Part shown: positions 1 through 64,000 of the stretch, piece by piece
How the letters are laid out: every line of letters begins with the position of its first letter
Numbering within the stretch: position 1 is the first letter of the stretch
Notes under the pieces: model-generated
Databases searched by the model: none
What the model saw: only the letters and a program-made list of their open reading frames with translations
What the model was told of the DNA's origin: nothing
Assembly: GCA_001662655.1 (NCBI GenBank)
Contig: KV460256.1
Length of the DNA stretch: 64,000 bases
Source of the DNA: Pseudogymnoascus verrucosus
Taxonomy: Eukaryota
Reading direction: 5' to 3' (one strand)
Made by a program: the position numbers and the translations under genes

Positions 1-250
1 TAGATTAGTAGGAATAGTGAGAATAGTTAGAGAGTCTGCTATTCTAACTATTCCCTTTGGCACGACGCTACTATATAAGTAGATAGATAGTTCTTAGATA
101 GGAGCTTCGTGCTCAACTTAATATAGTATTCTGTTATATACTGTAACGTGTTTTACGAAAGCCTTTGTGTCTGATCCCCTGCCTCCTCTGTTAAGTAAAC
201 TAACGCAACGAAACCTCTGTAAGTCTTATAGTTTAAGACCTAGCGTTACA
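1..250 (+). mobile_element. Family A Gypsy LTR (partial, 3' end), inserted into the pol gene of another family A copy
   Basis: Near-identical to 2476-2724 and ends ...GACCTAGCGTTACA. The sequence that follows (GAAAGGCCTAGAGCAATATT) is mid-pol, matching the reverse complement of about 35840-35860. Confidence 0.9.
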
Positions 251-1434
251 GAAAGGCCTAGAGCAATATTAAAGAAGATAGACATAGGAATGTAATATAA
301 TGAACTACTAGCTATAATTGCTATTATAGAAGACATAGAACTTAAGTAGAGACTTAAGAACGCTTATATAACAGACGAAATAGCAAAGTAAACCCTAAAC
401 AAAGTTAAAGGAAACTTCTCCATTAATGAATAAGGGCTAATCTAATTTAAAGGATTAGTATATGTCCTAAGTTAAATAAGACGCCTACTAGTGTAAGAAT
501 AACACTCGTTGCTAGCACATAGTTATTAGGGAGTAACATGAACCTTTAAGTAAATTATATAATACTACTACTTCCTAGGTTTAAGGAAGTAGGTAGAAAC
601 AATTGTATTAGGATGTAACATTTACTAGAAGTTAAAAGCAAATAGACACGTACTATATAGACTTTAAAAGTCCCTACTAACACTAAAACGAGTATAGTCC
701 TTAATAGCAATTAACTTTATTGTTAAGTTGCTATTATTAAAAGAGCTAATAACAGGATTTGTTATAGACTCTATTATAGTCTCTAACTATAGGCTTATAA
801 AAGAAGCACACTTTACACCGTTTAAAGAAGCGTTAGATGTAAAGGCGTTAGCATATATCTTTCTAAAAGTCATTATTGTAGCATATAGACTACTAGACAA
901 GATAATTTTAGATAGAGATAAGCTCTTTACATCTAAATTCTAGCAGATAGTTATAGCGTAGCTTAGAACAAACTATAAGCTGTCTATAGCTTTTTATCTA
1001 TAAATAGATAGATAAACAGAATAAACTAATTAGACGTTAGAGGCGTATCTATAAAGCTACATTAATGCTAAATAGGACAACTAGGTCTAGTACCTACATT
1101 TAGTAGAGTTTGTATATAATTCATTACTATTAGAGGTAATAAAAGTCTTACTATTCTTCGCTAACAACAGATAGCAACTAGAGGCGTATAAGACGCTAAG
1201 ACTAGATAAATTTTGCTCTAAGGAAGGAACGTTAGAAGTATTAAAGATACTTTCCTTTTAGAAACAATTAGCAACGGACATCTAGTTCTTAAATAAACGA
1301 TCTACTACATATGTAAATAGGAAGTGTAGTATAGAACCTACCTTTAAGGAGGGGGATAAAGTATACCTACTCTAGAAACACATTAAAACGAAACGACTAA
1401 GCACAAAGTTAGACTTTAAGAAATTAGGACTATT

Positions 1435-1634
1435 NNNNNNNNNNNNNNNNNNNNNNNNNNNNNNNNNNNNNNNNNNNNNNNNNNNNNNNNNNNNNNNNNN
1501 NNNNNNNNNNNNNNNNNNNNNNNNNNNNNNNNNNNNNNNNNNNNNNNNNNNNNNNNNNNNNNNNNNNNNNNNNNNNNNNNNNNNNNNNNNNNNNNNNNNN
1601 NNNNNNNNNNNNNNNNNNNNNNNNNNNNNNNNNN
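1435..1634. other. Assembly gap (200 N)
   Basis: Run of N. Confidence 1.
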
Positions 1635-1639
1635 GGTTA

Positions 1640-2082
1640 GTTATAGAAGGACTAGTAAGGTAACTATAGGCTTTAGCTTCTTACTACTTATGTTCTTCTA
1701 CCTCCTCTAGTTCATTAAGGGTCTTTAAACCATAGTGAAGCATCTTAGCACCTTAGGTCTTAAGGAGATCCTACTACTACTTAAGGCAGTTAAGATAGGC
1801 TATAGCAGTTACTATAGCCTTATAAGTTATGTGAGTTTTAAGTTAAAGACAGTCCTCTTCTTTCTATAGTAACTACTAGTCACTAGTAGAGGGACTAGAG
1901 ACATTATAGTTATAGGAATTTAAACGAACACATTTATTACATCGTTTTAAGGATGTAGAAGCAAGGTAGCAGAGACCTCGTTTCTTATAGTAGGAATAGG
2001 AAGGCATTTCAACCCCTTTATAGGTTATATAGTTAGTAAGTAGTTTACGTTCTTTGATTTTTAAGTATTTAGAGGAAGACAT
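1640..2082 (-). pseudogene. Family A antisense accessory gene, allele 1 (Zn2Cys6-like plus coiled coil), RIP-mutated; 3' end lost in the gap
   Basis: MSSSKYLKIKER...EMPSYSYYKKRGLCYLASTSLKRCNKCVRLNSYNYNVSSPSTSD. Several TAT (Tyr) codons sit at Cys positions of allele 2, as expected from TGT>TAT RIP. Downstream 'MLHYGLKTLNELEEVEE' is homologous to 'MLRRGLRTLDELEEAE'. Confidence 0.8.
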
Positions 2083-2729
2083 AGTTATGGCCTTACCTAC
2101 CCTATGAATATAAGGGACCTACTACACTTAAGTAGGCTAGTAGATTCTTAGTTAGTAATGGCCTATAGGACTAGGCCTTAAGGGAGGGGACCTAGTGTTA
2201 TAGCTAAAACATGTAACCTATATGCTATAAGATAGAATAATAAGGTAAAATAGCTTATAGCTAATTAGTAGTAGGAAATAGACGTAGAGATTGTAAGTAG
2301 CTTAGTTAATAAGGGCACCTTTAGGAAAAGGTACCTTTTGTAGAAGGTACCTAGTAAAAGAAAGGTACCTATTAGGAAAGGCACCTATATAGAGTAAGGT
2401 GCCTCCTTAGAAGGGCACCTATAGGAATTAGTACCTATAATAAGTGTAGCACCTCTTATAGGATGTACACGTAATTAGATTAGTAGGAATAGTAAGAATA
2501 GTTAGAGAGTCTGCTATTCCAACTATTCCCTTTAGTACAACGCTACTATATAAGTAGATAGATAGTTCTTAGATAGGAGCTTCGTGCTCAACTTAATATA
2601 GTATTTGTTATATACTATAACGTGTTTTATAAAAGCCTTTGTGTCTAATCCCCTACCTCCTCTATTAAGTAAACTAACGTAACGAAACCTTTGTAAGTCT
2701 TATAGTTTAAGACCTAGCGTTACATCTTA

Positions 2730-2857
2730 GTAGGTATCTAGATATATATCTGTAGATACTTATAGTATCTAGATACTTGTTAAATTCTTAAGGATATAAG
2801 TATCTATATATAAGTATCTAGATACCCTAGATACTTAGGTATCTATAGGGATTACTA
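2730..2857. repeat. Array of palindromic GTATCTAGATAC-type motifs (RIPped GGTATCCGGATACC), probable DNA-transposon subterminal region
   Basis: Repeated GTATCT/AGATAC half-sites in both orientations, ending at GGGGATTACTA. Confidence 0.45.
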
Positions 2858-3076
2858 ATAAAAGAGCTCTCTAGATCTAATAATAAGGAGCCTATTATCC
2901 TAATATATTATTAATGTATTAATAATGTATTAAACCTAACATAAAGTTAAAAGTAAAGTTAAGCTAGAATTAAACTTATATCTTTACTAAAAAGCTTTAT
3001 TCTAAGTAAGCGTTTAGTAAGGAGCTTATAGGCCTTATAGGCTGCCTATTATAGCTATTAGTAGAATTATTAATCT

Positions 3077-3374
3077 TGTAAGGATGCCTCCTTACTTAGG
3101 TTAGTTACAGTCGTCACGTGCTGCCCCTAAGACTTAGGGCAGTTACAGTTCAATCGCGACTGCGAGCCTTAGGCACACAGCGTAAGGAAGCCTTAGGTAA
3201 ATAGGGGGTTAGCTGAGTCGGAGGGGTTTCGGGTATAGAAGGAAACAGGAACGGAGGGTTCCCCCTTCATCTTTTTTGTATCCTTCGTAGTAGACCTATA
3301 GGATTGCACCGACTACTATCCGACTCGCACTCCCATATGCAACCTCTCGTGATACGGTGTCCTGTGTCCTTACA
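3077..3374 (+). mobile_element. Family B solo LTR (298 bp), weakly RIPped
   Basis: TGTAAGG...CCTTACA termini, 5-bp TSD AATCT on both sides, homologous to LTRs at 25448-25746 and 18305-18602. Confidence 0.95.
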
Positions 3375-3508
3375 AATCTATTAGTACTGTATTTATACAT
3401 TATCGTTAAGCTTTATAGGCGCTATTATAGTAGTAGTAGTAGGTAGTAGTAGACTTAGTAGTGTTTTTAATAGAAGGTAGAAGGTTAGAAGTTAAGGATT
3501 TATTTATA

Positions 3509-3583
3509 GGGGGGTCAGCTGAATTTTTTCCGAAAGTGGGGTGGGTCAACTTAGGTTGGGGGGATGCTCGGGTCACCTACGTT
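3509..3583 (-). mobile_element. Possible DNA-transposon terminal sequence at the TE/gene boundary
   Basis: Reverse complement begins ACGTAGGTGACCCGAGCATCCCCCC, resembling Fot1/pogo-type ends, and marks the AT-rich to GC-balanced transition. No partner TIR or TA TSD found. Confidence 0.3.
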
Positions 3584-4641
3584 CAGACATAGTCCTCCAC
3601 CACGATTATCTCAGCTGCATCTCACTGAAATAGTACATACACCCCCTGTAAATTTGGGAGTAGGAACTAGGCCTCGCGCCTGAACGAGGAACGTGTCATG
3701 GACATAGGCGACATTTATTTTGAACACTGATGGGGAAGCCTGAGAGACGTTGAACAACGATCTTCGCGGACAGTCTTTTCACACGTAATTGTCGAAGGGC
3801 CTCCACTGATGGAGCAGGCCTTAATGTCTCCCGTTTTATATTCTCCAGCGTTGGCAATATCAGGACTTCCGTCACAGGCGTGAAGATCTGCGATCGGAAG
3901 CTGTCTAGCCATGATATGTGGAAGTACTTGCGGTCATTCTCAGAAGGGCGATTTCTGAATGCTCGACAGTGGTTATCTCGGTACATCATGTGATTATTTC
4001 ATAGAGGCACTGAGATTCTGGCCCTAGGAATCAGGCAGAATCAGGCAACTACATTTAGTGAAACTTAGTCATATTAGTGTAGTTTCGTACATAGGATAGC
4101 TTCGGGGCCACGGCATAAGTAAGAGCCGTAGCCCCATGGAATTCTACAAGTTTGGTTCGCGCTCGGAAATCACACCACTGTCAAGTTTCATGTCCAGGTC
4201 TAGATTCCGGTATCGAATTCGCTGCCAAAGTCTTTCACATTTCGGACTCTCGACACTGCATATCCTTAACGGCAATGTGCCCCGCGCCGCTTTTGCTCAG
4301 GCAGGCTCAGGGCCAGATAATTAAATCACGTGTGTCCTAAGTTACGACTTTCGGCTTAGCTTCTACCTGAGGCACTAAAGTCGCTGCTTTGTTTCTACAT
4401 TATAACTCTTATTTCACCAGCACCACCTTAGTGATACTATAAAGACTCGAACCGTGCCCTACCGACTAATCATATTTCGCTACCACTCGCAAACCTTATA
4501 ACCTTAGTCTTAGTGGAGGGTAAGGATCGGATTGGCCCTCTACAAGCAGATGGTGACTGAGCAGACCTCCATTCTTGGCTACACTTAGAACTCTCTCTGT
4601 ATCCTAGGATAAAGCAAGTGTTCAGGCCCATAGCTCCAAGC

Positions 4642-6680
4642 ATGAGCACTGATGGACCTAGGAGCTCGGGGTGCTGGACATGTCGGCTTCGCAAGCTAAA
4701 GTGTGATGAGGACCCGAATCATTGCCGAAGGTGCCTACGTTGTGGGATTTCTTGCCATGGATATGGTCCAAAGCCTGCCTGGAAAGATGGTGGACTACGA
4801 GAGGCAGAACAGTTGGCAGTCATCAAAGCTCGTGTCGCAGACAATCGACGGCGCCGAGCACGAGCGGCCAATACGGAGCGAAATGAAAGCCTGATGGAGG
4901 CGCAGATTCCCCCCCCCCCATCACAACGGTTAGACTGCGCAGAAGAGTCATTAGTGAATAATGAAGTAAGTGAATCTTGGAATCACAATCACGGTGGCGG
5001 TCCTGCAACAGATGAAGCCATGCTCTTACCGCTCATCAATGAGATGCTTGCCGGGGATGTCGATGTGAATCTCTGGCCGTCTCTACTCTCCCCTGCTGAA
5101 GTCAGAAATCAACCAACGGCGACGAATATGGAGCGAGCGCTGACGCAGCGGTGGACACTGCTCAATCTAACGGGGCGGGAGAATGAACTGCTAAGGCACT
5201 ACCTCAATCACGTCTTTGCCTTGCAGTATTTCCATCAGAAATACATCAGCACGACGTTGCCGTCGCCGAGCTGGCTCCTCTCTCTCCTTGAAACCATCCC
5301 TCCCCTTCGACACGCAGCCCTCAGCCTCAGCGCTCTGCATTTACATTGTTTACAACAACAGAAGGGAGGCAGCAACAATTTCCATGACGGCTATAATCGA
5401 ACGGATACGTTAGTTGAATTGCGAGAATACCACGCCGCTGCGTTAATAGGCTTGCGAAGTTTTATTTCTGATTACGGATCAAGTTCCCTAACGGCGGGGT
5501 ACATTCCGATTCTTGCATGCTGCAGTCAGCTGATCTCATTTGATGTATGTCATGATATTCTGTCCCCTGTCATAATACTTTTTAACCTAACATGTCCTAC
5601 TACAGCTTTGTCGTGGCGGCATAGATGAGTGGTATACTCATGTGGATGCCGTGGCTAGATTCATTCTCATGCGCGCCGCTGAATTTCCGCTCCTCTCCGC
5701 CGACGAAATGGATTCGGAGAACAACGAAGCTAGTCGATTCCTCATTGGGGCACTCATGTGGAGTGATATCTTGGCGGGTGTATCAACGGGACGTCGTCCA
5801 TTACTATACATTTACCTTCAACGGCTACTTGACTCGTCAGAACAACCCTCAGGCCCTTTGATCAAAATGGAGGATATAATGGGCTGTGAGAACCATATCA
5901 TGCTGTTGATCAGTGAGATCAGTGCCCTGCAGGAATGGAAGATGAACTGTCTCAAGGACCGGTCGTTTAGCACCTGGAGGCTCGTCACTAGATCTAAGGT
6001 GATCCTAGATGACCTAGAGATAGCAATCCTGCGCCTGGATAGAGAATTGGATGCATACGGGCTTTATTGCAGCAATGACAGAACAATCTATCAAACTAAG
6101 ATAATTACAGGCACTATCACCAACATTTTTGCTTGCGCGGCAGTTGTCTATCTTCATGTGGGTATGTATTTTTTCTTTCCACTAGCGCATGGGCCAACGC
6201 ATACTCTCTATTCGCCCCTCGCTATATAATGAATCTATTATACATCGATATAAATGAGATATAAAACTAACTATATTGTTTCGGCTGGTAGTTGTTTGTG
6301 GTGTGCAACCATCACTACTGGAAATTAGGACTAGCGTGGAAAGGACTATAACGGCGATGCAGCGGATCCAAAGAACTGACCGTGGGAAGCTGGCTCGAGG
6401 TATTCTGTGGCCGGTTTGTGTAGCAGGATGCCTCGCTGAAGGACCAAAGCAGAGTTTTTTCAGAGAGTTTGTCCGTGCTGCTGTGGATGATGCAATAGGC
6501 TTTGGCAACGCCCAGACAGCATTGGATATTTTGGAACATTTTTGGGCAAAATCAAGCTCCGAAAAACGCCATACGTCGTCGTCGCCTCCATCCGACAGTC
6601 CACCGTTAGAGGCCGATTATCTGTTTCAAGGATGGCCACAGATCATCCAGAAGTCTGGTCGCCGAGTCCTACTCGTCTGA
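4642..6680 (+). CDS. Zn(II)2Cys6 transcription factor with Fungal_trans_2-type C-terminal domain; 3 exons (introns about 5545-5605 and 6162-6291)
   Basis: GCWTCRLRKLKCDEDPNHCRRCLRCGISCHGY cluster. GTATGT...CTAAC...AG introns join the three ORFs in frame. C-terminal 'LWPVCVAGCLA' motif. Confidence 0.9.
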
Positions 6681-7138
6681 GAGATCATAACGTAAGTCGT
6701 GGCGTACTGGCGGTAGTGGGGTTGGAGCCACCTTACTAAACCAACTAAATATATAACTTATGAGGTTTATAACAATGGGATATAGGCAATCTATAATTAA
6801 TTGTTTAAACTTAAAGGGTATAACAAAAAGGTAAATGGGTAGTTTGAGAGGGTCACTTATAAATTTCTATAAAGGAATTGCAGTTGCAAGTCCTCTAAGC
6901 TAAGGAAGCTACATAGCAGAAGTCAACAACTACGAGTATTATAGCTGCAAACAACGCTATAATTGAGCAAGAAAAGGAGGAACCTATGGAGGACTCGGAG
7001 GAAGTATATGATTATATTGTAGTCGAGTATTAGAGCTTAAATAATTGATTTTGTGGTGTTGTCGATGGGCTGCCAACCCCACTACCGCCAGTACGCCATT
7101 ACCGCCAGTACAAGACGACTTAAGTTATTGTTCCTACG

Positions 7139-8123
7139 TTAAGACGATGGTATCTGAGCAACCTTTTCCGCATAATCTCGTTCGCTCCGGTTCCTTGTAT
7201 CGATCCACTGCTGCATCTCAGGTTGAACCGGCCGATCTGGGTGATAGCCGCTATGTACGGGTTCACCAAGCACCTCGTACAGCGGAACGACTCCCGTATA
7301 TACATCATCTCTTTCTCCAAAGCCTTCCCTCTCCAAGCCATTGATATTTGTCGCCCGAGCCTTGGCCGACGCACTTCGAATGCTGACTTTCAATACCTGC
7401 ACCGAAGACATCGCTCTTGGAGCGATGGGATTCACCGAGGACCAACGGCGCCGACACATGTGGTTTGTCAAGAGGTGCATAGCATGATACTTCTCCTCAG
7501 GATCAGTCACCTTTGTAGCATCCCCATGGATGACGCAGGATCGATAATTTAGAGAGTGACCATTTGGTGCAAAGTGCAATACTACTCCATCTACTGTTCG
7601 GTTCAGTAGGTCATATTAGTGTTCATCTTCGCGCCTCTATTAGGCATTCCGTGAAGGATTGCGTACCTTTGGTTGCAGTGATGCATATACGCACGGAACC
7701 CTGACTAGTGGCCACCTTGTTCAAGACCATGGCTGCATTGCCATGCAAGTATATATCGAGAGGCTGGTCATATGCCTCATGATTTTGCACATACGTTTCG
7801 TCGTCCCCATCATCCTCTGGCAATTTCTGACTATTGGGATTGTAGCGTCCAGCGACCGCAGTCATTGGAAGACTGAATGGATGTGGTTCATCGTCGCCGT
7901 CATCGTATACAACAAAGGATACCGTCGCAACAAAGGTGGAAGCGAGGATCGAGTGAATTGTTTGAAAGTCATATTGTGCTATGTGAATGGGACTGGTCAG
8001 CATTTGCTAGGCAGCGAATCCCAATTGTGATAGTACTTAATGATTGAGCTAGCGACAAGAGAATGATTTATTACCTCGATTTTTGTAAACCCTAATTGTA
8101 TTCTCCTTTGTTTGCTTGTACAT
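7139..8123 (-). CDS. Flavin-nucleotide/heme-binding split-barrel protein (pyridoxamine 5'-phosphate oxidase-like, NimA-like); 3 exons
   Basis: MYKQTKENTIRVYKNR-AQYDFQTIHSIL...YLHG...ICITATKVDGVVL...HSLNYRSCVIHGDA...SASAKAR, with canonical introns near 7978-8074 and 7607-7665. Confidence 0.8.
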
Positions 8124-8342
8124 GGTGAAGCGGTTCGTGTCTAGTGCTCGACTGTAGACTGTTTGGGGCTAATGTTCTTGAAATATTTCTGACTTCTATT
8201 CAGATAGAGATAGGGACAGAAAGTTCAGATGATAAAATATCTCAATAACGGTACCAGGGGCAGGGCTCTATTGCTACCCCTCTAGTTCATCCTTTTTCTT
8301 ACCTCAAAAAAGCCTAGGGAATGGTATTTGGCTGAAATGGTA

Positions 8343-8405
8343 AGTCGAGCCGGGACCGTAGTAGAGAGTCGAGCTGGGACCCACACCACCAGAGAGTCGA
8401 GCCGA
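8343..8405 (+). promoter_or_regulatory. Three tandem AGTCGAGC(C/T)G(G/A) motifs in the divergent promoter
   Basis: Copies at 8343-8353, 8367-8377 and 8395-8405. The same 11-mer recurs at 13744-13754 (-), 13850-13860 (+) and, with one mismatch, 12628-12638 (-). Confidence 0.6.
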
Positions 8406-8637
8406 GAACAACGCAGAGAGTCACCCAACCCAGACAGAATTGACGCTGGAGTTCGACAATACTCGCCCAAATTAGATAATGTAGAGTAAGTCCCGAAATA
8501 AGTGGTGCACGCCACTATTCCTGTTCGAAGATTAATTTTCTACTTAAGACTGACAAAATCCCTCGACGTTCTTGCCGACCATGAAAGTTTATTATCAACT
8601 AAAAACCTTCTCAATTCGTCTTTCGTTCAGCCCGAAC

Positions 8638-10644
8638 ATGTTGGTAGCAGAGCAAACCTCCCCTCAGGTCAATGAGATCCCAGATGTCAAAGCGGTCGAT
8701 GTGGTAGCACCCAGCTGGAAACTCGTTGCTGCTAGACGGCAGGCTGAGATCAACAATGCTATCCCTACAGAATACCTAGTGCCGCTAGTTCAACTGGGGG
8801 GCTTAGAGAACCGAATTGGATTGCCTGAGGCTAGTGGCATCCTCACCCACCGTGAGCTGGAGATCACTGCTCGCTCGGCGACCGGGCTGCTTCGGTTTCT
8901 CCACAACGGCACCTACACGGCCGTGGAAGTGACGACCGCCTTCTGTAAAAGAGCTGCTATTGCTCATCAAGCGGTTCGTTATTTCTTACTCAATTCAACT
9001 TTGCTAGTGCTGTAATACTTATGTACGGATATATTGACTCTTAAATAACCGAACCAGGTAAACTGTCTTGCCTTAGTTATGTTCCAACAGGCACTTGCGG
9101 ATGCGGCAGAGCTGGATCAATACATGCAAACCCACCATCGCCCTAAGGGTCCACTGCACGGTCTACCCATCTCGGTCAAAGAGCACATCGAATTAGCTGG
9201 GACACCCGCAACAGCGGGATTGATCTCCCTCGCGGATTCTGTCAGCAGCCAGGATGCTATGATCGTTAGAGTTCTCCGAGAGGCTGGAGCTGTATTCCAC
9301 GTCAAGACGACAAATCCACAAACGTTATTAGTAAGTCCTTAGATCCAAAATCCACGATGGAGCCTTCCGGAAATGGCAGTTGACATAACATACATCGTGA
9401 CAGGCTCTCGAAACAGAGAGCAATATCTATGGGATCACGGTCAATCCATACAATATCAACTTATCGTCAGGTGGGAGTTCGGGTGGAGAAGCAGCTTTGA
9501 TTGCCATGCGAGGTAGTCTACTTGGGATTGGAACTGATATGGGTAAGCTTCCATTTCTAATAGGGAGATATGACACTGATTTTATCTAGGTGGTTCGATC
9601 CGTGCACCAAGCGCTTTTAACGGCGTCTTTGGGCTGAAACCAAGTGTTGGACGTCTCCCTCATGGTGGACTAGAAGGACTTCATTCTGGTATGGAGAACG
9701 TCATTGGTTGTTGTGGTCCTATAGCAACCTGCGTTGAAGATATGCGCCTCTTCTGCCAAGTCATCCTGGCGTCGGAACCATGGCGCCAGGAGCCCGAGAT
9801 GATCGAGAAGCCTTGGAACCCGATTCCACTTCCTACTAATCTGAAGATTGGCGTGATGTGGCATGACGGAGTCGCTCAGCCGCAGCCACCTGTGACACGT
9901 TGTCTGCGCGAAACTGTTCTGGCAATTCAACAAGCAGGACATACGGTCGTTTATTGGGATCCTAAAGACCACCCCGCTCTTACCAAATCCATGGACCGGG
10001 CCTTTTTCATTGATGCGGGTAAGGAATACTGGGATGTCATTAAACAGGGAGAGGAGCCGGCTGTGCCTGTAATGCAGTGGATTTTGACTGAGAGAAATAA
10101 TTCCCCTCCACTAACTGTAGTGGAGACCTGGAAGGTAAGTCCATTCTCTAAATGGTAGAATTTGCGAATGGGAGCAGAAAAATCTAACGTTATTAAATGC
10201 GTATAGCTCAACTCTGAACGGAAATTACTACAGAACTCCCACGCAGCCCAATGGGACGAACTGGACCTGGATGCCATCATCTGCCCAGTGCATTTTTCGA
10301 ATGCGCCGGCTATACATGAAGCCCAATACGCTGGGTATACCAACGCTTTCAACAGACTAGACTACACTGCAGCCGTCTTCCCCGTGGGCAAGGTGGAGCC
10401 AACCGACACGTGGGAGAACTTTCCGCGAGCCATCGAACAATCTCTCGGCAAAGACGATGACTTTTCTTTTAAGACATATACCGGACCTGATAAGTATCGA
10501 CATTCTCCGGTGTCCCTGCAGATTGTGACACGCCGCCTGCAGGAAGAGAAGAACTTGGCAATCATAGAGAAGGTCATCCAGGCCGTTGAATTGAAGAAGC
10601 AACTCCTGGACCATGGCTTACTCTTGCATTCTAATGATATCTAA
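8638..10644 (+). CDS. Amidase signature (AS) family enzyme, acetamidase/general amidase-like; 5 introns
   Basis: [12 protein letters not shown] (catalytic Lys), [43 protein letters not shown] (Ser-cisSer signature), with GT...AG introns linking the ORF fragments. Confidence 0.92.
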
Positions 10645-10874
10645 AGAATAAAAACCTCTCATTCTAGAAGTTCTTGTTGTTATCCTTCGATAGTACAACC
10701 ATTACTTAGATAAATTGATCCTGACAGTACGCCTATAATATACTGCAAAGAAACTACCCGGTTCATTTATATTGTCTAGTAGTACTTGGCAATTTTGAGT
10801 AACTTAGTTAATTTTCTTCATTTGCTATATGTAGTGTAGTGTAAGGGACTGCTAGGTAAATCACTTTATTGATT

Positions 10875-12261
10875 CTATTGATCCAAGGGAGATAGATTTT
10901 CGATGAAAGCTGCAACGTCGCTTCGATCCCTCTCAACCCAGTCGCATTGAACAGCTAGGGATTCGAGTCCTTGGGCTAGGGGCATCTTAATTAAAGTCGT
11001 TTCTTTCGTGTCAAAAAAAGCCCTTACAGATTTTAATTGGTCTCTGGTCTATAAACCTGCCATACAAGCTTTGATAATGTTTCCTAGGGGCCGACTACTG
11101 AACCGCACTGAGAGATTATTCCAATTGACCTGCAACCACTGCCACAGAGCCTCGGTACCAGTTCGATGAACTTGTAAAAACGAAATGGCAAACTGCACAT
11201 CCTGGTCTCGGACATCCTTGCTTAAGGGCAGCTGAAGAGTTCGTTGTACCAAATTTGCGTCCCGGGCATAACCTAGGCTTTGGAGGGCGGTATTTCTCTC
11301 CGGGCTTGTTTTCGCCGTTAAATATTCGTTGAGAACCACGCCGTACCGGGAAAGTGTCAGTCTTCAGAGGTAAGAGTGAGGAATCGCTTATTTACCTCGC
11401 CACTCCCACCATTTTCTAGTGCGATACGAAATACGTGTGGCCGAAGATTCGCGTCGATGACTGACTAGTTACGAGAAAATTCAAAGAGCATTTGCTTAGA
11501 TGCATCAACAATTGCAGGGTCTCCAGTTACTCCTGCAGCACAAAACAGTAAAGTCTTCAATTTTTTTTCGGCGTGCCCACTGTCAGCGAGATTGCAGCTC
11601 AGAAGCCTTTGTTTCTATTAGACGCCTGACAAACGACTGCAGTCCGTCTTGGGTACGTTGATTTTCAAATGTCCATGCTCTCAGAATCGCACCAAGATGT
11701 ATAATGATAATATACCACACGACATACTGGGATTCGTGGCTGAAGTTTGTAAGTAATTGGAGAAAGTCTGATGTCTTTTGGTAACCTGTCGATGCCAAGA
11801 CTGCAGCATCCGCAATTAGCCCTGCTCGGTCTTCAACACCCAGGATGCCGCCCTTGCCGGCCTCTTCAGCCAGCTTTTGAAGATACTCAGCACTATAACA
11901 TGTCCGATATAACCCAGTGTGACCGGCATTCAGCTTGACAAATCCTTCTACTTTGATTGTGACTTCTCGCTCTGCGAACGACGTATCATGCAACACACCG
12001 TTTGGGCCATTAATAGAGAGAATGTTAAACGGTACCGGATATAACATCGCAGCTTCCTCGGGCAAAGGATCTCTGGTTCGGAGAAAGCGATCTTGTCGAA
12101 TGACTATAGAGTCTTCCGATACGATGACCGTCACAACCGGATGCCCAACTTGCGACAGAGCCGCTAAAGACAGCTTTGTCCAGGTTAGGTTCTAGCACCA
12201 AGTCATAGTGTTTTGGAATCGCACTTGTCGCGATAGGCTTTCGAGTGATGAAACAAGCCAT
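10875..12261 (-). pseudogene. M1-family (Ape2/puromycin-sensitive-like) aminopeptidase pseudogene lacking the whole catalytic domain
   Basis: N-terminus 'IPKHYDLVLEPNLDKAVFSGSV' is fused out of frame at about 12154 to 'QVGHPVVTV...IRQDRFL' and an ERAP1_C-like region (VKLNAGHTGLYRTCY, DRAGLIADA). No GAMEN or HEXXH motif. An extra stop near 11466 and a frameshift near 11580. Confidence 0.85.
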
Positions 12262-13743
12262 TGTGGAATTCTATGCTCAATCTATGGCGTATTGGAACTG
12301 CTCTACCACCTAAATTACAGTGATAATAAGAAGAGCTTCGTGAAGCTCGGATATTGTCAATATATTTAGATGTAAAAGTAATCCCTGTAAAAGTTAACTA
12401 CTCGTAATCCGTCTCTAATGACGATTATCAGCCCCATTCTATTTTCTCAAAAAGTTATTTCGTTGTTTCTATTTTGAAAGTTGATCCGCCATTTTATTTA
12501 TCATTCAATCAAGTGCAATTGCGAGTTGACATCCAATCTAGGTGGCCTTGACCCTTCGGTTCGACATGCAACATTCAATCATAATTCGGGTCGACTTTCC
12601 CGACTATGGATTTGCCCTCAAAATGACCCGGCTTGACTTTCTTCCCCTGTTCCACTTCAGACTCGCCTCGACCTTCTCAACTTCTTGACTTGGGCTTTAA
12701 CGGAGGTGTTACCTAAATGGCTCTTCCAAGATGAGATATGATAGTAGTATCGAAACTTCGGGGAAGAAATCCACGCGTCGCCGACGGAAGCCGGAGTCCT
12801 TTATATGGCGTTCCATTAGTCCGGTTCAGATAGCGATACAACACATCATTCCCACTTATTGTGCGTTACCATAATTGTACGGATAACCTGGTTTGTAGGT
12901 CACTCCCAGGCGCTTTAGTCAATACCCGAAGCTAACTAAGAGCGTAGACTCCTATAGTTGTGCTCTCCTCTTCGTTGCCCCTTTCTTGCGGAGATGCGTC
13001 ACCCACTTGATTTTTGTAAGGGATTAACCATGGCAATGGGGTTCATCACTGGTGTCTTGCGATGTTACTACCGCGAGAGGCCATGCACGAGTGAGTTTAC
13101 GCCAATGACCTAGGTAACTTTCTCAATTTTAACCAGCTTTCTTATCTGTTAAAATCTTCTCCTCGCCACCTTTTAAAATGGAATGTTTACTCATAGCCTC
13201 TAATTTAATCCTTAGATATCCGATGCCAAGAAGAGGAAGACAATAGCAAATAATAGGAGAATCGTTCTCCCACAGAAGGGAAGAAGCCCTTACGTAAAGA
13301 CAAGAAACGGGCCATTAATTCATGACATGAAGCCAAGTGCATCAAGTGTCGGATGTAGAAAGAAGCCAACTATACCAATCATTCCGCCAATCACCGCCGC
13401 CTCTTTTTGCTTTGGAGGCTAGATTTTACGGAAAATAGGCTCGATAAATGGTTGTAGGGGAAATCAACCGTTTGAAATGTTTTGAGATGTACTAGAAACC
13501 GGCCTACAACAATTCCGTAGGTCCAGTAGATATATTAGTTTAGTCAATTGATTCTTATTATACGGACCTATATACTGTATTCTACGTTGGTGCCCCTATT
13601 CTGGCTTCACTTTGTACAGCGCTAAAGTGATAACTCTGCTCGCCTGGGATACCACCCAATTCTGGTAGACATTCCCGACGCGTAATATTCCAAGAGGTTG
13701 GTGTTTCCCACTCTTGACGTGGTTCTCGGTATTGTCACGGGTA

Positions 13744-13860
13744 CCGGCTCGACTTTCCGTTTCAGCCAAATGCCATTTCCGAGGCTCTTTTTTAGAAGAC
13801 AAACTAGCATCTTCACAGCTAAACGTGCTAACGTATCGTTCCGAGGGCAAGTCGAGCCGG
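13744..13860. promoter_or_regulatory. Inverted pair of perfect AGTCGAGCCGG motifs upstream of the permease
   Basis: CCGGCTCGACT at 13744-13754 and AGTCGAGCCGG at 13850-13860. Confidence 0.55.
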
Positions 13861-14517
13861 GCCATGGCACCCCGCTTCCTATAATATTACAAAATCTCTC
13901 TAGTGTTGTTATCTCCTACAATTCCTAGCGCTAGAGCCAATGGACCTAACTAGTTCTAGGGAGAATGCGGGGTGTTGAACATCTCACTACAGGTCCATGG
14001 CAGGTCGACACGCCCCAAGCGCTTCTTCTACCACATGCCCATTACAATGCCACCTCGGTGGCGTTTCCAGCTGTGCTGAGAGACAAGAGAACTGTTCCGC
14101 ACCATTGTTCTGTAACGGTGATGTTGATAGCGATCTAAGATGCTCCATGCCAAAACTTTTTTTTTTTTTCGGGAGGTTTACTTAGAAGGTCTTTCTCAGC
14201 TCGACAACCGCGCCGAGAGTGACCCAGGATAGCATGTCGACCCGAGACATGAAGATAAGCAAGGGTAGCGAGGCTGATGGGTTTACAAGGCTATTTGCCG
14301 ATTTATCTTTTAACAAAAGCGGAAACTTGAGCGTGACGTAAATAACTTTATTTTGCTACTCTCCATTAGAGGTATCCTGCACATTGTTGGTCTCCTCTTC
14401 TTTAGTATATAGAACTCAGCTCAGGGCAGCTTGAGGACCGTCTTCAGCTGCGTCGAAATCTATCATCCTTTTTGCAGATACGTTTTCTCCAACCCTTTCG
14501 GGAGAACTTCATAAAAC

Positions 14518-16508
14518 ATGGCGGAAAAGTACGAGAACAACGTGAACAGTGATATTGAGATGGTCGAAGACCTTAATGTGCCCGGAGCGCCCGAGTTTGC
14601 GGAGACGAGGGAGTTGAGGTACGCCATCAAAACCAAGTATGCAGGTAGTCTCCACGCTGATTTTGTTGTATAGAAAGGGCCTCAAGCAGCGTCATATTCA
14701 GATGATTGCGTTGGCTGGAACTATTGGCACGGGACTGTTCCTGGGGTCTGGACGAGCTCTTGTTGCTGCTGGACCGGCAGGTGTCTTGTGAGAATCGAAC
14801 TCATCAAATGATATTGTACAAAATCTGATAGTGGCATAGTATGGGCTATACCATCATGGGTATTCTCGTTTGTGGAGTTGTTCTCTCTATCGGAGAAATT
14901 AGGTATGCCATTATGTCTGCCCTATCTGGGCTCTGCTAAAGATTTGCAGTGCCCTTGTTCCCCTTGCTGGAGGTATTCTTCAACCTGCAGCGATCTTCGT
15001 TGATCCTGCTCTTTCATTTGCCATGGGTTGGAATGCCGTCTACCAAGTTTGTGTCGCGGTCCCTGCTGAGCTGGTCGCCGCTGCTGTGGTGATGCAATAC
15101 TGGATCACCCTCAACAATGCCATTTGGATCACAGTTTTTGGTTTTCTCATCCTAATTTCCAATGTTTTGCTGGTAAGGATTTATGGAGAAGTCGAATTCA
15201 CTTTCGCTTGTCTAAAGGTTTTGCTCGTGGTTGGGATGAACTTGATGGTAAATTTCTCAAAGGTACTTCCTTATATTATGTAGCTGCTGACTGATGACTA
15301 GGGCCTCATTATCGCTTGTGGTGGGGGCCCTGACCATCGTTCGGTCGGCTTCAAGTACTGGAACGACCCTGGCCCTTTTGTGCAGTACCTTGGCGTCGCG
15401 GGCTCTTTAGGACGATTTATGGGTTTCTGGACTGTCTTCTCCAATGCCGCCTACGCCTTCGCTGCGATTGAGAGCATCGCGATTGCTGCGTCTGAGACAT
15501 ACGCACCTCAACGAAACATTCCAAAGGCAGCGAAGCGAGTCTTTGTTAGAGTTGTCATGTTCTACGGTACGAATCCTTGATTCTTTTCTATCTATACGAT
15601 ACTGATGGTCAAGTAGTTGTCACGGTTTTCATGATGACCCTGTTGGTCCCATCCAATGACCCAATGCTGCTCAACACCTCGGGAACAGCAGCGCAGTCGC
15701 CATTTGTCATTGCCGCAACCCGAGCTGGGATCAAGGTCGTTCCGCATATTATCAACGCTATTGTTATGACCAGTGCTTGGAGCTCAGGCAACTCCAGTAT
15801 GTTTTCGGGTTCTGAAGACAGCTCTAAAGTTGCTAACATATATAGCTGTCCTAATTGGGTCCCGTATGCTTTACGGTCTTGCCCGCAAAGGCCAAGCCCC
15901 TAACTTCTTCAAACAAGTCAATCGCTGGGGTGTTCCTTACTTAACCGTCCTCTTCATCTGTGCTTTCATCTCGCTAGGCTACCTGACACTGAACAAAACC
16001 GCCGCAATGGTCTTCACCTGGCTTCAAGATCTCGTTGCGTCGGCCCAGTTGATCACCTGGATGATTATCTGCATCACCTACCTGCGATTCTATTACAGCT
16101 TGAAGAAACAGGGAATTTCTCGCAAGGAGCTCCCTTGGGCAGCGCCTTTCCAGCCGTATGCGGCGTGGATGAGTTTGACTGGGTTTGCCATGATTTTCCT
16201 AACAAGCGGTTATACAACCTTCATACATAACAAGTAAGTTCTATTACTCTCCACAAAACAACTATTAGTTTGATAGCAAAAATCTAATCATAGATTTTAG
16301 CTGGTCCACTGAAACCTTTATCTCCGCATACTTAGACCTTGTCATCGTCATGACTTTGTACCTAGGGTACAAGCTCTACCACAAGACTAAGATTGTATCT
16401 TTGGAAGAATCACCTGTTGCTAGATTTATTGAGATAGCTAAGAATAATCCTGATCCACTGGAGAAGCCTAAGACGCGGATTTCTAAGTTTAATATCTTGT
16501 GGGGATAG
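14518..16508 (+). CDS. Amino-acid permease (APC superfamily, YAT family); multi-exon
   Basis: [73 protein letters not shown], with canonical short introns. Confidence 0.92.
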
Positions 16509-16998
16509 ATCTAATTGTCGGATCCGACTGTGACCAACGCGCGAGTTCGGCGCAAGTTCGGCATTTCACAGCAAAATACTAGTAAATTATATATAAAAGT
16601 ACATAGTGTAATTTATCAAAGATGAAATTCCATGCTACTCTCGTCGCTTTCGTGGCTCCCACTCCCACTGCAATTTCTAGTAGATTCCTTAGCTTGGGTA
16701 GCCTAGGCTTTGGCCTCTAGGTGAGGAATTGGCTCCTGATCTTTAGGTAGAATTGTTGAATTCTCACTCCGTTCCTAGTGCCCGGAGCTATCGCGCCGTG
16801 TCTGCTGCCACTAAGTGCTATACCCCAGCTTAGTTAGGGTATCTTAGCATTCCTACTCTAGGTTAGCTTAGGGATGTTTAAGACTAGCAGGTTTAAAGCT
16901 TAGCAAGGCCACTAGTGAATGGCACTAGAGGATCGTCTCATCTTAGTAGCAAGCTAGTAAGTGTGTCTAGTAGTCCTTCCTAGGTACTACCTACTTAG

Positions 16999-17330
16999 TA
17001 TAACGCTACTTCCTTAAGATAATAGGGTATATAGACACTTCTTATATAAGGTTTTAACTTATTAGAGGGGGTAGGGGATTAGACATAAAGGCTTTAAGTA
17101 ACATGTTATAGTATAACGTAATGTATAGAGTAACTATAAGGGTTTAGTAGAAGTGTGCTATAGCTATAGGCTCTAGTAATAGAAATGGTATTTAATAGAC
17201 TAATCTCTAAGCCCTCCCTATAGAGGGCTTAGCTACCCTTATCTACTACTTTAAAGTTAGGCCCCTACTAACTTAGCTATAAGTTAAGGCTATATACTAC
17301 CCTCTTACTAGCCCTAAGGTATAGGGTATA
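16999..17330 (-). mobile_element. Diverged A-related LTR, heavily RIPped
   Basis: Starts TATAACGCTA and shares the GGGGATTAGACATAAAGGCTTT block with family A LTRs, with the remainder divergent. Right boundary uncertain. Confidence 0.55.
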
Positions 17331-17628
17331 TATAAGGATATAAGGCACTATATTATAAGAAGTAGTATATAGGAGTATAAGTTAGATAGAAGTTAGTATA
17401 ATCCTATAGGTTTACTATAAAGGATATAAAAAAGATAAAGGTGTAACCCTTTATAGCTATTCCCTTAAATACCTAAAACTACTCTAACTTAGTTAACTCC
17501 CTATTTACCTAAGGCTTCCTTATGCTATATGCCTAAGGCTGTTAGTTATAACTAACTTATAATAGCCCTAAGTCTTAATAGTACTATATAATAGCTATAA
17601 CTAACCTAAGTAAGGAGGTATCCTTATA
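17331..17628 (-). mobile_element. Family B LTR, heavily RIPped, no matching TSD
   Basis: Reverse complement of the B LTR consensus. Flanks GTATA and ACTAC differ. Confidence 0.85.
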
Positions 17629-17678
17629 ACTACTATAGCTTCTAACTATTATATCTACTAACTATAGGCTATAAATAT

Positions 17679-18013
17679 ATAACTAGTAAAGTATATTCTA
17701 AAGAAGATATATAAAAGGTAATAACTAGCTAGAAAAATAGATAGTTTTTATCTATTTAGGCTATAGTAATATACTTTTAAGTTCTAGCTTAAATACTATA
17801 TAACTAGATAGCTAGGTGTAAAACAAAGGCATAAGCTTATAAGGAAGTCTACTTACTCTCTAATATAGAAGAAAAGACATTAGTATAATAGATTATATAA
17901 CTTATAAGTACTAGCTTTCTAGTAACACCTATGTTAGTAATAGAGATAGCTAAGGAAATTTACTATTAATATATCTAGCTTATATTAACTTAAAATACCC
18001 TACTTACTTAACT
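17679..18013 (+). pseudogene. Fot1/pogo-like transposase N-terminus (psq-type and CENP-B HTH), RIP-mutated and truncated by an LTR
   Basis: One continuous frame: ...YSKEDI*KVITS*KNR*FLSI*AIVIYF*VLA*ILYN*IARCKTKA*AYKEVYLLSNIEEKTLV**II*LISTSFLVTPMLVIEIAKEI, matching the LLSxxEEKTLVxWIxxLxxTGFP...MAxEI pattern. Confidence 0.7.
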
Positions 18014-18304
18014 TATAAGGATACTTCCTTACTTAGGTTAGTTATAGTTGTTATATAGTACCCTTAAGACTTAGGGCTATTATAGTTTAATTATAACTAT
18101 AAGCCTTAGGTATATAGTATAAGGAAGCCTTAGGTAAATAAGGAGTTAACTAAGTTAGAGTAGTTTTAGGTATTTAAGGGAATAGCTATAAAGGGTTCCC
18201 CCTTAATCTTTTTTATATCCTTTATAGTAGACCTATAGGATAGAATATAGCATTACCTTTAACTTATACTTCTATATATACCTATAGAGAGCTATACTCC
18301 CTAT
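18014..18304 (+). mobile_element. Family B-variant LTR interrupted 9 bp before its 3' end
   Basis: Homologous to the LTR at 56156-56416 (GAGAGCT...CCCT[A/G]T end). Stops at CCTAT, where the next element begins. Confidence 0.85.
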
Positions 18305-19102
18305 TATAAGGACATAGGACACTATATTATAAGAGGTTGTATATAGGAGTGTAAGTTAGATAGTAGTTAGTGTAATCCTATAGGTCTACTATAAAGGATA
18401 TAAAAAAGATAAAGGGGGAACCCTCTGTTCCTATTTCCTTCTATACTTAAAACCCCTCTAACTTAACTAACCCCCTATTTACCTAAGGCTTCTTTATGCT
18501 ATATACTTAAGGCTTATAGTTGTAATTAAACTATAACTACCCTAAGTCTTAGGGGCAGTATATAACAACTATAACTAACTTAAGTAAGGAGGCATCCTTA
18601 TACTACCCCCTACCTTTAGAGGGTGCTTTGTCCTTAAAGTATATATATAGAACTCTATGTTTAGTTTGTTATATAAGTTAAGGGTGTTATAGCCTAAGTC
18701 GTTGCTAAGGAGGGTAGAGGAGTAGGTATTTCTTTATTTAAGGTAGTAAGTTGTATGTAAGGGTCTAGGTTAGTATTAAATTAAGTCTAATTAGGGCTAT
18801 AGACTCTAGATTGTTTATATAAGGAGAGATAGATTATACTAAACCTAATTTAGACAGCTTTGTTATAAGCTAGAATATAAAATTAAGGTTTACCTACTTC
18901 CTATTGTTTTCTTTACAACAACAATGCTAAACCCCCCCTCTAAGTCTAGTAAGTAGCCCCTCCTAAACATAGAGAAGGATACTAATTAATTGTTTTTAGA
19001 TATAAAACCAATTTAAACGATTTAGTAGGTTTAGGAACTATACTAGCACAGTAGTAATAACTTAGGCTAAGCTAATAGGAATTGTAGATTTCTAATTTAA
19101 AG

Positions 19103-20310
19103 ATGCTAGTTCCTATGCCCTCTAGGGCTTTAGTAGATTCCTTCTATGTTCTATACATCTACTGCCTTTAGGCAATTTCCTATAGAGCTATAGCCTATAC
19201 TTATGTCTAGTCCTTAACTAGCTTAAAGTGTAGTTACTATACTTTATAGCATTCTATGTATATTCTAGTAGGTTTCCTATTGCTTTTTAGTTTTGCTTTT
19301 AGCTTGTTCTTAGGTTTATTTAGTGTTAACTTAGTAGGAATAGCTACCCTAGTTCCTAGGGACTAAGTTCGCTACTATTATTACTACTAAGGCAGCTACC
19401 CCCCTTATCCCTAACAATGTTATTACTACTACTATTAAGGCTAACTATGTCCTATTACTTGCTACTACCTCTATCTCTAAGTTCTAGGACAAGGCAACTT
19501 AGGACCTCTATAAGGAGGCCTATATAACTTACATAGCCCTTAAGTCTCTTAATTTAAGACTTAAGGTAAGTAAATCTCCTTTCCTAGTAGGGTATTAGTA
19601 CTAACCTAGGTTAGGCTGTTTGTTTGTTACTATACAGTCTTTAGATAGAGTAAGTAGAGGTTCCTAGCCTCTTAAAGGAGGTAGTAAACATAGTAGAGGT
19701 AGGTACTATAGCTATTGTTACTATTACTATAAAGTTAGTCCTAGTACCTACCCCCTATAGAAAAGAGAAGGAGAAGGAGAAGGAGGTTGTAACGCTAGGT
19801 CTTAAACTATAAGACTTATAGAGGTTTCGTTACGTTAGTTTACTTAATAGAGGAGGCAGGGGATTAGACATAAAGGCTTTTATAAAACACGTTATAGTAT
19901 ATAACAAATACTATATTAAGTTGAGCACGAAGCTCCTATCTAAGAACTAACTATCTACTTATATAGTAGCGTTATGCTAAAGGGAATAGTTAGAATAGCA
20001 AACTCCTTTGCTATTCTTGCTATTCCTGCTATTCTATCATGTGGGTTATTCTCTTTCTAGTACCTGTGATTCTTCTAGTACCTGTCCATCCGGTACCTCC
20101 TAATCCTTAGGTGCCTAACTGTCTTCTAGTACCTATAAGCCTAGGTGCTAGACACTCCTTAGGTGCCTAATACTTAACCCTGCCTTAAGGGCGGTTAAAT
20201 CGCTAACATCCTTATTACTACTATACTTAGGGTGTTGGCGATAGTGCTGCTAAAAACCCTAGCTGTAACAGAGGTAGAGAATAGGGTTAGGGCCTTCTAT
20301 AGAGAGTAGG
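19103..20310 (+). pseudogene. Family B antisense accessory gene, allele 1 (six-Cys Zn-cluster-like; 2 introns), RIPped and interrupted by a solo LTR
   Basis: ATG 19103. De-RIPped exon 1 reads approximately MPVPMPSGA..SFHVPCIxCLRAISHGAxAHTCVRSxTGSKCGYCTxQHSxCIP. Donors GTAGGT at 19268 and GTAAGT at 19566, with (G/C)TAAC branch sites and TAG acceptors. 3' end approximate. Confidence 0.65.
19788..20270 (-). mobile_element. Family A solo LTR (483 bp)
   Basis: TGTAACG...TGTAACA termini, TSD GAGGT on both sides. Confidence 0.95.
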
Positions 20311-23300
20311 GGGTAGGCCCTATATTAGAGGGAACTTAGGTGTAGTCTTTTATATAAGGTCACTTTAACCCTTTATCTCTTATAGTAGTAGCTGCTTATT
20401 ATAACACTAGTAAGACGTTTAGGAAGGGTAGCTTCTATAAGGGCTATAGCTCTAAGGCTACCCTAACTTAGAGGGTGTTTAGTTTAGTATTATAGGTAGT
20501 AATAATGCTATTTTTCCCTACTTTACTATACCTCCTATAATTGTAGCTTAGCTTACCTATCTCCTATTCTATAATCTAACTAGGTAGGTCCTATAGTAGT
20601 TCTAGTAGGTTTAGGTACTCTATATAAAACTCCTAGATTTTATAGAGGGAGTTCTTAAAGTTTAAGGTAGGGTACTATTCTAGGTCTAGATTATATCTAA
20701 CCTAGGATACCTAGTATTAGAGTTGTTTTTACTAGATCCTTATAGTAAGAATCTTTTTAACCTCCTACTCCTCTAGGCTATCTATAACTTTGCTACTTAG
20801 CTTAGGTGCTACTTAACTAGGTAGTAGATTACTTAAGGCCTTAATAAGTATGTCTAGTAAGAAGACATTATGTATTTAGGAACCCTTTAGTAGCTCTAAT
20901 TAAAAGGAGTGCCTAATTTGTTCTAGTACTATATAAGGTCTAACCTATTATTACTCTAACTTCTAGCTAGGGTAAGAGTTTCTTAAGTTCTTAGTTAATA
21001 AATAAACCTTATTACCTATATCCTAATTAACAGCTCTTTAGCGTTAATTTATATACTAAGACATCTCTTCTTATACTTTAGCTATATTTCCCTTTATAAT
21101 AGCCTATACATTATGTATTTAGGTAGCTACTACTTTAGCTTCATTGTAATTTAAAGTTTCTTAGGGATTAATAGCCTTTAGGGTGTTCTAATCCTAACTT
21201 ATATATAGATTAGTTCTATACTTAAGTTAGGAAGGAGTTATCCTAATAGATATATAGAGTAGTATCATTTATACATAGTTTATAATAGGAATAAGCTTGC
21301 TCTAATTATCCTAGTAATAGGATACAAAAGGCCTTAGTCTCTAGTCTATATACTAGTTTATAATTTCTATCTATCTATTAGTCTGCTTATAGTAGGCTAT
21401 TAACAATTTAACCTTTATACTAATTATTTAGCAGAACTCCTACTAGAAAGACAATATAAATTAGGGTCTATAGTTACTAATAATTAACTCTAGAGTGTAC
21501 TTAAATTAGTATATCTATTTAATAAACAACTATACTATCTATCTAGCGTTAGTGGTCTTATAGTATAGTATAGTTACTAAACTCTTTCTAAGTTAGTCTA
21601 TAAACACTAAGATGCTATTATAACTATACTTATCCTTTAGGAACTCCTTAAAGTCTATTATTAGGTGTTATATAGGGTATTTAGGTACTAGTAGGGGGTG
21701 TAAGAAACCTTACTACTTAGTAACGTTAGTGTATAAGAGCTAGTATGTTATATAGTTCTATATATACTATAAGTAGTCTACTTCTATACCTACCTAGTAA
21801 TACTTTAGAGCAATTAGCTAGTAGGTTTTTTAGCTACTAGGGTGTGCTAATAACACCTAATTATACACTTCTTAGATTAGTTTTATATATAAGTTAGTAT
21901 AGCAATTTATGTATAACTAACCCTTATATATAAGAAGCTAGTTGCTTAGAGTAAACCTATTAAGTAAGGGTTGCTTTATATAGGTCTTGCTAAACAACCT
22001 CTTGTTATCTATATATAATGCCTCTATTAGATTAAAGGGCATCTATGCATTTACAATGTTTAATGCATTTATAGAAGCTATATAGTTCTCTACTAGTTTA
22101 GCGTTAATGTAAGGGTATAGACAGCTTAAGCTAAGTAATACCCTTACTCTACTATCTAGTTTAACTTTCTACTACATTACTAGGTCTTAGTCTCTTTAGC
22201 TTAGAATATTAGCCTTCTAGTTATTCTTACTAGCTATATATATAATATAGAAGTTGAAGTTAGAGAGTAGTTCTATCTACTAAACTTACTTTACTATAAG
22301 AACCTTTATTAATATAAAGTATTCTAATAATTAGTAATTAGTATACACGTTGATTTAGTAGTGTACTAATGCTAATTCTAGCCTCTATTTTACAAACGCT
22401 TTTATAATAGTAAATAACTCCTTATTATAGATCTCCTATTTAATCTTATGTCTAGTTAGGACATAGCTATAGAAGCTTATAGAATACTACTACTTCTTAG
22501 GGTGTTCTTAGGATAGAACCTTAGCTACTACTCTATTAGAGGAGTCTGTTTCTAGCTTTATAGGCAATTTAGGGTTAAAGTAATAGAGTGCCTATACTAT
22601 TAAAAGCTATTAGTATAGTTCTTTAAAAGTGTTCTTACATTTGTTAGTCTATAGAAACAGTTCTAAGGGGCTTGTAATGGTTATAAGAGGCTTTGCTATT
22701 TTCCTAAAATTGTAGATAAACTGTCTATAGAAACTATAAAATCCTAAGTAGAACTTTACACCTATAACAGTAGTTAGTTATACCTAGTTATAGAGTAGTT
22801 TAATTTTGTTAGGGTCTGCTTCTACTTTAGAAGTAGTTAGAATGTAACCTAAGTATTTTGTCTTAATAACGTTAAACTTATATTTCTTTATATCTACTTA
22901 GAGTCCTGCCTCTTAAAGCTACTAGAGGACCTTATATATATAGCCTATATGTTCTATAGGGTTCTTAGAGTAGATTAGTATATTGTCTAAGTAGGTAGTA
23001 TAGAAGTTGTCTAGGTATTATATAAGAATGTTATTTATATACCTCTAATAGGTTGTAGAGCTGTTTGTTAGACTAAATAGTAGCACTTTACATTTATAGA
23101 ATCTATATTAAGTCTAAAAGGTTATATACTCTTTAGAGTTAGGGTCTATTTGTATATAATAGAAGGCTTGTCTAATGTCTAGCTTTATAAAGATTTTTGT
23201 TTTTACTACCTATCCTAGTAGTTTGTTAATATATAGAATAGGGTAAAGGTTGTTATAGGTTAGTCTATTTAACTTCTAGTAGTTAATATAAAATCTTAGT

Positions 23301-26300
23301 TTACTATCTACCTTCTTTACAAACAGTATAGAGGAGGTAAACAAGCTATTACTATTAACTATAAAGCCCTTCTTAAGGTTCTAATAGGTATTACTTAGTT
23401 GCCTTAAGCTCTTTAGTACTTTATTAGTATAGTAGTAAGAAGGCGTTTAGTAAAGGGGCTTCTAGCTATATCCTATAATTATATATATAATGTAGGGGAA
23501 GCTAATTAGATTCTAACTTTAAAAAGACATTAGAATAGTTATAGTGCATCTATAGAAGCTTATTCTAAATAAGGTAGAGCGTTTCTTTATCCTTAGCTAC
23601 TTCCCTCTCCTAGATAATCTAGTTAATCTTATAAATACTTATTATAAAGAACTTAGAGTTGCTCTATATTATCTTATAGTAGAAAGCGTTTGCACTAATC
23701 TTATAAATTTAGACTAGTATAAAGCTATATAATAGGGTTTAGTGTTAAGAGGGAGGGACAACTCTACTTCTTCTATAATTCTTTCTCTTATATATAGATA
23801 GTCTGTTTCTTAGAGGATTTGCCTTTACTTACTTAGAGGGTCTATCTTTATAGGTTTCTATAGGTAAGGCCTATAGCCTTAAGGTTTTAAGGTATAGGTA
23901 GGTTAGTCTATTATCTTATACTATACTTAGTAGGGTAATAATAATAGTGTTATAATAGGCTGTTATTACTTTTATTTACATTAAGCGTCTACCCTTATAT
24001 TGTCTATTATTATAGTTAATAGCATTATCCTACTAGTTTGCATCTAATTAATAGGTAGGGTAATGTATAGATAGTTTATATAAGTAATAGGGTAAGGTAA
24101 TCTCTTTGCTCTAGCTAGGAGTAGGTAGGTACTCCTTTAGCTATACTAGCTAGCTCTTTATAGAGTTAAGTAGGATTTAGAAGTAGCTAAAAAGCTTCTT
24201 TCTAATTATTACATCTTGCGCTCTAAGATCTAGGAGCATAAAGGGGTAGTTATAAATTTAGTGTCCTTTAACTATTAAGTATAACTAAATATACTCTAAT
24301 ATATAGCTTTAGATATTTTGCTAAAATCTATATATAGGTACAAAGTAAAGTAGTTTCTATATAGGGCTCTAGAGTGCTTTTAACAGTTGTTATGTAAAAG
24401 GCTTATTAATAACAAGGTAGCTATTTGCTCCTATGTTAGTAAGTGACTTCATTTACACCTTAAGTCCATTTATACTTAGGGTTGTATTAACAAGAAATTA
24501 GGAGCCTCTTAAGAGTTCTTATAAATCTAGTCCTTATAGATTATATTTACATAGACCTAGGAAGGAGCCTTTCCCTAGGCCTTATTGTTTTCCTCTAAGG
24601 ATATATCTAACTAGTAGGCAACTACTTCCTCTTACTACTCTTTGTCCTTAGGGGCTTTATAATTAATCTCCTTAATAGTAGGGTTAAGTAGGCATTTATC
24701 CTAGAAATAGCCTAGCTTACTATACTTAAAACAGTTCCTAGATGTAGCTAGTATAGTAGTTTATATATAGCCTATAATGTCTAGCTTAGGGGCTATAAGT
24801 ATAAAGGGAGTCCTTAGGAAGGAAACTAGAGAGCTTCTTATCTACCTTAGTAGCTAGGCCTTTCTAGGGTTTATAGGTATAAACCTAGATAAGCTTAGGT
24901 AGGTAGGTCCTTAGGAGCTTAACTTACTACTCTTAGATAGGAAGCTTAACTTGTTATTCTAGTGCTACTCTTAATTAAAGGTAGTAAGTTCTTAGACTAT
25001 AGTATAGTAGTCTCCCTTCTATTAGCTTTTAATAACTACTATATAGCTATAGAATTAAGGGGTTAACTTGTTCTATATATACTAAAACTATTCTAACTCT
25101 ATAACTTATCTTATAATAGCTACACTTTAGAAGCAAGCATTAAACTCTAAGAAAGTCTTATTTATATATCCTTTCTCTCCTATTTAGAGGTTGTTAAAGA
25201 GGTTCTAGGCCTATTCTGTTTTATTACTAGTAAGGTAATATAAACCTAGTAGGTCTATTATCTTGTTAGCACTCTAAAACCTATACATTATAAATAGATA
25301 TTAAGGTTTAAGGTACTTCTTTACTAAGCTAGTTATAGTTCCTTATATTAACGCTCTCCTTAAGATGTTAGTAAGGTAGTAATCCTTATTAACTATAAGG
25401 TAGTCCTAAATAGACACACTCTATTATATAAAGGTATGTTCTATCCTTATAAGGATGCCTCCTTACTTAGGGTAGTTATAGCTGTTATATAGCGCTATTA
25501 AGACTTAGGGCCGTTATAGGTTAGTTGCAACTAACAGCCTTAGGTATATAACGTAAGGAAGCCTTAGGCAAATAGGGAGCTAGCTAAGTTAGAGTAGTTT
25601 TAGGTATTTTAAGGGAACAGCTATATAAGGTTATACCTTTATCTTTTTTATATCCTTCGTAGTAGACCTATAGGATTACACTAACTTCTATCTAACTTAT
25701 ACTCCTATATATAACTTCTTATAATACAGTGCCCTATGTCCTTACATTATATAAAAAAGATTACGCCTACTAGGGACAGCTATATGTAAATAATATCCTA
25801 CAACTAGAACGACTTAGGAGAACTGTTAAAACACTACTAACTACAACTTAGTAACATTTTAAAGTAGAGACCTAACGACTTTAAATAGCTGTAACCCTAG
25901 AGAACTTATAGACAACTAGTAGATTAGGGTTTAATCCTATAGAGTAAGCTAGTAAAGTCGCTAACGCGTTAGTGCTAAATAGGATATAAGATCCTTAAGA
26001 ACCCCCTTAAGCATAGAGGCAATTGTAAACAAGAGTGTTAATAGCTATAAGCTACTAGAAGTTAAACTCTTTTATATTAACACTAATACACCCCTAAACT
26101 AATATAAGGAAAATGACCTTAAACATCCCCTAAGACAATGATGGTTAACTGTTACAAATGTTAATAAGACAAACTACTGCTATAGCTATAACTACTATAC
26201 CTACTAATGATATACTAGATTAAATAGCAAACCTTAAGATCTAGATGTAAGAGATTAAGGAAATAATAGCTAACCTAGTAGCAACCTAGACTAGAATACC

Positions 26301-29300
26301 ATCTATGCTACTAGTAGACACTGTTAAAGTTATAGAGCAACGAACTTCCCCTATATAAAATACCCTTAAGACAGTTTAGTTGCTGCCTCTTTAAAACACT
26401 TGTTCTCTATTAATTCTAAGGAGGTATTCTAAAGACCCTCTAAATCGCTATAAGAAATCCACCATCTCTAAGAAGATTACGCCGCTTAGTAATAGGATAG
26501 AACATACCTTTATATAATAGAGCGCGTTCATTTAGGACTGCCTTATAGTTAATGAGGATTACTACCCTACTAACGTCTTAAGGAGAGCGTTAATATAGGG
26601 AACTACAACTAGCTTAGTAAAGAAGTACCTTAAACCCTAATACCTATCTATAACGCATAGGTTTTAGAGTGCTAACGAGATAATAGACTTACTAGGTTTA
26701 TATTACCTTACTAGTAATGAAACAGAATAGGCCTAGAACCTCTTTAACGACCTCTAAATAGGAGAGAAAGGATATATAAACAAGACTTTCTTAAAGTTTA
26801 AAGCTTGCTTCTAAAGTGTAGCTATTATAGGATAGGTTACTAAGTTAGAATAGTTTTAGTATATGTAGAACAAGTTGACCCCTTAATTCTGTAGCTACGT
26901 AGCAGTTATTAAAAGTTAATAGAAGGAAGACTACTATACTATAGTCTAAGAACTTACTACCTTTAATTAGGAGCAGCGCTAGAACAACAAGTTAAGCTTC
27001 CTGTCTAAGAGTAGCAAGTTGAGCTCTTAAGGACCTACCTACCTAAGCTTATCTAGGTTTACCCCTATTAACCCTAGAAAGGCCTAGCTACTAAGGTAGA
27101 TAAGAAGCCCTCTAGTTTCCTTCTAGAGGACTCCCTTTACGCCTATAGCCTCTAAGCTAGACATTATAGGCTACATGTAGACTACTATGCTAGCTACGTC
27201 TAGGAACTGTTTTAAGTACAGCAAGCTAGGCCATTTCTAGGACAAATGCCTACTTAACCCTACTGTTAAGGAGATTAACTATAAAGCCCTTAAGGACAAA
27301 GAGTAGTAGGAGGAAGTAGTCGCCTACTAGTTAGATGCATCCCTTAAGGAAAACGACAAGGCCTAGGGAAAGGCTCCTTCCTAGGTCTACGTAAATGTAA
27401 TCTATAAGGACTAGATTTACAAGAACTCTTAGGAGGCTCCTAATTTCTCGTTAATACAACCCTAAGTATAAACGGACTTAGGGTGTAAACGAAGTCACTT
27501 ATAGACATAAGAGTAAATGGCTACCTTGTTATTAATAAGCCTTTTACACAATAGTTGTTAAAAGCGCTTTAGAGCCCTATATAGAAACTGCCCTACTCTA
27601 TACCTATACATGGATTTTAGCGAAGTATCTAAAGCTACGTATTGTAGTATATTTAGTTACACTTAATAGTTAAAGGACGCTAAATATATAACTGCCCCTT
27701 TATGCTCCTAGATCTTAGAGCGTAGGATGTAATAATTAGGAAGAAGCTTTTTAGCTACTTCTAAATCCTACTCGACTCTATAAAGAGCTAGCTAGTATAG
27801 CTAAAGGAGTACCTGCCTACTCCTAGCTAGAGTAAAGAGATTACCTTACCCTACTACTTACGTAAACTGTCTATACGTTACCCTGCCTATTAATTAGATA
27901 CAAACTAGTAGGACGATGCCATTAACTATAACGACTAACGACATAAGGGTAAACGCTTAATACTAATGAAAGTGATAACAGCCTATTATAACGCCATTAT
28001 AATTACCCTACTAAGCTTAGTATAAGACGAGGGACCGACCTACCTACCCCCTAAAACCCTAACGCTATAGGCCTTGCCTATAGCAACCTATAAAGACGAA
28101 CCCTCTACGCGAGCTAAGGCAAATCCTCTAAGAAACGGACTATCTATATATGAAAGAAAGAACTATAGGAGGAGTAGAGTTGTCTCTCCCTCCTAACGCT
28201 AGACCCTATTATATAGCTTTACACTAGTCTAAATTTATAAGATTAGCGTAAACGCTTTCTACTATAAGATAATGCAAAGCGACTCTAAGTTCTTTACAAT
28301 AAGCATCTATAAGATTAACTAGATTATCTAGGAGAGGGAAGTAGCTAAGGATGAAGAAACGCTTTGCCTTATTTAGGACAAGCTTCTATATATGCACTAC
28401 AACTATTCTAATGTCTTTTTAAAGTTAGAATCTAATTAGCTTCCCCTACATCACATATACAATTACTAGATATAGCTAGAAGCCCCTTTACTAAACGCCT
28501 TCTTACTACTATACTAACAAAGCACTAAAGAGCTTAAGGCAACTAAGCAATACCTATTAGAGAACCTTAAGAAGGGCTTTATAGTTAATAGTAATAGCCT
28601 GTTTACCTCCCCTATACTGTTTGTAAAGAAGGTAGATAGTAAACTAAGATTTTGTATTAACTACTAGAAGTTAAACAGACTAACCTATAACGACCTCTAC
28701 CCTATCCTATATATTAACGAACTACTAGGATAGGTAGCAAAAGCAAAAATCTTCACGAAGCTAGACATTAGACAAGCCTTCTATCGTATATAAATAGACC
28801 CTAACTCTAAAGAGTACACGACCTTTTAGACTTAATATAGATCCTATAAATATAAAGTGCTGCCGTTTAGTCTAACGAACGGCCCTACAACCTATTAGAG
28901 GTATATGAACGACGTTCTTATATAATACTTAGACAACTTCTATACTGCCTACCTAGACAACATCCTAATCTACTCTAAGGACCCTATAGAATACATAGAC
29001 TACGTATATAAGGTCCTCTAACAGCTTTAAGAAGCAGGACTATAAGCTAACATTAAGAAATGTAAGTTTAACGTAACCTAGACAAAGTATTTAGGCTATA
29101 TCCTAACTACTACTAGTGTTGAAGCAGATCCTAAGAAGATTGAACCCCTCTAGAATTAGATCTAGCTAACAACTGTTATAGGCGTAAAGTCTTACCTTAG
29201 ATTCTATAGCTTCTAACGCTAATTTATTAGAAATTTTAGGAAAATAGCTAAGCCTCTCACTACTATCACTAGCCCCTTAGAACCGTTTCTATAGACTAAC

Positions 29301-31633
29301 GAATGTAAGAACGCTTTTAAAGAAATGTACTAACAGCTTTTAGCCATATAGGCGCTCTACTACTTTAACCCTAAATTGCCTACAAAGCTAGAAACAGACT
29401 CCTCTAACGGAGTCGTAGCTAGTGTTCTTTCTTAGGAACACCTAGATAAGCGATGGTATCCTATAAGCTTCTATAGTTACATCCTATCTAGGCAAGAGAT
29501 TAATTAGGAGATCTATAACAAGGAACTATTTGCTATTATAAAAGCGTTTGCAAAATAGAGGCTAGAATTAACATTAGTACGCTACTAAATCGACGTTTAC
29601 ACTAATTACTAATTACTAGAATACTTTATAACAACGAAGGTTCTTATAGTAAAGTAGGTTTAGTAGATAGAGCTACTCTCTAACTTCAACTTCTATATTA
29701 CATATATAGCTAGCAAGAACAATTAGAAGGTAGATATACTAAGCTAAAGAGAGCAAGACCTAATTACATAGTAGAAGGTTAAACTAGATAGCTATGTAAG
29801 GGTGCTTTTAGGCCTAGCCTAACTACACCCCTAAATTAGTGCTAAATTAGCACAAACGTACGTAGCCTTAATTAATGTAATAGACGCCTTAAACACCTAG
29901 GTCCCCTTTAACCTAATAGAAGCGCTCTACGTAGATAATAGGAGGTCGTTTACTAACACTTACATAAAGGACCCCCTACCTAATAGGTTTACAATAAAGG
30001 ACTAACTATTGTTATATAAGGGTTAACTATACGTAACCTAGCATACTAAGTTATGTACAAAACTTATATAGGAAGCACATAATTAAGTATTAGTAGCCTA
30101 CCCTAGTAGTAGAAAAACTTATTAGTTACTCGCCCTAAAGTATCATTAGGTTAGAATAGAAGCGGATTGTCTTTAATACGTACGTAATTACGTAACATAC
30201 TAACTTACTTACACTAACGTTACAAAGTAGTAAGGCTTCTTATACCCCCTACTAGTACTAGAATACCCTATACAATACCTAACGATAGACTTTAAGGAAT
30301 TCCTAAAGGATAAATACAGATTTAACAGCATCCTAGTGTTTATAGACTAACTTAGTAAGGGTTTAGTGTCTATACTGTGTTATAAGACCACTAACGCTTA
30401 CTAAATAGCGCAGCTATTCATTAAATGAATATATCGATTTAGACACACCCTAGAGTCAATCATTAGTAATTATAGACCCTAATTTATATCAGCTTTCTAG
30501 CGAGAGTTCTACTAAATTATAGGGGTTAAGATTAAGCTGTTAATAGCCTATCATAAGTAGACTAACGGGTAGATAGAAATCATAAATTAGTATATTAATT
30601 AGAGACTAAGGCCCTTCGTATTACATTACTAGGATAACTAGAGCAAGCTCATTCCTATTATAGATTAGGTGTAAATGACCCTTCCCTATACCTTAATTAG
30701 AATAACCCCCTACTAACTTAAGTACAGAACTAATCTACATACTAGTTAGGACTAGGAAACCCTAAAAGCCACAACCCCTAGGGAAGTTATAAACTAGAAG
30801 GAAGCTAAAGTAGTAGTAAACTGCATGTACTCTACCTAGACTTATGCAAAGGAGAACATAGCTAAAGCATAAGAGGATATGTCTAAATACATAGATCGAC
30901 GCTAACGAGCCATTAACTAGGATGTAGGGGACAAGGTTTACCTATCGACTAAGAATCTAAAAAATCACTACCCTAGCTATAAGTTAGGGCAACAATAGGT
31001 TAGACCCTATACAGTACTAGAACAAATCAGGCATGCCTTCTAACTAGACCTACTAAAGGGTTCTTAAATACATAATGTCTTCTCTCTAGACGTACTTATA
31101 AAGGCTCTAAATAACCTACTACCTAGTTAAGCAGCGCCTAAGCTAAGTAGCGAAGTTATAGATAGCCTAGAGGAGTAGGAGGTTAAAAAGATCCTCGCTA
31201 TAAGGATCTAGCGAAAACAACTTTAATACTAGGTATCCTAGGTTAGATACGATCTAGACCTAGAATAGTACCCCGCCTTAAACTTTAAGAACTCCCCCTA
31301 TAAAATCTAGGAGTTCTACATAGAGTACCTAAACCTACTAGGACTGCTGTAGGACCTACCTAGCTAGATTATAGAATAGGAGACAGGTAAACTAAGCTAC
31401 GATTATAAGAGGCATGGCAAAGTAGAGGAAAACAGCGTTGTTGCTACCTACGACACTAAACTAAACACCCTCTAAGCTAGGGCACCCTTAGAGCCATAGC
31501 CCTTATAGAAGCTACCCTTCCTAAACGTCTTACTAGCGTTATAACAAGCAGCTACTACTATAAGAGATGAAGGGTTAAAGTGACCCTATACAAAAGACTA
31601 CGCCTAAGTTCCCTCTAATATAGGGCCTATTAC

Positions 31634-32385
31634 CTAAGGTCGACGGTTACCCCCTCCTCCTCTACCTCTACTACCTCCTCTACCCCCCTCTTCCTCTTCT
31701 TCCCCCTACTACCGCCTACCTTTGCTGCTGTAGCAAGGGCGTTAGGGATCCTCTCTACTAACTCCCCTACTACATCTACTATAGAAGCTACCCTATTAAG
31801 GGCAGCGATCTCCTTCTCCTAGTTCACTAGGATTAGAGCTAATTTCTAGCCTACAACGGCTATAGCCTAGCGGACCTGCTATAGTCGTTAGCGTAAGAAC
31901 TAAAAACATATAAGGGACATAGAAAACTTACCTCTAGACTGTCCTTAACAGTAGCGTAGAGGGCGCAACTCTCTATATAGGCTAAAAGCTTAGCTAGGGA
32001 GCAGAACTTTAGCATATTAGCAGTAGCTAATGTAACTACACGCCTAATCTCTACTATAGCGGCCTTAATGGTAGTAGGGACAGGAGGGGTTGCTGCCTTA
32101 GTAGCTAGGAGCTTCTAGTACTCTAGGCTAGCAAACTAGGAGATCTATCTCTAGAGGTTAGCAACAGGTAAACAGACAAACCACAAAACTAAAAGCTAAA
32201 CGAGAACCTACTAGAACACACGTTACGTGTTAGGCTACATAGCGCTTATACTTAGAGCTTTCTAAGCTCTATATACATAAGATGGTGGGATCTCCGTCCT
32301 TCTTGCGCCCTTTAGCGCGCACGTAGTGCATATACTACTAGTAGAAAGCCATAGTAAGGGCGCTAGGAGGCGGGGGAACTAGCAT
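31634..32385 (-). pseudogene. Family B antisense accessory gene, allele 2 (six-Cys Zn-cluster-like; 2 introns; Gly/Arg/Glu-rich tail), RIPped
   Basis: ATG 32385. De-RIPped exon 1 reads approximately MPVPPPPGALAMAFHxxCMxCVRAKGRKKDGDPTIxCIxSxESSKCxRCVAQHVTCVP. Introns about 32211-32145 (GTAGGT..GCTAAC..TAG) and 31931-31879 (GTAAGT..GCTAAC..TAG). 3' end approximate. Confidence 0.65.
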
Positions 32386-33242
32386 CTTTAAATTAGAAAT
32401 CTACAATTTCCTATTAGCCTAACCTAAGTTATTACTACTACGCTAGCGCAGTTCCGTTACCTACTAAATCGTTAGTTGTGTTTTTATATCTAAAAACAAC
32501 CTATTAGCATCTAGCTATACTATTAGAAGGGCCACTTACTAGTCTTAGGAGGGGGGGTTAGCGTTGTTATTATAAAGAAAACAACAAGCTATAGGCGAAG
32601 CTCGAATTCATATTCTAGCTTATAATAAAGCTGTCTAAATCAGGTTAGCGCGAAATTTCCCCTTTACATTGAAATTCTACGTTAACATATACTACGTAGA
32701 CCCTATTTAATACTAATACAGACCCTCGTAACACTAATCGCCATATACATAATAAAGACGCAACTTTACGCAAACGGATTTAGACTACTTCTAGTGCCTA
32801 TATAGCTGCCTACCATTAGCTATCTAGACAAACAAAGGGCATTCTAGTCTTAGCGCCTATACCTTATCTACTAACCTAAATAAGGGCTCATTATAGCAGC
32901 TACTTAGCTAGCGTGCTTTAAGGACAAAGTACCTTCTTAAGGTAGAGGGTAGTGTAAGGATACCTCCTTACTTAGGGTAGTTATAGCCGTTACATAGCGC
33001 CATTAAGACTTAGCACTGTTATAGGTTAGTTGCAACTAACAGCCTTAGGCATATAACGTAAGGAAGCCTTAGGCAAACAGGGAGCTAGCTAAGTTAGAGC
33101 GGTTTTAGGTATTTTAAGGGAACAGCTATATAGGGTTACACCTTCATCTTTTTTATATCCTTTGTAGTAGACCTATAGGATTGCACTAACTACTATCTAA
33201 CTTATACTCCTATATGCAACCTCTTGTAATACAGTGCCCTAT

Positions 33243-36200
33243 TGTAACGCTAGGTCTTAAACTATAAGACTTACAGAGGTTTCGTTGCGTTGGTTTACTT
33301 AACAGAGGAGGTAGGGGATTAGACACAAAGGCTTTCGTAAAACACGTTATAGTATATAACAGAATACTATATTAAGTTGAGCACGAAGCTCCTATCTAAG
33401 AACTAACTACCTACTTATATAGAGGCGTCGTGCTAAAGGGGACTGTAAGGAACTGTAGGAACTGTAAGAGTTCTAGCAGTTCTCACGGTTCTATTACGTG
33501 AGTGCTATTCCGGTACCTATGCTGTTTCCGGTACCTGCAACTCCGGTACCTCCTAATTCCTAGGTGCCTGACTGTCTTCTAGTACCTGTAAACTTAGGTG
33601 CTAGACACTCATTAGGTGCCTAATAACTAACCCTGCCTTAAGGGCGGTCGAATCGCTAACATCCTCATTACTACTATATTCGGGGTGTCGGCGATAGTGC
33701 TGCCGAAAACCCTAGCTGTAACACTAGGTCCCTCCCTAAGAGGCCTAGTCCCTAGGACTTGCTAACTAAGAAAGTTGCTAACTACTTAAGTAGGGTGATG
33801 CCTACTACTATCCATGGGGCAGGTCAGGCTGCGACCATGTCTTCTTCCAAACATACTAAAATCAAAGAACGTCATCTCCTTACTCTCCGTGTTGCTACCA
33901 CTGGGGTCGAAATGTCCCTGTGTACTCGATGTGAACGTTGTGAAACGAAATGCGTCATGTCTGGCGATTCTAGACGATGCGCTAAATGCATAAAATCAAA
34001 CGTTAAGTGTGACGCCGCTGGTCCTTCTCTTGGAGATTGGGAACGCCTCTAGCGTGAAGAGGAACGCTTGTCGCGAGAGATGGAGCTCGCCATTTCCTAG
34101 GCCTAAGAGGCTATGGCGAAGCAGCTCTAAGTCTCTAAGTAACAACGTCTGTTGAAGAGTCGTAGGGGGGAGATGTTGCGCCGTGGGCTTCGGACACTCG
34201 ATGAGCTAGAAGAAGCTGAAGCAAGTGAACGCGCGGCCCTGGCAAGAGCAGCTCGCCTACCTGCCTCTCCGCCTACTACAAATCCTGAGGCCCCTGACCC
34301 TAAACTGGATTTCTCAACCTTCGATCATGCGGCCTTGTCGCCGTTGTACTGGCCGAATTAGAGTGTCGACGGCAGAACTCCGCTAACAACTCTAGGCAGC
34401 TGAGATTCCTTCTCGACTCCCACGAGTTGTCCGTAGGTTCGTAATCTTTCCATTTAATTAAAAACTCTTCTCGGCGTCCTACTAACCTTCTGTCTAGGAT
34501 CGCCTCAACCTCATATTCGATAATCTCATTTTCGGGTTAAAGTTCGGTATCTGTCGCAATTGGGGCATCCCCTCTTGCTAGTTCTAATAATGAGACATAA
34601 AACACTAGATAGAGTTTGGAGTTCTTAGGTAGCTGCAGCTTGTAATTAACTGAGCTAACTTTCTCTAATATCTTGAATGGTCCCAATTTCTTGAAGTCTA
34701 ACTTCGTGCTTAGTCGTTTCGTTTTAATGTGTTTCTAGAGTAGGTATACTTTATCCCCCTCCTTAAAGGCAGGTTCCATACTGCGCTTCCTGTTTGCGTA
34801 TGTAGCGGATCGTTCATTTAAGAACTAGATGTCCGTCGCTAGTTGTTTCTAGAAGGAAAGTATCTTTAATACTTCTAACGTTCCTTCCTCAGAGCGAAAT
34901 TTATCTGGTCTTGGCGTCTTATACGCCTCTAGTTGCCATCCGTTGTTGGCAAAGAATGGTGAGACTTTTGTTACCTCTAACGGTGACGAATTATATGCGA
35001 ACTCTGCTAAATGTAGGTACTAAACCCAATTATCCTGTTTAGCGTTAACATAGCTCTGCAAGTATGCTTCTAACGTCTAGTTGGTTCGTTCTGTCTGTCT
35101 ATCCGTTTGTAGATAAAAAGCTGTAGACAGCTTATAGTTTGTTCCGAGCTGCGCCATAACTGTCTGCTAGAATTTGGATGTAAAGAGCTTGTCTCGATCC
35201 GAAATTATCTCGTCTGGTAGTCTATGCGCTGCGACGATGACTTTTAGAAAGATATATGCTAACGCCTTCACGTCTAACGCTTCTTTAAACGGCGTGAAGT
35301 GTGCTTCCTTCGTAAGTCGGCAGTTAGAGACCATAATAGAGTCTGCCACAAACTCTGTCATTGGTTCTTTCGATAATGGCAACTTAACAATGAAGTCAAT
35401 TGCTATCGAGGACCATGCTCGTTTTGGTGTTAGTGGGGACTTTAAAAGTCCGTATGGTGCGTGTCTATTTGCTTTTGACTTCTAGCAAATGTTGCATCCC
35501 AACACAATTGTTTCTACCTACTTCCTTAGACCTGGGAAGTAGTAGTGTCGTGCAATTCGTTCGAAGGTTCGTGTTACTCCCTAGTGACCGTGTGCTGGTA
35601 ACGAGTGTTGTTCTTGCACCAGCGGGCGTCTCATTTGACTTAGGACATACACTAATCCTTTAAATCGGATCAGCCCTTGTTCGTCGATAAAGAAGTTCCC
35701 TTCGACTTTGTTTAAGGTTCGCTTCGCTATTTCGTCTGTTGCGTAAGCGTTCTTGAGTCTCTGCTTAAGTTCTGTGTCTTCTACGATGGCGATCGTGGCT
35801 AGTAGTTCGTTGTATTGCATTCCTACGTCTGTCTTCTTTAATATTGCTCTAGGCCTTTCTTCCTTCGGGCCGATGTAGTCGGTCCTTCTGCTAAGAGCAT
35901 CTGCTCTTGCATTCTTAGAGCCTTTGCGATAGGTTATCGTGAAGTTGTAGGCTGCGAGGGTTTCTGCCTAGCGGACTTGTCTGCAGTTCAAAACCTTAGT
36001 CGTGGTGAAGTATATAAGGTTCTTGTGATCTGTCCATACTTGCATAGTGTAGGTGGATCCCTTAAGGTATACGCGCCACTGCTCAAAGGCAACGACAATA
36101 GCCAGTAGCTCCTTGTCGTGGATGTTATAGTTAAGCTCCGCGGGTGACAGTTTCCTAGAGTAGTATGCAATTAGTTTGAACTTACCGTTCTCGTCTAGTT

Positions 36201-39200
36201 GGTTTAGACATGCTCTAATCGCGAAATCAGAAGCGTCCGTCTTAAGGACGATCTTCTTTGTAGGGTTAAATGTCGTAAGGATGGGTGCCTCCGTAAACTT
36301 CGTTTTAAGTTCCTAGAAGGCAGCCTCCGCTTTATCTGTCCATTTGAACACGAGATCCTTCCTAGTGAGCTCCGTGAGTGGTTGAGCTACCTTAGAATAT
36401 CCCGCAATGAACTGACGGTAGAAGTTAGCGAAGCCTAAGAAGGCTTGTACTTCCTTAACTGTGGTTAGTGTTAGCCATTCCAACACTGCCGTGACCTTTG
36501 CTTAGTCCATCTTAATGCCGTGCGTTCCGATAATGTAGCCTAAGAATTCGACTTGGTTTTTATAGAACTTACATTTCTCTAGCTTCAACAGTAGGTTGTA
36601 TTCCTTCAGCTTCTAGAGGACGAGCTTAACATGCCGAGCATGTTCGTCCCTGTTTGCTAAGTATACTAGTATATCGTCTAAGTAAACGATGGTGAATATG
36701 TCTAGATATTCATGTAAAGCGTCATTCATTAAGCGTTGCATAGATGCGGGGGCGTTAGTCAACCTAAAGGGCATGACTTGATATTCGAATAGGCCATAGT
36801 AGGTGCAGAATGCTGTTTTCCACTCCTCGCCGTTAGCTATCCAGATTAGGTTGTACGCGCCACGCAGATCTAGCTTGGTGAAGATCTTGGCTCCTTAGAA
36901 TCTATCGTGTAACTCATTGATTAACAGTAAGGCGTATCGATCCTTTATCGTTATGTTGTTTAATGCTCGATAGTCCACGCAGGGTCGTTTGCTCCTATCC
37001 TTCTTAGGAACCCATAACATCGGGCTTCCTGCAGGAGATTTGGATGGTCTAATAAATCCTTTCTTAAGGTTATCGTCAATGTATTCCTTTAGCAGTTTTA
37101 GCTCATCTACTAACATCTAGTATATTGGTCCGAACAGTAGACTCTTTCCTTCTTCTAAGGGTATTACATGATCCTATGGTTGGTGCTTAGGAAGCGCCTC
37201 GTTCTTAGGGCCTTCCTAGAATAGCTGCTCGTATTCCTTATACTCCACCGGTATACTCGTCGGTAAGGGTGCCTAGGCTAGGTCACTAGGCTCTATAGAG
37301 GTCGCATACACCTCGCGTCAGCCCTAGGATGGTTTCTCCCGTTGTGGCGTGTCCGTTCGTTGTTTACACGCGCACTGGCTCATTACAACTTTCTCGTTCC
37401 ACCAGTCGATCTAGGGGTTGTGTTTCTTGAGCCATGGCACACTAAGGATACATGCATGGTTGTCTATGTGTACAATGTCAAATTGGATCGTTTCCTTGTG
37501 TCCGCGTAGCATAATCATTTCCAATGGGACCGTCTCGTAGGTCACCATCCCCTTATTAGTCGAGATGGGCTCTCCATCTACAACTATAAGTGGGTAAGGG
37601 TCGGTTTTCATTTGCGTTTTGAAACCTTAAGCGTCTGCTACTTTCTTCGTTATAAAGTTGCCCGTTGCTCCTAAGTCAATCATGGCTCGGAGGTGTCGCT
37701 GTTGTATCTTAGCGACTATATATAGCTGCATGCTGCCTCCTGTGGCGCATAGCTGCTTTGTACTAGGCCTCTCTTTGTTACTCGCCGGTGGCCTACCGTC
37801 GAGGACTCCTAGTTTTTTAACTCGTCCGAGGAGTAATAGTGATGTTCATCATCCTCTATAGGCGGTCCTTGGGAAGATTGTCCTCCCCATCCTTCTGCTT
37901 CATCTAGCAGGTGCAGGTATTTCTTGTATACCTGTCGTTGTTTCTTCAACAGTAGTTCTCCTTTAGACTAACTTCGTCTAAGGGCATGAATTTGGTCTAT
38001 ATCCGTAAAGTAGACCTAAGGTGCAATTTTCGGAAATAGTCGATACTAGGTCTTTTTCCGTAGGTGACTCTCGCAGTCATCGTACTTGCAGTGTTCCTAG
38101 AATATATATGGGTGCTAGGGGTGATCAATCCTTAATGCATCCAACTTTGTCAATTCCTGTTCCTCCTTTGTCTTGCCCGTGAGCTCGGATTTCTCTATGG
38201 TTTTACGTAACCTTTCTACGTCTCTATTGATGGGTTCGTAGTCTATAGCAGCTTGGTCTGCTCGTAGTTCCTAGGGTTTAGGTCCCTAAGTGTCTTCCTG
38301 CTATTCGTCTTGCGCGTCATATTCCGCAAGCTTGTATTTCAACCACATAGTGGCTTCCTCAGAGGTGTGGTTCGCTCCTTAGGGCTCCCTTCCTCGTGGG
38401 TACCTAGGGCGGCACCTCATGGCGCGAACTACAACTTCCTAGTCTTGTCGAGTGCCTATCCATCCCGTCGGGGGTGGTGGTACAGGAATCGCTCTTAGAG
38501 TTCCTTGTCGAAGCATGGTCTGTCTGTAGACGTCGACCACTCCTAGTAGATTCTCCTTAAATGCGATCTCCTTCGCGTCTTCTTCAAACTCCTTCAGCTA
38601 GAGTTTCTAGGATTCCGTTAATCCCCTGTTTAGGAGTTCGTTCTCCTTCTCGAGTGATGCGTTGAAGTCGTTGAGATCTTCGTCGCCTGAGCTCTCTTCT
38701 TCTAGGGTGCTATCGCCCGTGATCCCCTAGTCGGGTTTGTTCACGAACATGGCGTTTAACTGCCCCTTCTAAGTGGCGTTAAGTTGTCTCCTGAATTTCT
38801 TATGTCCTCCGTTCCCTTTCTTAGGTTGCTTGCAGTCTTAGGCCATGTGGCCCGGCTTGTTGCAATTAAAACACAACCGTTCCTTAAGCTGTCGCTCTTT
38901 GTTTAGGTTACGGGGTCTCCCACTAGGCTTGAACGTAGCGTCGAGCTCTATGGGCTAAGGCTAATGACTCTTCTAAGTTCTCCGCTTCTAGGTCCATTGG
39001 TGGCTGGTTGTTCCTCCCTTCCTTTCGAGTTAGCGTTCGTAGTAACGATTGTCGATCTTCTAGGCCATCTTAATTAATTCTTTGAGGTCATCTAGTTTGT
39101 CCGACTAGGAGATTTCGTCCTTTACATGATCCTTCAGCCCCTTGTAGTATCGGTCGCATATAGCCTTGTCTCCCTAACTAGTGAGGGGGGCATGCTGCTA

Positions 39201-40224
39201 GAACTTAGCAGTATATGTAACTGCCGACCCCCTCTGCTTAAGGGCCTCGAGGGCTTGCACTACGTTTCTTCTTTCGTCAACGTCCCCGAAGTTCGCCTTA
39301 AGTTGCTTAACGAAGCTAGCCTAAGTGATGAAGATATCCTTAGTGCCTTGGTTAGCCGTCGTGGTGACTCTTCCGTCAGCTGCTTAGTGGCTCATGTAGT
39401 CCGTTAGGTAATTGGCAATCCAGTCGGAGGCTGAGCCCCTTAGGAGGGCCACTGCCCATAGGACTTGCTATACTTCAAAGGCAAAGTGCTTAGCGTTGAA
39501 GGCCATCTAGAGTTCCGTCTAGATAAGGAAGCTCTTAAGCTTCTTGCAGTCCCCATTGAAGGTGTCTAGGAATGCAATCTTAAGTTTGTCTAAGGGGTGT
39601 GGTCCCCTAGGCGCAGGCGTGGTGGTAGGTAATGGGACAGGCTCGACAGCTGCCTTGCCCTTCGACCCTACGTTAGATGCTGAATCGTTTCTAGCCATGT
39701 TGCTTGTATATGAGCCGGTACCTCATAGAAGTGGTGCTCAAAGTGTAACGCTAGGTCTTAAACTATAAGACTCATAGAGGTTTCGTTGCGTTGGTTTACT
39801 TAACAGAGGAGGCAGGGGATTAGACATAAAGGCTTTCATAAAACACGTTACAGTATATAACAAAATACTATATTGAGTTGAGCACGAAGCTCCTATCTAA
39901 GAACTAACTACCTACTTATATAGAGGCGTCGTGCCAAAGGGGACTGTGAGGAACTATAGGAACTGTAAGAGTTCTAGCAGTTCTTACGGTTCCATCACGT
40001 GAGTGCTATTCTAGTACCTATGCTGTTTCCGGTACCTGCAACTCTAGTACCTCCTAATTCCTAGGTGCCTAACTATCTTCCGGTACCTGTAAACTTAGGT
40101 GCTAGACACTCATTAGGTGCCTAATAACTGACCCTGCCTTAAGGGCGGTCGAATCGCTAACATCCTCATTACTACTATATTCGGGGTGTCGGCGATAGTG
40201 CCGCCGAAAACCCTAGCTGTAACA
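33243..40224 (-). mobile_element. Full-length family A chromodomain Gypsy element (6982 bp; LTRs 39744-40224 and 33243-33723), moderately RIPped
   Basis: Two 481-bp TG...CA LTRs, TSD CCTAT, gag ATG near 39698, zinc knuckle CFNCNKPGHMAxDC near 38850, protease MIDxGATGNF near 37670, RT YLDDILVY near 36675, RNase H, integrase, chromodomain WKDYEPTDNSWE near 34430, and PPT. Confidence 0.97.
33837..34403 (+). pseudogene. Family A antisense accessory gene, allele 2 (189 codons; Zn2Cys6-like plus coiled coil), with RIP stops
   Basis: MSSSKHTKIKER...CTRCERCETKCVMSGDSRRCAKCIKSNVKC (C-x2-C-x6-C-x8-C-x2-C-x6-C), then a helical E/R/L-rich region. One frame, with internal stops all TAA/TAG (RIP type). 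Confidence 0.85.
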
Positions 40225-40238
40225 CCTATGTCCTTACA

Positions 40239-40533
40239 AGTTCTTATAGTTCTATTATATATATGTCCTATAAGAGGTACTACACTTATTATAGGTACTA
40301 ATTCCTATAAGTGCCTTCCTAAGGAGGCACCTTACTCTATATAGGTACCTTTTCTAATAGGCACCTCTCCTTTACTAGGTACCTTCTAAGAAAGGTACCT
40401 TTTCCTAAAGGTGCCCTTATTAACTAAGCTACCTATAATCTCTATGTCCATTTCCTACTGCTAATTAGCTATAAGCTATTTTACCTTATTACTCTATCCT
40501 ATAGTATATAGGTTGTATGTTTTAGCTATAACA
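40239..40533 (-). mobile_element. U3 half of a family A LTR (alpha-type U3), truncated at a B LTR end
   Basis: Reverse complement matches 2196-2470 and ends ...TTTAGCTATAACA. Confidence 0.88.
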
Positions 40534-40674
40534 CTTAAGAGCTATAATAAGAACTATAGATTAAGTTAGAATTAGAAGAGGGAAAGAGAAATAGGTTAAT
40601 AAAGGGTAAAGAAATAGGTAGAGCATAAAGGGTTAATGTACTAGCTATAGTATTAAGGGTGTTACTAAGGGTAA

Positions 40675-42569
40675 TGTAACGCTAGGTCTTAAACTATAAG
40701 ACTTATAGAGGTTTCGTTACGTTAGTTTACTTAATAGAGGAGGCAGGGGATTAGACACAAAGGCTTTTGTAAAACACGTTATAGTATATAACAAATACTA
40801 TATTAAGTTGAGCACGAAGCTCCTATCTAAGAACTAACTATCTGCTTATATAGTGGCGTTGTACTAAAGGATATCAAAGATATTATAGATAACAAATATC
40901 TAACATATCGTTGTTATCCATTACGTAGGTCTTACGATATGATTAGGTCTAAGGACTAGAGGTCTCTAGATCCAACTAATCCTATAATGTCCCCTACTCT
41001 TAAGACTATAGGGCGTAGGAGCTACTTAGTTCCTATGCTCCTAGGTCGTGCGCCTAGCTTAGTCCCTAGGCCTAATTAGGTCTAGCGCTACTAATGTTCT
41101 AGCGCTTAGCTTAGTTGTTCGACCTAACAAGGTTGTACGCTGTCTAGTTTCTAACAGTAGATACTCTGTTCTAATATTAGAAACCTACATAGTCTATAGT
41201 TTCCTTAAGGGCTATAACACTAGGTCCCTCCCTTAAGGCCTAGTCCTAAGGCCTATTACTAACTAAGAAAAACGCTAACTACTTAAGTAGAGCAATGCCT
41301 ACTTGTTCTATAGGCAGGTTAGGCTGCGACTATATCTTCTTCTAAACATACTAAAATTAAAGAACGTCTTGCTCTAGCTTAACGAATCCTAACTACTAGC
41401 ATTAAGATGCTGCCCTATAGTTAATGTAAAAAGAAATGTGTAAAATGTGTTGTATTAGACGATTCGAAACGATGTAGTAAATGTATCTGTGTTAACGCTC
41501 ACTATAATGCTAGTGGTCCTTCCGCTAGCAACTAGGATAAGCTCGAATGCAAAGAACGTCGCTTGTAAGAGGAGGAGGAAGAGGCAATGGCTAAAATCCT
41601 TTGCCTTTGCAAGCAGCAACGTCTGTTCCGTTCCTAAGCTAAAGACATACTTCGTTAGGGTCTGAAAACTATAGACGAACTCAACGAGGTAGAGGAGAAA
41701 GAGCGTAAGGAAGCTAAGTCTAAAGAGGCCTTTCCTTACAGTCCTTCTACAACCGTCTCTAGGACTGCTGTCCCTAACCTAGACCTTTTCGCAGCCCTAT
41801 CTCCTAGGTTTTTCGAACGTTAGGGTGTCGACGGTAGAACTCCGCTAGCAGCTCTAGGCAGCTAAGGTTCCCCCTTAACTCCTATAAGTTATCCGTAGGT
41901 TCGTAACCTTTCCATTTAATTAAAAACTCTTCTTAGCGCCCTACTAACCTTCTATCTAGGATCGCCTTAACCTTATATTTAATAACTTCATTCTTAGGTT
42001 AGAGTTTAGTGTCTGTTGCAATTGGGGTATCCCCTCTTACTAGTTCTAATAATGAGACATAAAATACTAGGTAGAGTTTAGAGTTCTTAGGTAGCTGCAG
42101 TCTATAATTAACTAAGCTGACTTTGTTTAATATCTTAAATGGTCCTAATTTCTTAAAGTCCAACTTCGTACTTAGTCGTTTCGTTTTGATGTGTTTTTAG
42201 AGTAGGTATACTTTATCCCCCTCCTTGAAGGCAGGTTCTATACTGCGCTTCCTGTTTACATATGTAGCGGATCGTTCATTTAAGAATTGGATGTCCGTCG
42301 CAAGTTGTTCGTGGAACGATTTTAGTTATTCCACCACGATTAGGGCTTGTTCAGCTCGTGCCTCGTCCGGTCTTGGTTGCCTATATGCTTCCGGGTCGTG
42401 CGCCCGGCTCAGTCCCCAGGCCCAATTGGGTCTAGCGCCACTGATGTTCTGGCGCTCGGCTTAGTCGTTCGACCCAACAAGGTTGTACGCTGTCTGGTTT
42501 CCGACAGCAGATACTCTGTTCTAATATCGGAAACCTGCACGGTCCATAGTTTCCCCGAGGGCCGTAACA
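40675..42569 (-). mobile_element. Internally deleted family A element (1895 bp): 3' LTR 40675-41219, accessory gene, chromodomain/integrase tail, distal part of 5' LTR
   Basis: TSD GGTAA on both sides. PPT at about 41220-41240. Integrase tail joins the LTR U3 at about 42390. Confidence 0.92.
41332..41865 (+). pseudogene. Family A antisense accessory gene, allele 3 (178 codons), RIPped
   Basis: (M)SSSKHTKIKERLALA*RILTTSIKMLP(Y)S*CKKKCVKCVVLDDSKRCSKCICVNAH(Y)NASGPS...EAMAKIL...ILR*GLKTIDELNEVEEKE...GVDGRTPLAALGS*. Confidence 0.82.
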
Positions 42570-42766
42570 GGTAAAGGGAAGAAGGAAAGAAGAAGAATAA
42601 GTAGCTAAGATTTATAATAATAATAACACTACTATATAGGCTAAGTAGACACGTCTATCCTAAACTCCTAAACTATTTGGCTACTATAGTAACACTATAA
42701 TAAATTTAATATAGGCTAAATAATTCTTAGGCTTAAAGGGGCTTAAGCCTTAAAAGGGGGGGTAAT

Positions 42767-42983
42767 TGTTACAAATAATATCACGTGCAGACAGTAATCA
42801 CGTGCGAAGCAATGCCAAGTCGGAGGAACTTCCCTCTAAAGCCCTAGCGTAGAGTATATAGTAGGAACGTAGACCTCTAGAGGAGGGACAGCGTTTAGTC
42901 TTGTAATCTACAGGATCTATATACGCGTATACGATTGAAGAACGTGACCTCGTACTGCCCCCTGTTCGTTGAAGATCCTTACA
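42767..42983 (+). mobile_element. 3' LTR of a third LTR family (217 bp), closing the TE nest
   Basis: PPT AAAAGGGGGGG followed by TGTTACA...CCTTACA, at the switch from AT-rich to normal composition. Confidence 0.7.
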
Positions 42984-44064
42984 GCAGGATGGAAGGAAGA
43001 CTGTGCTCGACTTATATCCTATCTCAGGCTCCGAGAAACAAATGGACTTTTCCAGACGTGGTTGGTGGCCTTGAGGATTCATCTGACCTGACGGGGATTC
43101 GTACGTAAAATGGTCTGTATTCCCAGAAACGACCAAAATTCTCCCTTTGGCAGGCGAATAGAACACAGCATAGTATATAGGCCGGTCGTGAAGCCTCAGC
43201 TCAACACCCAGTTGGAACACGGTGTAAATGGAGATACATGACATCTTGGATGACAAGCCCTCGTATCCCCACTCCGACGCACGGACCAGCTTCCAGAAAC
43301 GAAGAAACCCTCTCGCGCGAGACTTCTGAGACACTCTCATCTTGGTGTACGATCTCTCTCGCCCGAGATTACCTCTCAAACATGCAACAATCGAAACCAT
43401 GGGCTGCAAGCTTCTCTCAGGGATGATAAAATCAGCTTCCCTGGTTAGCTCTTCGGTGTTAGCTCCCCAAGATAGATAAAAACTCCATTATGATATGATA
43501 CAATATCTGATGAATATTTCACGGTAAACGTTCCCGACATTTTGATCATCACCTCTCCCGGCATTGTCAAGCATCCAGCTCCCATAATCTTATGGGCTGC
43601 TCATTTATACACGTCCTGCCACGCACAACAAATCATGATGATGGCTTCAACAGATCAAGTTGGCCCTTCATTGTCCCATACACGGCCGGCAACATCACCA
43701 AGTAGCCCGAATTTCTCATCAACCGAACACGTTGTCACGTTCAGCTATGCCCAACAGCTTCTTGAAACGATTGAAGCTATCATGGACATGGAGATTGCTT
43801 CTACTGCATCGAAGTGCAAGCGTCCGCAGACAACATCTTAGGTTGCTGGCATGTGACATATACGGAACCCCTAACTCTCAAACATGTTGAGAAACTCGTT
43901 TTGAAGCTTATGGAGATGATCAGTTCGATAGTAGAATTACACCTTGCATCCCGTTCATCCGTGAAAACACAATGTATTGAAGAGAGTTAAGAGTAACGAA
44001 GACGTTCAGGTTAATCCCGAGCTCGTATGTTAAAGCCACACCCTAACTACGCCCCTCACCATCT

Positions 44065-45807
44065 TTAACGGTAAAGGTCTCTGTGGTCACGCTTGATAGC
44101 ATCGGCACCCTTCTCAGCCAACATGTAGACTGAGTTCTGAATGCGACAGTCCGGAATAACAGGGATGACAGAAGCGTCGATAACACGGAGGTTCTTGATT
44201 CCGTGAACCTTGAGATTGGGATCTACCACACCCTGTTGGATGTTCTTGGACAGGCGGGCAGTACCACAAGGGTGGAATGAGGTCTGAGAACGATCTAACA
44301 CTGTTCTCTTCATCGCTTCATCATCATCTAGCGGCATGTCCCAAGGATATTCGTCCTCAACAATATCCTTGAACCCTTCGCCATTCTTGAGTACATCGTA
44401 GGTGAATCTGATGCCTTCACGAATAGCAATGATATCAAGGTCATTATTGAAGTAATTCAAGTTGATGTTCGCTTGCTGTAGGGGATCGGCGCTGTTTAGT
44501 GTAACCTCACCGCCCTCAGAGACTGGGCGAACGAGATCTACCATAACAGTCATGTAACTGCCCTTCTTGGGGTGTGGGAAGTGCCACTGGAAGGCACTAC
44601 CAAACAGAGGGAGGAAATCAATCTCAAAATGAGGCTGGCCATACGGACAGAAGGGATCGAGGCCACCATTAGCAGCCTTTGCCTTGCGGTACTCGGGGGA
44701 CTTTTCCAAGTACTTGTCGATACGAGGGAAACCGATCAACTCGAGGAAGGGCGATCCCATAGGGCCAGCGTGTCCGTTGGAGTAAGCTGCCAAACTTTTA
44801 TTCTGCAGAGGACCCTTTCGTAAGACGTGATTATCCATTGAGAAACTGTCTTTAAGACGGAGTACGAAGGGAACACCGGGGTGGTCCAAGAGGTGCTGGC
44901 CGACGTGGCGCGAGTCGACAATCACAGGGATATTGTGCTTAGCTAGCTCAGGCGCCGGTCCAATACCACTAAGCATCAGGAGCTTGGGGCTTTCAAAAAC
45001 ACCCTGGGAGACGATGACTTCACGGGTAGCATAGAAACTAAGCTCTTGTCCAGAGCTTGTGATCACAGTCACACCCTTAGCAGTGCGATCAGCATCGTCG
45101 ATAATCAGTTTTTTCGAATAAACTTCAGGAAGAATGGTGATATTCGGCTTGTTCGAGACGGCGAGGAAGCTTCCTGAGCGGCGGCCCTTATAGATGGTGT
45201 TGACACTATGTGTCAGACCGATCATCTCACCATCGAATATATTCTCAGTGACGGGCTGGCCGGTGGACTTCCAGGCCTTAGTGACAAGGTCACGGAAACC
45301 CTTCATCTCAGGGATAAGGTCGGCATGGGCAATCGGAATTGGACCACCGGCACCGATCTTCTTCAGTTCTGGTGGGAACAAGCCGGCGTCATCGTGGTAA
45401 GTCACACTCTTCCGAAGGTAAGGAACAAGAGGATCCCAGGTCCACTCCTTTCCTCCGTATTCCTCCCACATATCGAAGGTACCCTTAGAACCAGGCACCC
45501 AGGAGAAATAGTTTAGGGACGAACTACCACCAAGAGCCTTTCCGCGGGTGTTAGGCTTCTCAATACGCTCGTAGTCGTCACGCTTGACCATGGTCGTCTT
45601 GTAAGCCCAGTCGTACTGGCTGCCACGGATATCCATTGCGAGAGCAGGAGTCCGGATCTCCTCATTAACCTCGGAGCTGCCAATACCGGCTTCAACGACC
45701 AGAATCCTGGCATTGGGGTTTTCCGCAAGGCGGCTGGCAACGATATTGCCTGCCGTGCCACCACCAACGACAATAAAGTCAAAACGGGCACCGTCCTGAA
45801 CAGACAT
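44065..45807 (-). CDS. GMC oxidoreductase (AA3), formate oxidase-like; intronless, 580 aa
   Basis: FDFIVVGGGTAG FAD-binding motif. 'YDWAYKTTMVKRDDYERIEKPNTRGK', 'QTSFHPCGT' and 'PDCRIQNSVY' closely resemble Aspergillus oryzae formate oxidase as I recall it, including Arg in place of the usual second His/Asn. Confidence 0.88.
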   Translation of the reverse strand: MSVQDGARFDFIVVGGGTAGNIVASRLAENPNARILVVEAGIGSSEVNEEIRTPALAMDIRGSQYDWAYKTTMVKRDDYERIEKPNTRGKALGGSSSLNYFSWVPGSKGTFDMWEEYGGKEWTWDPLVPYLRKSVTYHDDAGLFPPELKKIGAGGPIPIAHADLIPEMKGFRDLVTKAWKSTGQPVTENIFDGEMIGLTHSVNTIYKGRRSGSFLAVSNKPNITILPEVYSKKLIIDDADRTAKGVTVITSSGQELSFYATREVIVSQGVFESPKLLMLSGIGPAPELAKHNIPVIVDSRHVGQHLLDHPGVPFVLRLKDSFSMDNHVLRKGPLQNKSLAAYSNGHAGPMGSPFLELIGFPRIDKYLEKSPEYRKAKAANGGLDPFCPYGQPHFEIDFLPLFGSAFQWHFPHPKKGSYMTVMVDLVRPVSEGGEVTLNSADPLQQANINLNYFNNDLDIIAIREGIRFTYDVLKNGEGFKDIVEDEYPWDMPLDDDEAMKRTVLDRSQTSFHPCGTARLSKNIQQGVVDPNLKVHGIKNLRVIDASVIPVIPDCRIQNSVYMLAEKGADAIKRDHRDLYR

Positions 45808-46460
45808 GATGAAGTGTATATTGGTCGAGTGAGATAATTGAAGTTGAACTCTTGTAGCTGTTGTTGGTATTATTGTTCTTGTTCGAAATATTCTTGTTGT
45901 CTAATGAGGGGGATGCCCGCTATATAGGAGGTTCCAAGCCCCCTCGTTGATAAGTGGTTCTTCATAATTGGTCTAGCCTTAGCCCGATTACGTAGCTACT
46001 ACTGACGGTGCTCGGCCAAAACTGGCATATTTGGCCAAAGCATTTCTGTAGATCAGTGGCGGTTGCCTTGGCCTGTTTCTCGCGCGAGAGGTCCGATACT
46101 AAGCTCTGTTGCAGCGCTGGTCTTCGCGCGATACAATCAGACGCAGAATCCCCGCACGCTATTAGCGTTATCAGCGTGCGGGGCATCTATGCTGCTTGGA
46201 CAACCCCCCACGGGCGAGTCCTGTAGTTGAGCAGGTTAGTCCCACATCTGGGTTCAAGAATCGATCGAGTTATAACCCCACTGACCGAGGGCGCGATACT
46301 GGTTATGGATAGAATGTGTTCTCCCGCTGTTGTCTCTGTGAATTCTGTAATAATCGTCATAGATGAGCTTGTTCAATGTGTCCCCTTTCTTTCGCGTGTG
46401 TTCGCCCTTCCTTTTCTTTTGGGTTATCCCCTTTATTTATGGTTTGTCCTGCTATTTGCT

Positions 46461-47430
46461 TCATATACCCTTGACTGCCCAATGAAACACCTGCACTAAT
46501 CTTGACACGTCCATTCCACCCCATTCCACCTTCTGCCCAAACCACTTATATACTTGTATCTCGTCCCGTTTGTTGATACCTTGCCGCTTCATCTCATCTA
46601 TGATGCTGGCTTGCATCTCATCCTCTCCCTCTCTTACAATGCTTATTATGGTTGGCATAATGATCTCATCAAACTGGCACTTGTTGCTGCCTACTCGAAT
46701 CCACCTGCCCCGCCTCTGATGCCCTTCCCTGCCAACCCACCTATGACATATCTCTTGCGGTACATGACAATTGAAACAACACGAATATGGGCTAAACAAA
46801 TGCCTCTCATTGACTTCTTCATGCACAACCACTCCTCTCGGACCCCTTCCCTCCCGTCGCCAATGCAATCCTGGATACGATGTGCCGGATGGGGCAGCTG
46901 CCGGACAACGCACAATGGACATCGCGTACTTAAATCCTCCAACTGTCCTTCAAATTCCCGTAGCTCCCGTCTCTCCTGGTGGGTTTGGGACTGGATGGAT
47001 ATCTGATGCTGCCCTGGCTCCTCCTGCTGTGCTTGGAATTCAAACTTCTCTTCCATGGTAATGCGCGCTGTGGTAACCCCTGATCATAACTAATCATGCT
47101 GCTTGAATTTGATGATTGGCTCATGTCATATCAATTCGCCCTGGGGTTGGGTCCCTGCTGCCTCGCCTGCTCGTGTCGGTCCTATTCTTCCCGCTCTTCT
47201 TCTCCGTGCCCCTGTTCGACATTGTATGCCTCCTGCAACACGTCCGCATCGGCTACCGTGGCATCCTCCTTTCCACAAACATCACAAACCTCCTCACCCT
47301 CCTCGCAACGCGCTCGGTTGAATCGATCATCCATGGCTTGATCTAAATGGATCCGCCGACATCGTGCACCGCTGATAAATCTATGAGCCTTGTCCTGCTC
47401 CGCACGCTTCTTATCCTCTCTTAGTGATGG
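46461..47430 (-). pseudogene. C-terminal fragment of a RecQ/telomere-linked-helicase-like gene; 5'-truncated and frameshifted
   Basis: CRRIHLDQAMD...CEEGEEVCDVC (RecQ Zn-binding), CPLC...H...C, CCFNCHVPQEICHRW...CQF, spread over several frames. No helicase core motifs present. Confidence 0.7.
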
Positions 47431-48017
47431 CCACTTGCGGCACGTCACCCTGCTGTTGCATCCGCTCGTAATTCTAAAGGAAGGAAGTGGAAATTTTGAG
47501 AAATTCATCTCTGTAGCACCCAGATACTTTGTTCCCACAACATAACCTCTGCCGGTATGCAAGCTCTTTGAAGTTTGGCTTACCTATGAATTCTAAGTCT
47601 GATTTACTGAGCGGCGATTGCTGTGACCTTGCTGCCATCCATGTGAAGCTGAGATGAGACATGGGATGAGACATTTGTCATTTACTTTCCGACCGAACTC
47701 TAACTTCCAGTAGCATGGAAGTACCAAGGGCTGTAAATATTGAAATCAGTGACAAATGAGGTAACCACCAGGATATTCAAAATGCGCCGATTTGTTGTCA
47801 CTGCTCAATAGGATATGCAGGTAATCATTAGACATCAGTTCGGCAGTATCGACAGGTGCCGACCTTATCGAAGGGTGCACATTCCTTAGCCCTCCCTAGC
47901 CCTTGATAAGTTTGTCTCAAATGCCGCCGAGTGAAATGATATAAACAAACTTGCATCCCATAAATCTGCTCTTCATAAACAACATTTAACTCCTCTAATG
48001 GTTATACTCCGTCTAAA

Positions 48018-48570
48018 ATGTGTACATCTGCACAATGCATCTTATGCGGGGAGGAACATTCCACTTCTTTCTGCCCGTCTGCCATGTCAAATGGCCAGTG
48101 TCTGGTCAAGGTCGAGTTTGATGAGACAGTGACCGATGCTTGCGATGATTGTTATGAGCGCGTCGTTCAGGTATGCTGCATGAAAGGGATCCAATAGATA
48201 ATGAAGCTAATGCAGTGTAAAGTGGCTATTATCTTGCGAGCATAACGATTTATATACATATGGGCCATGGACACTACGAGAACCAGTTCCATACAATATT
48301 TCACGAGAGGCAGCGTGCCGATTAATGAAGGCAGAACCAGGACAACGACAGCAATTGTATAACAATATACAATATGCAGAGAAGGTCCTTGCTTATTATC
48401 GCGCCAACCCCATTCCACCTCCATCACACGTTTTATACTATTATCAACAAGCTTTTCGCTCTCTAGAGTCAGCAAACGAGCGACAAATGTCTTGGAAGGC
48501 TGAGAAGGCAGATATGAACCGTGGTTTGTATTATAATATACATGCTGGGTGGTATGGAAAGCATAAGTAA
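48018..48570 (+). CDS. Hypothetical 166-aa protein with Cys-rich N-terminus; one intron 48171-48222
   Basis: MCTSAQCILCGEEHSTSFC...C...CDDC exon. A GTATGC..GCTAAT..AG intron joins it in phase to the 48325-48570 ORF. Confidence 0.55.
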
Positions 48571-49325
48571 ATGACGACTACCACAGAAGGTTCTGAATGG
48601 AAAGCACTCAAAGAGACATATGAAATAGAGCGAAATTGAGCCTGCTAATTTACGTTTGCTCACGTACAGAAACTCGAGGCATACCGTAATGGTGCGCACC
48701 ACAATGCGGAGGATGTGAGATCTTTAGGAAGTAGCCATGGGGCATGGTCACATGTATAACCTGAGATCCATATAGAGTTAGTTGTTCCGCAATCTTGTGG
48801 CACGACTCCTATTCCACCCTAAGCTGCATCGTGCCCCAGCGCGTGCGTATTTCGCCCTTAGTCCTTCCCCAGGAACTCGCTGAAGATACACTTCAAAGGC
48901 TTGTCCTCCTTCTTGTATGCTGCTAAGCGCTGCTTGTCAAGCGGTGACCATTCACTATACTTCACTGAACGTTGTCAGTTTTCCAGCCAATCCTTACGTT
49001 TGGGCGAGTCTAATGTTATGCTGTGCAGAAATCAGAGCCTCGAGCCGACAGGAACTAATGGAAGAGGTGGGGCGAAGATGATGCTGATTTGGTATGAATT
49101 CACAAACTACCTAAACTTTGAAGGGCTAGGGGTCACTGGGTGGCTATCTAGTGGGGGGTCATTAGGACCATCGAGTAGGAGCTCATCAGGACCACCCAAC
49201 AGAGTCATGTCACACATACATGCCTTACCAAAGTATTTGCACAGGAGCAGAAAAGATAGCGAGGATCCTAGAGTACTTCTGTTTAGACTTTAAGAGTCTG
49301 GATGCTGTCTGTGCAACAGCAACCC

Positions 49326-50414
49326 TTAGCACAAGAGGGTTTGCTCCATATCCCTTGAGATAGGTGCACCGTGAAGCTTCCAAAGGCTGCCGTCTATAGC
49401 ATGGTTGCGCACCCATTCCTGGCAGACTTCTGCGTCATAGCCATCTCTGCCAGCAGGCATGGGCACATTAATGCTGACCAACAGTCGATCTATCCCACCA
49501 CGTGCAGCTGCTGTCGGCTCGGCCATGTAGGTGGCTGGAGAGAAATGCGGAGTTGCTGTAAATATGCGTCCCAGAAAGCAGGATCTCGATGTTGGTCGAC
49601 GGAAAAGAGGCCATTGGCGGTGACCCTCTGCTGTATTCACAATTATGACGCGTTGAAGATGCGGCAAAGGAGGAAATTCCGAATCTTCAATGCATTCTTC
49701 CAACCCATCCGGCCGCGTGAGAACGAGCTTTGTCAAACGCTCACATCTCCGGAGAGCAACAAGGAATTCTGAAGACGCTACGTCGACGTTGTAAAGCGCC
49801 AGATGCTCGAGGTGGGGCCAAAAAGACCAGACTTTCGGTTCATTGGTAGGGTAGACTGTGTCGAGGAACAACTCGTCCCGGACAGAGCAGAATTCCTCAA
49901 TGATTTCTAAACTGGCGAATGCTGCCCGCAGGATAGGCCGGACTCGGTTATGGTCGTCCTCGGGATAGAGAGACCGCAACGGCATGTCGATAACTAGCCG
50001 TTTTAAGCCTAAAGAAACTGCTGAAAACAGGCTATTGACTCTTTGGACGATTAGAGGTTCGTCAATGCTGTCGTCAAGAAATGGAGAGATGTAGAGACAC
50101 CTCGATATATTCGGATTGAGGAGGAAGGTGGCATTGCAAACATCCACTCTATCTTCTGTGCCTGAATTATTGGTGGTTGTTGCCGAGAGGCGCGGAGGAG
50201 TGGCTATTAGACGCCATAGGCGTTCGTTAGAATCTATATGAAGGCAGTGCAAATGCAGAAGTTGGACGGCCAGAGCAGAGGTGAGTTTGCATGTGAGAGA
50301 GAAGGCGAGCAACGTGCGCGTGACAGGATGAGATGCCCGGAAAGCCACAGGAGGCTTAGAGGGGATGAGACAATGCATGATATATAGTATCAACTCGGGT
50401 GGTAGGCAGGGCAT
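49326..50414 (-). CDS. F-box-like protein (362 aa)
   Basis: Intact long ORF with N-terminal LPPELILYIMHCL and LRR-like LxxLxL segments. Confidence 0.7.
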   Translation of the reverse strand: MPCLPPELILYIMHCLIPSKPPVAFRASHPVTRTLLAFSLTCKLTSALAVQLLHLHCLHIDSNERLWRLIATPPRLSATTTNNSGTEDRVDVCNATFLLNPNISRCLYISPFLDDSIDEPLIVQRVNSLFSAVSLGLKRLVIDMPLRSLYPEDDHNRVRPILRAAFASLEIIEEFCSVRDELFLDTVYPTNEPKVWSFWPHLEHLALYNVDVASSEFLVALRRCERLTKLVLTRPDGLEECIEDSEFPPLPHLQRVIIVNTAEGHRQWPLFRRPTSRSCFLGRIFTATPHFSPATYMAEPTAAARGGIDRLLVSINVPMPAGRDGYDAEVCQEWVRNHAIDGSLWKLHGAPISRDMEQTLLC

Positions 50415-50625
50415 GACTAAACAAGCCTAAAACTAATAACGAGCGTGCTCTTTTTTGACGGACGGGGAATTAGAATAGTAGAGGGCAAGGCTAGGGCTAG
50501 GGCTCTGAAAGTAATAAACGAATAAGAATATAGGCCACTAGTGGGACGCTCTTATGCGCAATAGCTTAAGCTTTGTGAGAGTCTGCTGCTAGGACGATGG
50601 TCTAAAAGTCCTATCTTTGTAAAGC

Positions 50626-50876
50626 TGTAGGCCCTAGGTCACGCGGGAGTTTAGGGAACTAGATTAGAAGGCAGGAGTGGGGTAGTATATAGCGTAATAA
50701 TAGGTCTACCTAAATACAGCGACTATTAACTAGAGTCCTCGACTAAGGTTCTAGCCCCTAATATATCCTCCCATACCATGAGCCCTAATAACTAGGCTAT
50801 ACCTAGATGGCAGCTCCACCGCAGGGCTGCCTTCGGCGTGGCACCTCACGTGCCATCACGTGAGGGACGCCTTACA
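50626..50876 (-). mobile_element. Possible solo LTR of another family
   Basis: TGTAGG...CCTTACA inverted termini, TA-rich RIP-like interior and CACGTG motifs. No TSD found. Confidence 0.4.
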
Positions 50877-51724
50877 CTTAGGAGTGTTGGGGGTAATTGC
50901 GGAATACGGAGGACTACACGCAAAATCGTGTGAGGGTCTCCGGTCACCGTAATTACTCTTCTTCGGGTAGCGGAACAGAGGCTTCACAGTAGAATACAGT
51001 ATATAGGATAATATAATCAATTGAATTGCTCACTAAACTACGGGCCTACGTACGCTATTTGTAGGCCTAGGGGAAACCCCCAAAACCCCGAAGGTTTGGG
51101 TTCTTACACCCCAAACCGAAGTAATGCGCTGGGCTGAAACCTCAGCTCAGTATTCTGACCAACTGGGAACTAGACAGTCCCGAAGGAAAGTGGCCATTTT
51201 TAGGTGCAAAAGGCCACGGTATTCCCATGGGATCGTCCGTTTCCCCCAACAAGGAAGTCAGGGGCCTAAGTGGAGACGGCGCGGCAACCCGTCTGATACC
51301 GCGCTTAAGATATAGGCCCTACTACTAATGAGCACTAGATTAACTCTAGTACGTCTAGTATTAGTCATTATAGTTCTATACCAACATCTTGTCTAGAAAC
51401 GCTCCCTCATCACGATTTATATCTATGCTGTAAACCATTTAAGTTGCTCTACCCTTCCTATCTGCTATATAATTTGTTCTTTTATTTAATGTCATACGCT
51501 ACCTCCCCTCCCTAAATCGAAGTGTATATCGCCACACATAGGTTTAGACACTTTACACACACGCTTAACCTCCTCGCCCTTTTATCACATGCTAGGAGGT
51601 ACAACATTCATAATCGCACCTCATCGTCACTATATACGAAACCCCTAGACTACGCCCTACACCTAAGCATCATCCAAACAAATCCCTACTAGTTAGACGC
51701 TTAATTACTCTAGATTAAAACTCA

Positions 51725-53584
51725 CTAGAATAGATTCACTACACGACCGAAACACTTTTCTTCGAATCCGAGCCCAGCCCACCGTCTGAGGAAAACTTCC
51801 CTATCCTCACTTTCATTGTAAAACTCTGGTACTAAACCAACACATCGATGGCGAGCTTTGAGTCCTCTCCCTCGACGAGTAAGAACAAAGTGTCGATATG
51901 TGACCCTCGTACTTGAGTCCAACGGAGTGGCAAGATGGAATACGTTTTCTTCTCCTGAAACCATCTCAGCGGACGACACCAACCCGAGCAGCTCAAGCTC
52001 CCCAATGCTAACAAGCACAGGTGTCCAGACATTCTCTGACCAACTGAGGGCGCTGATTCCAATCCCACAGCTGATCAAAGCAGCTATACGAATGAAGAAT
52101 TTGCTGTAATTCGACGCATTGGCATTGATAAGATCTCTCTTGAACGAATCTGCATCTAGTTTCGCGCCTCCGCCGCCGAAATGTCCGATCAGCATAAGAT
52201 TGAGGAACTTCATCGCCTGCTCTTGGCAAACTTCTTTGCTCACTGTTTCCAGAAAAAGTTTCTCATCCGGCCATACCCCATACGGACTCATGCTCAATTC
52301 GCCCCTGAGTGCAAACTTCCACGCATCGGGTGAGAAGTCAAGACTTCTGTCTATGATATCAAAAGTCATCACCATACTAGTGGACTCGATGGTACGGACT
52401 CCAACTTTGCCATATTCAAGCCCAGAGGCGCAATCCTTCTCATTATTGGGCGCGGCATCAGTCGCCAGCCCGAACAGCTTGACTAGATCCCCTAGATACT
52501 CTGGCTCAGGGATATTAGATGTCTCCAGGACCAGTCCGTCGTCTCCCACCATACCTCCAGTGATCCTCGGCAGTGTTGCACGATGAGCGCGTCGGGCTTG
52601 GTCGAAACAGTCGCGGAAAAGCTGACCGAAGCTCATGTTCCGGATATCTCGCGGCGTCGGTGCAGTGTACCAGCTGTATTGCGACATGGTGGTTAGAATA
52701 AGATCTCGTGCTTTGGTCGTCCTGCGCGTGCTATTGCTTTGGATCAAAAATTCCCTTCCGATAGCGGTCGAAAATGGTATCCTGCTGGTCCTGTCCCTTG
52801 ATACTTCACCATTGCGCAATAACGCGTTCATGAACGCCAATTGCTCGTCACCGGACACTTCCCCCGTCGTTCCATACGATGCCCACGCTCGCGACATCGT
52901 CCAGAGTCGATCCGTATTCGCTGATATAAACTGCGTTCCCGAATAGATATCGCCCCAACTAAAGGTTGTCCGAGCGAGTGATTCCTCGCAGGAAATGAAC
53001 TGAACATGGTTTGAGAAGACGCTCTCTTGCAGTGGCCACAGCCGCTCTAGAATCCCCTCGTACAGCCTCTGGCCACGATGATCAGTCCTCCAATGCGTAT
53101 TCCACTGCTGTATGCCATTATGGTAGTCAGCCCAGGTACGAAGCTGCCCGATGGCATCTACACAGCAACTTTGGAAGCCCGAGCCATCACGGATGACGAT
53201 AGTCTTTTGTGCGTGCTTGTAGATGTCGGGCATGATGGCTGTGGCTTGGATGCGCTCCTCGACGGTCTCGGGGCTTTGATCGATGCTGAGAACATCAAGC
53301 CAGAAATAGCTGTCACCCACGAGGCGCTGCAGGTTCTGATCAAGGCAGCGAGCTTTCGACGGAGAAGCAATAATTGGTTCCGGGATGTTGCTAATGGTCG
53401 TCGGGTGGTAAAGTGATGGATCCCCCCACACGTGTGAGAAGGCAATGTAGTTGGTGTGACGGAAGTCGATGTCGACTTTCTCAAACTCTCCTGACACGAA
53501 TCGGCATAGGACTGTGGAGTCATGTCTGTGTCGGGGTTTCGTCACCGTCTCAGGCTCTTGGAAAATTTCAGCGCCTGATTCCAT
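51725..53584 (-). CDS. HET-domain (heterokaryon incompatibility, TIR-like) protein, 619 aa
   Basis: YIAFSHVWG, YFWLDVLSIDQ, MPDIYKHAQKTIV and RLWPLQE, the three conserved HET blocks. Confidence 0.88.
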   Translation of the reverse strand: MESGAEIFQEPETVTKPRHRHDSTVLCRFVSGEFEKVDIDFRHTNYIAFSHVWGDPSLYHPTTISNIPEPIIASPSKARCLDQNLQRLVGDSYFWLDVLSIDQSPETVEERIQATAIMPDIYKHAQKTIVIRDGSGFQSCCVDAIGQLRTWADYHNGIQQWNTHWRTDHRGQRLYEGILERLWPLQESVFSNHVQFISCEESLARTTFSWGDIYSGTQFISANTDRLWTMSRAWASYGTTGEVSGDEQLAFMNALLRNGEVSRDRTSRIPFSTAIGREFLIQSNSTRRTTKARDLILTTMSQYSWYTAPTPRDIRNMSFGQLFRDCFDQARRAHRATLPRITGGMVGDDGLVLETSNIPEPEYLGDLVKLFGLATDAAPNNEKDCASGLEYGKVGVRTIESTSMVMTFDIIDRSLDFSPDAWKFALRGELSMSPYGVWPDEKLFLETVSKEVCQEQAMKFLNLMLIGHFGGGGAKLDADSFKRDLINANASNYSKFFIRIAALISCGIGISALSWSENVWTPVLVSIGELELLGLVSSAEMVSGEENVFHLATPLDSSTRVTYRHFVLTRRGRGLKARHRCVGLVPEFYNESEDREVFLRRWAGLGFEEKCFGRVVNLF

Positions 53585-54516
53585 CTCTAGTGCGATCCTT
53601 CGACATGGCTTTCAGCAGCTATGACCTGAGACTCGCTTGAGTAAGAACAAGTTCTTGTTGGGACTTCCTGCAGGAATCAGAATCTCATTTCAATATCCAC
53701 AATTTGCCCCATCATATAATCGGAAACAGGCTCGAAATGGTGCAAGTAAGTGTAGTAAGTGTAAGGAAGAAGTAGTTTATAATAGAATAATGCAGCTAGA
53801 AACACAACACCGGGTGGTTGTCATTATATATGACCGGACGAGGGCGATTGGTTGCAGGTATCAGCGGGGATTGTAAATGACATCATCACATATACTGCCT
53901 TTGTTGACATGTGGACTAGTGGAACCAGTCTCAATATGGATTTTATATAGCTATCACTACTTGTGGCATGCAGGCATGCAGTTTGGGACAACATGGCTGG
54001 TAGGTTTTGGACCCCGATGGAAACAACAGATGGATTACATAGATCATCGTTCAACTCCTGCTCTAACCCAACCACACTCGAAAAGATGGGCACTACGGCA
54101 GAGTTGGTCTAAGTGTAACATCATACAGAACTAGAAACATTATTTTTGAATCTCCATTCGATCGGGCTCTTCTATCAGGCCTTTCATCACTAGTCGAGAA
54201 GTGCTAGGTTTTCCCAAGTCCTGTCTAAATGGGTAGTTTTACTAACGTAGTGTATGGGACAATGCGTCACATGGTACAACACGGCGTATGTATGTACCTA
54301 TATTTTGTAGGGAGCGCCCACTGTAACGGCAAGTCAGTCACAGGTACCCTCCACATTGTGGCTTGAAGATACGCTTGCGCCACACCTTCTCAGCTGACAC
54401 ATTGTGGTACTGTCGCTCGCCCCGCACTTATTATTTCATCAGGAACTTGACCTTCCACAATCACCTCCCTCAAAACATGACCGTTTAGAAAATAGCATAA
54501 ATTTTGTCCAATCCAA

Positions 54517-55860
54517 ATGCCTCCACTATTGAAAACAGCTCTAATGATTTTCCGCCGAGCATCGTTTGACCCAGGTTTACCGTCTGACGAGTTTTCCGAA
54601 CAATGGACGCATCCAGGTGATGTGTTTTCAGTTCTCCTGATTCTTGGGGGCGATGTTGTGGGAAGGGCGCTTGCTCAGGTAGCGGGCGCTGGCTTTACGC
54701 CGGTAACTTTCTCATTTGGTCTGTATTTTTGCACCGCTTCCCCAATGGCATTTACCCATGATTTGCGCGCTGACGGAATCGTAATAGGATGGGTCGCCTA
54801 CGCCGTCACCGCCGTAGTCTCTGCTGTTGGAGAGAACAAACTCATGCCGCTGCCGGATTGCGCGTGCAAGGTCATCAATGGCAAGTCGAGTTATGTGCGC
54901 GACAATACTAGCTGGATACTAGGACGCATCATGAGAGACTACGAATACTGGATGGATGATGCAATACGCGCACGAGTCAGGAACATGATTGGGGAGGGTT
55001 ACCAAGCTGATTATGAACGAGCTATGAGGGAAAATCCCGGTTCAGAAGTAAACGTAACTCGTCGCACACAGGCAGGGCTCTGCGTGTCCTTCTATCGCGC
55101 GGGGCGAGCAAAAATTGGCACAATCTACCTTGATAAGGTATATGTCAGCGGCTTCTTTATTGCTCTAGTCCAGCTTGGTGTCGCGGCTATTCCATGTGGC
55201 ATATGGGGAGACTGGTCGATTCTGCTCATCACCGCGGCTGGCATTGGGCTGGCCTTCGTATCAGGCTCGCTCTCTCAGTGGCGGAAGGAAAAGTGGGCGT
55301 GCCGAACTGGCCATGGCAAGACCGTGGTATTGACGCGCGGAAACGGTTCCCAGCATGCCATTGTTATCAGCGACCCCGACGAGATAGGTCTTGATCTAGA
55401 AACTCTGGCAGCAGGCCAAGCTAGCCTTGATTTATCCACTTCGCTTTCCACACGCATCCTCGTTGGACTCCTTGCGGTGCTGTGGGTTTTGCTGCTTATA
55501 TCTGCATCGGGCATTAAGAAAAACACCTGGTTTCTTCTTGCCGTCGGGGGCATCGGCATAGTTCAGAACATATTTGTTGCGGGCTGGCGACGGAAACCCG
55601 AAGCTTTTGGCTTGCCACTCCACTACGAGAACGTCATTGGGATGCCCAAGGTGATGGATGCACTGTATGAAGTCGAGAAGGCGCACCCTGGGCTCGGCTT
55701 TAGTATGCGCGAAACATTTTTCCCTAGCGGCATGCTTAATGATGATGAAGAGAGGGAATGGGCACGGTACGCGCAAATAGTGAGGGATATGAACGCTGAG
55801 GCTGCACAGAGAGCAGCATCTCGAATACAAGCACAACCAGGCTTCGGGTGTTCAAGCTGA
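54517..55860 (+). CDS. Multi-pass membrane protein of unknown function; probable in-frame intron 54719-54787
   Basis: Long ORF with several hydrophobic segments. A 69-bp GT..GCTGAC..TAG intron restores 'FSFGWVAYA'. Confidence 0.75.
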   Translation: MPPLLKTALMIFRRASFDPGLPSDEFSEQWTHPGDVFSVLLILGGDVVGRALAQVAGAGFTPVTFSFGLYFCTASPMAFTHDLRADGIVIGWVAYAVTAVVSAVGENKLMPLPDCACKVINGKSSYVRDNTSWILGRIMRDYEYWMDDAIRARVRNMIGEGYQADYERAMRENPGSEVNVTRRTQAGLCVSFYRAGRAKIGTIYLDKVYVSGFFIALVQLGVAAIPCGIWGDWSILLITAAGIGLAFVSGSLSQWRKEKWACRTGHGKTVVLTRGNGSQHAIVISDPDEIGLDLETLAAGQASLDLSTSLSTRILVGLLAVLWVLLLISASGIKKNTWFLLAVGGIGIVQNIFVAGWRRKPEAFGLPLHYENVIGMPKVMDALYEVEKAHPGLGFSMRETFFPSGMLNDDEEREWARYAQIVRDMNAEAAQRAASRIQAQPGFGCSS

Positions 55861-56155
55861 GCCTCCTCAGACTTCCACTTAGACTTAAGCGAACGGTCAA
55901 GGGTAAGCTGGGATGGCTATTGAACTTACTAATATGACTGGCTCAAAATCCCGATCTCCAGCTAATTTATTCAGGAGAATATTATGGTAAATGACGGCGT
56001 TTGGTTGTAACTTACCGTGTTTTTATTTGTATCTATAATGTATTTCACAAAGCGAATCGGTCACCTAAGCGAACTAGTTACCCAAACACTAAAACGCGTC
56101 AACTTCACTATAATTTAGATTATAAGTGCAGACTATGATCATAAACAACGTCATG

Positions 56156-56416
56156 TGTAAGGATGTCTCCTTACTCTGGTCAGTTCGTTACGGTTCAATC
56201 GCGACTACGAGCCTTAGGTACATAGCGTAAGGAAGCCTTAGGCAGACAGGGAGTTAGCTGAGTTAGAGGGGTTTCAGGTATTTAAGGGAATAGGAACTAA
56301 GGGTCCCCACTTTATCTTTTTGTATCTTCGTTAGACCTATAGGATAGAATTCAGCATCACCTCCGTCTCGCACTCCCATATGCATCTACAGAGAGCTGGG
56401 TCCCTGTGTCCTTACA
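56156..56416 (+). mobile_element. Family B-variant solo LTR, little RIP
   Basis: TGTAAGGATG...GTCCTTACA, homologous to 3077-3374 and 18014-18304. Confidence 0.88.
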
Positions 56417-57245
56417 CAGAGAGCTGTGTCCCTGTGCCCTTCCAATTAGCTCCCATGGAACGCTAGTCGCCCGTCCAATTAGGGACTGGCTGGGAGACTA
56501 AGGGAATGCATGTCATGCTCGATATCCCGAGCTTTCGAAACGGCATGGGAGTATATGGCGCGAAGAGGGGCAGGGGCGGATGGGGTGGTTTGGGGTGGGG
56601 GTCGGGGTGGGAGGTGTTTGATGAGATGAGCAGATCCGTGTATACTTCAACGAGCGACGTCGCAACCGGGAAGATCTACTCAAGGGAATTGCTATGGCAA
56701 GAACCCTAAAATATCTAGAACTTCTAGGATCTGGTATATGTAATAAGGTTTTACCTTGACCTTGGAAAAAAAATCTAGGCTTTTACACTAGATACAGTCA
56801 TAGAGGCAAGAAAAGATGAAAAAAGTGCATGCAAGAAAAAGGCTATTGAATTCTTATTTTGCTACTGAATTAGGATTAATCTTAATAAATCTCCGATTCG
56901 TAGCGGTCTAGTAAAACCCCCTAAACGAAAACTGCTTTTCCATCCTCAAAATACATCATGCACACAGACCGACATCTCCCAAGACGCTTTCCAAAGGTAT
57001 TGGATAACTATCTCGAAGGTTAATGATCACGCGAATGGAATGGTGAAGATGCTTGTAATCTATCTACTCTATATTTCTTGTATTAAATATGCTCTATGAG
57101 GAGAGTGTAAGATACGGCCATGGGCGCCGCGCTCTTCTGTATCTACATTATCAAATCTGAATCGTAACTCTAATAATAAAAGGGAAAAAGTCATGATCAT
57201 GACGTCGTAGTCCGCCGTTTATCTTTCATCTTGACTCCCCAATAT

Positions 57246-60200
57246 CTATCTTCTCATAGTCAAGACATTACCTCCGTTCTGCTCTCCAGCCTGGAAGCTC
57301 GCCATATGGGAGGACAAAAAGTACTCGAATCCATCGTCCTTGATCCTGCCAAACCAATCAAGGAGCTCCATCTCCTCCAAGTCAGCTCTTCCCTTCATCA
57401 CTCCAACAAACGCCTCCATGTCGCATTCCTTGAGACAAACATGGCTCTCATGGTGTAAGAATCGCGCTCTCGGCGAGTCGCCAACAAGCGACTCGCAGAG
57501 TGCCTCAGTTGCCTCATCCATCTTCAGCAAGTCAATGTGACCTCTCCAGCCCGCGATGTCTGGCTTAATCTTGTGCATCTCACTGTGCTGAGCCAACCAC
57601 TGCATCACTGGCGTCACCGCATCACGCGGAGGCTCCGGGCCGCCTGCAACGAAGCGGTGGATGGATACGGGGATGTTGAAATCGGCATTTGCCCGCTCGA
57701 GAATGCGCTCGCCCGCCCATTTGCTGGCGACATACCCGTTGCTTCCGTCAGTGGCGGGTTGGTTCTGAGCAACCGAGTCTCCGATCGGGGCGTAAGCGGT
57801 CGTGGGCAAGACGCCAGAGGATGAAATGAAGTGGATGGGAACACGACGGCCTGCTGCCAACTTGACGAGTTCTCTGATTGGCTGCACGTTCGTCTGGCGG
57901 AGGGCGTGGTAGTTGTCCCAGAATGAGCGGACGGCGCCGAGGTGGATGATCACATCAGCTGTAAGTGAGAGGTCCTCAAACTTGGGCTGGCTGAGTCCCA
58001 GCATCGGGTGGGATAGATCGCCATGGTGGACTGAGACCTTGGGCGAAGACGCCACGGGCTTGTCACGGACAGCCACACAGTGAATTTCGGCGATGTTAGG
58101 GTCATTTTCAAGCCGCTTAAGGAGGTGTCGACCGAGGAACCCAGTGGCACCGGTGAGCACGACGACCTTGGGTTGGTTCCGGGGTGCGGTATTGGGTTCA
58201 ACGGGAGTTGGTATTGTCACAAACGGCACAGCCGTCTCGCGTTCCCAATCAATGGTTTCGACACCGACGCTCTCTTCGATCTTGCAGGCCATCTCGCCAA
58301 GGGTGCTGCTATTCATGAGCTCGAAGACAGACACGACGACACTGAGCTCTTTGCGGATGCGAGCTTGTAGGCGGACGATTAGGAGGGAGTTACCACCAAC
58401 CGAAAAGAATGTGGTAGCAGGCGTGATGGAGATGTTAGTTACGTGCGTAGACAGCACATCCTGCCACAAGCGGAATAGCCGAGTCTCAGTATCGGTAAGT
58501 TCGCCGCTGAGGGTCGGAGTTGCAATATGTTCTGGGAGTGGAAGCGCTTTGACGGCCTTCCTGTCAACTTTGGAATGGTTGTTCAATGGCAAGTGTTCAA
58601 TAGGAATAGCCATAGCGGGAACCATATATCGTGGAACCGGTAAGTCCTGAAGGACATTCTGGAGAAAAGCGTCCTTATCGGCAATGTCGCGCTTGGTGTC
58701 GAAGACGACGTGGGCAACCAAGAAGTCAGAGTCCTCGCCGTGAACAGTGACGATGGCTTCCAGGATGGCACCGTTGCCCGCACGCACGATGTTGCTTTCG
58801 ATGTCTCCAAGCTCAATTCGGAGGCCACGGATCTTTACCTGAAGGTCGGAGGAGATACGGTGTCGGAAGACGAGTGATCCATCCTCGCGAAAGTGTCCGT
58901 AGTCACCAGTGCGGTACATTTTTGACCATCCGTTTGCCACATAGGCCGCAGATGCGAAGGGATTGGGGACGAATTGAGTGGAAGTCAAGGCAGCGTTGTT
59001 GGCATAGCCGGCAGCAACGCCCGCTCCACCAATGACGATCTCACCTGCTATGCCAATTGGCAACGGCTTGAGATCTCTGTTGACGACATAAGCTGTATAG
59101 TTCGGGTACTGGGAGCCAATCGGAATATCACCCTGCTCTCCTTGACGGTAGTCGATCTCATGGAAGCTTGATCCACAAGAAATTTCTGCTGGGCCATAGC
59201 TGTTGATTAGACGTACATCGGACAGATTCAAGGCCGCAAACTGCTTTGCGACGGTGTTTGTGAGTCTTTCACCACCAGCAATGGCGTACTTCCAGTTGGA
59301 ACATTGTCGGAGTGTGCTCATCCCATACTGAAGCCACATGAGATATTCGGACGGTGTTGCCTGTGAGTAAGTGATGTGCTCATCTCGCATCACCTTGGTG
59401 ATCTCCAGTGGGTCGCCCCTCTGGTTCAGGGGGCACATGAAAACAGATCCGCCAGTTGCAAGACCAGTGAAAATCTGCTCCAGTGAAATGTCAAAGCTCA
59501 ACGTGCTCTGCTGCAGCGTGGTTTGTGGGGTTTCCATGCCGTACATTTTGATGGAACCTTCAATGTAGTTTCGTAGACCCTCATGCGTGACTGTGATACC
59601 TTTGGGAGTTCCAGTTGAGCCGCTGGTGTAGATGATGACAGCGGCTTGCGCGCTCCGAGATAAATCCGGCACAATTGCAGATGCATCGGCGGGAACATTG
59701 CTGACATTGAGTGTAAGTGCATTGCCCGCACACAAGCTGTTTGCGTTGGGGCTGGTGGTGGCATCAGTCAAAATCACACTCGGCTGGCAAGTTTCTACGA
59801 TCGCCGCTAGGCGAGTTAGTGGGTTTGCGACGTCCATGGGAACATAGATGCAGCCAATTCTCCAGATAGCCAGAAGCGAGACAATCCAATCGACCGATGG
59901 CTGTTGGAAGACGATAACCTTGGATCCTGGATCCACGCCGGCTTTTTGCAAGGTAGCTGCAATGGCTTGACTTCGGCTCATAAGTGCTCCGTAGGAGATT
60001 GAAGTATCATTGCCGTCTTTCACAGCCACCGCGTCATTGTTTTGTCTTGCGACTTGTTCAACACGACTCGAAAGAGTGGCAGGCCATTGGGACAGCAAGT
60101 CAGGTCCTTTGCCCATGTCGAGTGCTCGCTGGACTTGTGCTTGACTGTATAGCGAAGGCTCGCCTGTCCTCATGGTTGGTGCATTAACGAAGGCGTCTAG

Positions 60201-63200
60201 CAGGTTGATATACGACTCGAGCAGCAGGGTTGTGGCATGGCGGTCATAGATCGTCGCCTGTGTCTCAAATATGATACCTGGACCTTGATCGTCTTCAACG
60301 ACGGTGATGTTGATATCGTAATTTGTCTCTCCGGTATTGTTTTGCTGCATATTCATCTGGCAGTTGCCAAACCTTGAAATCTGCTTGACGCCAACTTTGT
60401 AGTCAAAGAAAGCTTGAAAGAACGGAGCATGAGTTGACGAACGCTCGACGTGATGGAACTCCTGGAGCATTATGTTAAAGGGCAGCTTGGAGTTGGCCAG
60501 CGCAGCGTATGCTTGATTCCTGGTTTCTGTGACCGAGGCAGCAAAAGTCTTTGTCTCGTCAGGCTTAAATCGCAGAGGGAGAAGATTAAGGAAGAGACCA
60601 ATTGTTCTAGTGATGTCGTCGTCGGTTCTGTTGGCATCAGCGATACCGATCGTGAGGTCAGCAACGTCAGCCAATCGGGCAAGGAGGATGCGGAAGACGG
60701 TGAGATAGACGTGGAAGTTTGTCGAACGGCTCATTCTAGCAACAGCCTTGACCTTCTGCCCAACGACTGGGTTGACTCGCCTCGAGACTTCGTTGCTCTT
60801 GAAAGCAGAAATGGGTACACGCGAACTGCTTATGGCCATTGGAAGAAGTGGAAGCACAGCTGGTGAGTCATGAAAGACATCCTTCCAGTATTCAAGCTCA
60901 GAATCCATTTCACCGGCTTGGAGCGCCTTGCGTTGGTTCACTGAGAAGGTGGGAAATTGCATTGGTGAAGGACCCAATGGTGTGCTATTGTATGCTTTTT
61001 CAAGATCAGACAGCAGCACCTGCAAGCTGATACCGTCCATGATGATATGGTGGTAGGCGACAAGCAGGTAGTGCGTCGTGGTATTGAGCGTAAGAAGGGT
61101 CATGCGGAGGAGATGAGGTTTACCCAAATCGAAGTCGTGTCTCTTATGGATCTCGTATTCTTGAGCTGCTTCATCGACATGGCTGATCGTTCGGTGCTCT
61201 AGCTTGACGTGATTCGTATCGGAGACGCTTTGGACTGCCATGTCAGGCTGCGAAACGTCATTGACGAAAAAGGTTCTGAGAGACTCGTGTCTCATGGCGA
61301 CGAGCTCAAGCGCTTGTGCAAGCTTATCGACCTTAAGGTTTCCATTCAATTGGTACTGAAAGGCGACGTTAGAAGCCGTACGATCCTCGAGGAAGAGATC
61401 GAGAAGCCAGAAGCGTGACTGTGACAGAGACATCGGCTCTGTTCTCAAGACTGTGAACTCACTAAGCTCCTTACTTTCTGCAATTGCTCCCAGGTCTGAG
61501 AATGACGACTTTCCGCCGACACTCGATGGCGGCGTCGCAATTGATTCCCCCCCCGAGTGCGTGTCCGTGGTGGTGGCGGTGTCAGCGAAAGAAAGAGCGT
61601 GCTGGAGGGCAGGGCGCTCCAAAGAAGCGTTCCTCTCCGTTTTTCTTGCGCTGGTAGCAACGAACGAGACCTCTTGGTGCATGAGCGGGCGTTGTGCAGG
61701 CTTTTCCTTCTCGGCCTTCGTAATTGATGGAGTTGCTGTATCGCCGAGCATGGGAACGAGCTCCGCAGGTAACTTCTTAGAGGCTTGCTCCGCAAGGTCA
61801 GAGACAGATCCACCACCAAGAATTTTCAAAACAGGCATATCCGTTTGCAGCTCTTTCAAGAACCAGGAACGAACTTCGACAGCTACAAGAGAGTCGATGC
61901 CGATCTCCACAAGCGGGACATTCATATCCATTTCCTCGTCTGTCAGCTGCAGGACAATCTGCAACTTGGCCGCGAAGCAGGTCTTGATGATCGAGAGAAC
62001 TTGTTCCGCAGTTGTGGCTTCAATCAGTTGTTCGCGAACTGGTTGAGCTGTTTGTTTGGAATCCGCAACGGTGTTCGTCGCCTGCGTGTCAATGAGATAG
62101 TGAGACAACCGTGGGTACAGGATCCAAGGAGGAAGGTGCTTGCGATCCGCAGGAACTCGCTCAATACCGGTACTTATGACTGGCTCGAGATTCATCTCCG
62201 GAATACCAGCGAATATTGTCTCGGCAAACATCTGGTGCAGGTCTGTTTCCGAAAGCGGCATGTATGAGTACTTTTCAAACGTTTCTTGGACGACTTGAGA
62301 AGCACGCTCAATGTAGCCAATACCAGCGACTCTGCCAATGTCGAAGGCACTCCCAGCCAAGCCGCGAGCTCGCCTTTGTCGGACCAGGCTAGTCATATAG
62401 GAACAAGCAGCTGCATAGTTGCTTTGACCAAAAACGCCACCGACAGAGGAGGTCGAAGAGAAGCATACGAAAAAGTCGAGTGGAGTGTCGTAGAATATCT
62501 CATCAAGCCAATTAGTACCATCGATCTTTGGTCTCAAGACGTCGGTCATTTGCTCGTATGACATCTGCGAGAACAAAGTATCTTTCAAAACCATCGCAGC
62601 ATTGGCGACGCCCATGATCGGCGGGTAGGATGCCTGAATGTCGTTGATGACCTGAATAACATTGGCTTTGCTTGTCACGTCCATAGCGTAGACTGCGACT
62701 TTGGCACCGTAAACCCTGAAAGAATCAAGCCACTTTTGGTCCACACTAGGATGACGGCTGGTCAACAGAATGTTTCGCGCACCGTTCCGAACCATCCATT
62801 CACACAGCGATTGACCAATTTGACCAGTCAAACCGACCATGAGATATGACTTGTTAGCCGAGAATAAGTGTGTCGCATCAATGGTGTCGACAATGACAGG
62901 AGCGGTGTCTTCGGCAGTCCAATCAACAAGGGTGGCAGGATGCAAAGGTGACTTAACATTGGTAACCTGGCTTAGGGAAAGCTGTGTTGGTTTATGGCCA
63001 GCCACGTGCTGTCCCGCGGCTGTAGCAGCATTCTTCAGAAGGGAGATGAGCTTTTCCTGGTCTTGGAAGAGACCTGAGCTTGTCGCACGCCAAAGATCTT
63101 TCGAGCCAGTGTACTGAACACCTGGCAGGGCTTGCTGGATAAGAGCAGATACTTCCTTGGACTCATCGTCAGTTGCCAGGTCCAAAAAGTTAGTGACTCC

Positions 63201-64000
63201 AGTGGGCAAGAGGCGTGTGATGTTGTGACCGTGCATCCAGGGGCTAAGTCTGAGCCAAGAAGGGTCGCCGTCCGCCCTAGAGGTACTGAAAATGACTTCG
63301 AATTTTCTGGCGGATGCTTGCCTCCTGAGAGCTTGCGCAAGGGAAGATCCGAGGGAACCAGTACCGGGCTCGTGAACAAGGACTTTGGCCCCTACAACAA
63401 TTGTGGAGAGCATGCGGGCCGCCAGAAGTTCCGCCGCAATGACAGACAGAAGATCGGCTGGGTCTTCCCGTGTGTCTGTAGGAATGGTGACATCTGGGTA
63501 GGATTTATTCGAGTTCGAGGAAGAAAGGGCGATGACGGCGTTGGATGTCGAAATTTCAAGCCCAACACTGACGAACAAATAGAGTCCGGCAGTGATACCC
63601 AGTGCCGACAGAGTCGAAACGCACGCCTTCATGGCGGATTTACCTTCCTTACCTTTGCTGAAGAATGGAACGTCCTTCAAGACCGGCAAACCGGAGCCTG
63701 TTTCACTGATGGAGATCACATCCGACTTCAGGCTGGCGTGTTTAGCGACTGAGCGTCTTTGAGAGTTAATGCGATCATTCCTCGTAGGGTCAGGAAGCAT
63801 GCGTGGTGCGTAGAGACTTCCATGCTGGAACATGAGCTCGGTTTCCTTGGTGTACAACAACTGTTGATCAAGGGCATCGGAAGCTTCCCACTGGCCCACG
63901 GTATGCAGACGCAGGGCCACCTCCATGATCAATGTAGAGACTCCATCCAGGCCAGAAGCAATATCAAGATGTTGTACCGAGAGGTCAGGCATCTCATGGA
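57246..64000 (-). CDS. Hybrid HR-PKS-NRPS, 3' portion (inactive ER-KR-ACP-C-A-T-R); 5' end lies beyond the window
   Basis: KR SYLMVGLTGQIG...GQSNYAAA, ACP GIDSLVAVEVRSWF, C domain HHIIMDG, A domain YTSGSTGTPKG / YGPAE / YRTGD, T domain GGNSLL, R domain TGATGFLG...GYVASKW. Confidence 0.97.
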   Translation of the reverse strand, partial: HEMPDLSVQHLDIASGLDGVSTLIMEVALRLHTVGQWEASDALDQQLLYTKETELMFQHGSLYAPRMLPDPTRNDRINSQRRSVAKHASLKSDVISISETGSGLPVLKDVPFFSKGKEGKSAMKACVSTLSALGITAGLYLFVSVGLEISTSNAVIALSSSNSNKSYPDVTIPTDTREDPADLLSVIAAELLAARMLSTIVVGAKVLVHEPGTGSLGSSLAQALRRQASARKFEVIFSTSRADGDPSWLRLSPWMHGHNITRLLPTGVTNFLDLATDDESKEVSALIQQALPGVQYTGSKDLWRATSSGLFQDQEKLISLLKNAATAAGQHVAGHKPTQLSLSQVTNVKSPLHPATLVDWTAEDTAPVIVDTIDATHLFSANKSYLMVGLTGQIGQSLCEWMVRNGARNILLTSRHPSVDQKWLDSFRVYGAKVAVYAMDVTSKANVIQVINDIQASYPPIMGVANAAMVLKDTLFSQMSYEQMTDVLRPKIDGTNWLDEIFYDTPLDFFVCFSSTSSVGGVFGQSNYAAACSYMTSLVRQRRARGLAGSAFDIGRVAGIGYIERASQVVQETFEKYSYMPLSETDLHQMFAETIFAGIPEMNLEPVISTGIERVPADRKHLPPWILYPRLSHYLIDTQATNTVADSKQTAQPVREQLIEATTAEQVLSIIKTCFAAKLQIVLQLTDEEMDMNVPLVEIGIDSLVAVEVRSWFLKELQTDMPVLKILGGGSVSDLAEQASKKLPAELVPMLGDTATPSITKAEKEKPAQRPLMHQEVSFVATSARKTERNASLERPALQHALSFADTATTTDTHSGGESIATPPSSVGGKSSFSDLGAIAESKELSEFTVLRTEPMSLSQSRFWLLDLFLEDRTASNVAFQYQLNGNLKVDKLAQALELVAMRHESLRTFFVNDVSQPDMAVQSVSDTNHVKLEHRTISHVDEAAQEYEIHKRHDFDLGKPHLLRMTLLTLNTTTHYLLVAYHHIIMDGISLQVLLSDLEKAYNSTPLGPSPMQFPTFSVNQRKALQAGEMDSELEYWKDVFHDSPAVLPLLPMAISSSRVPISAFKSNEVSRRVNPVVGQKVKAVARMSRSTNFHVYLTVFRILLARLADVADLTIGIADANRTDDDITRTIGLFLNLLPLRFKPDETKTFAASVTETRNQAYAALANSKLPFNIMLQEFHHVERSSTHAPFFQAFFDYKVGVKQISRFGNCQMNMQQNNTGETNYDINITVVEDDQGPGIIFETQATIYDRHATTLLLESYINLLDAFVNAPTMRTGEPSLYSQAQVQRALDMGKGPDLLSQWPATLSSRVEQVARQNNDAVAVKDGNDTSISYGALMSRSQAIAATLQKAGVDPGSKVIVFQQPSVDWIVSLLAIWRIGCIYVPMDVANPLTRLAAIVETCQPSVILTDATTSPNANSLCAGNALTLNVSNVPADASAIVPDLSRSAQAAVIIYTSGSTGTPKGITVTHEGLRNYIEGSIKMYGMETPQTTLQQSTLSFDISLEQIFTGLATGGSVFMCPLNQRGDPLEITKVMRDEHITYSQATPSEYLMWLQYGMSTLRQCSNWKYAIAGGERLTNTVAKQFAALNLSDVRLINSYGPAEISCGSSFHEIDYRQGEQGDIPIGSQYPNYTAYVVNRDLKPLPIGIAGEIVIGGAGVAAGYANNAALTSTQFVPNPFASAAYVANGWSKMYRTGDYGHFREDGSLVFRHRISSDLQVKIRGLRIELGDIESNIVRAGNGAILEAIVTVHGEDSDFLVAHVVFDTKRDIADKDAFLQNVLQDLPVPRYMVPAMAIPIEHLPLNNHSKVDRKAVKALPLPEHIATPTLSGELTDTETRLFRLWQDVLSTHVTNISITPATTFFSVGGNSLLIVRLQARIRKELSVVVSVFELMNSSTLGEMACKIEESVGVETIDWERETAVPFVTIPTPVEPNTAPRNQPKVVVLTGATGFLGRHLLKRLENDPNIAEIHCVAVRDKPVASSPKVSVHHGDLSHPMLGLSQPKFEDLSLTADVIIHLGAVRSFWDNYHALRQTNVQPIRELVKLAAGRRVPIHFISSSGVLPTTAYAPIGDSVAQNQPATDGSNGYVASKWAGERILERANADFNIPVSIHRFVAGGPEPPRDAVTPVMQWLAQHSEMHKIKPDIAGWRGHIDLLKMDEATEALCESLVGDSPRARFLHHESHVCLKECDMEAFVGVMKGRADLEEMELLDWFGRIKDDGFEYFLSSHMASFQAGEQNGGNVLTMRR

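What the first reader, a model, noticed from the sequence alone, without database searches (positions are those of the whole stretch)
31634..32385. Second Gypsy family (B) also carries an antisense six-Cys gene, with two conserved spliceosomal introns
Seen: both B copies have an antisense gene downstream of pol (19103-~20310 + and 32385-~31634 -), starting from an identical TTTCTAATTTAAAGATGCTAGTTCC context. Exon 1 de-RIPs to C-x2-C-x12/15-C-x8-C-x2-C-x6-C. A phase-0 GTAGGT intron follows two codons after the sixth Cys in both. Exon 2 shares KAATP[LP][IV]P, and a second GTAAGT intron follows. The two alleles are otherwise very divergent, though gag-pol is near-identical. Inference: introns survive retrotransposition only because they are antisense to the genomic RNA, so this is a separately transcribed, spliced TE gene. 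Two families with dissimilar LTRs sharing this design points to a general accessory system in fungal chromoviruses.
Basis: partly seen in the sequence, partly recalled or inferred. Interest (0 to 1): 0.85.

Follow-up and report, generated by a model that had tools for sequence, protein, structure and literature searches.

The report
Spliced antisense gene inside fungal retrotransposon
Two mutation-wrecked copies of a fungal Ty3/Gypsy jumping gene each carry, backwards between the polymerase gene and the end repeat, the remains of a real three-exon gene for a small six-cysteine protein that is still intact in related fungi; backwards extra genes of this kind are already known from the grey-mould fungus, so this is a new variant, not a new kind.

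Summary
Both RIP-mutated family B Gypsy copies carry the gene antisense to pol: 32385-31630 (-) and 19103-20309 (+). The second copy is split by a solo LTR.

The decisive result is. Copy 2, translated with X at stops, finds intact 208-aa hypothetical proteins of Pseudogymnoascus. The 67-nt and 53-nt gaps between them begin with GT and end with AG. The intact protein has the predicted C-x2-C-x15-C-x8-C-x2-C-x6-C pattern. At all six positions each window copy has Cys or Tyr, as RIP (TGY>TAY) would leave.

The family A antisense gene belongs to the published BRTN family of Boty elements. That family is large and Gal4-like: a Zn2Cys6-spaced cluster followed by a coiled coil. In 17 of 23 environmental loci it lies tail-to-tail with Gypsy pol.

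Homology of B to BRTN is inconclusive. No RNA evidence could be obtained. The two B alleles differ far more in the exons (44-50% identity) than in the flanks (81-90%).

Verdict: a real gene, now dead here. It is a new intron-bearing variant of a known kind of accessory gene and probably encoded a nuclear zinc-binding regulator.

The parts
32212..32385 (-). Copy 2, coding exon 1: ATG, six-Cys module (2 Cys and 4 Tyr left after RIP, 4 RIP stops)
   Evidence: tblastn of P0183 residues 1-57 covers 32385-32215 at 67% identity.
32145..32211 (-). Copy 2, intron 1: 67 nt, GTAGGT...CTAAC...ATAG, phase 0
   Evidence: Gap between the tblastn blocks of P0183 residues 58 and 59; sequence.
31932..32144 (-). 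Copy 2, coding exon 2: 71 codons, holds TKAATPPVP
   Evidence: P0183 residues 59-129 at 70% identity; translation.
31879..31931 (-). Copy 2, intron 2: 53 nt, GTAAGT...CTAAC...TATAG, phase 0
   Evidence: Gap between P0183 residues 129 and 130; sequence.
31630..31878 (-). Copy 2, coding exon 3 with the TAA stop: helical region, GKKRKRG basic patch, acidic tail
   Evidence: P0183 residues 130-207 at 77% identity; P0184 at 92% over 62 residues. Translation.
32386..32646 (-). Copy 2, conserved block upstream of the ATG (81% identical to copy 1). Holds two further intron-like stretches that the 337-aa model P0185 splices out. Either 5' UTR or extra coding exons.
19103..19267 (+). Copy 1, coding exon 1: the divergent allele
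19268..19343 (+). Copy 1, intron 1: 76 nt, GTAGGT...TTAAC...ATAG
   Evidence: 67% identical to copy 2 intron 1
19344..19565 (+). Copy 1, coding exon 2: 74 codons, holds TKAATPLIP
   Evidence: (P0184 at 31% over 64 residues, E 4.5e-6)
19566..19614 (+). Copy 1, intron 2: 49 nt, GTAAGT...CTAAC...TTAG
19615..20309 (+). Copy 1, exon 3 (19615-19787 plus 20276-20309, stop TAG). Interrupted by a family A solo LTR at 19788-20270, flanked by the 5-bp duplication GAGGT.
   Evidence: (D2/D4)
31170..31328 (+). Chromodomain at the end of pol of copy 2. The antisense gene ends about 300 nt beyond it, tail to tail.
32952..33242 (+). 3' LTR of copy 2. Its last 9 nt lie at 40230-40238, beyond the nested family A element. 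A purine-rich tract lies just upstream.
   Evidence: (D7)
33798..34400 (+). Family A antisense gene. Intronless BRTN-family member with five internal RIP stops plus a RIP-derived TAG at the W before the last 14 codons; matches the full length of the profile.

Best explanation
Family B is a RIP-inactivated Ty3/Gypsy chromovirus. Between pol and the 3' LTR, on the opposite strand, it carries an accessory gene with at least three coding exons.

In intact relatives the gene encodes a protein of about 208 aa with three parts:
- an N-terminal six-cysteine module (C-x2-C-x15-C-x8-C-x2-C-x6-C) whose first loop is basic (RAKGRKKDGD);
- a middle region without recognisable domains;
- a C-terminal KKRKR patch followed by an acidic tail.

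Shown: the gene, its exon junctions and its Cys pattern are conserved. They are kept between two alleles whose exons are almost saturated with change, and in intact homologues of Pseudogymnoascus.

Inferred:
- The gene is transcribed from its own promoter in or next to the 3' LTR.
- Its introns survive retrotransposition because their signals lie on the strand complementary to the genomic RNA.
- The product is a nuclear zinc-binding regulator that acts in trans on the element's own expression. Its nearest analogue is BRTN of Boty-type elements, which here looks like a Gal4-type Zn2Cys6 plus coiled-coil protein.

In this window both copies are dead.
For: Intact homologues. The frame-0 translation of copy 2 finds P0183 (E 6e-44) and P0184 (E 1e-22). 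Cluster mates P0185 and P0187 come from P. destructans.

Exon junctions. P0183 maps as three blocks exactly on the predicted exons, separated by 67 and 53 nt that begin with GT and end with AG. Exon 2 is in another frame than exons 1 and 3, so splicing is needed for the ORF.

Cys pattern. The six Cys of P0183 correspond to Cys or Tyr in both window copies, and shared stops correspond to W39 and Q52. RIP indices are TpA/ApT 2.1-3.1 in the B copies against 0.72 in genic DNA.

Coding constraint between the two copies. Exons 1 and 2 score 59 and 87; none of 2000 shuffles reaches either score. The proposed frame is the best of six. Exon length differences are multiples of three.

Linkage to the element. 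Both copies lie inside B elements. Contigs of four other organisms cover the region at 80-99% likeness.

Analogy. The family A gene is BRTN. 140 of 174 family proteins fit Zn2Cys6 spacing. The AF2 model has pLDDT 84, and all of its ten best Foldseek matches are Zn2Cys6 DNA-binding domains. hhalign of P0183 against A1 aligns all six Cys, with the extra nine residues as a loop insertion (E 5.5e-5, probability 66%).
Against: - No RNA evidence exists; the homologues are computational gene models.
- One model (P0185) starts 129 residues further upstream and P0183 is labelled partial, so the start codon is uncertain.
- Pfam finds nothing in P0183 at E up to 10.
- The AF2 model of the B protein is unusable (pLDDT 45).
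- The second profile comparison (A3 against A4) gives only 3.4% probability, E 0.013. The BRTN profile finds nothing in the RIPped B frames.
- The first loop (x15 or x12) breaks the nearly invariant x6 of Zn2Cys6 domains. The BRTN coiled-coil motif EMLRRGL is absent.
- Exon 3 is not detectably conserved between the two alleles.
- Only two database clusters (5 proteins), all from Pseudogymnoascus, were found.
- Foldseek E-values for the A model are all 0.25 or worse.
Confidence: 0.6

Rival explanations
1. The protein is not a transcription regulator. It is a fast-evolving factor in a conflict with the host, for example one that counters silencing or restriction. The cysteine module would then be a scaffold and the variable exons the contact surface.
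For: Exons are 44-50% identical between the two copies (transversions 24-30%). Intron 1 is 67% identical (transversions 12%). The flanks are 81-90% identical (transversions 0-8%). Divergence begins within exon 1, a few codons after the ATG, and stops exactly at the stop codon.
Against: Intron 2 is as divergent as the exons (57% identical, transversions 27%). The exon-versus-intron contrast rests on 116 intron positions. Alignment at this divergence is unreliable. RIP blurs any dN/dS estimate. A swapped cassette from another B lineage would give the same sharp borders.
Confidence: 0.15
2. The antisense RNA itself is what matters, through transcriptional interference with the element or formation of double-stranded RNA with the genomic RNA. 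The ORF would be secondary.
For: The gene is convergent with pol. In family A relatives the two coding regions overlap tail to tail (L001 gene to 894, chromodomain from 1075 down to 854). Retrotransposons of Botrytis are known sources of small RNAs (PMC8365987, abstract and passages read).
Against: The reading frame, Cys columns and exon lengths (multiples of three) are kept between alleles that are near saturation at the DNA level. This points to selection on the protein.
Confidence: 0.12
3. It is a host gene fragment captured by the element (a passenger) with no role in the element's life.
For: P0184 is a model that fuses exons 2-3 to an unrelated N-terminus on a 92.7-kb contig. P0185 lies on a 1.7-Mb contig. 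The genomic contexts of these could not be seen.
Against: The position and orientation are the same in two anciently diverged alleles, and the same as BRTN in another family. No non-TE homologue was found. The region is covered by contigs of four other organisms (862-1579 contigs laid on the whole 4.5-kb stretch per run).
Confidence: 0.08
4. It is not a gene. The pattern is read into a RIP-mutated 3' untranslated region by chance.
For: RIPped DNA is rich in TAY codons, so Tyr-to-Cys 'de-RIPping' is permissive. Copy 1 exon 1 has 9 Tyr.
Against: Intact homologues have exactly the predicted Cys and junctions.
Confidence: 0.02

Closest known systems
brtn / BRTN, the additional antisense gene of Boty-like Ty3/Gypsy elements of Botrytis cinerea and Sclerotinia (Zhao et al. 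2011, Virology 417:248). The paper itself is not held; it is known here from citations in PMC8365987, PMC7264820 and PMC4227169 (passages read).
   Same: An extra gene between pol and the 3' LTR, antisense to gag-pol, in a fungal chromovirus. It encodes a small protein with six cysteines; the last three spacings (x8, x2, x6) are identical. The window's family A gene is a true member: the A1 profile scores BRTN's cluster representative P0042 at E 3.7e-54.
   Different: - The B gene has two coding introns, possibly more upstream. BRTN-type genes are one uninterrupted segment in 22 of 23 loci.
- The first Cys loop is x15 or x12, not x6.
- There is no EMLRRGL coiled-coil region.
- Sequence homology is inconclusive.
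Gal4-type Zn2Cys6 binuclear-cluster transcription factors (Pfam PF00172; GAL4, PUT3, PPR1, LEU3, Pho7)
   Same: Six Cys arranged in two CxxC-containing halves, with basic residues after the first CxxC. For BRTN (family A) there is also a linker and a coiled coil, as in Gal4.
   Different: For B the defining x6 first loop is not met and Pfam gives no match. For A all matches are below curated or significance thresholds.
Antisense additional ORFs of plant Ty3/Gypsy elements (aORF-3R: Grande gene23, RIRE2, Retand, PvRetro13), reviewed in PMC7264820 (passages read)
   Same: The same place and orientation in the element. Function unknown, with a regulatory nuclear role proposed.
   Different: A different kingdom and lineage (Tat/Retand elements are non-chromoviruses). 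No sequence relation was tested or expected.
HBZ of HTLV-1, an antisense-encoded, spliced bZIP protein made from the 3' LTR
   Same: A working analogy: a retroelement's antisense, spliced transcript encodes a nuclear DNA-binding-type regulator.
   Different: An unrelated protein class and host. It is an analogy only.

Membership tests
BRTN family (antisense gene of Boty-like elements) | Lies between pol (chromodomain end) and the 3' LTR, on the strand opposite to gag-pol | tested here: met
   Both B copies. BRTN-type genes lie this way in 17 of 23 metagenome loci.
BRTN family (antisense gene of Boty-like elements) | Significant sequence similarity to the BRTN profile | tested here: inconclusive
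   - HMM against the RIPped frames: nothing.
- blastp of the RIPped B frames (window translations, X at stops) against 174 family proteins: best E 0.22.
- hhalign P0183 against A1: probability 66%, E 5.5e-5.
- hhalign A3 against A4: probability 3.4%, E 0.013.
BRTN family (antisense gene of Boty-like elements) | Coiled-coil region with the EMLRRGL..LDEL motif after the Cys cluster | tested here: not met
   The motif is invariant or nearly so in A1 and absent from P0183.
Zn2Cys6 binuclear cluster (PF00172) | C-x2-C-x6-C-x5-12-C-x2-C-x6-8-C spacing (consensus recalled) | tested here: not met
   The B protein has C-x2-C-x15-C-x8-C-x2-C-x6-C (P0183), with x12 in copy 1. The A family meets it in 140 of 174 proteins.
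Zn2Cys6 binuclear cluster (PF00172) | Match to the Pfam model at its gathering score | tested here: not met
   P0183: no family at E up to 10. A family: 16 of 28 members match at E up to 1, best 1.2e-4; the window's own copy scores 9.7 bits against a cut-off of 21.
Zn2Cys6 binuclear cluster (PF00172) | Fold of the cluster domain | tested here: inconclusive
   B model: pLDDT 45, unusable. A model: pLDDT 84; the ten best Foldseek matches are all Zn2Cys6 domains (rmsd 2.1-2.6 A over 32-34 residues for Pho7, LAC9 and LEU3), but E is 0.25 or worse.
DUF3716-like Cys domain (lead from earlier findings of this scan) | Match to a Pfam DUF3716 model | tested here: not met
   No Pfam family for P0183, P0002 or P0003 at E up to 10. 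DUF3716 is not among the 25 listed of the 30 families that A1 members match.
Ty3/Gypsy chromovirus (the carrier element) | RT, RNase H, integrase and a C-terminal chromodomain in that order, flanked by LTRs | tested here: met
   RVT_1 at E 2.8e-24, RT_RNaseH_2 at 6.6e-18, Integrase_H2C2 and SH3_Tf2-1 in one frame. The chromodomain was recognised by eye and by its likeness to family A's. LTRs are D7.
Spliceosomal introns | GT...AG borders, a branch-point-like CTAAC, and a spliced product confirmed by RNA | tested here: inconclusive
   Borders and CTAAC/TTAAC are present in both copies, and the homologous protein is continuous across them. No RNA holder was listed.

The most novel reading that the evidence does not exclude
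Fungal chromoviruses as a group encode their own antisense-strand cysteine-cluster DNA-binding regulators, made from the 3' LTR side. These would be a counterpart of retroviral accessory proteins such as HBZ or Tat. The B type would be an intron-bearing offshoot whose coding exons diversify faster than its first intron and its flanks, because it is locked in a conflict with host silencing or with competing element lineages.
Probability: 0.2. Interest if true: 0.75.

Novelty: new variant of a known kind. Interest (0 to 1): 0.5.

Why it matters
LTR retrotransposons are usually taken to need only gag and pol. This window gives a second, structurally distinct antisense gene in a fungal chromovirus. 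It has introns that can persist only because they lie on the non-genomic strand.

The window also shows that the published BRTN family is very large: 1706 clusters at 50% identity. BRTN looks like a Gal4-type zinc-cluster protein and is consistently linked to Gypsy pol.

Together these make a testable proposal: many fungal retrotransposons carry their own regulator.

There are also practical consequences.
- These genes sit in public genomes as 'hypothetical proteins', and some are fused into wrong gene models (P0184, perhaps P0185).
- TE annotation pipelines that expect only gag-pol will miss them.
- The sharp contrast between saturated exons and well-kept flanks is unexplained and would repay a population-level study.

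Tried and rejected
- Whole genome of the window: not held.
- RNA evidence: no RNA holder listed, so the splicing test could not be run. Reads were laid on four DNA runs. Its tables show only 40 of 1267 differences, so the Cys codons in those relatives could not be read.
- Exon 2 alone as a protein query: 369 candidates, none at E up to 10.
- RIP-tolerant 31-nt IUPAC pattern of the KAATP stretch. It hits both window copies but nothing in metagenome contigs.
- BRTN alignment against viral contigs: 600 pattern matches, none confirmed.
- BRTN HMM and blastp against the RIPped B frames: nothing significant.
- AF2 of the B protein with a 4-row alignment: pLDDT 45, not usable; no fold search was made on it.
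- ESM Atlas for P0183: only unnamed Ascomycota clusters, best score 0.90.
- PDB sequence search with P0183: gamma-SNAP at E 0.007 over a helical stretch; judged chance.
- First 54 residues of the P0185 model: not found in or near the B LTRs (Smith-Waterman scores 17-24).
- A TCCGGTACC triple repeat in the family A LTR raised the idea of a CGG-type binding site. CCGG is not enriched upstream of BRTN-type genes in 13 metagenome loci, so the idea was dropped as a general feature.
- Taxon names for 20 BRTN-family representatives: only Botrytis came back, so the family's range is not established.
- Literature. Searches found brtn citations. None of the 12 papers listed holds 'Zn2Cys6'. The original Virology paper is not held, so what it says about BRTN's domains or introns is unknown to me.
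- Error corrected. Searches started copy 1 exon 3 one base late (19616 instead of 19615). One search repeats the test in the right frame and still finds no significant similarity.
Full report
**Setting.** The window is fungal DNA with a block of nested, RIP-mutated LTR retrotransposons at about 1-42600, followed by ordinary genes.

RIP indices:

| Region | TpA/ApT | (CpA+TpG)/(ApC+GpT) |
|---|---|---|
| Two family B copies | 2.1-2.2 | 0.33-0.43 |
| Genic part | 0.72 | 1.26 |

Family B is a Ty3/Gypsy chromovirus. One frame of copy 2 carries RVT_1 (E 2.8e-24), the RNase H domains, the integrase zinc domain and the Tf2 SH3 domain, and then a chromodomain at 31170-31328.

Copy 2 lies on the + strand, with LTRs at about 25450-25747 and 32952-33242 (D7). 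Copy 1 lies inverted at about 18305-25447 and lacks its 5' end (I1 and I2). A full family A element (33243-40224) is inserted 9 nt before the end of copy 2's 3' LTR, with the duplication CCTAT.

**The observation.**
- Both copies share an identical 32-nt stretch around the ATG.
- Exon 1 reads MLVP... and ends two codons after the last Cys column, directly before GTAGGT.
- The first intron (67 nt in copy 2, 76 nt in copy 1) has CTAAC or TTAAC near its 3' end.
- Exon 2 aligns without a gap from the 3' splice site and shares TKAATP[PL][VI]P.
- GTAAGT follows in both. The second intron (53 and 49 nt) has CTAAC.

Exon 2 is in a different frame from exons 1 and 3. Only splicing gives one ORF.

**Is it more than chance?** Translations of exon 1 and exon 2 of the two copies score 59 and 87 by Smith-Waterman. 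None of 2000 shuffles reaches either score. In both exons the proposed frame is the best of the six in-register frames: 59 against 17-38, and 87 against 25-57.

Exon 3 is the exception. In the corrected frame it scores 33, and 156 of 2000 shuffles reach that. Searches started copy 1's exon 3 one base late; one search corrects this without changing the conclusion. Only the basic-then-acidic tail is shared.

Copy 1's exon 3 is also interrupted by a family A solo LTR (19788-20270) flanked by GAGGT. The ORF resumes after it and ends at 20307-20309.

**Intact relatives.** This is the decisive result. The frame-0 translation of the copy 2 gene, with X at stops, was searched against 5.8 billion proteins. 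It returned two hits among 685 candidates:
- P0183: 208 aa, hypothetical protein, partial, Pseudogymnoascus sp. VKM F-103, E 6e-44.
- P0184: 213 aa, Pseudogymnoascus sp. 03VT05, E 1e-22.

P0183's cluster also holds P0185 (337 aa), P0186 (64 aa) and P0187 (175 aa), all from P. destructans.

tblastn of P0183 on the window gives three blocks:

| P0183 residues | Window coordinates | Identity |
|---|---|---|
| 1-57 | 32385-32215 | 67% |
| 59-129 | 32144-31932 | 70% |
| 130-207 | 31878-31636 | 77% |

No residue is lost or added at the two gaps.

P0183 has C18, C21, C37, C46, C49 and C56. This is the predicted C-x2-C-x15-C-x8-C-x2-C-x6-C. At these six columns copy 2 has Y Y C Y Y C and copy 1 has Y C Y C Y Y. 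This is what RIP does to TGY codons (TpG>TpA). The stops shared by both copies fall on W39 and Q52 of P0183.

A seventh candidate, Y15 in both copies, is Arg in P0183. So there are six Cys, not seven.

Limits of this evidence:
- These proteins are computational gene models.
- P0183 is labelled partial.
- P0185 extends 129 residues upstream. Residues 55-127 of that extension map onto the element's own sequence upstream of the ATG, through three more intron-like gaps (32925-32827, 32615-32553, 32491-32456).
- P0185's first 54 residues were not found in the window.
- P0184 joins exons 2-3 to an unrelated N-terminus.

The start of the gene is therefore uncertain. The identical context around the ATG may be conserved as a 3' splice site as much as a start.

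**Linkage to the element elsewhere.** No whole genome was held and no RNA run was listed.

Logan contigs of four other organisms (X2, X3, X5, X6) cover every one of the 30 bins of 30500-35000 at 80% likeness or more. X3 record 9 runs from 31444 to 32269, that is from the pol-side flank into exon 1. X2 record 3 runs from 31683 to 32857 with no gaps across both introns. X2's differences are mostly window-T to C (304) and window-A to G (229), so its copies are less RIPped.

The table shows only 40 of 1267 differences. The Cys codons in these relatives could not be read.

**The family A gene is BRTN.** The window's family A element carries an intronless ORF, antisense to pol, at 33798-34400. It has five internal RIP stops, and a sixth RIP-derived TAG falls on the W before the last 14 codons.

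Evidence on this family:
- It has 27 homologues at E up to 0.01 among 1020 candidates.
- A profile of them finds 1706 representative proteins at E up to 1e-3 among 1.84 billion; 726 reach 1e-10 and 118 reach 1e-30.
- One representative, P0042 (E 3.7e-54), clusters with 'putative BRTN [Botrytis cinerea]'. This is the product of brtn, the antisense gene of Boty-like elements described by Zhao et al. 2011. That paper is not held; it is cited in PMC8365987, PMC7264820 and PMC4227169, of which I read passages.
- 140 of 174 family proteins fit C-x2-C-x4-20-C-x5-12-C-x2-C-x6-8-C. The commonest spacing is 2,6,8,2,6.
- 16 of 28 members match Pfam Zn_clus at E up to 1, best 1.2e-4. The window's own copy scores 9.7 bits against the 21-bit cut-off.
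- The profile's best PDB matches are GAL4, PUT3, LAC9, LEU3 and Cep3, at E 0.47-8.5 (6 of 8 rows).
- An AF2 model from a 107-row alignment (pLDDT 84) shows an N-terminal helix, a small Cys domain and a long helical hairpin.
- All ten best Foldseek matches of that model are Zn2Cys6 DNA-binding domains, though none has E below 0.25.

So BRTN looks like a Gal4-type protein, on consistent but individually weak evidence.

In 23 metagenome loci that encode relatives, 17 have Gypsy pol on the opposite strand directly downstream. Sixteen of these show a chromodomain and L016 shows RT only. Of the six without:
- L004, L018 and L020 have under 100 nt beyond the match;
- L019 has 179 nt;
- L007 and L022 have room but no hit.

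In 22 of 23 loci the gene is one uninterrupted tblastn segment. The window holds two more BRTN-like copies, at 41314-41862 (+) and 2109-1639 (-).

**Is the B protein a BRTN relative?** This is not settled.

For:
- The place and strand are the same.
- There are six Cys with identical last three spacings.
- hhalign of P0183 against the BRTN alignment pairs all six Cys, treating nine loop residues as an insertion (probability 66%, E 5.5e-5).

Against:
- A second comparison gives probability 3.4%, E 0.013. It used a B alignment that is weakened by P0184's foreign N-terminus.
- The BRTN HMM and blastp find nothing in the RIPped frames.
- Pfam finds nothing in P0183.
- The EMLRRGL coiled-coil motif is absent.
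- The first loop is x15 or x12 instead of x6.
- The B gene has introns.
- The AF2 model of B is unusable (pLDDT 45).

**An unexplained feature.** The two B alleles differ in a way RIP cannot explain.

| Segment | Identity | Transversions |
|---|---|---|
| Exons | 44-50% | 24-30% |
| Intron 1 | 67% | 12% |
| Intron 2 | 57% | 27% |
| 260-nt block upstream of the ATG | 81% | 8% |
| 300 nt beyond the stop | 90% | 0.00 |
| LTR | 83% | 6% |

For comparison, a shuffled exon 2 aligns at 43% on average and 52% at most.

A second divergent block (58% identical, transversions 21%) lies next to the LTR. pol itself is a mosaic: 90% identical in the 5' part and 81% in the middle.

Two explanations fit. Either the accessory gene is an old cassette exchanged between B lineages, or its coding sequence changes unusually fast. 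Two copies cannot tell these apart.

**Mechanism.**

Shown:
- A conserved, TE-borne, antisense gene of at least three coding exons for a six-Cys protein, now inactivated by RIP in both copies and by an LTR insertion in one.

Inferred:
- It has its own promoter in or near the 3' LTR.
- Its introns are retained because they are antisense to the genomic RNA.
- The protein binds zinc.
- It is nuclear, from the KKRKR patch.
- It regulates the element in trans, by analogy with BRTN's Gal4-like build and with plant aORF-3R genes (PMC7264820).

I put about 0.9 on the gene being real and TE-borne, and about 0.35 on the regulator mechanism.

**Novelty.** Antisense extra genes between pol and the 3' LTR are published for Boty and for several plant elements. 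Earlier notes of this scan report similar Cys-rich antisense genes in other fungal genomes (unchecked leads). Their DUF3716 label does not fit P0183 by Pfam.

New here:
- a second, intron-bearing type beside BRTN in the same genome;
- its confirmation by intact homologues;
- the size and Gal4-like look of the BRTN family;
- the exon-restricted divergence.

In the papers I could search, none of the 12 listed by the search for Zn2Cys6 with LTR retrotransposon, antisense and Gypsy holds the term Zn2Cys6. The original brtn paper could not be read.

Noticed in passing
window 33243-40224 and 40225-40238: The full-length family A element is inserted 9 nt before the end of B copy 2's 3' LTR. It has the 5-bp target duplication CCTAT, and the LTR's last 9 nt (GTCCTTACA) follow at 40230-40238. 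A is far less RIPped than B (TpA/ApT 1.5 against 2.2), which fits a later arrival.
   Followed up: partly
window 19783-20275: A family A solo LTR (19788-20270), flanked by the duplication GAGGT, splits exon 3 of the copy 1 antisense gene.
   Followed up: yes
window 41314-41862 (+) and 2109-1639 (-): Two further BRTN-like genes (69% and 38% identical to P0004 by tblastn). Each lies next to family-A-like pol and LTR fragments, so the window holds three BRTN-type genes and two B-type genes.
   Followed up: partly
window 33509-33552: The family A LTR carries three direct copies of TCCGGTACCT, 18 and 15 nt apart; RIPped versions appear in the solo LTR at about 20055-20100. This is a possible factor-binding array. 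CCGG is not enriched upstream of BRTN-type genes in 13 metagenome loci.
   Followed up: partly
window 32647-32954 vs 18603-18841: A second strongly divergent block (58% identity, transversions 21%, 75 gap columns) lies just inside the 3' LTR of the B copies. A well-kept 260-nt block separates it from the divergent coding exons.
   Followed up: no
window 20307-25447 vs 26494-31636: pol of the two B copies is a mosaic. The 5' part is 90% identical (transversions 1%) and the middle is 81% (transversions 4.8%), which suggests recombination between B lineages.
   Followed up: no
protein P0184 (database, Pseudogymnoascus sp. 03VT05): This gene model joins about 80 unrelated N-terminal residues to exons 2-3 of the B-type gene and skips 20 residues at the start of exon 3. 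It is probably a mis-annotation or a TE fragment beside a host gene.
   Followed up: no
window 57246-63998 (-): An open frame of 2250 codons runs off the window's end. It was not examined.
   Followed up: no

Follow-up and report, generated by a model that had tools for sequence, protein, structure and literature searches.

Alleles of an antisense gene and TATA-proximal repeat blocks occur in matched pairs in a Ty3/Gypsy chromovirus of Pseudogymnoascus verrucosus

Deeply diverged alleles of an antisense open reading frame (ORF) ride on the freely recombining backbone of a Ty3/Gypsy chromovirus (family A) of Pseudogymnoascus verrucosus, and each allele goes with one type of a short repeat block, the M block, close to the TATA box. 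In the genome examined (30.2 Mb, 151 contigs) all 27 scorable 3' ends were matched: allele 1 with M1 (16 cases), allele 2 with M2 (4), allele 3 with M3 (3), and allele 4 with the M4 group (4). The window referred to below is the whole stretch of DNA that was analysed, 64,000 nt long.

The host element and its repeat blocks

The element carrying the M2 block under study, E2, is laid out as follows:
33243..40224, minus strand: element E2, full-length family A Ty3/Gypsy chromovirus, RIP-damaged, with target-site duplication (TSD) ATAGG
33243..33723, minus strand: 3' LTR of E2, 481 bp, with distal U3 type A, E-box, M2, TATA and R/U5
33414..33434, minus strand: conserved GCACGACGC element and TATA box, the 3' border of the M block
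33437..33492, minus strand: M2 block of the 3' LTR, with direct GGAACY-type units at -70, -61 and -52 from the TATA anchor
33493..33500, minus strand: E-box-like 5' border of the M block, here CACGTAAT
33508..33591, minus strand: second, distal repeat array, GGTACC core, four copies, common to several ORF alleles and not allele-tracking
33724..33739, minus strand: polypurine tract, adjoining the 3' LTR
34300..39698, minus strand: gag (Ty3 capsid, CCHC knuckle) and pol (PR, RT, RH, IN, SH3, chromodomain), broken by stops
39744..40224, minus strand: 5' LTR of E2, with M2 at 39941-39993

With stops read as X, its domains follow in the order Ty3_capsid, zf-CCHC, Asp_protease, RVT_1, RT_RNaseH, Integrase_H2C2, SH3_Tf2-1 and Chromo, that is, gag and then PR-RT-RH-IN with a C-terminal chromodomain, as in Ty3/Gypsy chromoviruses. 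Family A has direct LTRs bounded by TG...CA, a 5-bp TSD and a polypurine tract, and the window repeats bear a RIP signature (TpA/ApT up to 3). The neighbouring Gypsy family B has recognizable pol domains, and its antisense strand gave no Pfam match. The family A backbone forms a freely recombining pool in which RT/RH divergence is below 1%; between carriers of different ORF alleles it is about 0.3-0.7% in transversions, against about 20% for the ORF itself. Both gag (20% divergence) and integrase (14%) occur as two alleles, and both are unlinked to the ORF.

Further LTRs of family A in the window are:
1..250, plus strand: 5' LTR of element E1, truncated where the contig begins, with M1 at 1-56
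2196..2724, plus strand: 3' LTR of E1, distal type B, with M1 at 2476-2531
19788..20270, minus strand: solo LTR with TSD ACCTC, distal type A and M1 at 19981-20040
40239..40535, minus strand: LTR fragment, type-B distal U3 fused to a truncated M2, with no attached ORF and hence unscorable
40675..41163, minus strand: 3' LTR of the deleted element E3, upper limit approximate, distal type D, with M3 at 40869-40920

The M block, 55-75 bp long, lies between the E-box and the TATA region and is quasi-palindromic, with GGA-initiated repeats about 9 bp apart. In the 3' LTR of E2 three inverted units stand at -35, -26 and -17 from the TATA anchor; the three direct copies at 33439-33468 are spaced by 10 and 9 bp, and the inverted arms occupy 33450-33469 and 33472-33491. 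This agrees with an earlier note on the same DNA, which had described two or three direct repeats at 9-10 bp with inverted copies beside an invariant TATA/R/U5 part; that part measures about 198 bp and is 90-97% identical among the window copies. All six M blocks located by the note are present where it had put them, and a seventh, a truncated M2 (about 40239-40257) preceded by a type-B distal U3, has to be added. Its repeat units GAATAG, GAACTG and GATA(T/A)C are real as clustered repeats but begin with GGA (GGAATAG, GGAACYG, GGATAW), and the block at 19981-20040, grouped by the note with the two other M1 blocks, is M1 but of a different sub-type and in a solo LTR. The E-box border reads CACGTGAT in 19 of the 89 LTRs where it is readable, the remainder being transition variants.

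Genome-wide, a pattern search returned 101 TATA anchors, and a looser pattern applied to the fetched loci returned 101 again. The blocks of 88 of these LTRs were clustered (13 were cut off, rearranged or devoid of the border motif) on transversions only, which makes the typing blind to RIP. Instead of the three block types first recognized in the window, the genome holds at least seven unit types: M1 (52), M3 (12), M2 (9), the M4 group (7), GGACY (3), GGATC (3) and GGATAT (2), with one of the 12 M3 and one of the three GGACY blocks shortened. In blocks of the M1, M2, M3, M4 and GGATAT types the top strand carries three GGA-initiated units, spaced by about 9 bp, between about -70 and -48, with two or three inverted units between about -35 and -15; GGACY and GGATC blocks exceed these in length and are less regularly built. 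In the loci examined, three of the unit types lack an attached ORF. The units of M1, M3, M4 and M7 differ from each other by just one or two bases, so that real specificity may be graded.

Eight blocks were folded and compared with dinucleotide shuffles, and only 0-2 of 200 shuffles equalled the real blocks in self-complementarity. They comprise five of the six window blocks, the one at 1-56 being left out (z = -3.5, -2.9, -6.0, -4.5 and -4.4), and three further loci (z = -6.5, -6.2 and -2.7). The hexamer GAACYG, taken alone, is not enriched in the window (52 occurrences against 42.4 expected; 7 of 100 shuffles reach 52), and the signal therefore lies in clustering and symmetry rather than in the word. 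A chance cluster of words as the origin of the M block was rejected on the shuffle comparison of self-complementarity.

The antisense gene and its predicted product

The accessory gene of family A lies antisense between pol and the 3' LTR. In the window it is represented by:
33740..33836, plus strand: spacer from the polypurine tract to the antisense start codon, type s2 (common to alleles 1, 2 and 4)
33837..34403, plus strand: antisense brtn-like ORF of E2, allele 2, 188 codons, six in-frame stops
41332..41865, plus strand: antisense ORF, allele 3, 177 codons, seven stops, damaged start codon
1635..2082, minus strand: antisense ORF, allele 1, entering the N gap 1435-1634

The allele 2 ORF begins at 33837, 113 bp inward from the edge of the LTR, reaches into the end of pol, and specifies a basic N-helix, a Cx2Cx6Cx8Cx2Cx6C motif, a long helix, and an acidic tail overlapping the end of pol. 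Over the fetched loci tblastn gave 30 matches, corresponding to 29 copies (one is split in two by an insertion), and searching the whole genome with the protein added no other ORF allele. We analysed 28 copies, omitting the insertion-interrupted L018, which nevertheless fits the pattern (allele 1, distal B, M1); the frame is open in one of the 28. Four alleles can be told apart at 49-59% protein identity, one of them with two sub-types at 79%. The substitution pattern shows the accessory protein to be under purifying selection: transversions across the ORF are most numerous at third codon positions (655, with 491 and 356 at the others), and pN/pS, at 0.28 in the closest pair, rises to 0.44-0.73 between the major alleles, where synonymous sites are near saturation.

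Homologues of the accessory protein fall into 744 clusters (50% identity, E<=0.001); matches in the ESM Atlas belong to ascomycete clusters only, and the nearest named homologues come from Pseudogymnoascus species. One cluster is named 'putative BRTN' (Botrytis cinerea), and its 40% identity over 198 columns (E=4e-33), with the cysteines conserved, identifies the accessory gene as a homologue of the published brtn, a relationship absent from the earlier note. Each of the four alleles clusters, with full support, with proteins of other genomes, and the alleles are thus older than the P. verrucosus genome studied.

The identification of the product as a zinc-cluster protein, also made in the earlier note, is in line with the Zn2Cys6 spacing and by the nearest folds, all of them zinc-cluster DNA-binding domains, although no fold match reaches significance. 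The spacing is found in 132 of 174 homologues with a pattern slightly wider than Cx2Cx6Cx5-12Cx2Cx6-8C (last gap 5-8); in the spacings listed the last gap is always 6-8, and 8/6 is the commonest combination. A structural model (pLDDT 78) predicts an N-terminal helix, the cluster, a 52-residue helix (residues 65-116, pLDDT >95), a further helix and a disordered tail; a single-sequence fold of residues 1-75 was poor (pLDDT 58). The 20 best Foldseek rows listed are all zinc-cluster proteins (Pho7, Hap1, Gal4, Leu3, AlcR, Put3 and others), at E-values of 0.7-8, and a wide structural search returned generic long helices only (best Z 6.0). Put3 is the best sequence match in the PDB, at a non-significant E=0.046. 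Against Pfam Zn_clus (PF00172) the window copy scores 14 bits, below the cut-off of 21, and 14 of 22 members have E<=1, the best 2e-4.

A strict parse accepted 58 of 184 proteins: all 58 have a net basic cluster, 56 a net acidic tail, and 56 a tail with at least two aromatic residues. Because the tail shares sequence with the end of pol on the opposite strand (113 bp in L009), its composition may be biased, and its make-up is the weaker evidence. In other genomes the tail has been exchanged between cluster types, and the two sub-types of allele 4 have different tails with the same M family. The nearest structures, Gal4, Put3, Hap1 and Pho7, share the Cys spacing and the order of cluster and long helix; the accessory protein differs from them in its length of only about 185 aa, its extra N-terminal helix and its GGA-based candidate sites. 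In Gal4 the base-contacting Lys (K18) stands four residues after Cys2, and the half-sites are CGG. Across the 132 homologues this position is Lys in four, Gly in 58, Asn in 21 and Asp in 16; a canonical CGG-binding member of the Gal4 type was rejected on this count and on the M units beginning with GGA.

Pairing of ORF allele and M type, and its possible causes

ORF and M block are 320-410 bp apart, with the spacer and the distal U3 in between. Scoring covered the 27 of 28 ORF copies with a 3' LTR in view; where gaps or a contig end masked part of the block (three cases), its type was assigned by eye, and the spacer, distal U3 and M types of L020 were assigned in the same way. The two sub-types of allele 4 were merged, and splitting them causes no conflict. 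The three pairings reported from the window (alleles 1, 2 and 3 with M1, M2 and M3) hold, and the genome-wide contingency of allele against M type, set beforehand as the test, came out free of mismatches, with intervening DNA that does not track the allele. Among nine haplotypes the ORF is associated with M (p=4.4e-4) and not with the spacer (p=0.43) or the distal U3 (p=1.0); by copies it is associated neither with gag (p=0.50, n=15) nor with integrase (p=0.30, n=22). Alleles 1, 2 and 4 all have copies with distal type A, and alleles 1 and 2 also share type C. Sliding comparisons place a switch near the ORF start and a switch back at the E-box: in L004 an allele-1 ORF and an M1 block enclose a spacer and a distal U3 that hardly differ from the ones in the allele-2 element, and L073/L003 and L005 are mosaics of the same kind. 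As spacer, distal U3, gag and integrase alleles assort freely, simple linkage explains the pairing poorly. M as a marker of whole-element subfamilies was rejected, the gag and IN alleles assorting independently.

With the intervening DNA held fixed, the chance of a perfect match by copies is 0.0024 (stratified by spacer) or 0.025 (by distal type), and by haplotypes 0.011 or 0.083, respectively. The last value is the fairest measure of the scarce independent events, about five haplotypes being informative; the spacer and distal types of alleles 3 and 4b are private, so that these alleles lend no support beyond linkage. Two LTRs without an adjacent ORF combine distal type B with M2, and since type B is otherwise found only with allele 1, a mismatched element that transposed may have been their source. 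Of 13 two-LTR elements one, L004, combines a 5' LTR of type M3 with a 3' LTR of type M1; flanks without a TSD and an internal deletion indicate recombination after insertion, probably ectopic.

LTR retrotransposons are usually thought to depend on host factors for their transcription. We consider it rather probable that in family A the accessory protein binds DNA in an allele-specific way and so activates the LTR of the very element that encodes it. The element would then supply a sequence-specific transcriptional activator together with the matching operator array in U3. The gene would be transcribed from the side of the 3' LTR, and its product would dimerise through the long helix; the basic N-helix and the zinc cluster would read the GGA-initiated units in two runs facing each other, and the acidic tail, together with a host bHLH factor at the E-box, would activate the TATA box 15-70 bp away. 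Recombination that put an allele next to a foreign M block would yield a weakly transcribed element with little progeny; matched pairs alone, as we propose, therefore persist while the DNA between them is exchanged. The earlier suggestion of co-evolving lock-and-key arrays is in this way partly supported.

The same lock and key might serve another output: repression or copy-number limitation, anti-silencing as by VANC, or binding of M hairpins in genomic RNA for export or packaging, comparable to Rev/RRE. Such outputs predict the coupling of allele and M equally well, U3 is contained in the genomic RNA, all folded M blocks form hairpins better than their shuffles, and in M1 sub-types the symmetry runs beyond the units into the central loop. 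We nonetheless regard them as unlikely: the fixed position between E-box and TATA box, the 9-bp phasing, the Gal4-like domain order and the acidic tail suit a DNA-bound activator, and inverted half-sites yield hairpin scores as a by-product.

History and linkage offer another, quite unlikely, account, in which four old subfamilies each fixed an ORF allele and an M block, the latter formed by slippage and fold-back in reverse transcription, and the few mosaics arose through two template switches, or through gene conversion, that by chance left both flanks untouched. Several template switches per replication round are normal for retroelements, the distance from ORF to M is short, the informative haplotypes and the distal-stratified value given above leave room for it, and the distal-B LTRs with M2 may be single-crossover products. 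However, the alleles of integrase, which lies about as far from the ORF in the other direction, are unlinked. Moreover, spacer s2 and distal A make up about 340 bp of near-identical sequence in alleles 1, 2 and 4, within which single crossovers should yield mismatches; the eight copies with spacer s2 show none (p=0.0024 by copies).

Linkage alone also sits poorly with the recurrence of the layout, with new units, in other organisms. A metagenome scan turned up at least three loci that repeat it with new alleles and the new units GGAGCG, GGATC and GGACC. All three have the antisense ORF, polypurine tract, LTR start, E-box-like motif, and direct and inverted GGA units; pol lies on the other strand in two of the three (the third contig starts inside the ORF), and a TATA box follows the block in two (one contig ends earlier). 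Taken at sequence level, these loci show layout and co-variation to be general; as single loci they do not allow linkage to be tested. Contigs of four other sequencing runs, one sharing its study code with the best-matching run, contain loose ends that resemble M1, M3 and GGATC blocks at this border, and these types are therefore shared between organisms; depth over ORF and U3 is low in these runs, and no listed piece spans ORF to M, which leaves linkage unaddressed there. Viral contigs, scanned by alignment and by a TATA-flank pattern, gave no match.

Very improbable, finally, is that M blocks are arrays for host transcription factors tuning subfamilies to conditions, with the ORF co-selected indirectly, for instance as a cofactor: the GATA cores within the M3, M4 and M7 units, which we take to be GATA-type sites, and the CACGTG box, presumably a bHLH site of host type, would fit, but M1, M2, GGAGCG, GGACC and GGATC share the geometry without a GATA core, and the retention of a zinc-cluster domain that tracks M is left unexplained. 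Diversification of U3 for host factors has been proposed for crapaud, in the portion of that study available (PMC10787394).

Related systems and implications

The antisense gene and the diversity of U3 are already published; their coupling is apparently the new part, for which we found no report. The brtn gene of Boty-like elements was reportedly described by Zhao et al. 2011 (Virology 417:248). It is an antisense gene in Boty-like Gypsy elements of Botrytis cinerea and Sclerotinia, according to the parts of the citing papers available (PMC7264820, PMC8365987, PMC4227169). Like family A, these are chromodomain Gypsy elements with the antisense ORF between pol and the 3' LTR. Boty consensus sequences are identical in the centre and differ in their terminal regions (bioRxiv 10.1101/2022.03.07.483234, in the text available), and a 2020 review listing Boty states, in its accessible sections, that the function of such antisense ORFs is not known (PMC7264820). 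Descriptions of Boty, as far as available, speak neither of a zinc cluster nor of a repeat array or a pairing of alleles with arrays. The supplement of PMC8365987 contained no match for brtn or for two LTR motifs, and the words 'zinc' and 'antisense' are absent from the available text of PMC3248453. The crapaud element of Podospora, likewise a chromodomain Gypsy, is divided into 14 subfamilies with the 3' half of the LTR in common and diverse U3 sequence upstream of TATA, for which promoter selection was proposed; the accessible part of that paper gives it two ORFs (gag, pol), uses 'zinc' 0 times and proposes no element-encoded regulator (PMC10787394). In the literature covered, which took in neither most subscription journals nor some supplements, no paper couples brtn-like alleles to LTR repeat blocks.

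By analogy of function, the closest counterparts are VANC of VANDAL (PMC5735166) and TnpA of Spm (bioRxiv 10.64898/2026.08.24.746577), element-encoded sequence-specific regulators whose clustered motifs, in the text available, diversify with the protein between families. In family A, too, the variant of the putative regulator co-varies with its own clustered motif, in few independent recombinants. VANDAL and Spm are plant DNA transposons with other protein families and, as described in the available text, experimentally shown binding, and the likeness we propose is one of function and not of homology; their specificity varies between families, that proposed for family A as alleles on one recombining backbone. 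Antisense ORFs of plant Gypsy elements (Retand TRP28, Grande gene23) have the same position and orientation and a proposed regulatory role (PMC11963269, PMC7264820, portions available); they carry another domain, and the tandem repeats described there lie in the internal region, those of family A at the TATA box. HTLV-1 HBZ is antisense and expressed from the 3' LTR, as cited in the accessible parts of the same two papers (PMC11963269, PMC7264820). Together with Tas and Tax it belongs to vertebrate retroviruses, likened here to family A by function and not by homology. Foamy virus Tas and HTLV-1 Tax are virus-encoded factors that act on their own LTR.

The locus links two published puzzles, antisense extra genes and LTR subfamilies that differ in U3 only. 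The four alleles and the three pairs from outside the genome predict which protein should bind which 55-bp block. Whether widespread ascomycete chromoviruses regulate themselves through a minimal zinc-cluster activator, with recognition shifted from CGG to GGA, and whether activator and operator array co-diversify into orthogonal classes shuffled as a two-part module over one gag-pol pool, seems to us evenly balanced; the immunity regions of lambdoid phages offer an analogy for such a module. If true, BRTN would gain a function, the U3 subfamilies of Boty-type elements would be explained, and a natural panel of small orthogonal activator/operator pairs would be at hand. Family A would then be an LTR-retrotransposon counterpart of the VANC and TnpA systems, with its specificity classes recombining on a single backbone.

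Repeat structures in the LTRs of family A and of a distant element

Besides the allele-paired M block, the LTRs of this Ty3/Gypsy chromovirus, and in one case that of a distant element, carry the following repeats:

window 33377-33400 / 33414-33437: inverted repeat spanning the TATA region
L075 1314-1333 / 1347-1366: inverted repeat spanning the TATA region in a distant element
window 33508-33591: second repeat array, in the distal U3, with a GGTACC core (CCGG in some copies)
P. verrucosus genome (G000), C28:259103, C70:141349, C78:5241, C53:160, C58:131952, C22:206643 and C1:1056638: LTRs with GGATAT, GGACY and GGATC units

The arms of the TATA-region inverted repeat are 79-80% complementary; its retention extends to the distant element L075, and at the U3/R junction it may fold into a structure, in RNA or in DNA. 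Motifs related to the distal GGTACC array are present in distal U3 types A, B and C; the array does not track the ORF allele, and is a candidate host-factor array. In the loci examined, no attached ORF was found beside the LTRs with GGATAT, GGACY and GGATC units. Units resembling this group occur with other ORF alleles in two comparison loci, L076 and L077.

Atypical elements and other contents of the window

window 40675-42569: element E3, TSD TTACC

Much of E3 is missing: the deletion is large, starting near the beginning of the 5' LTR and running to the end of integrase. L075 has only one LTR between its 3' end and the start of gag, an arrangement that could represent a circle with one LTR, a tandem array of elements or an assembly in which repeats were collapsed. 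The M block of L075 is present twice, as a duplication of a 58-bp unit.

A second Gypsy family occupies window 20314-32950 as two inverted, heavily RIP-damaged copies with LTRs of about 300 bp; its antisense strand gave no Pfam match. Host genes lie at 44065-63998 and 4561-5628, and comprise a hybrid PKS-NRPS gene represented by its C-terminal portion (57246-63998), a HET-domain gene, a GMC oxidoreductase gene and a gene for a Zn2Cys6 transcription factor of the ordinary kind.

Coding dimorphism and priming in family A

window about 38800-39700: gag, dimorphic
window about 34700-35700: integrase, dimorphic

Within family A, gag and integrase each exist in two forms (differing by 20% and 14% transversions, respectively) that assort independently, and RT/RH is near-identical across the copies. 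Just after the 5' LTR of the full-length copy E2, the sequence at window 39743-39728 does not open with TGG, as a tRNA primer site would; self-priming of the Tf1 type is possible.
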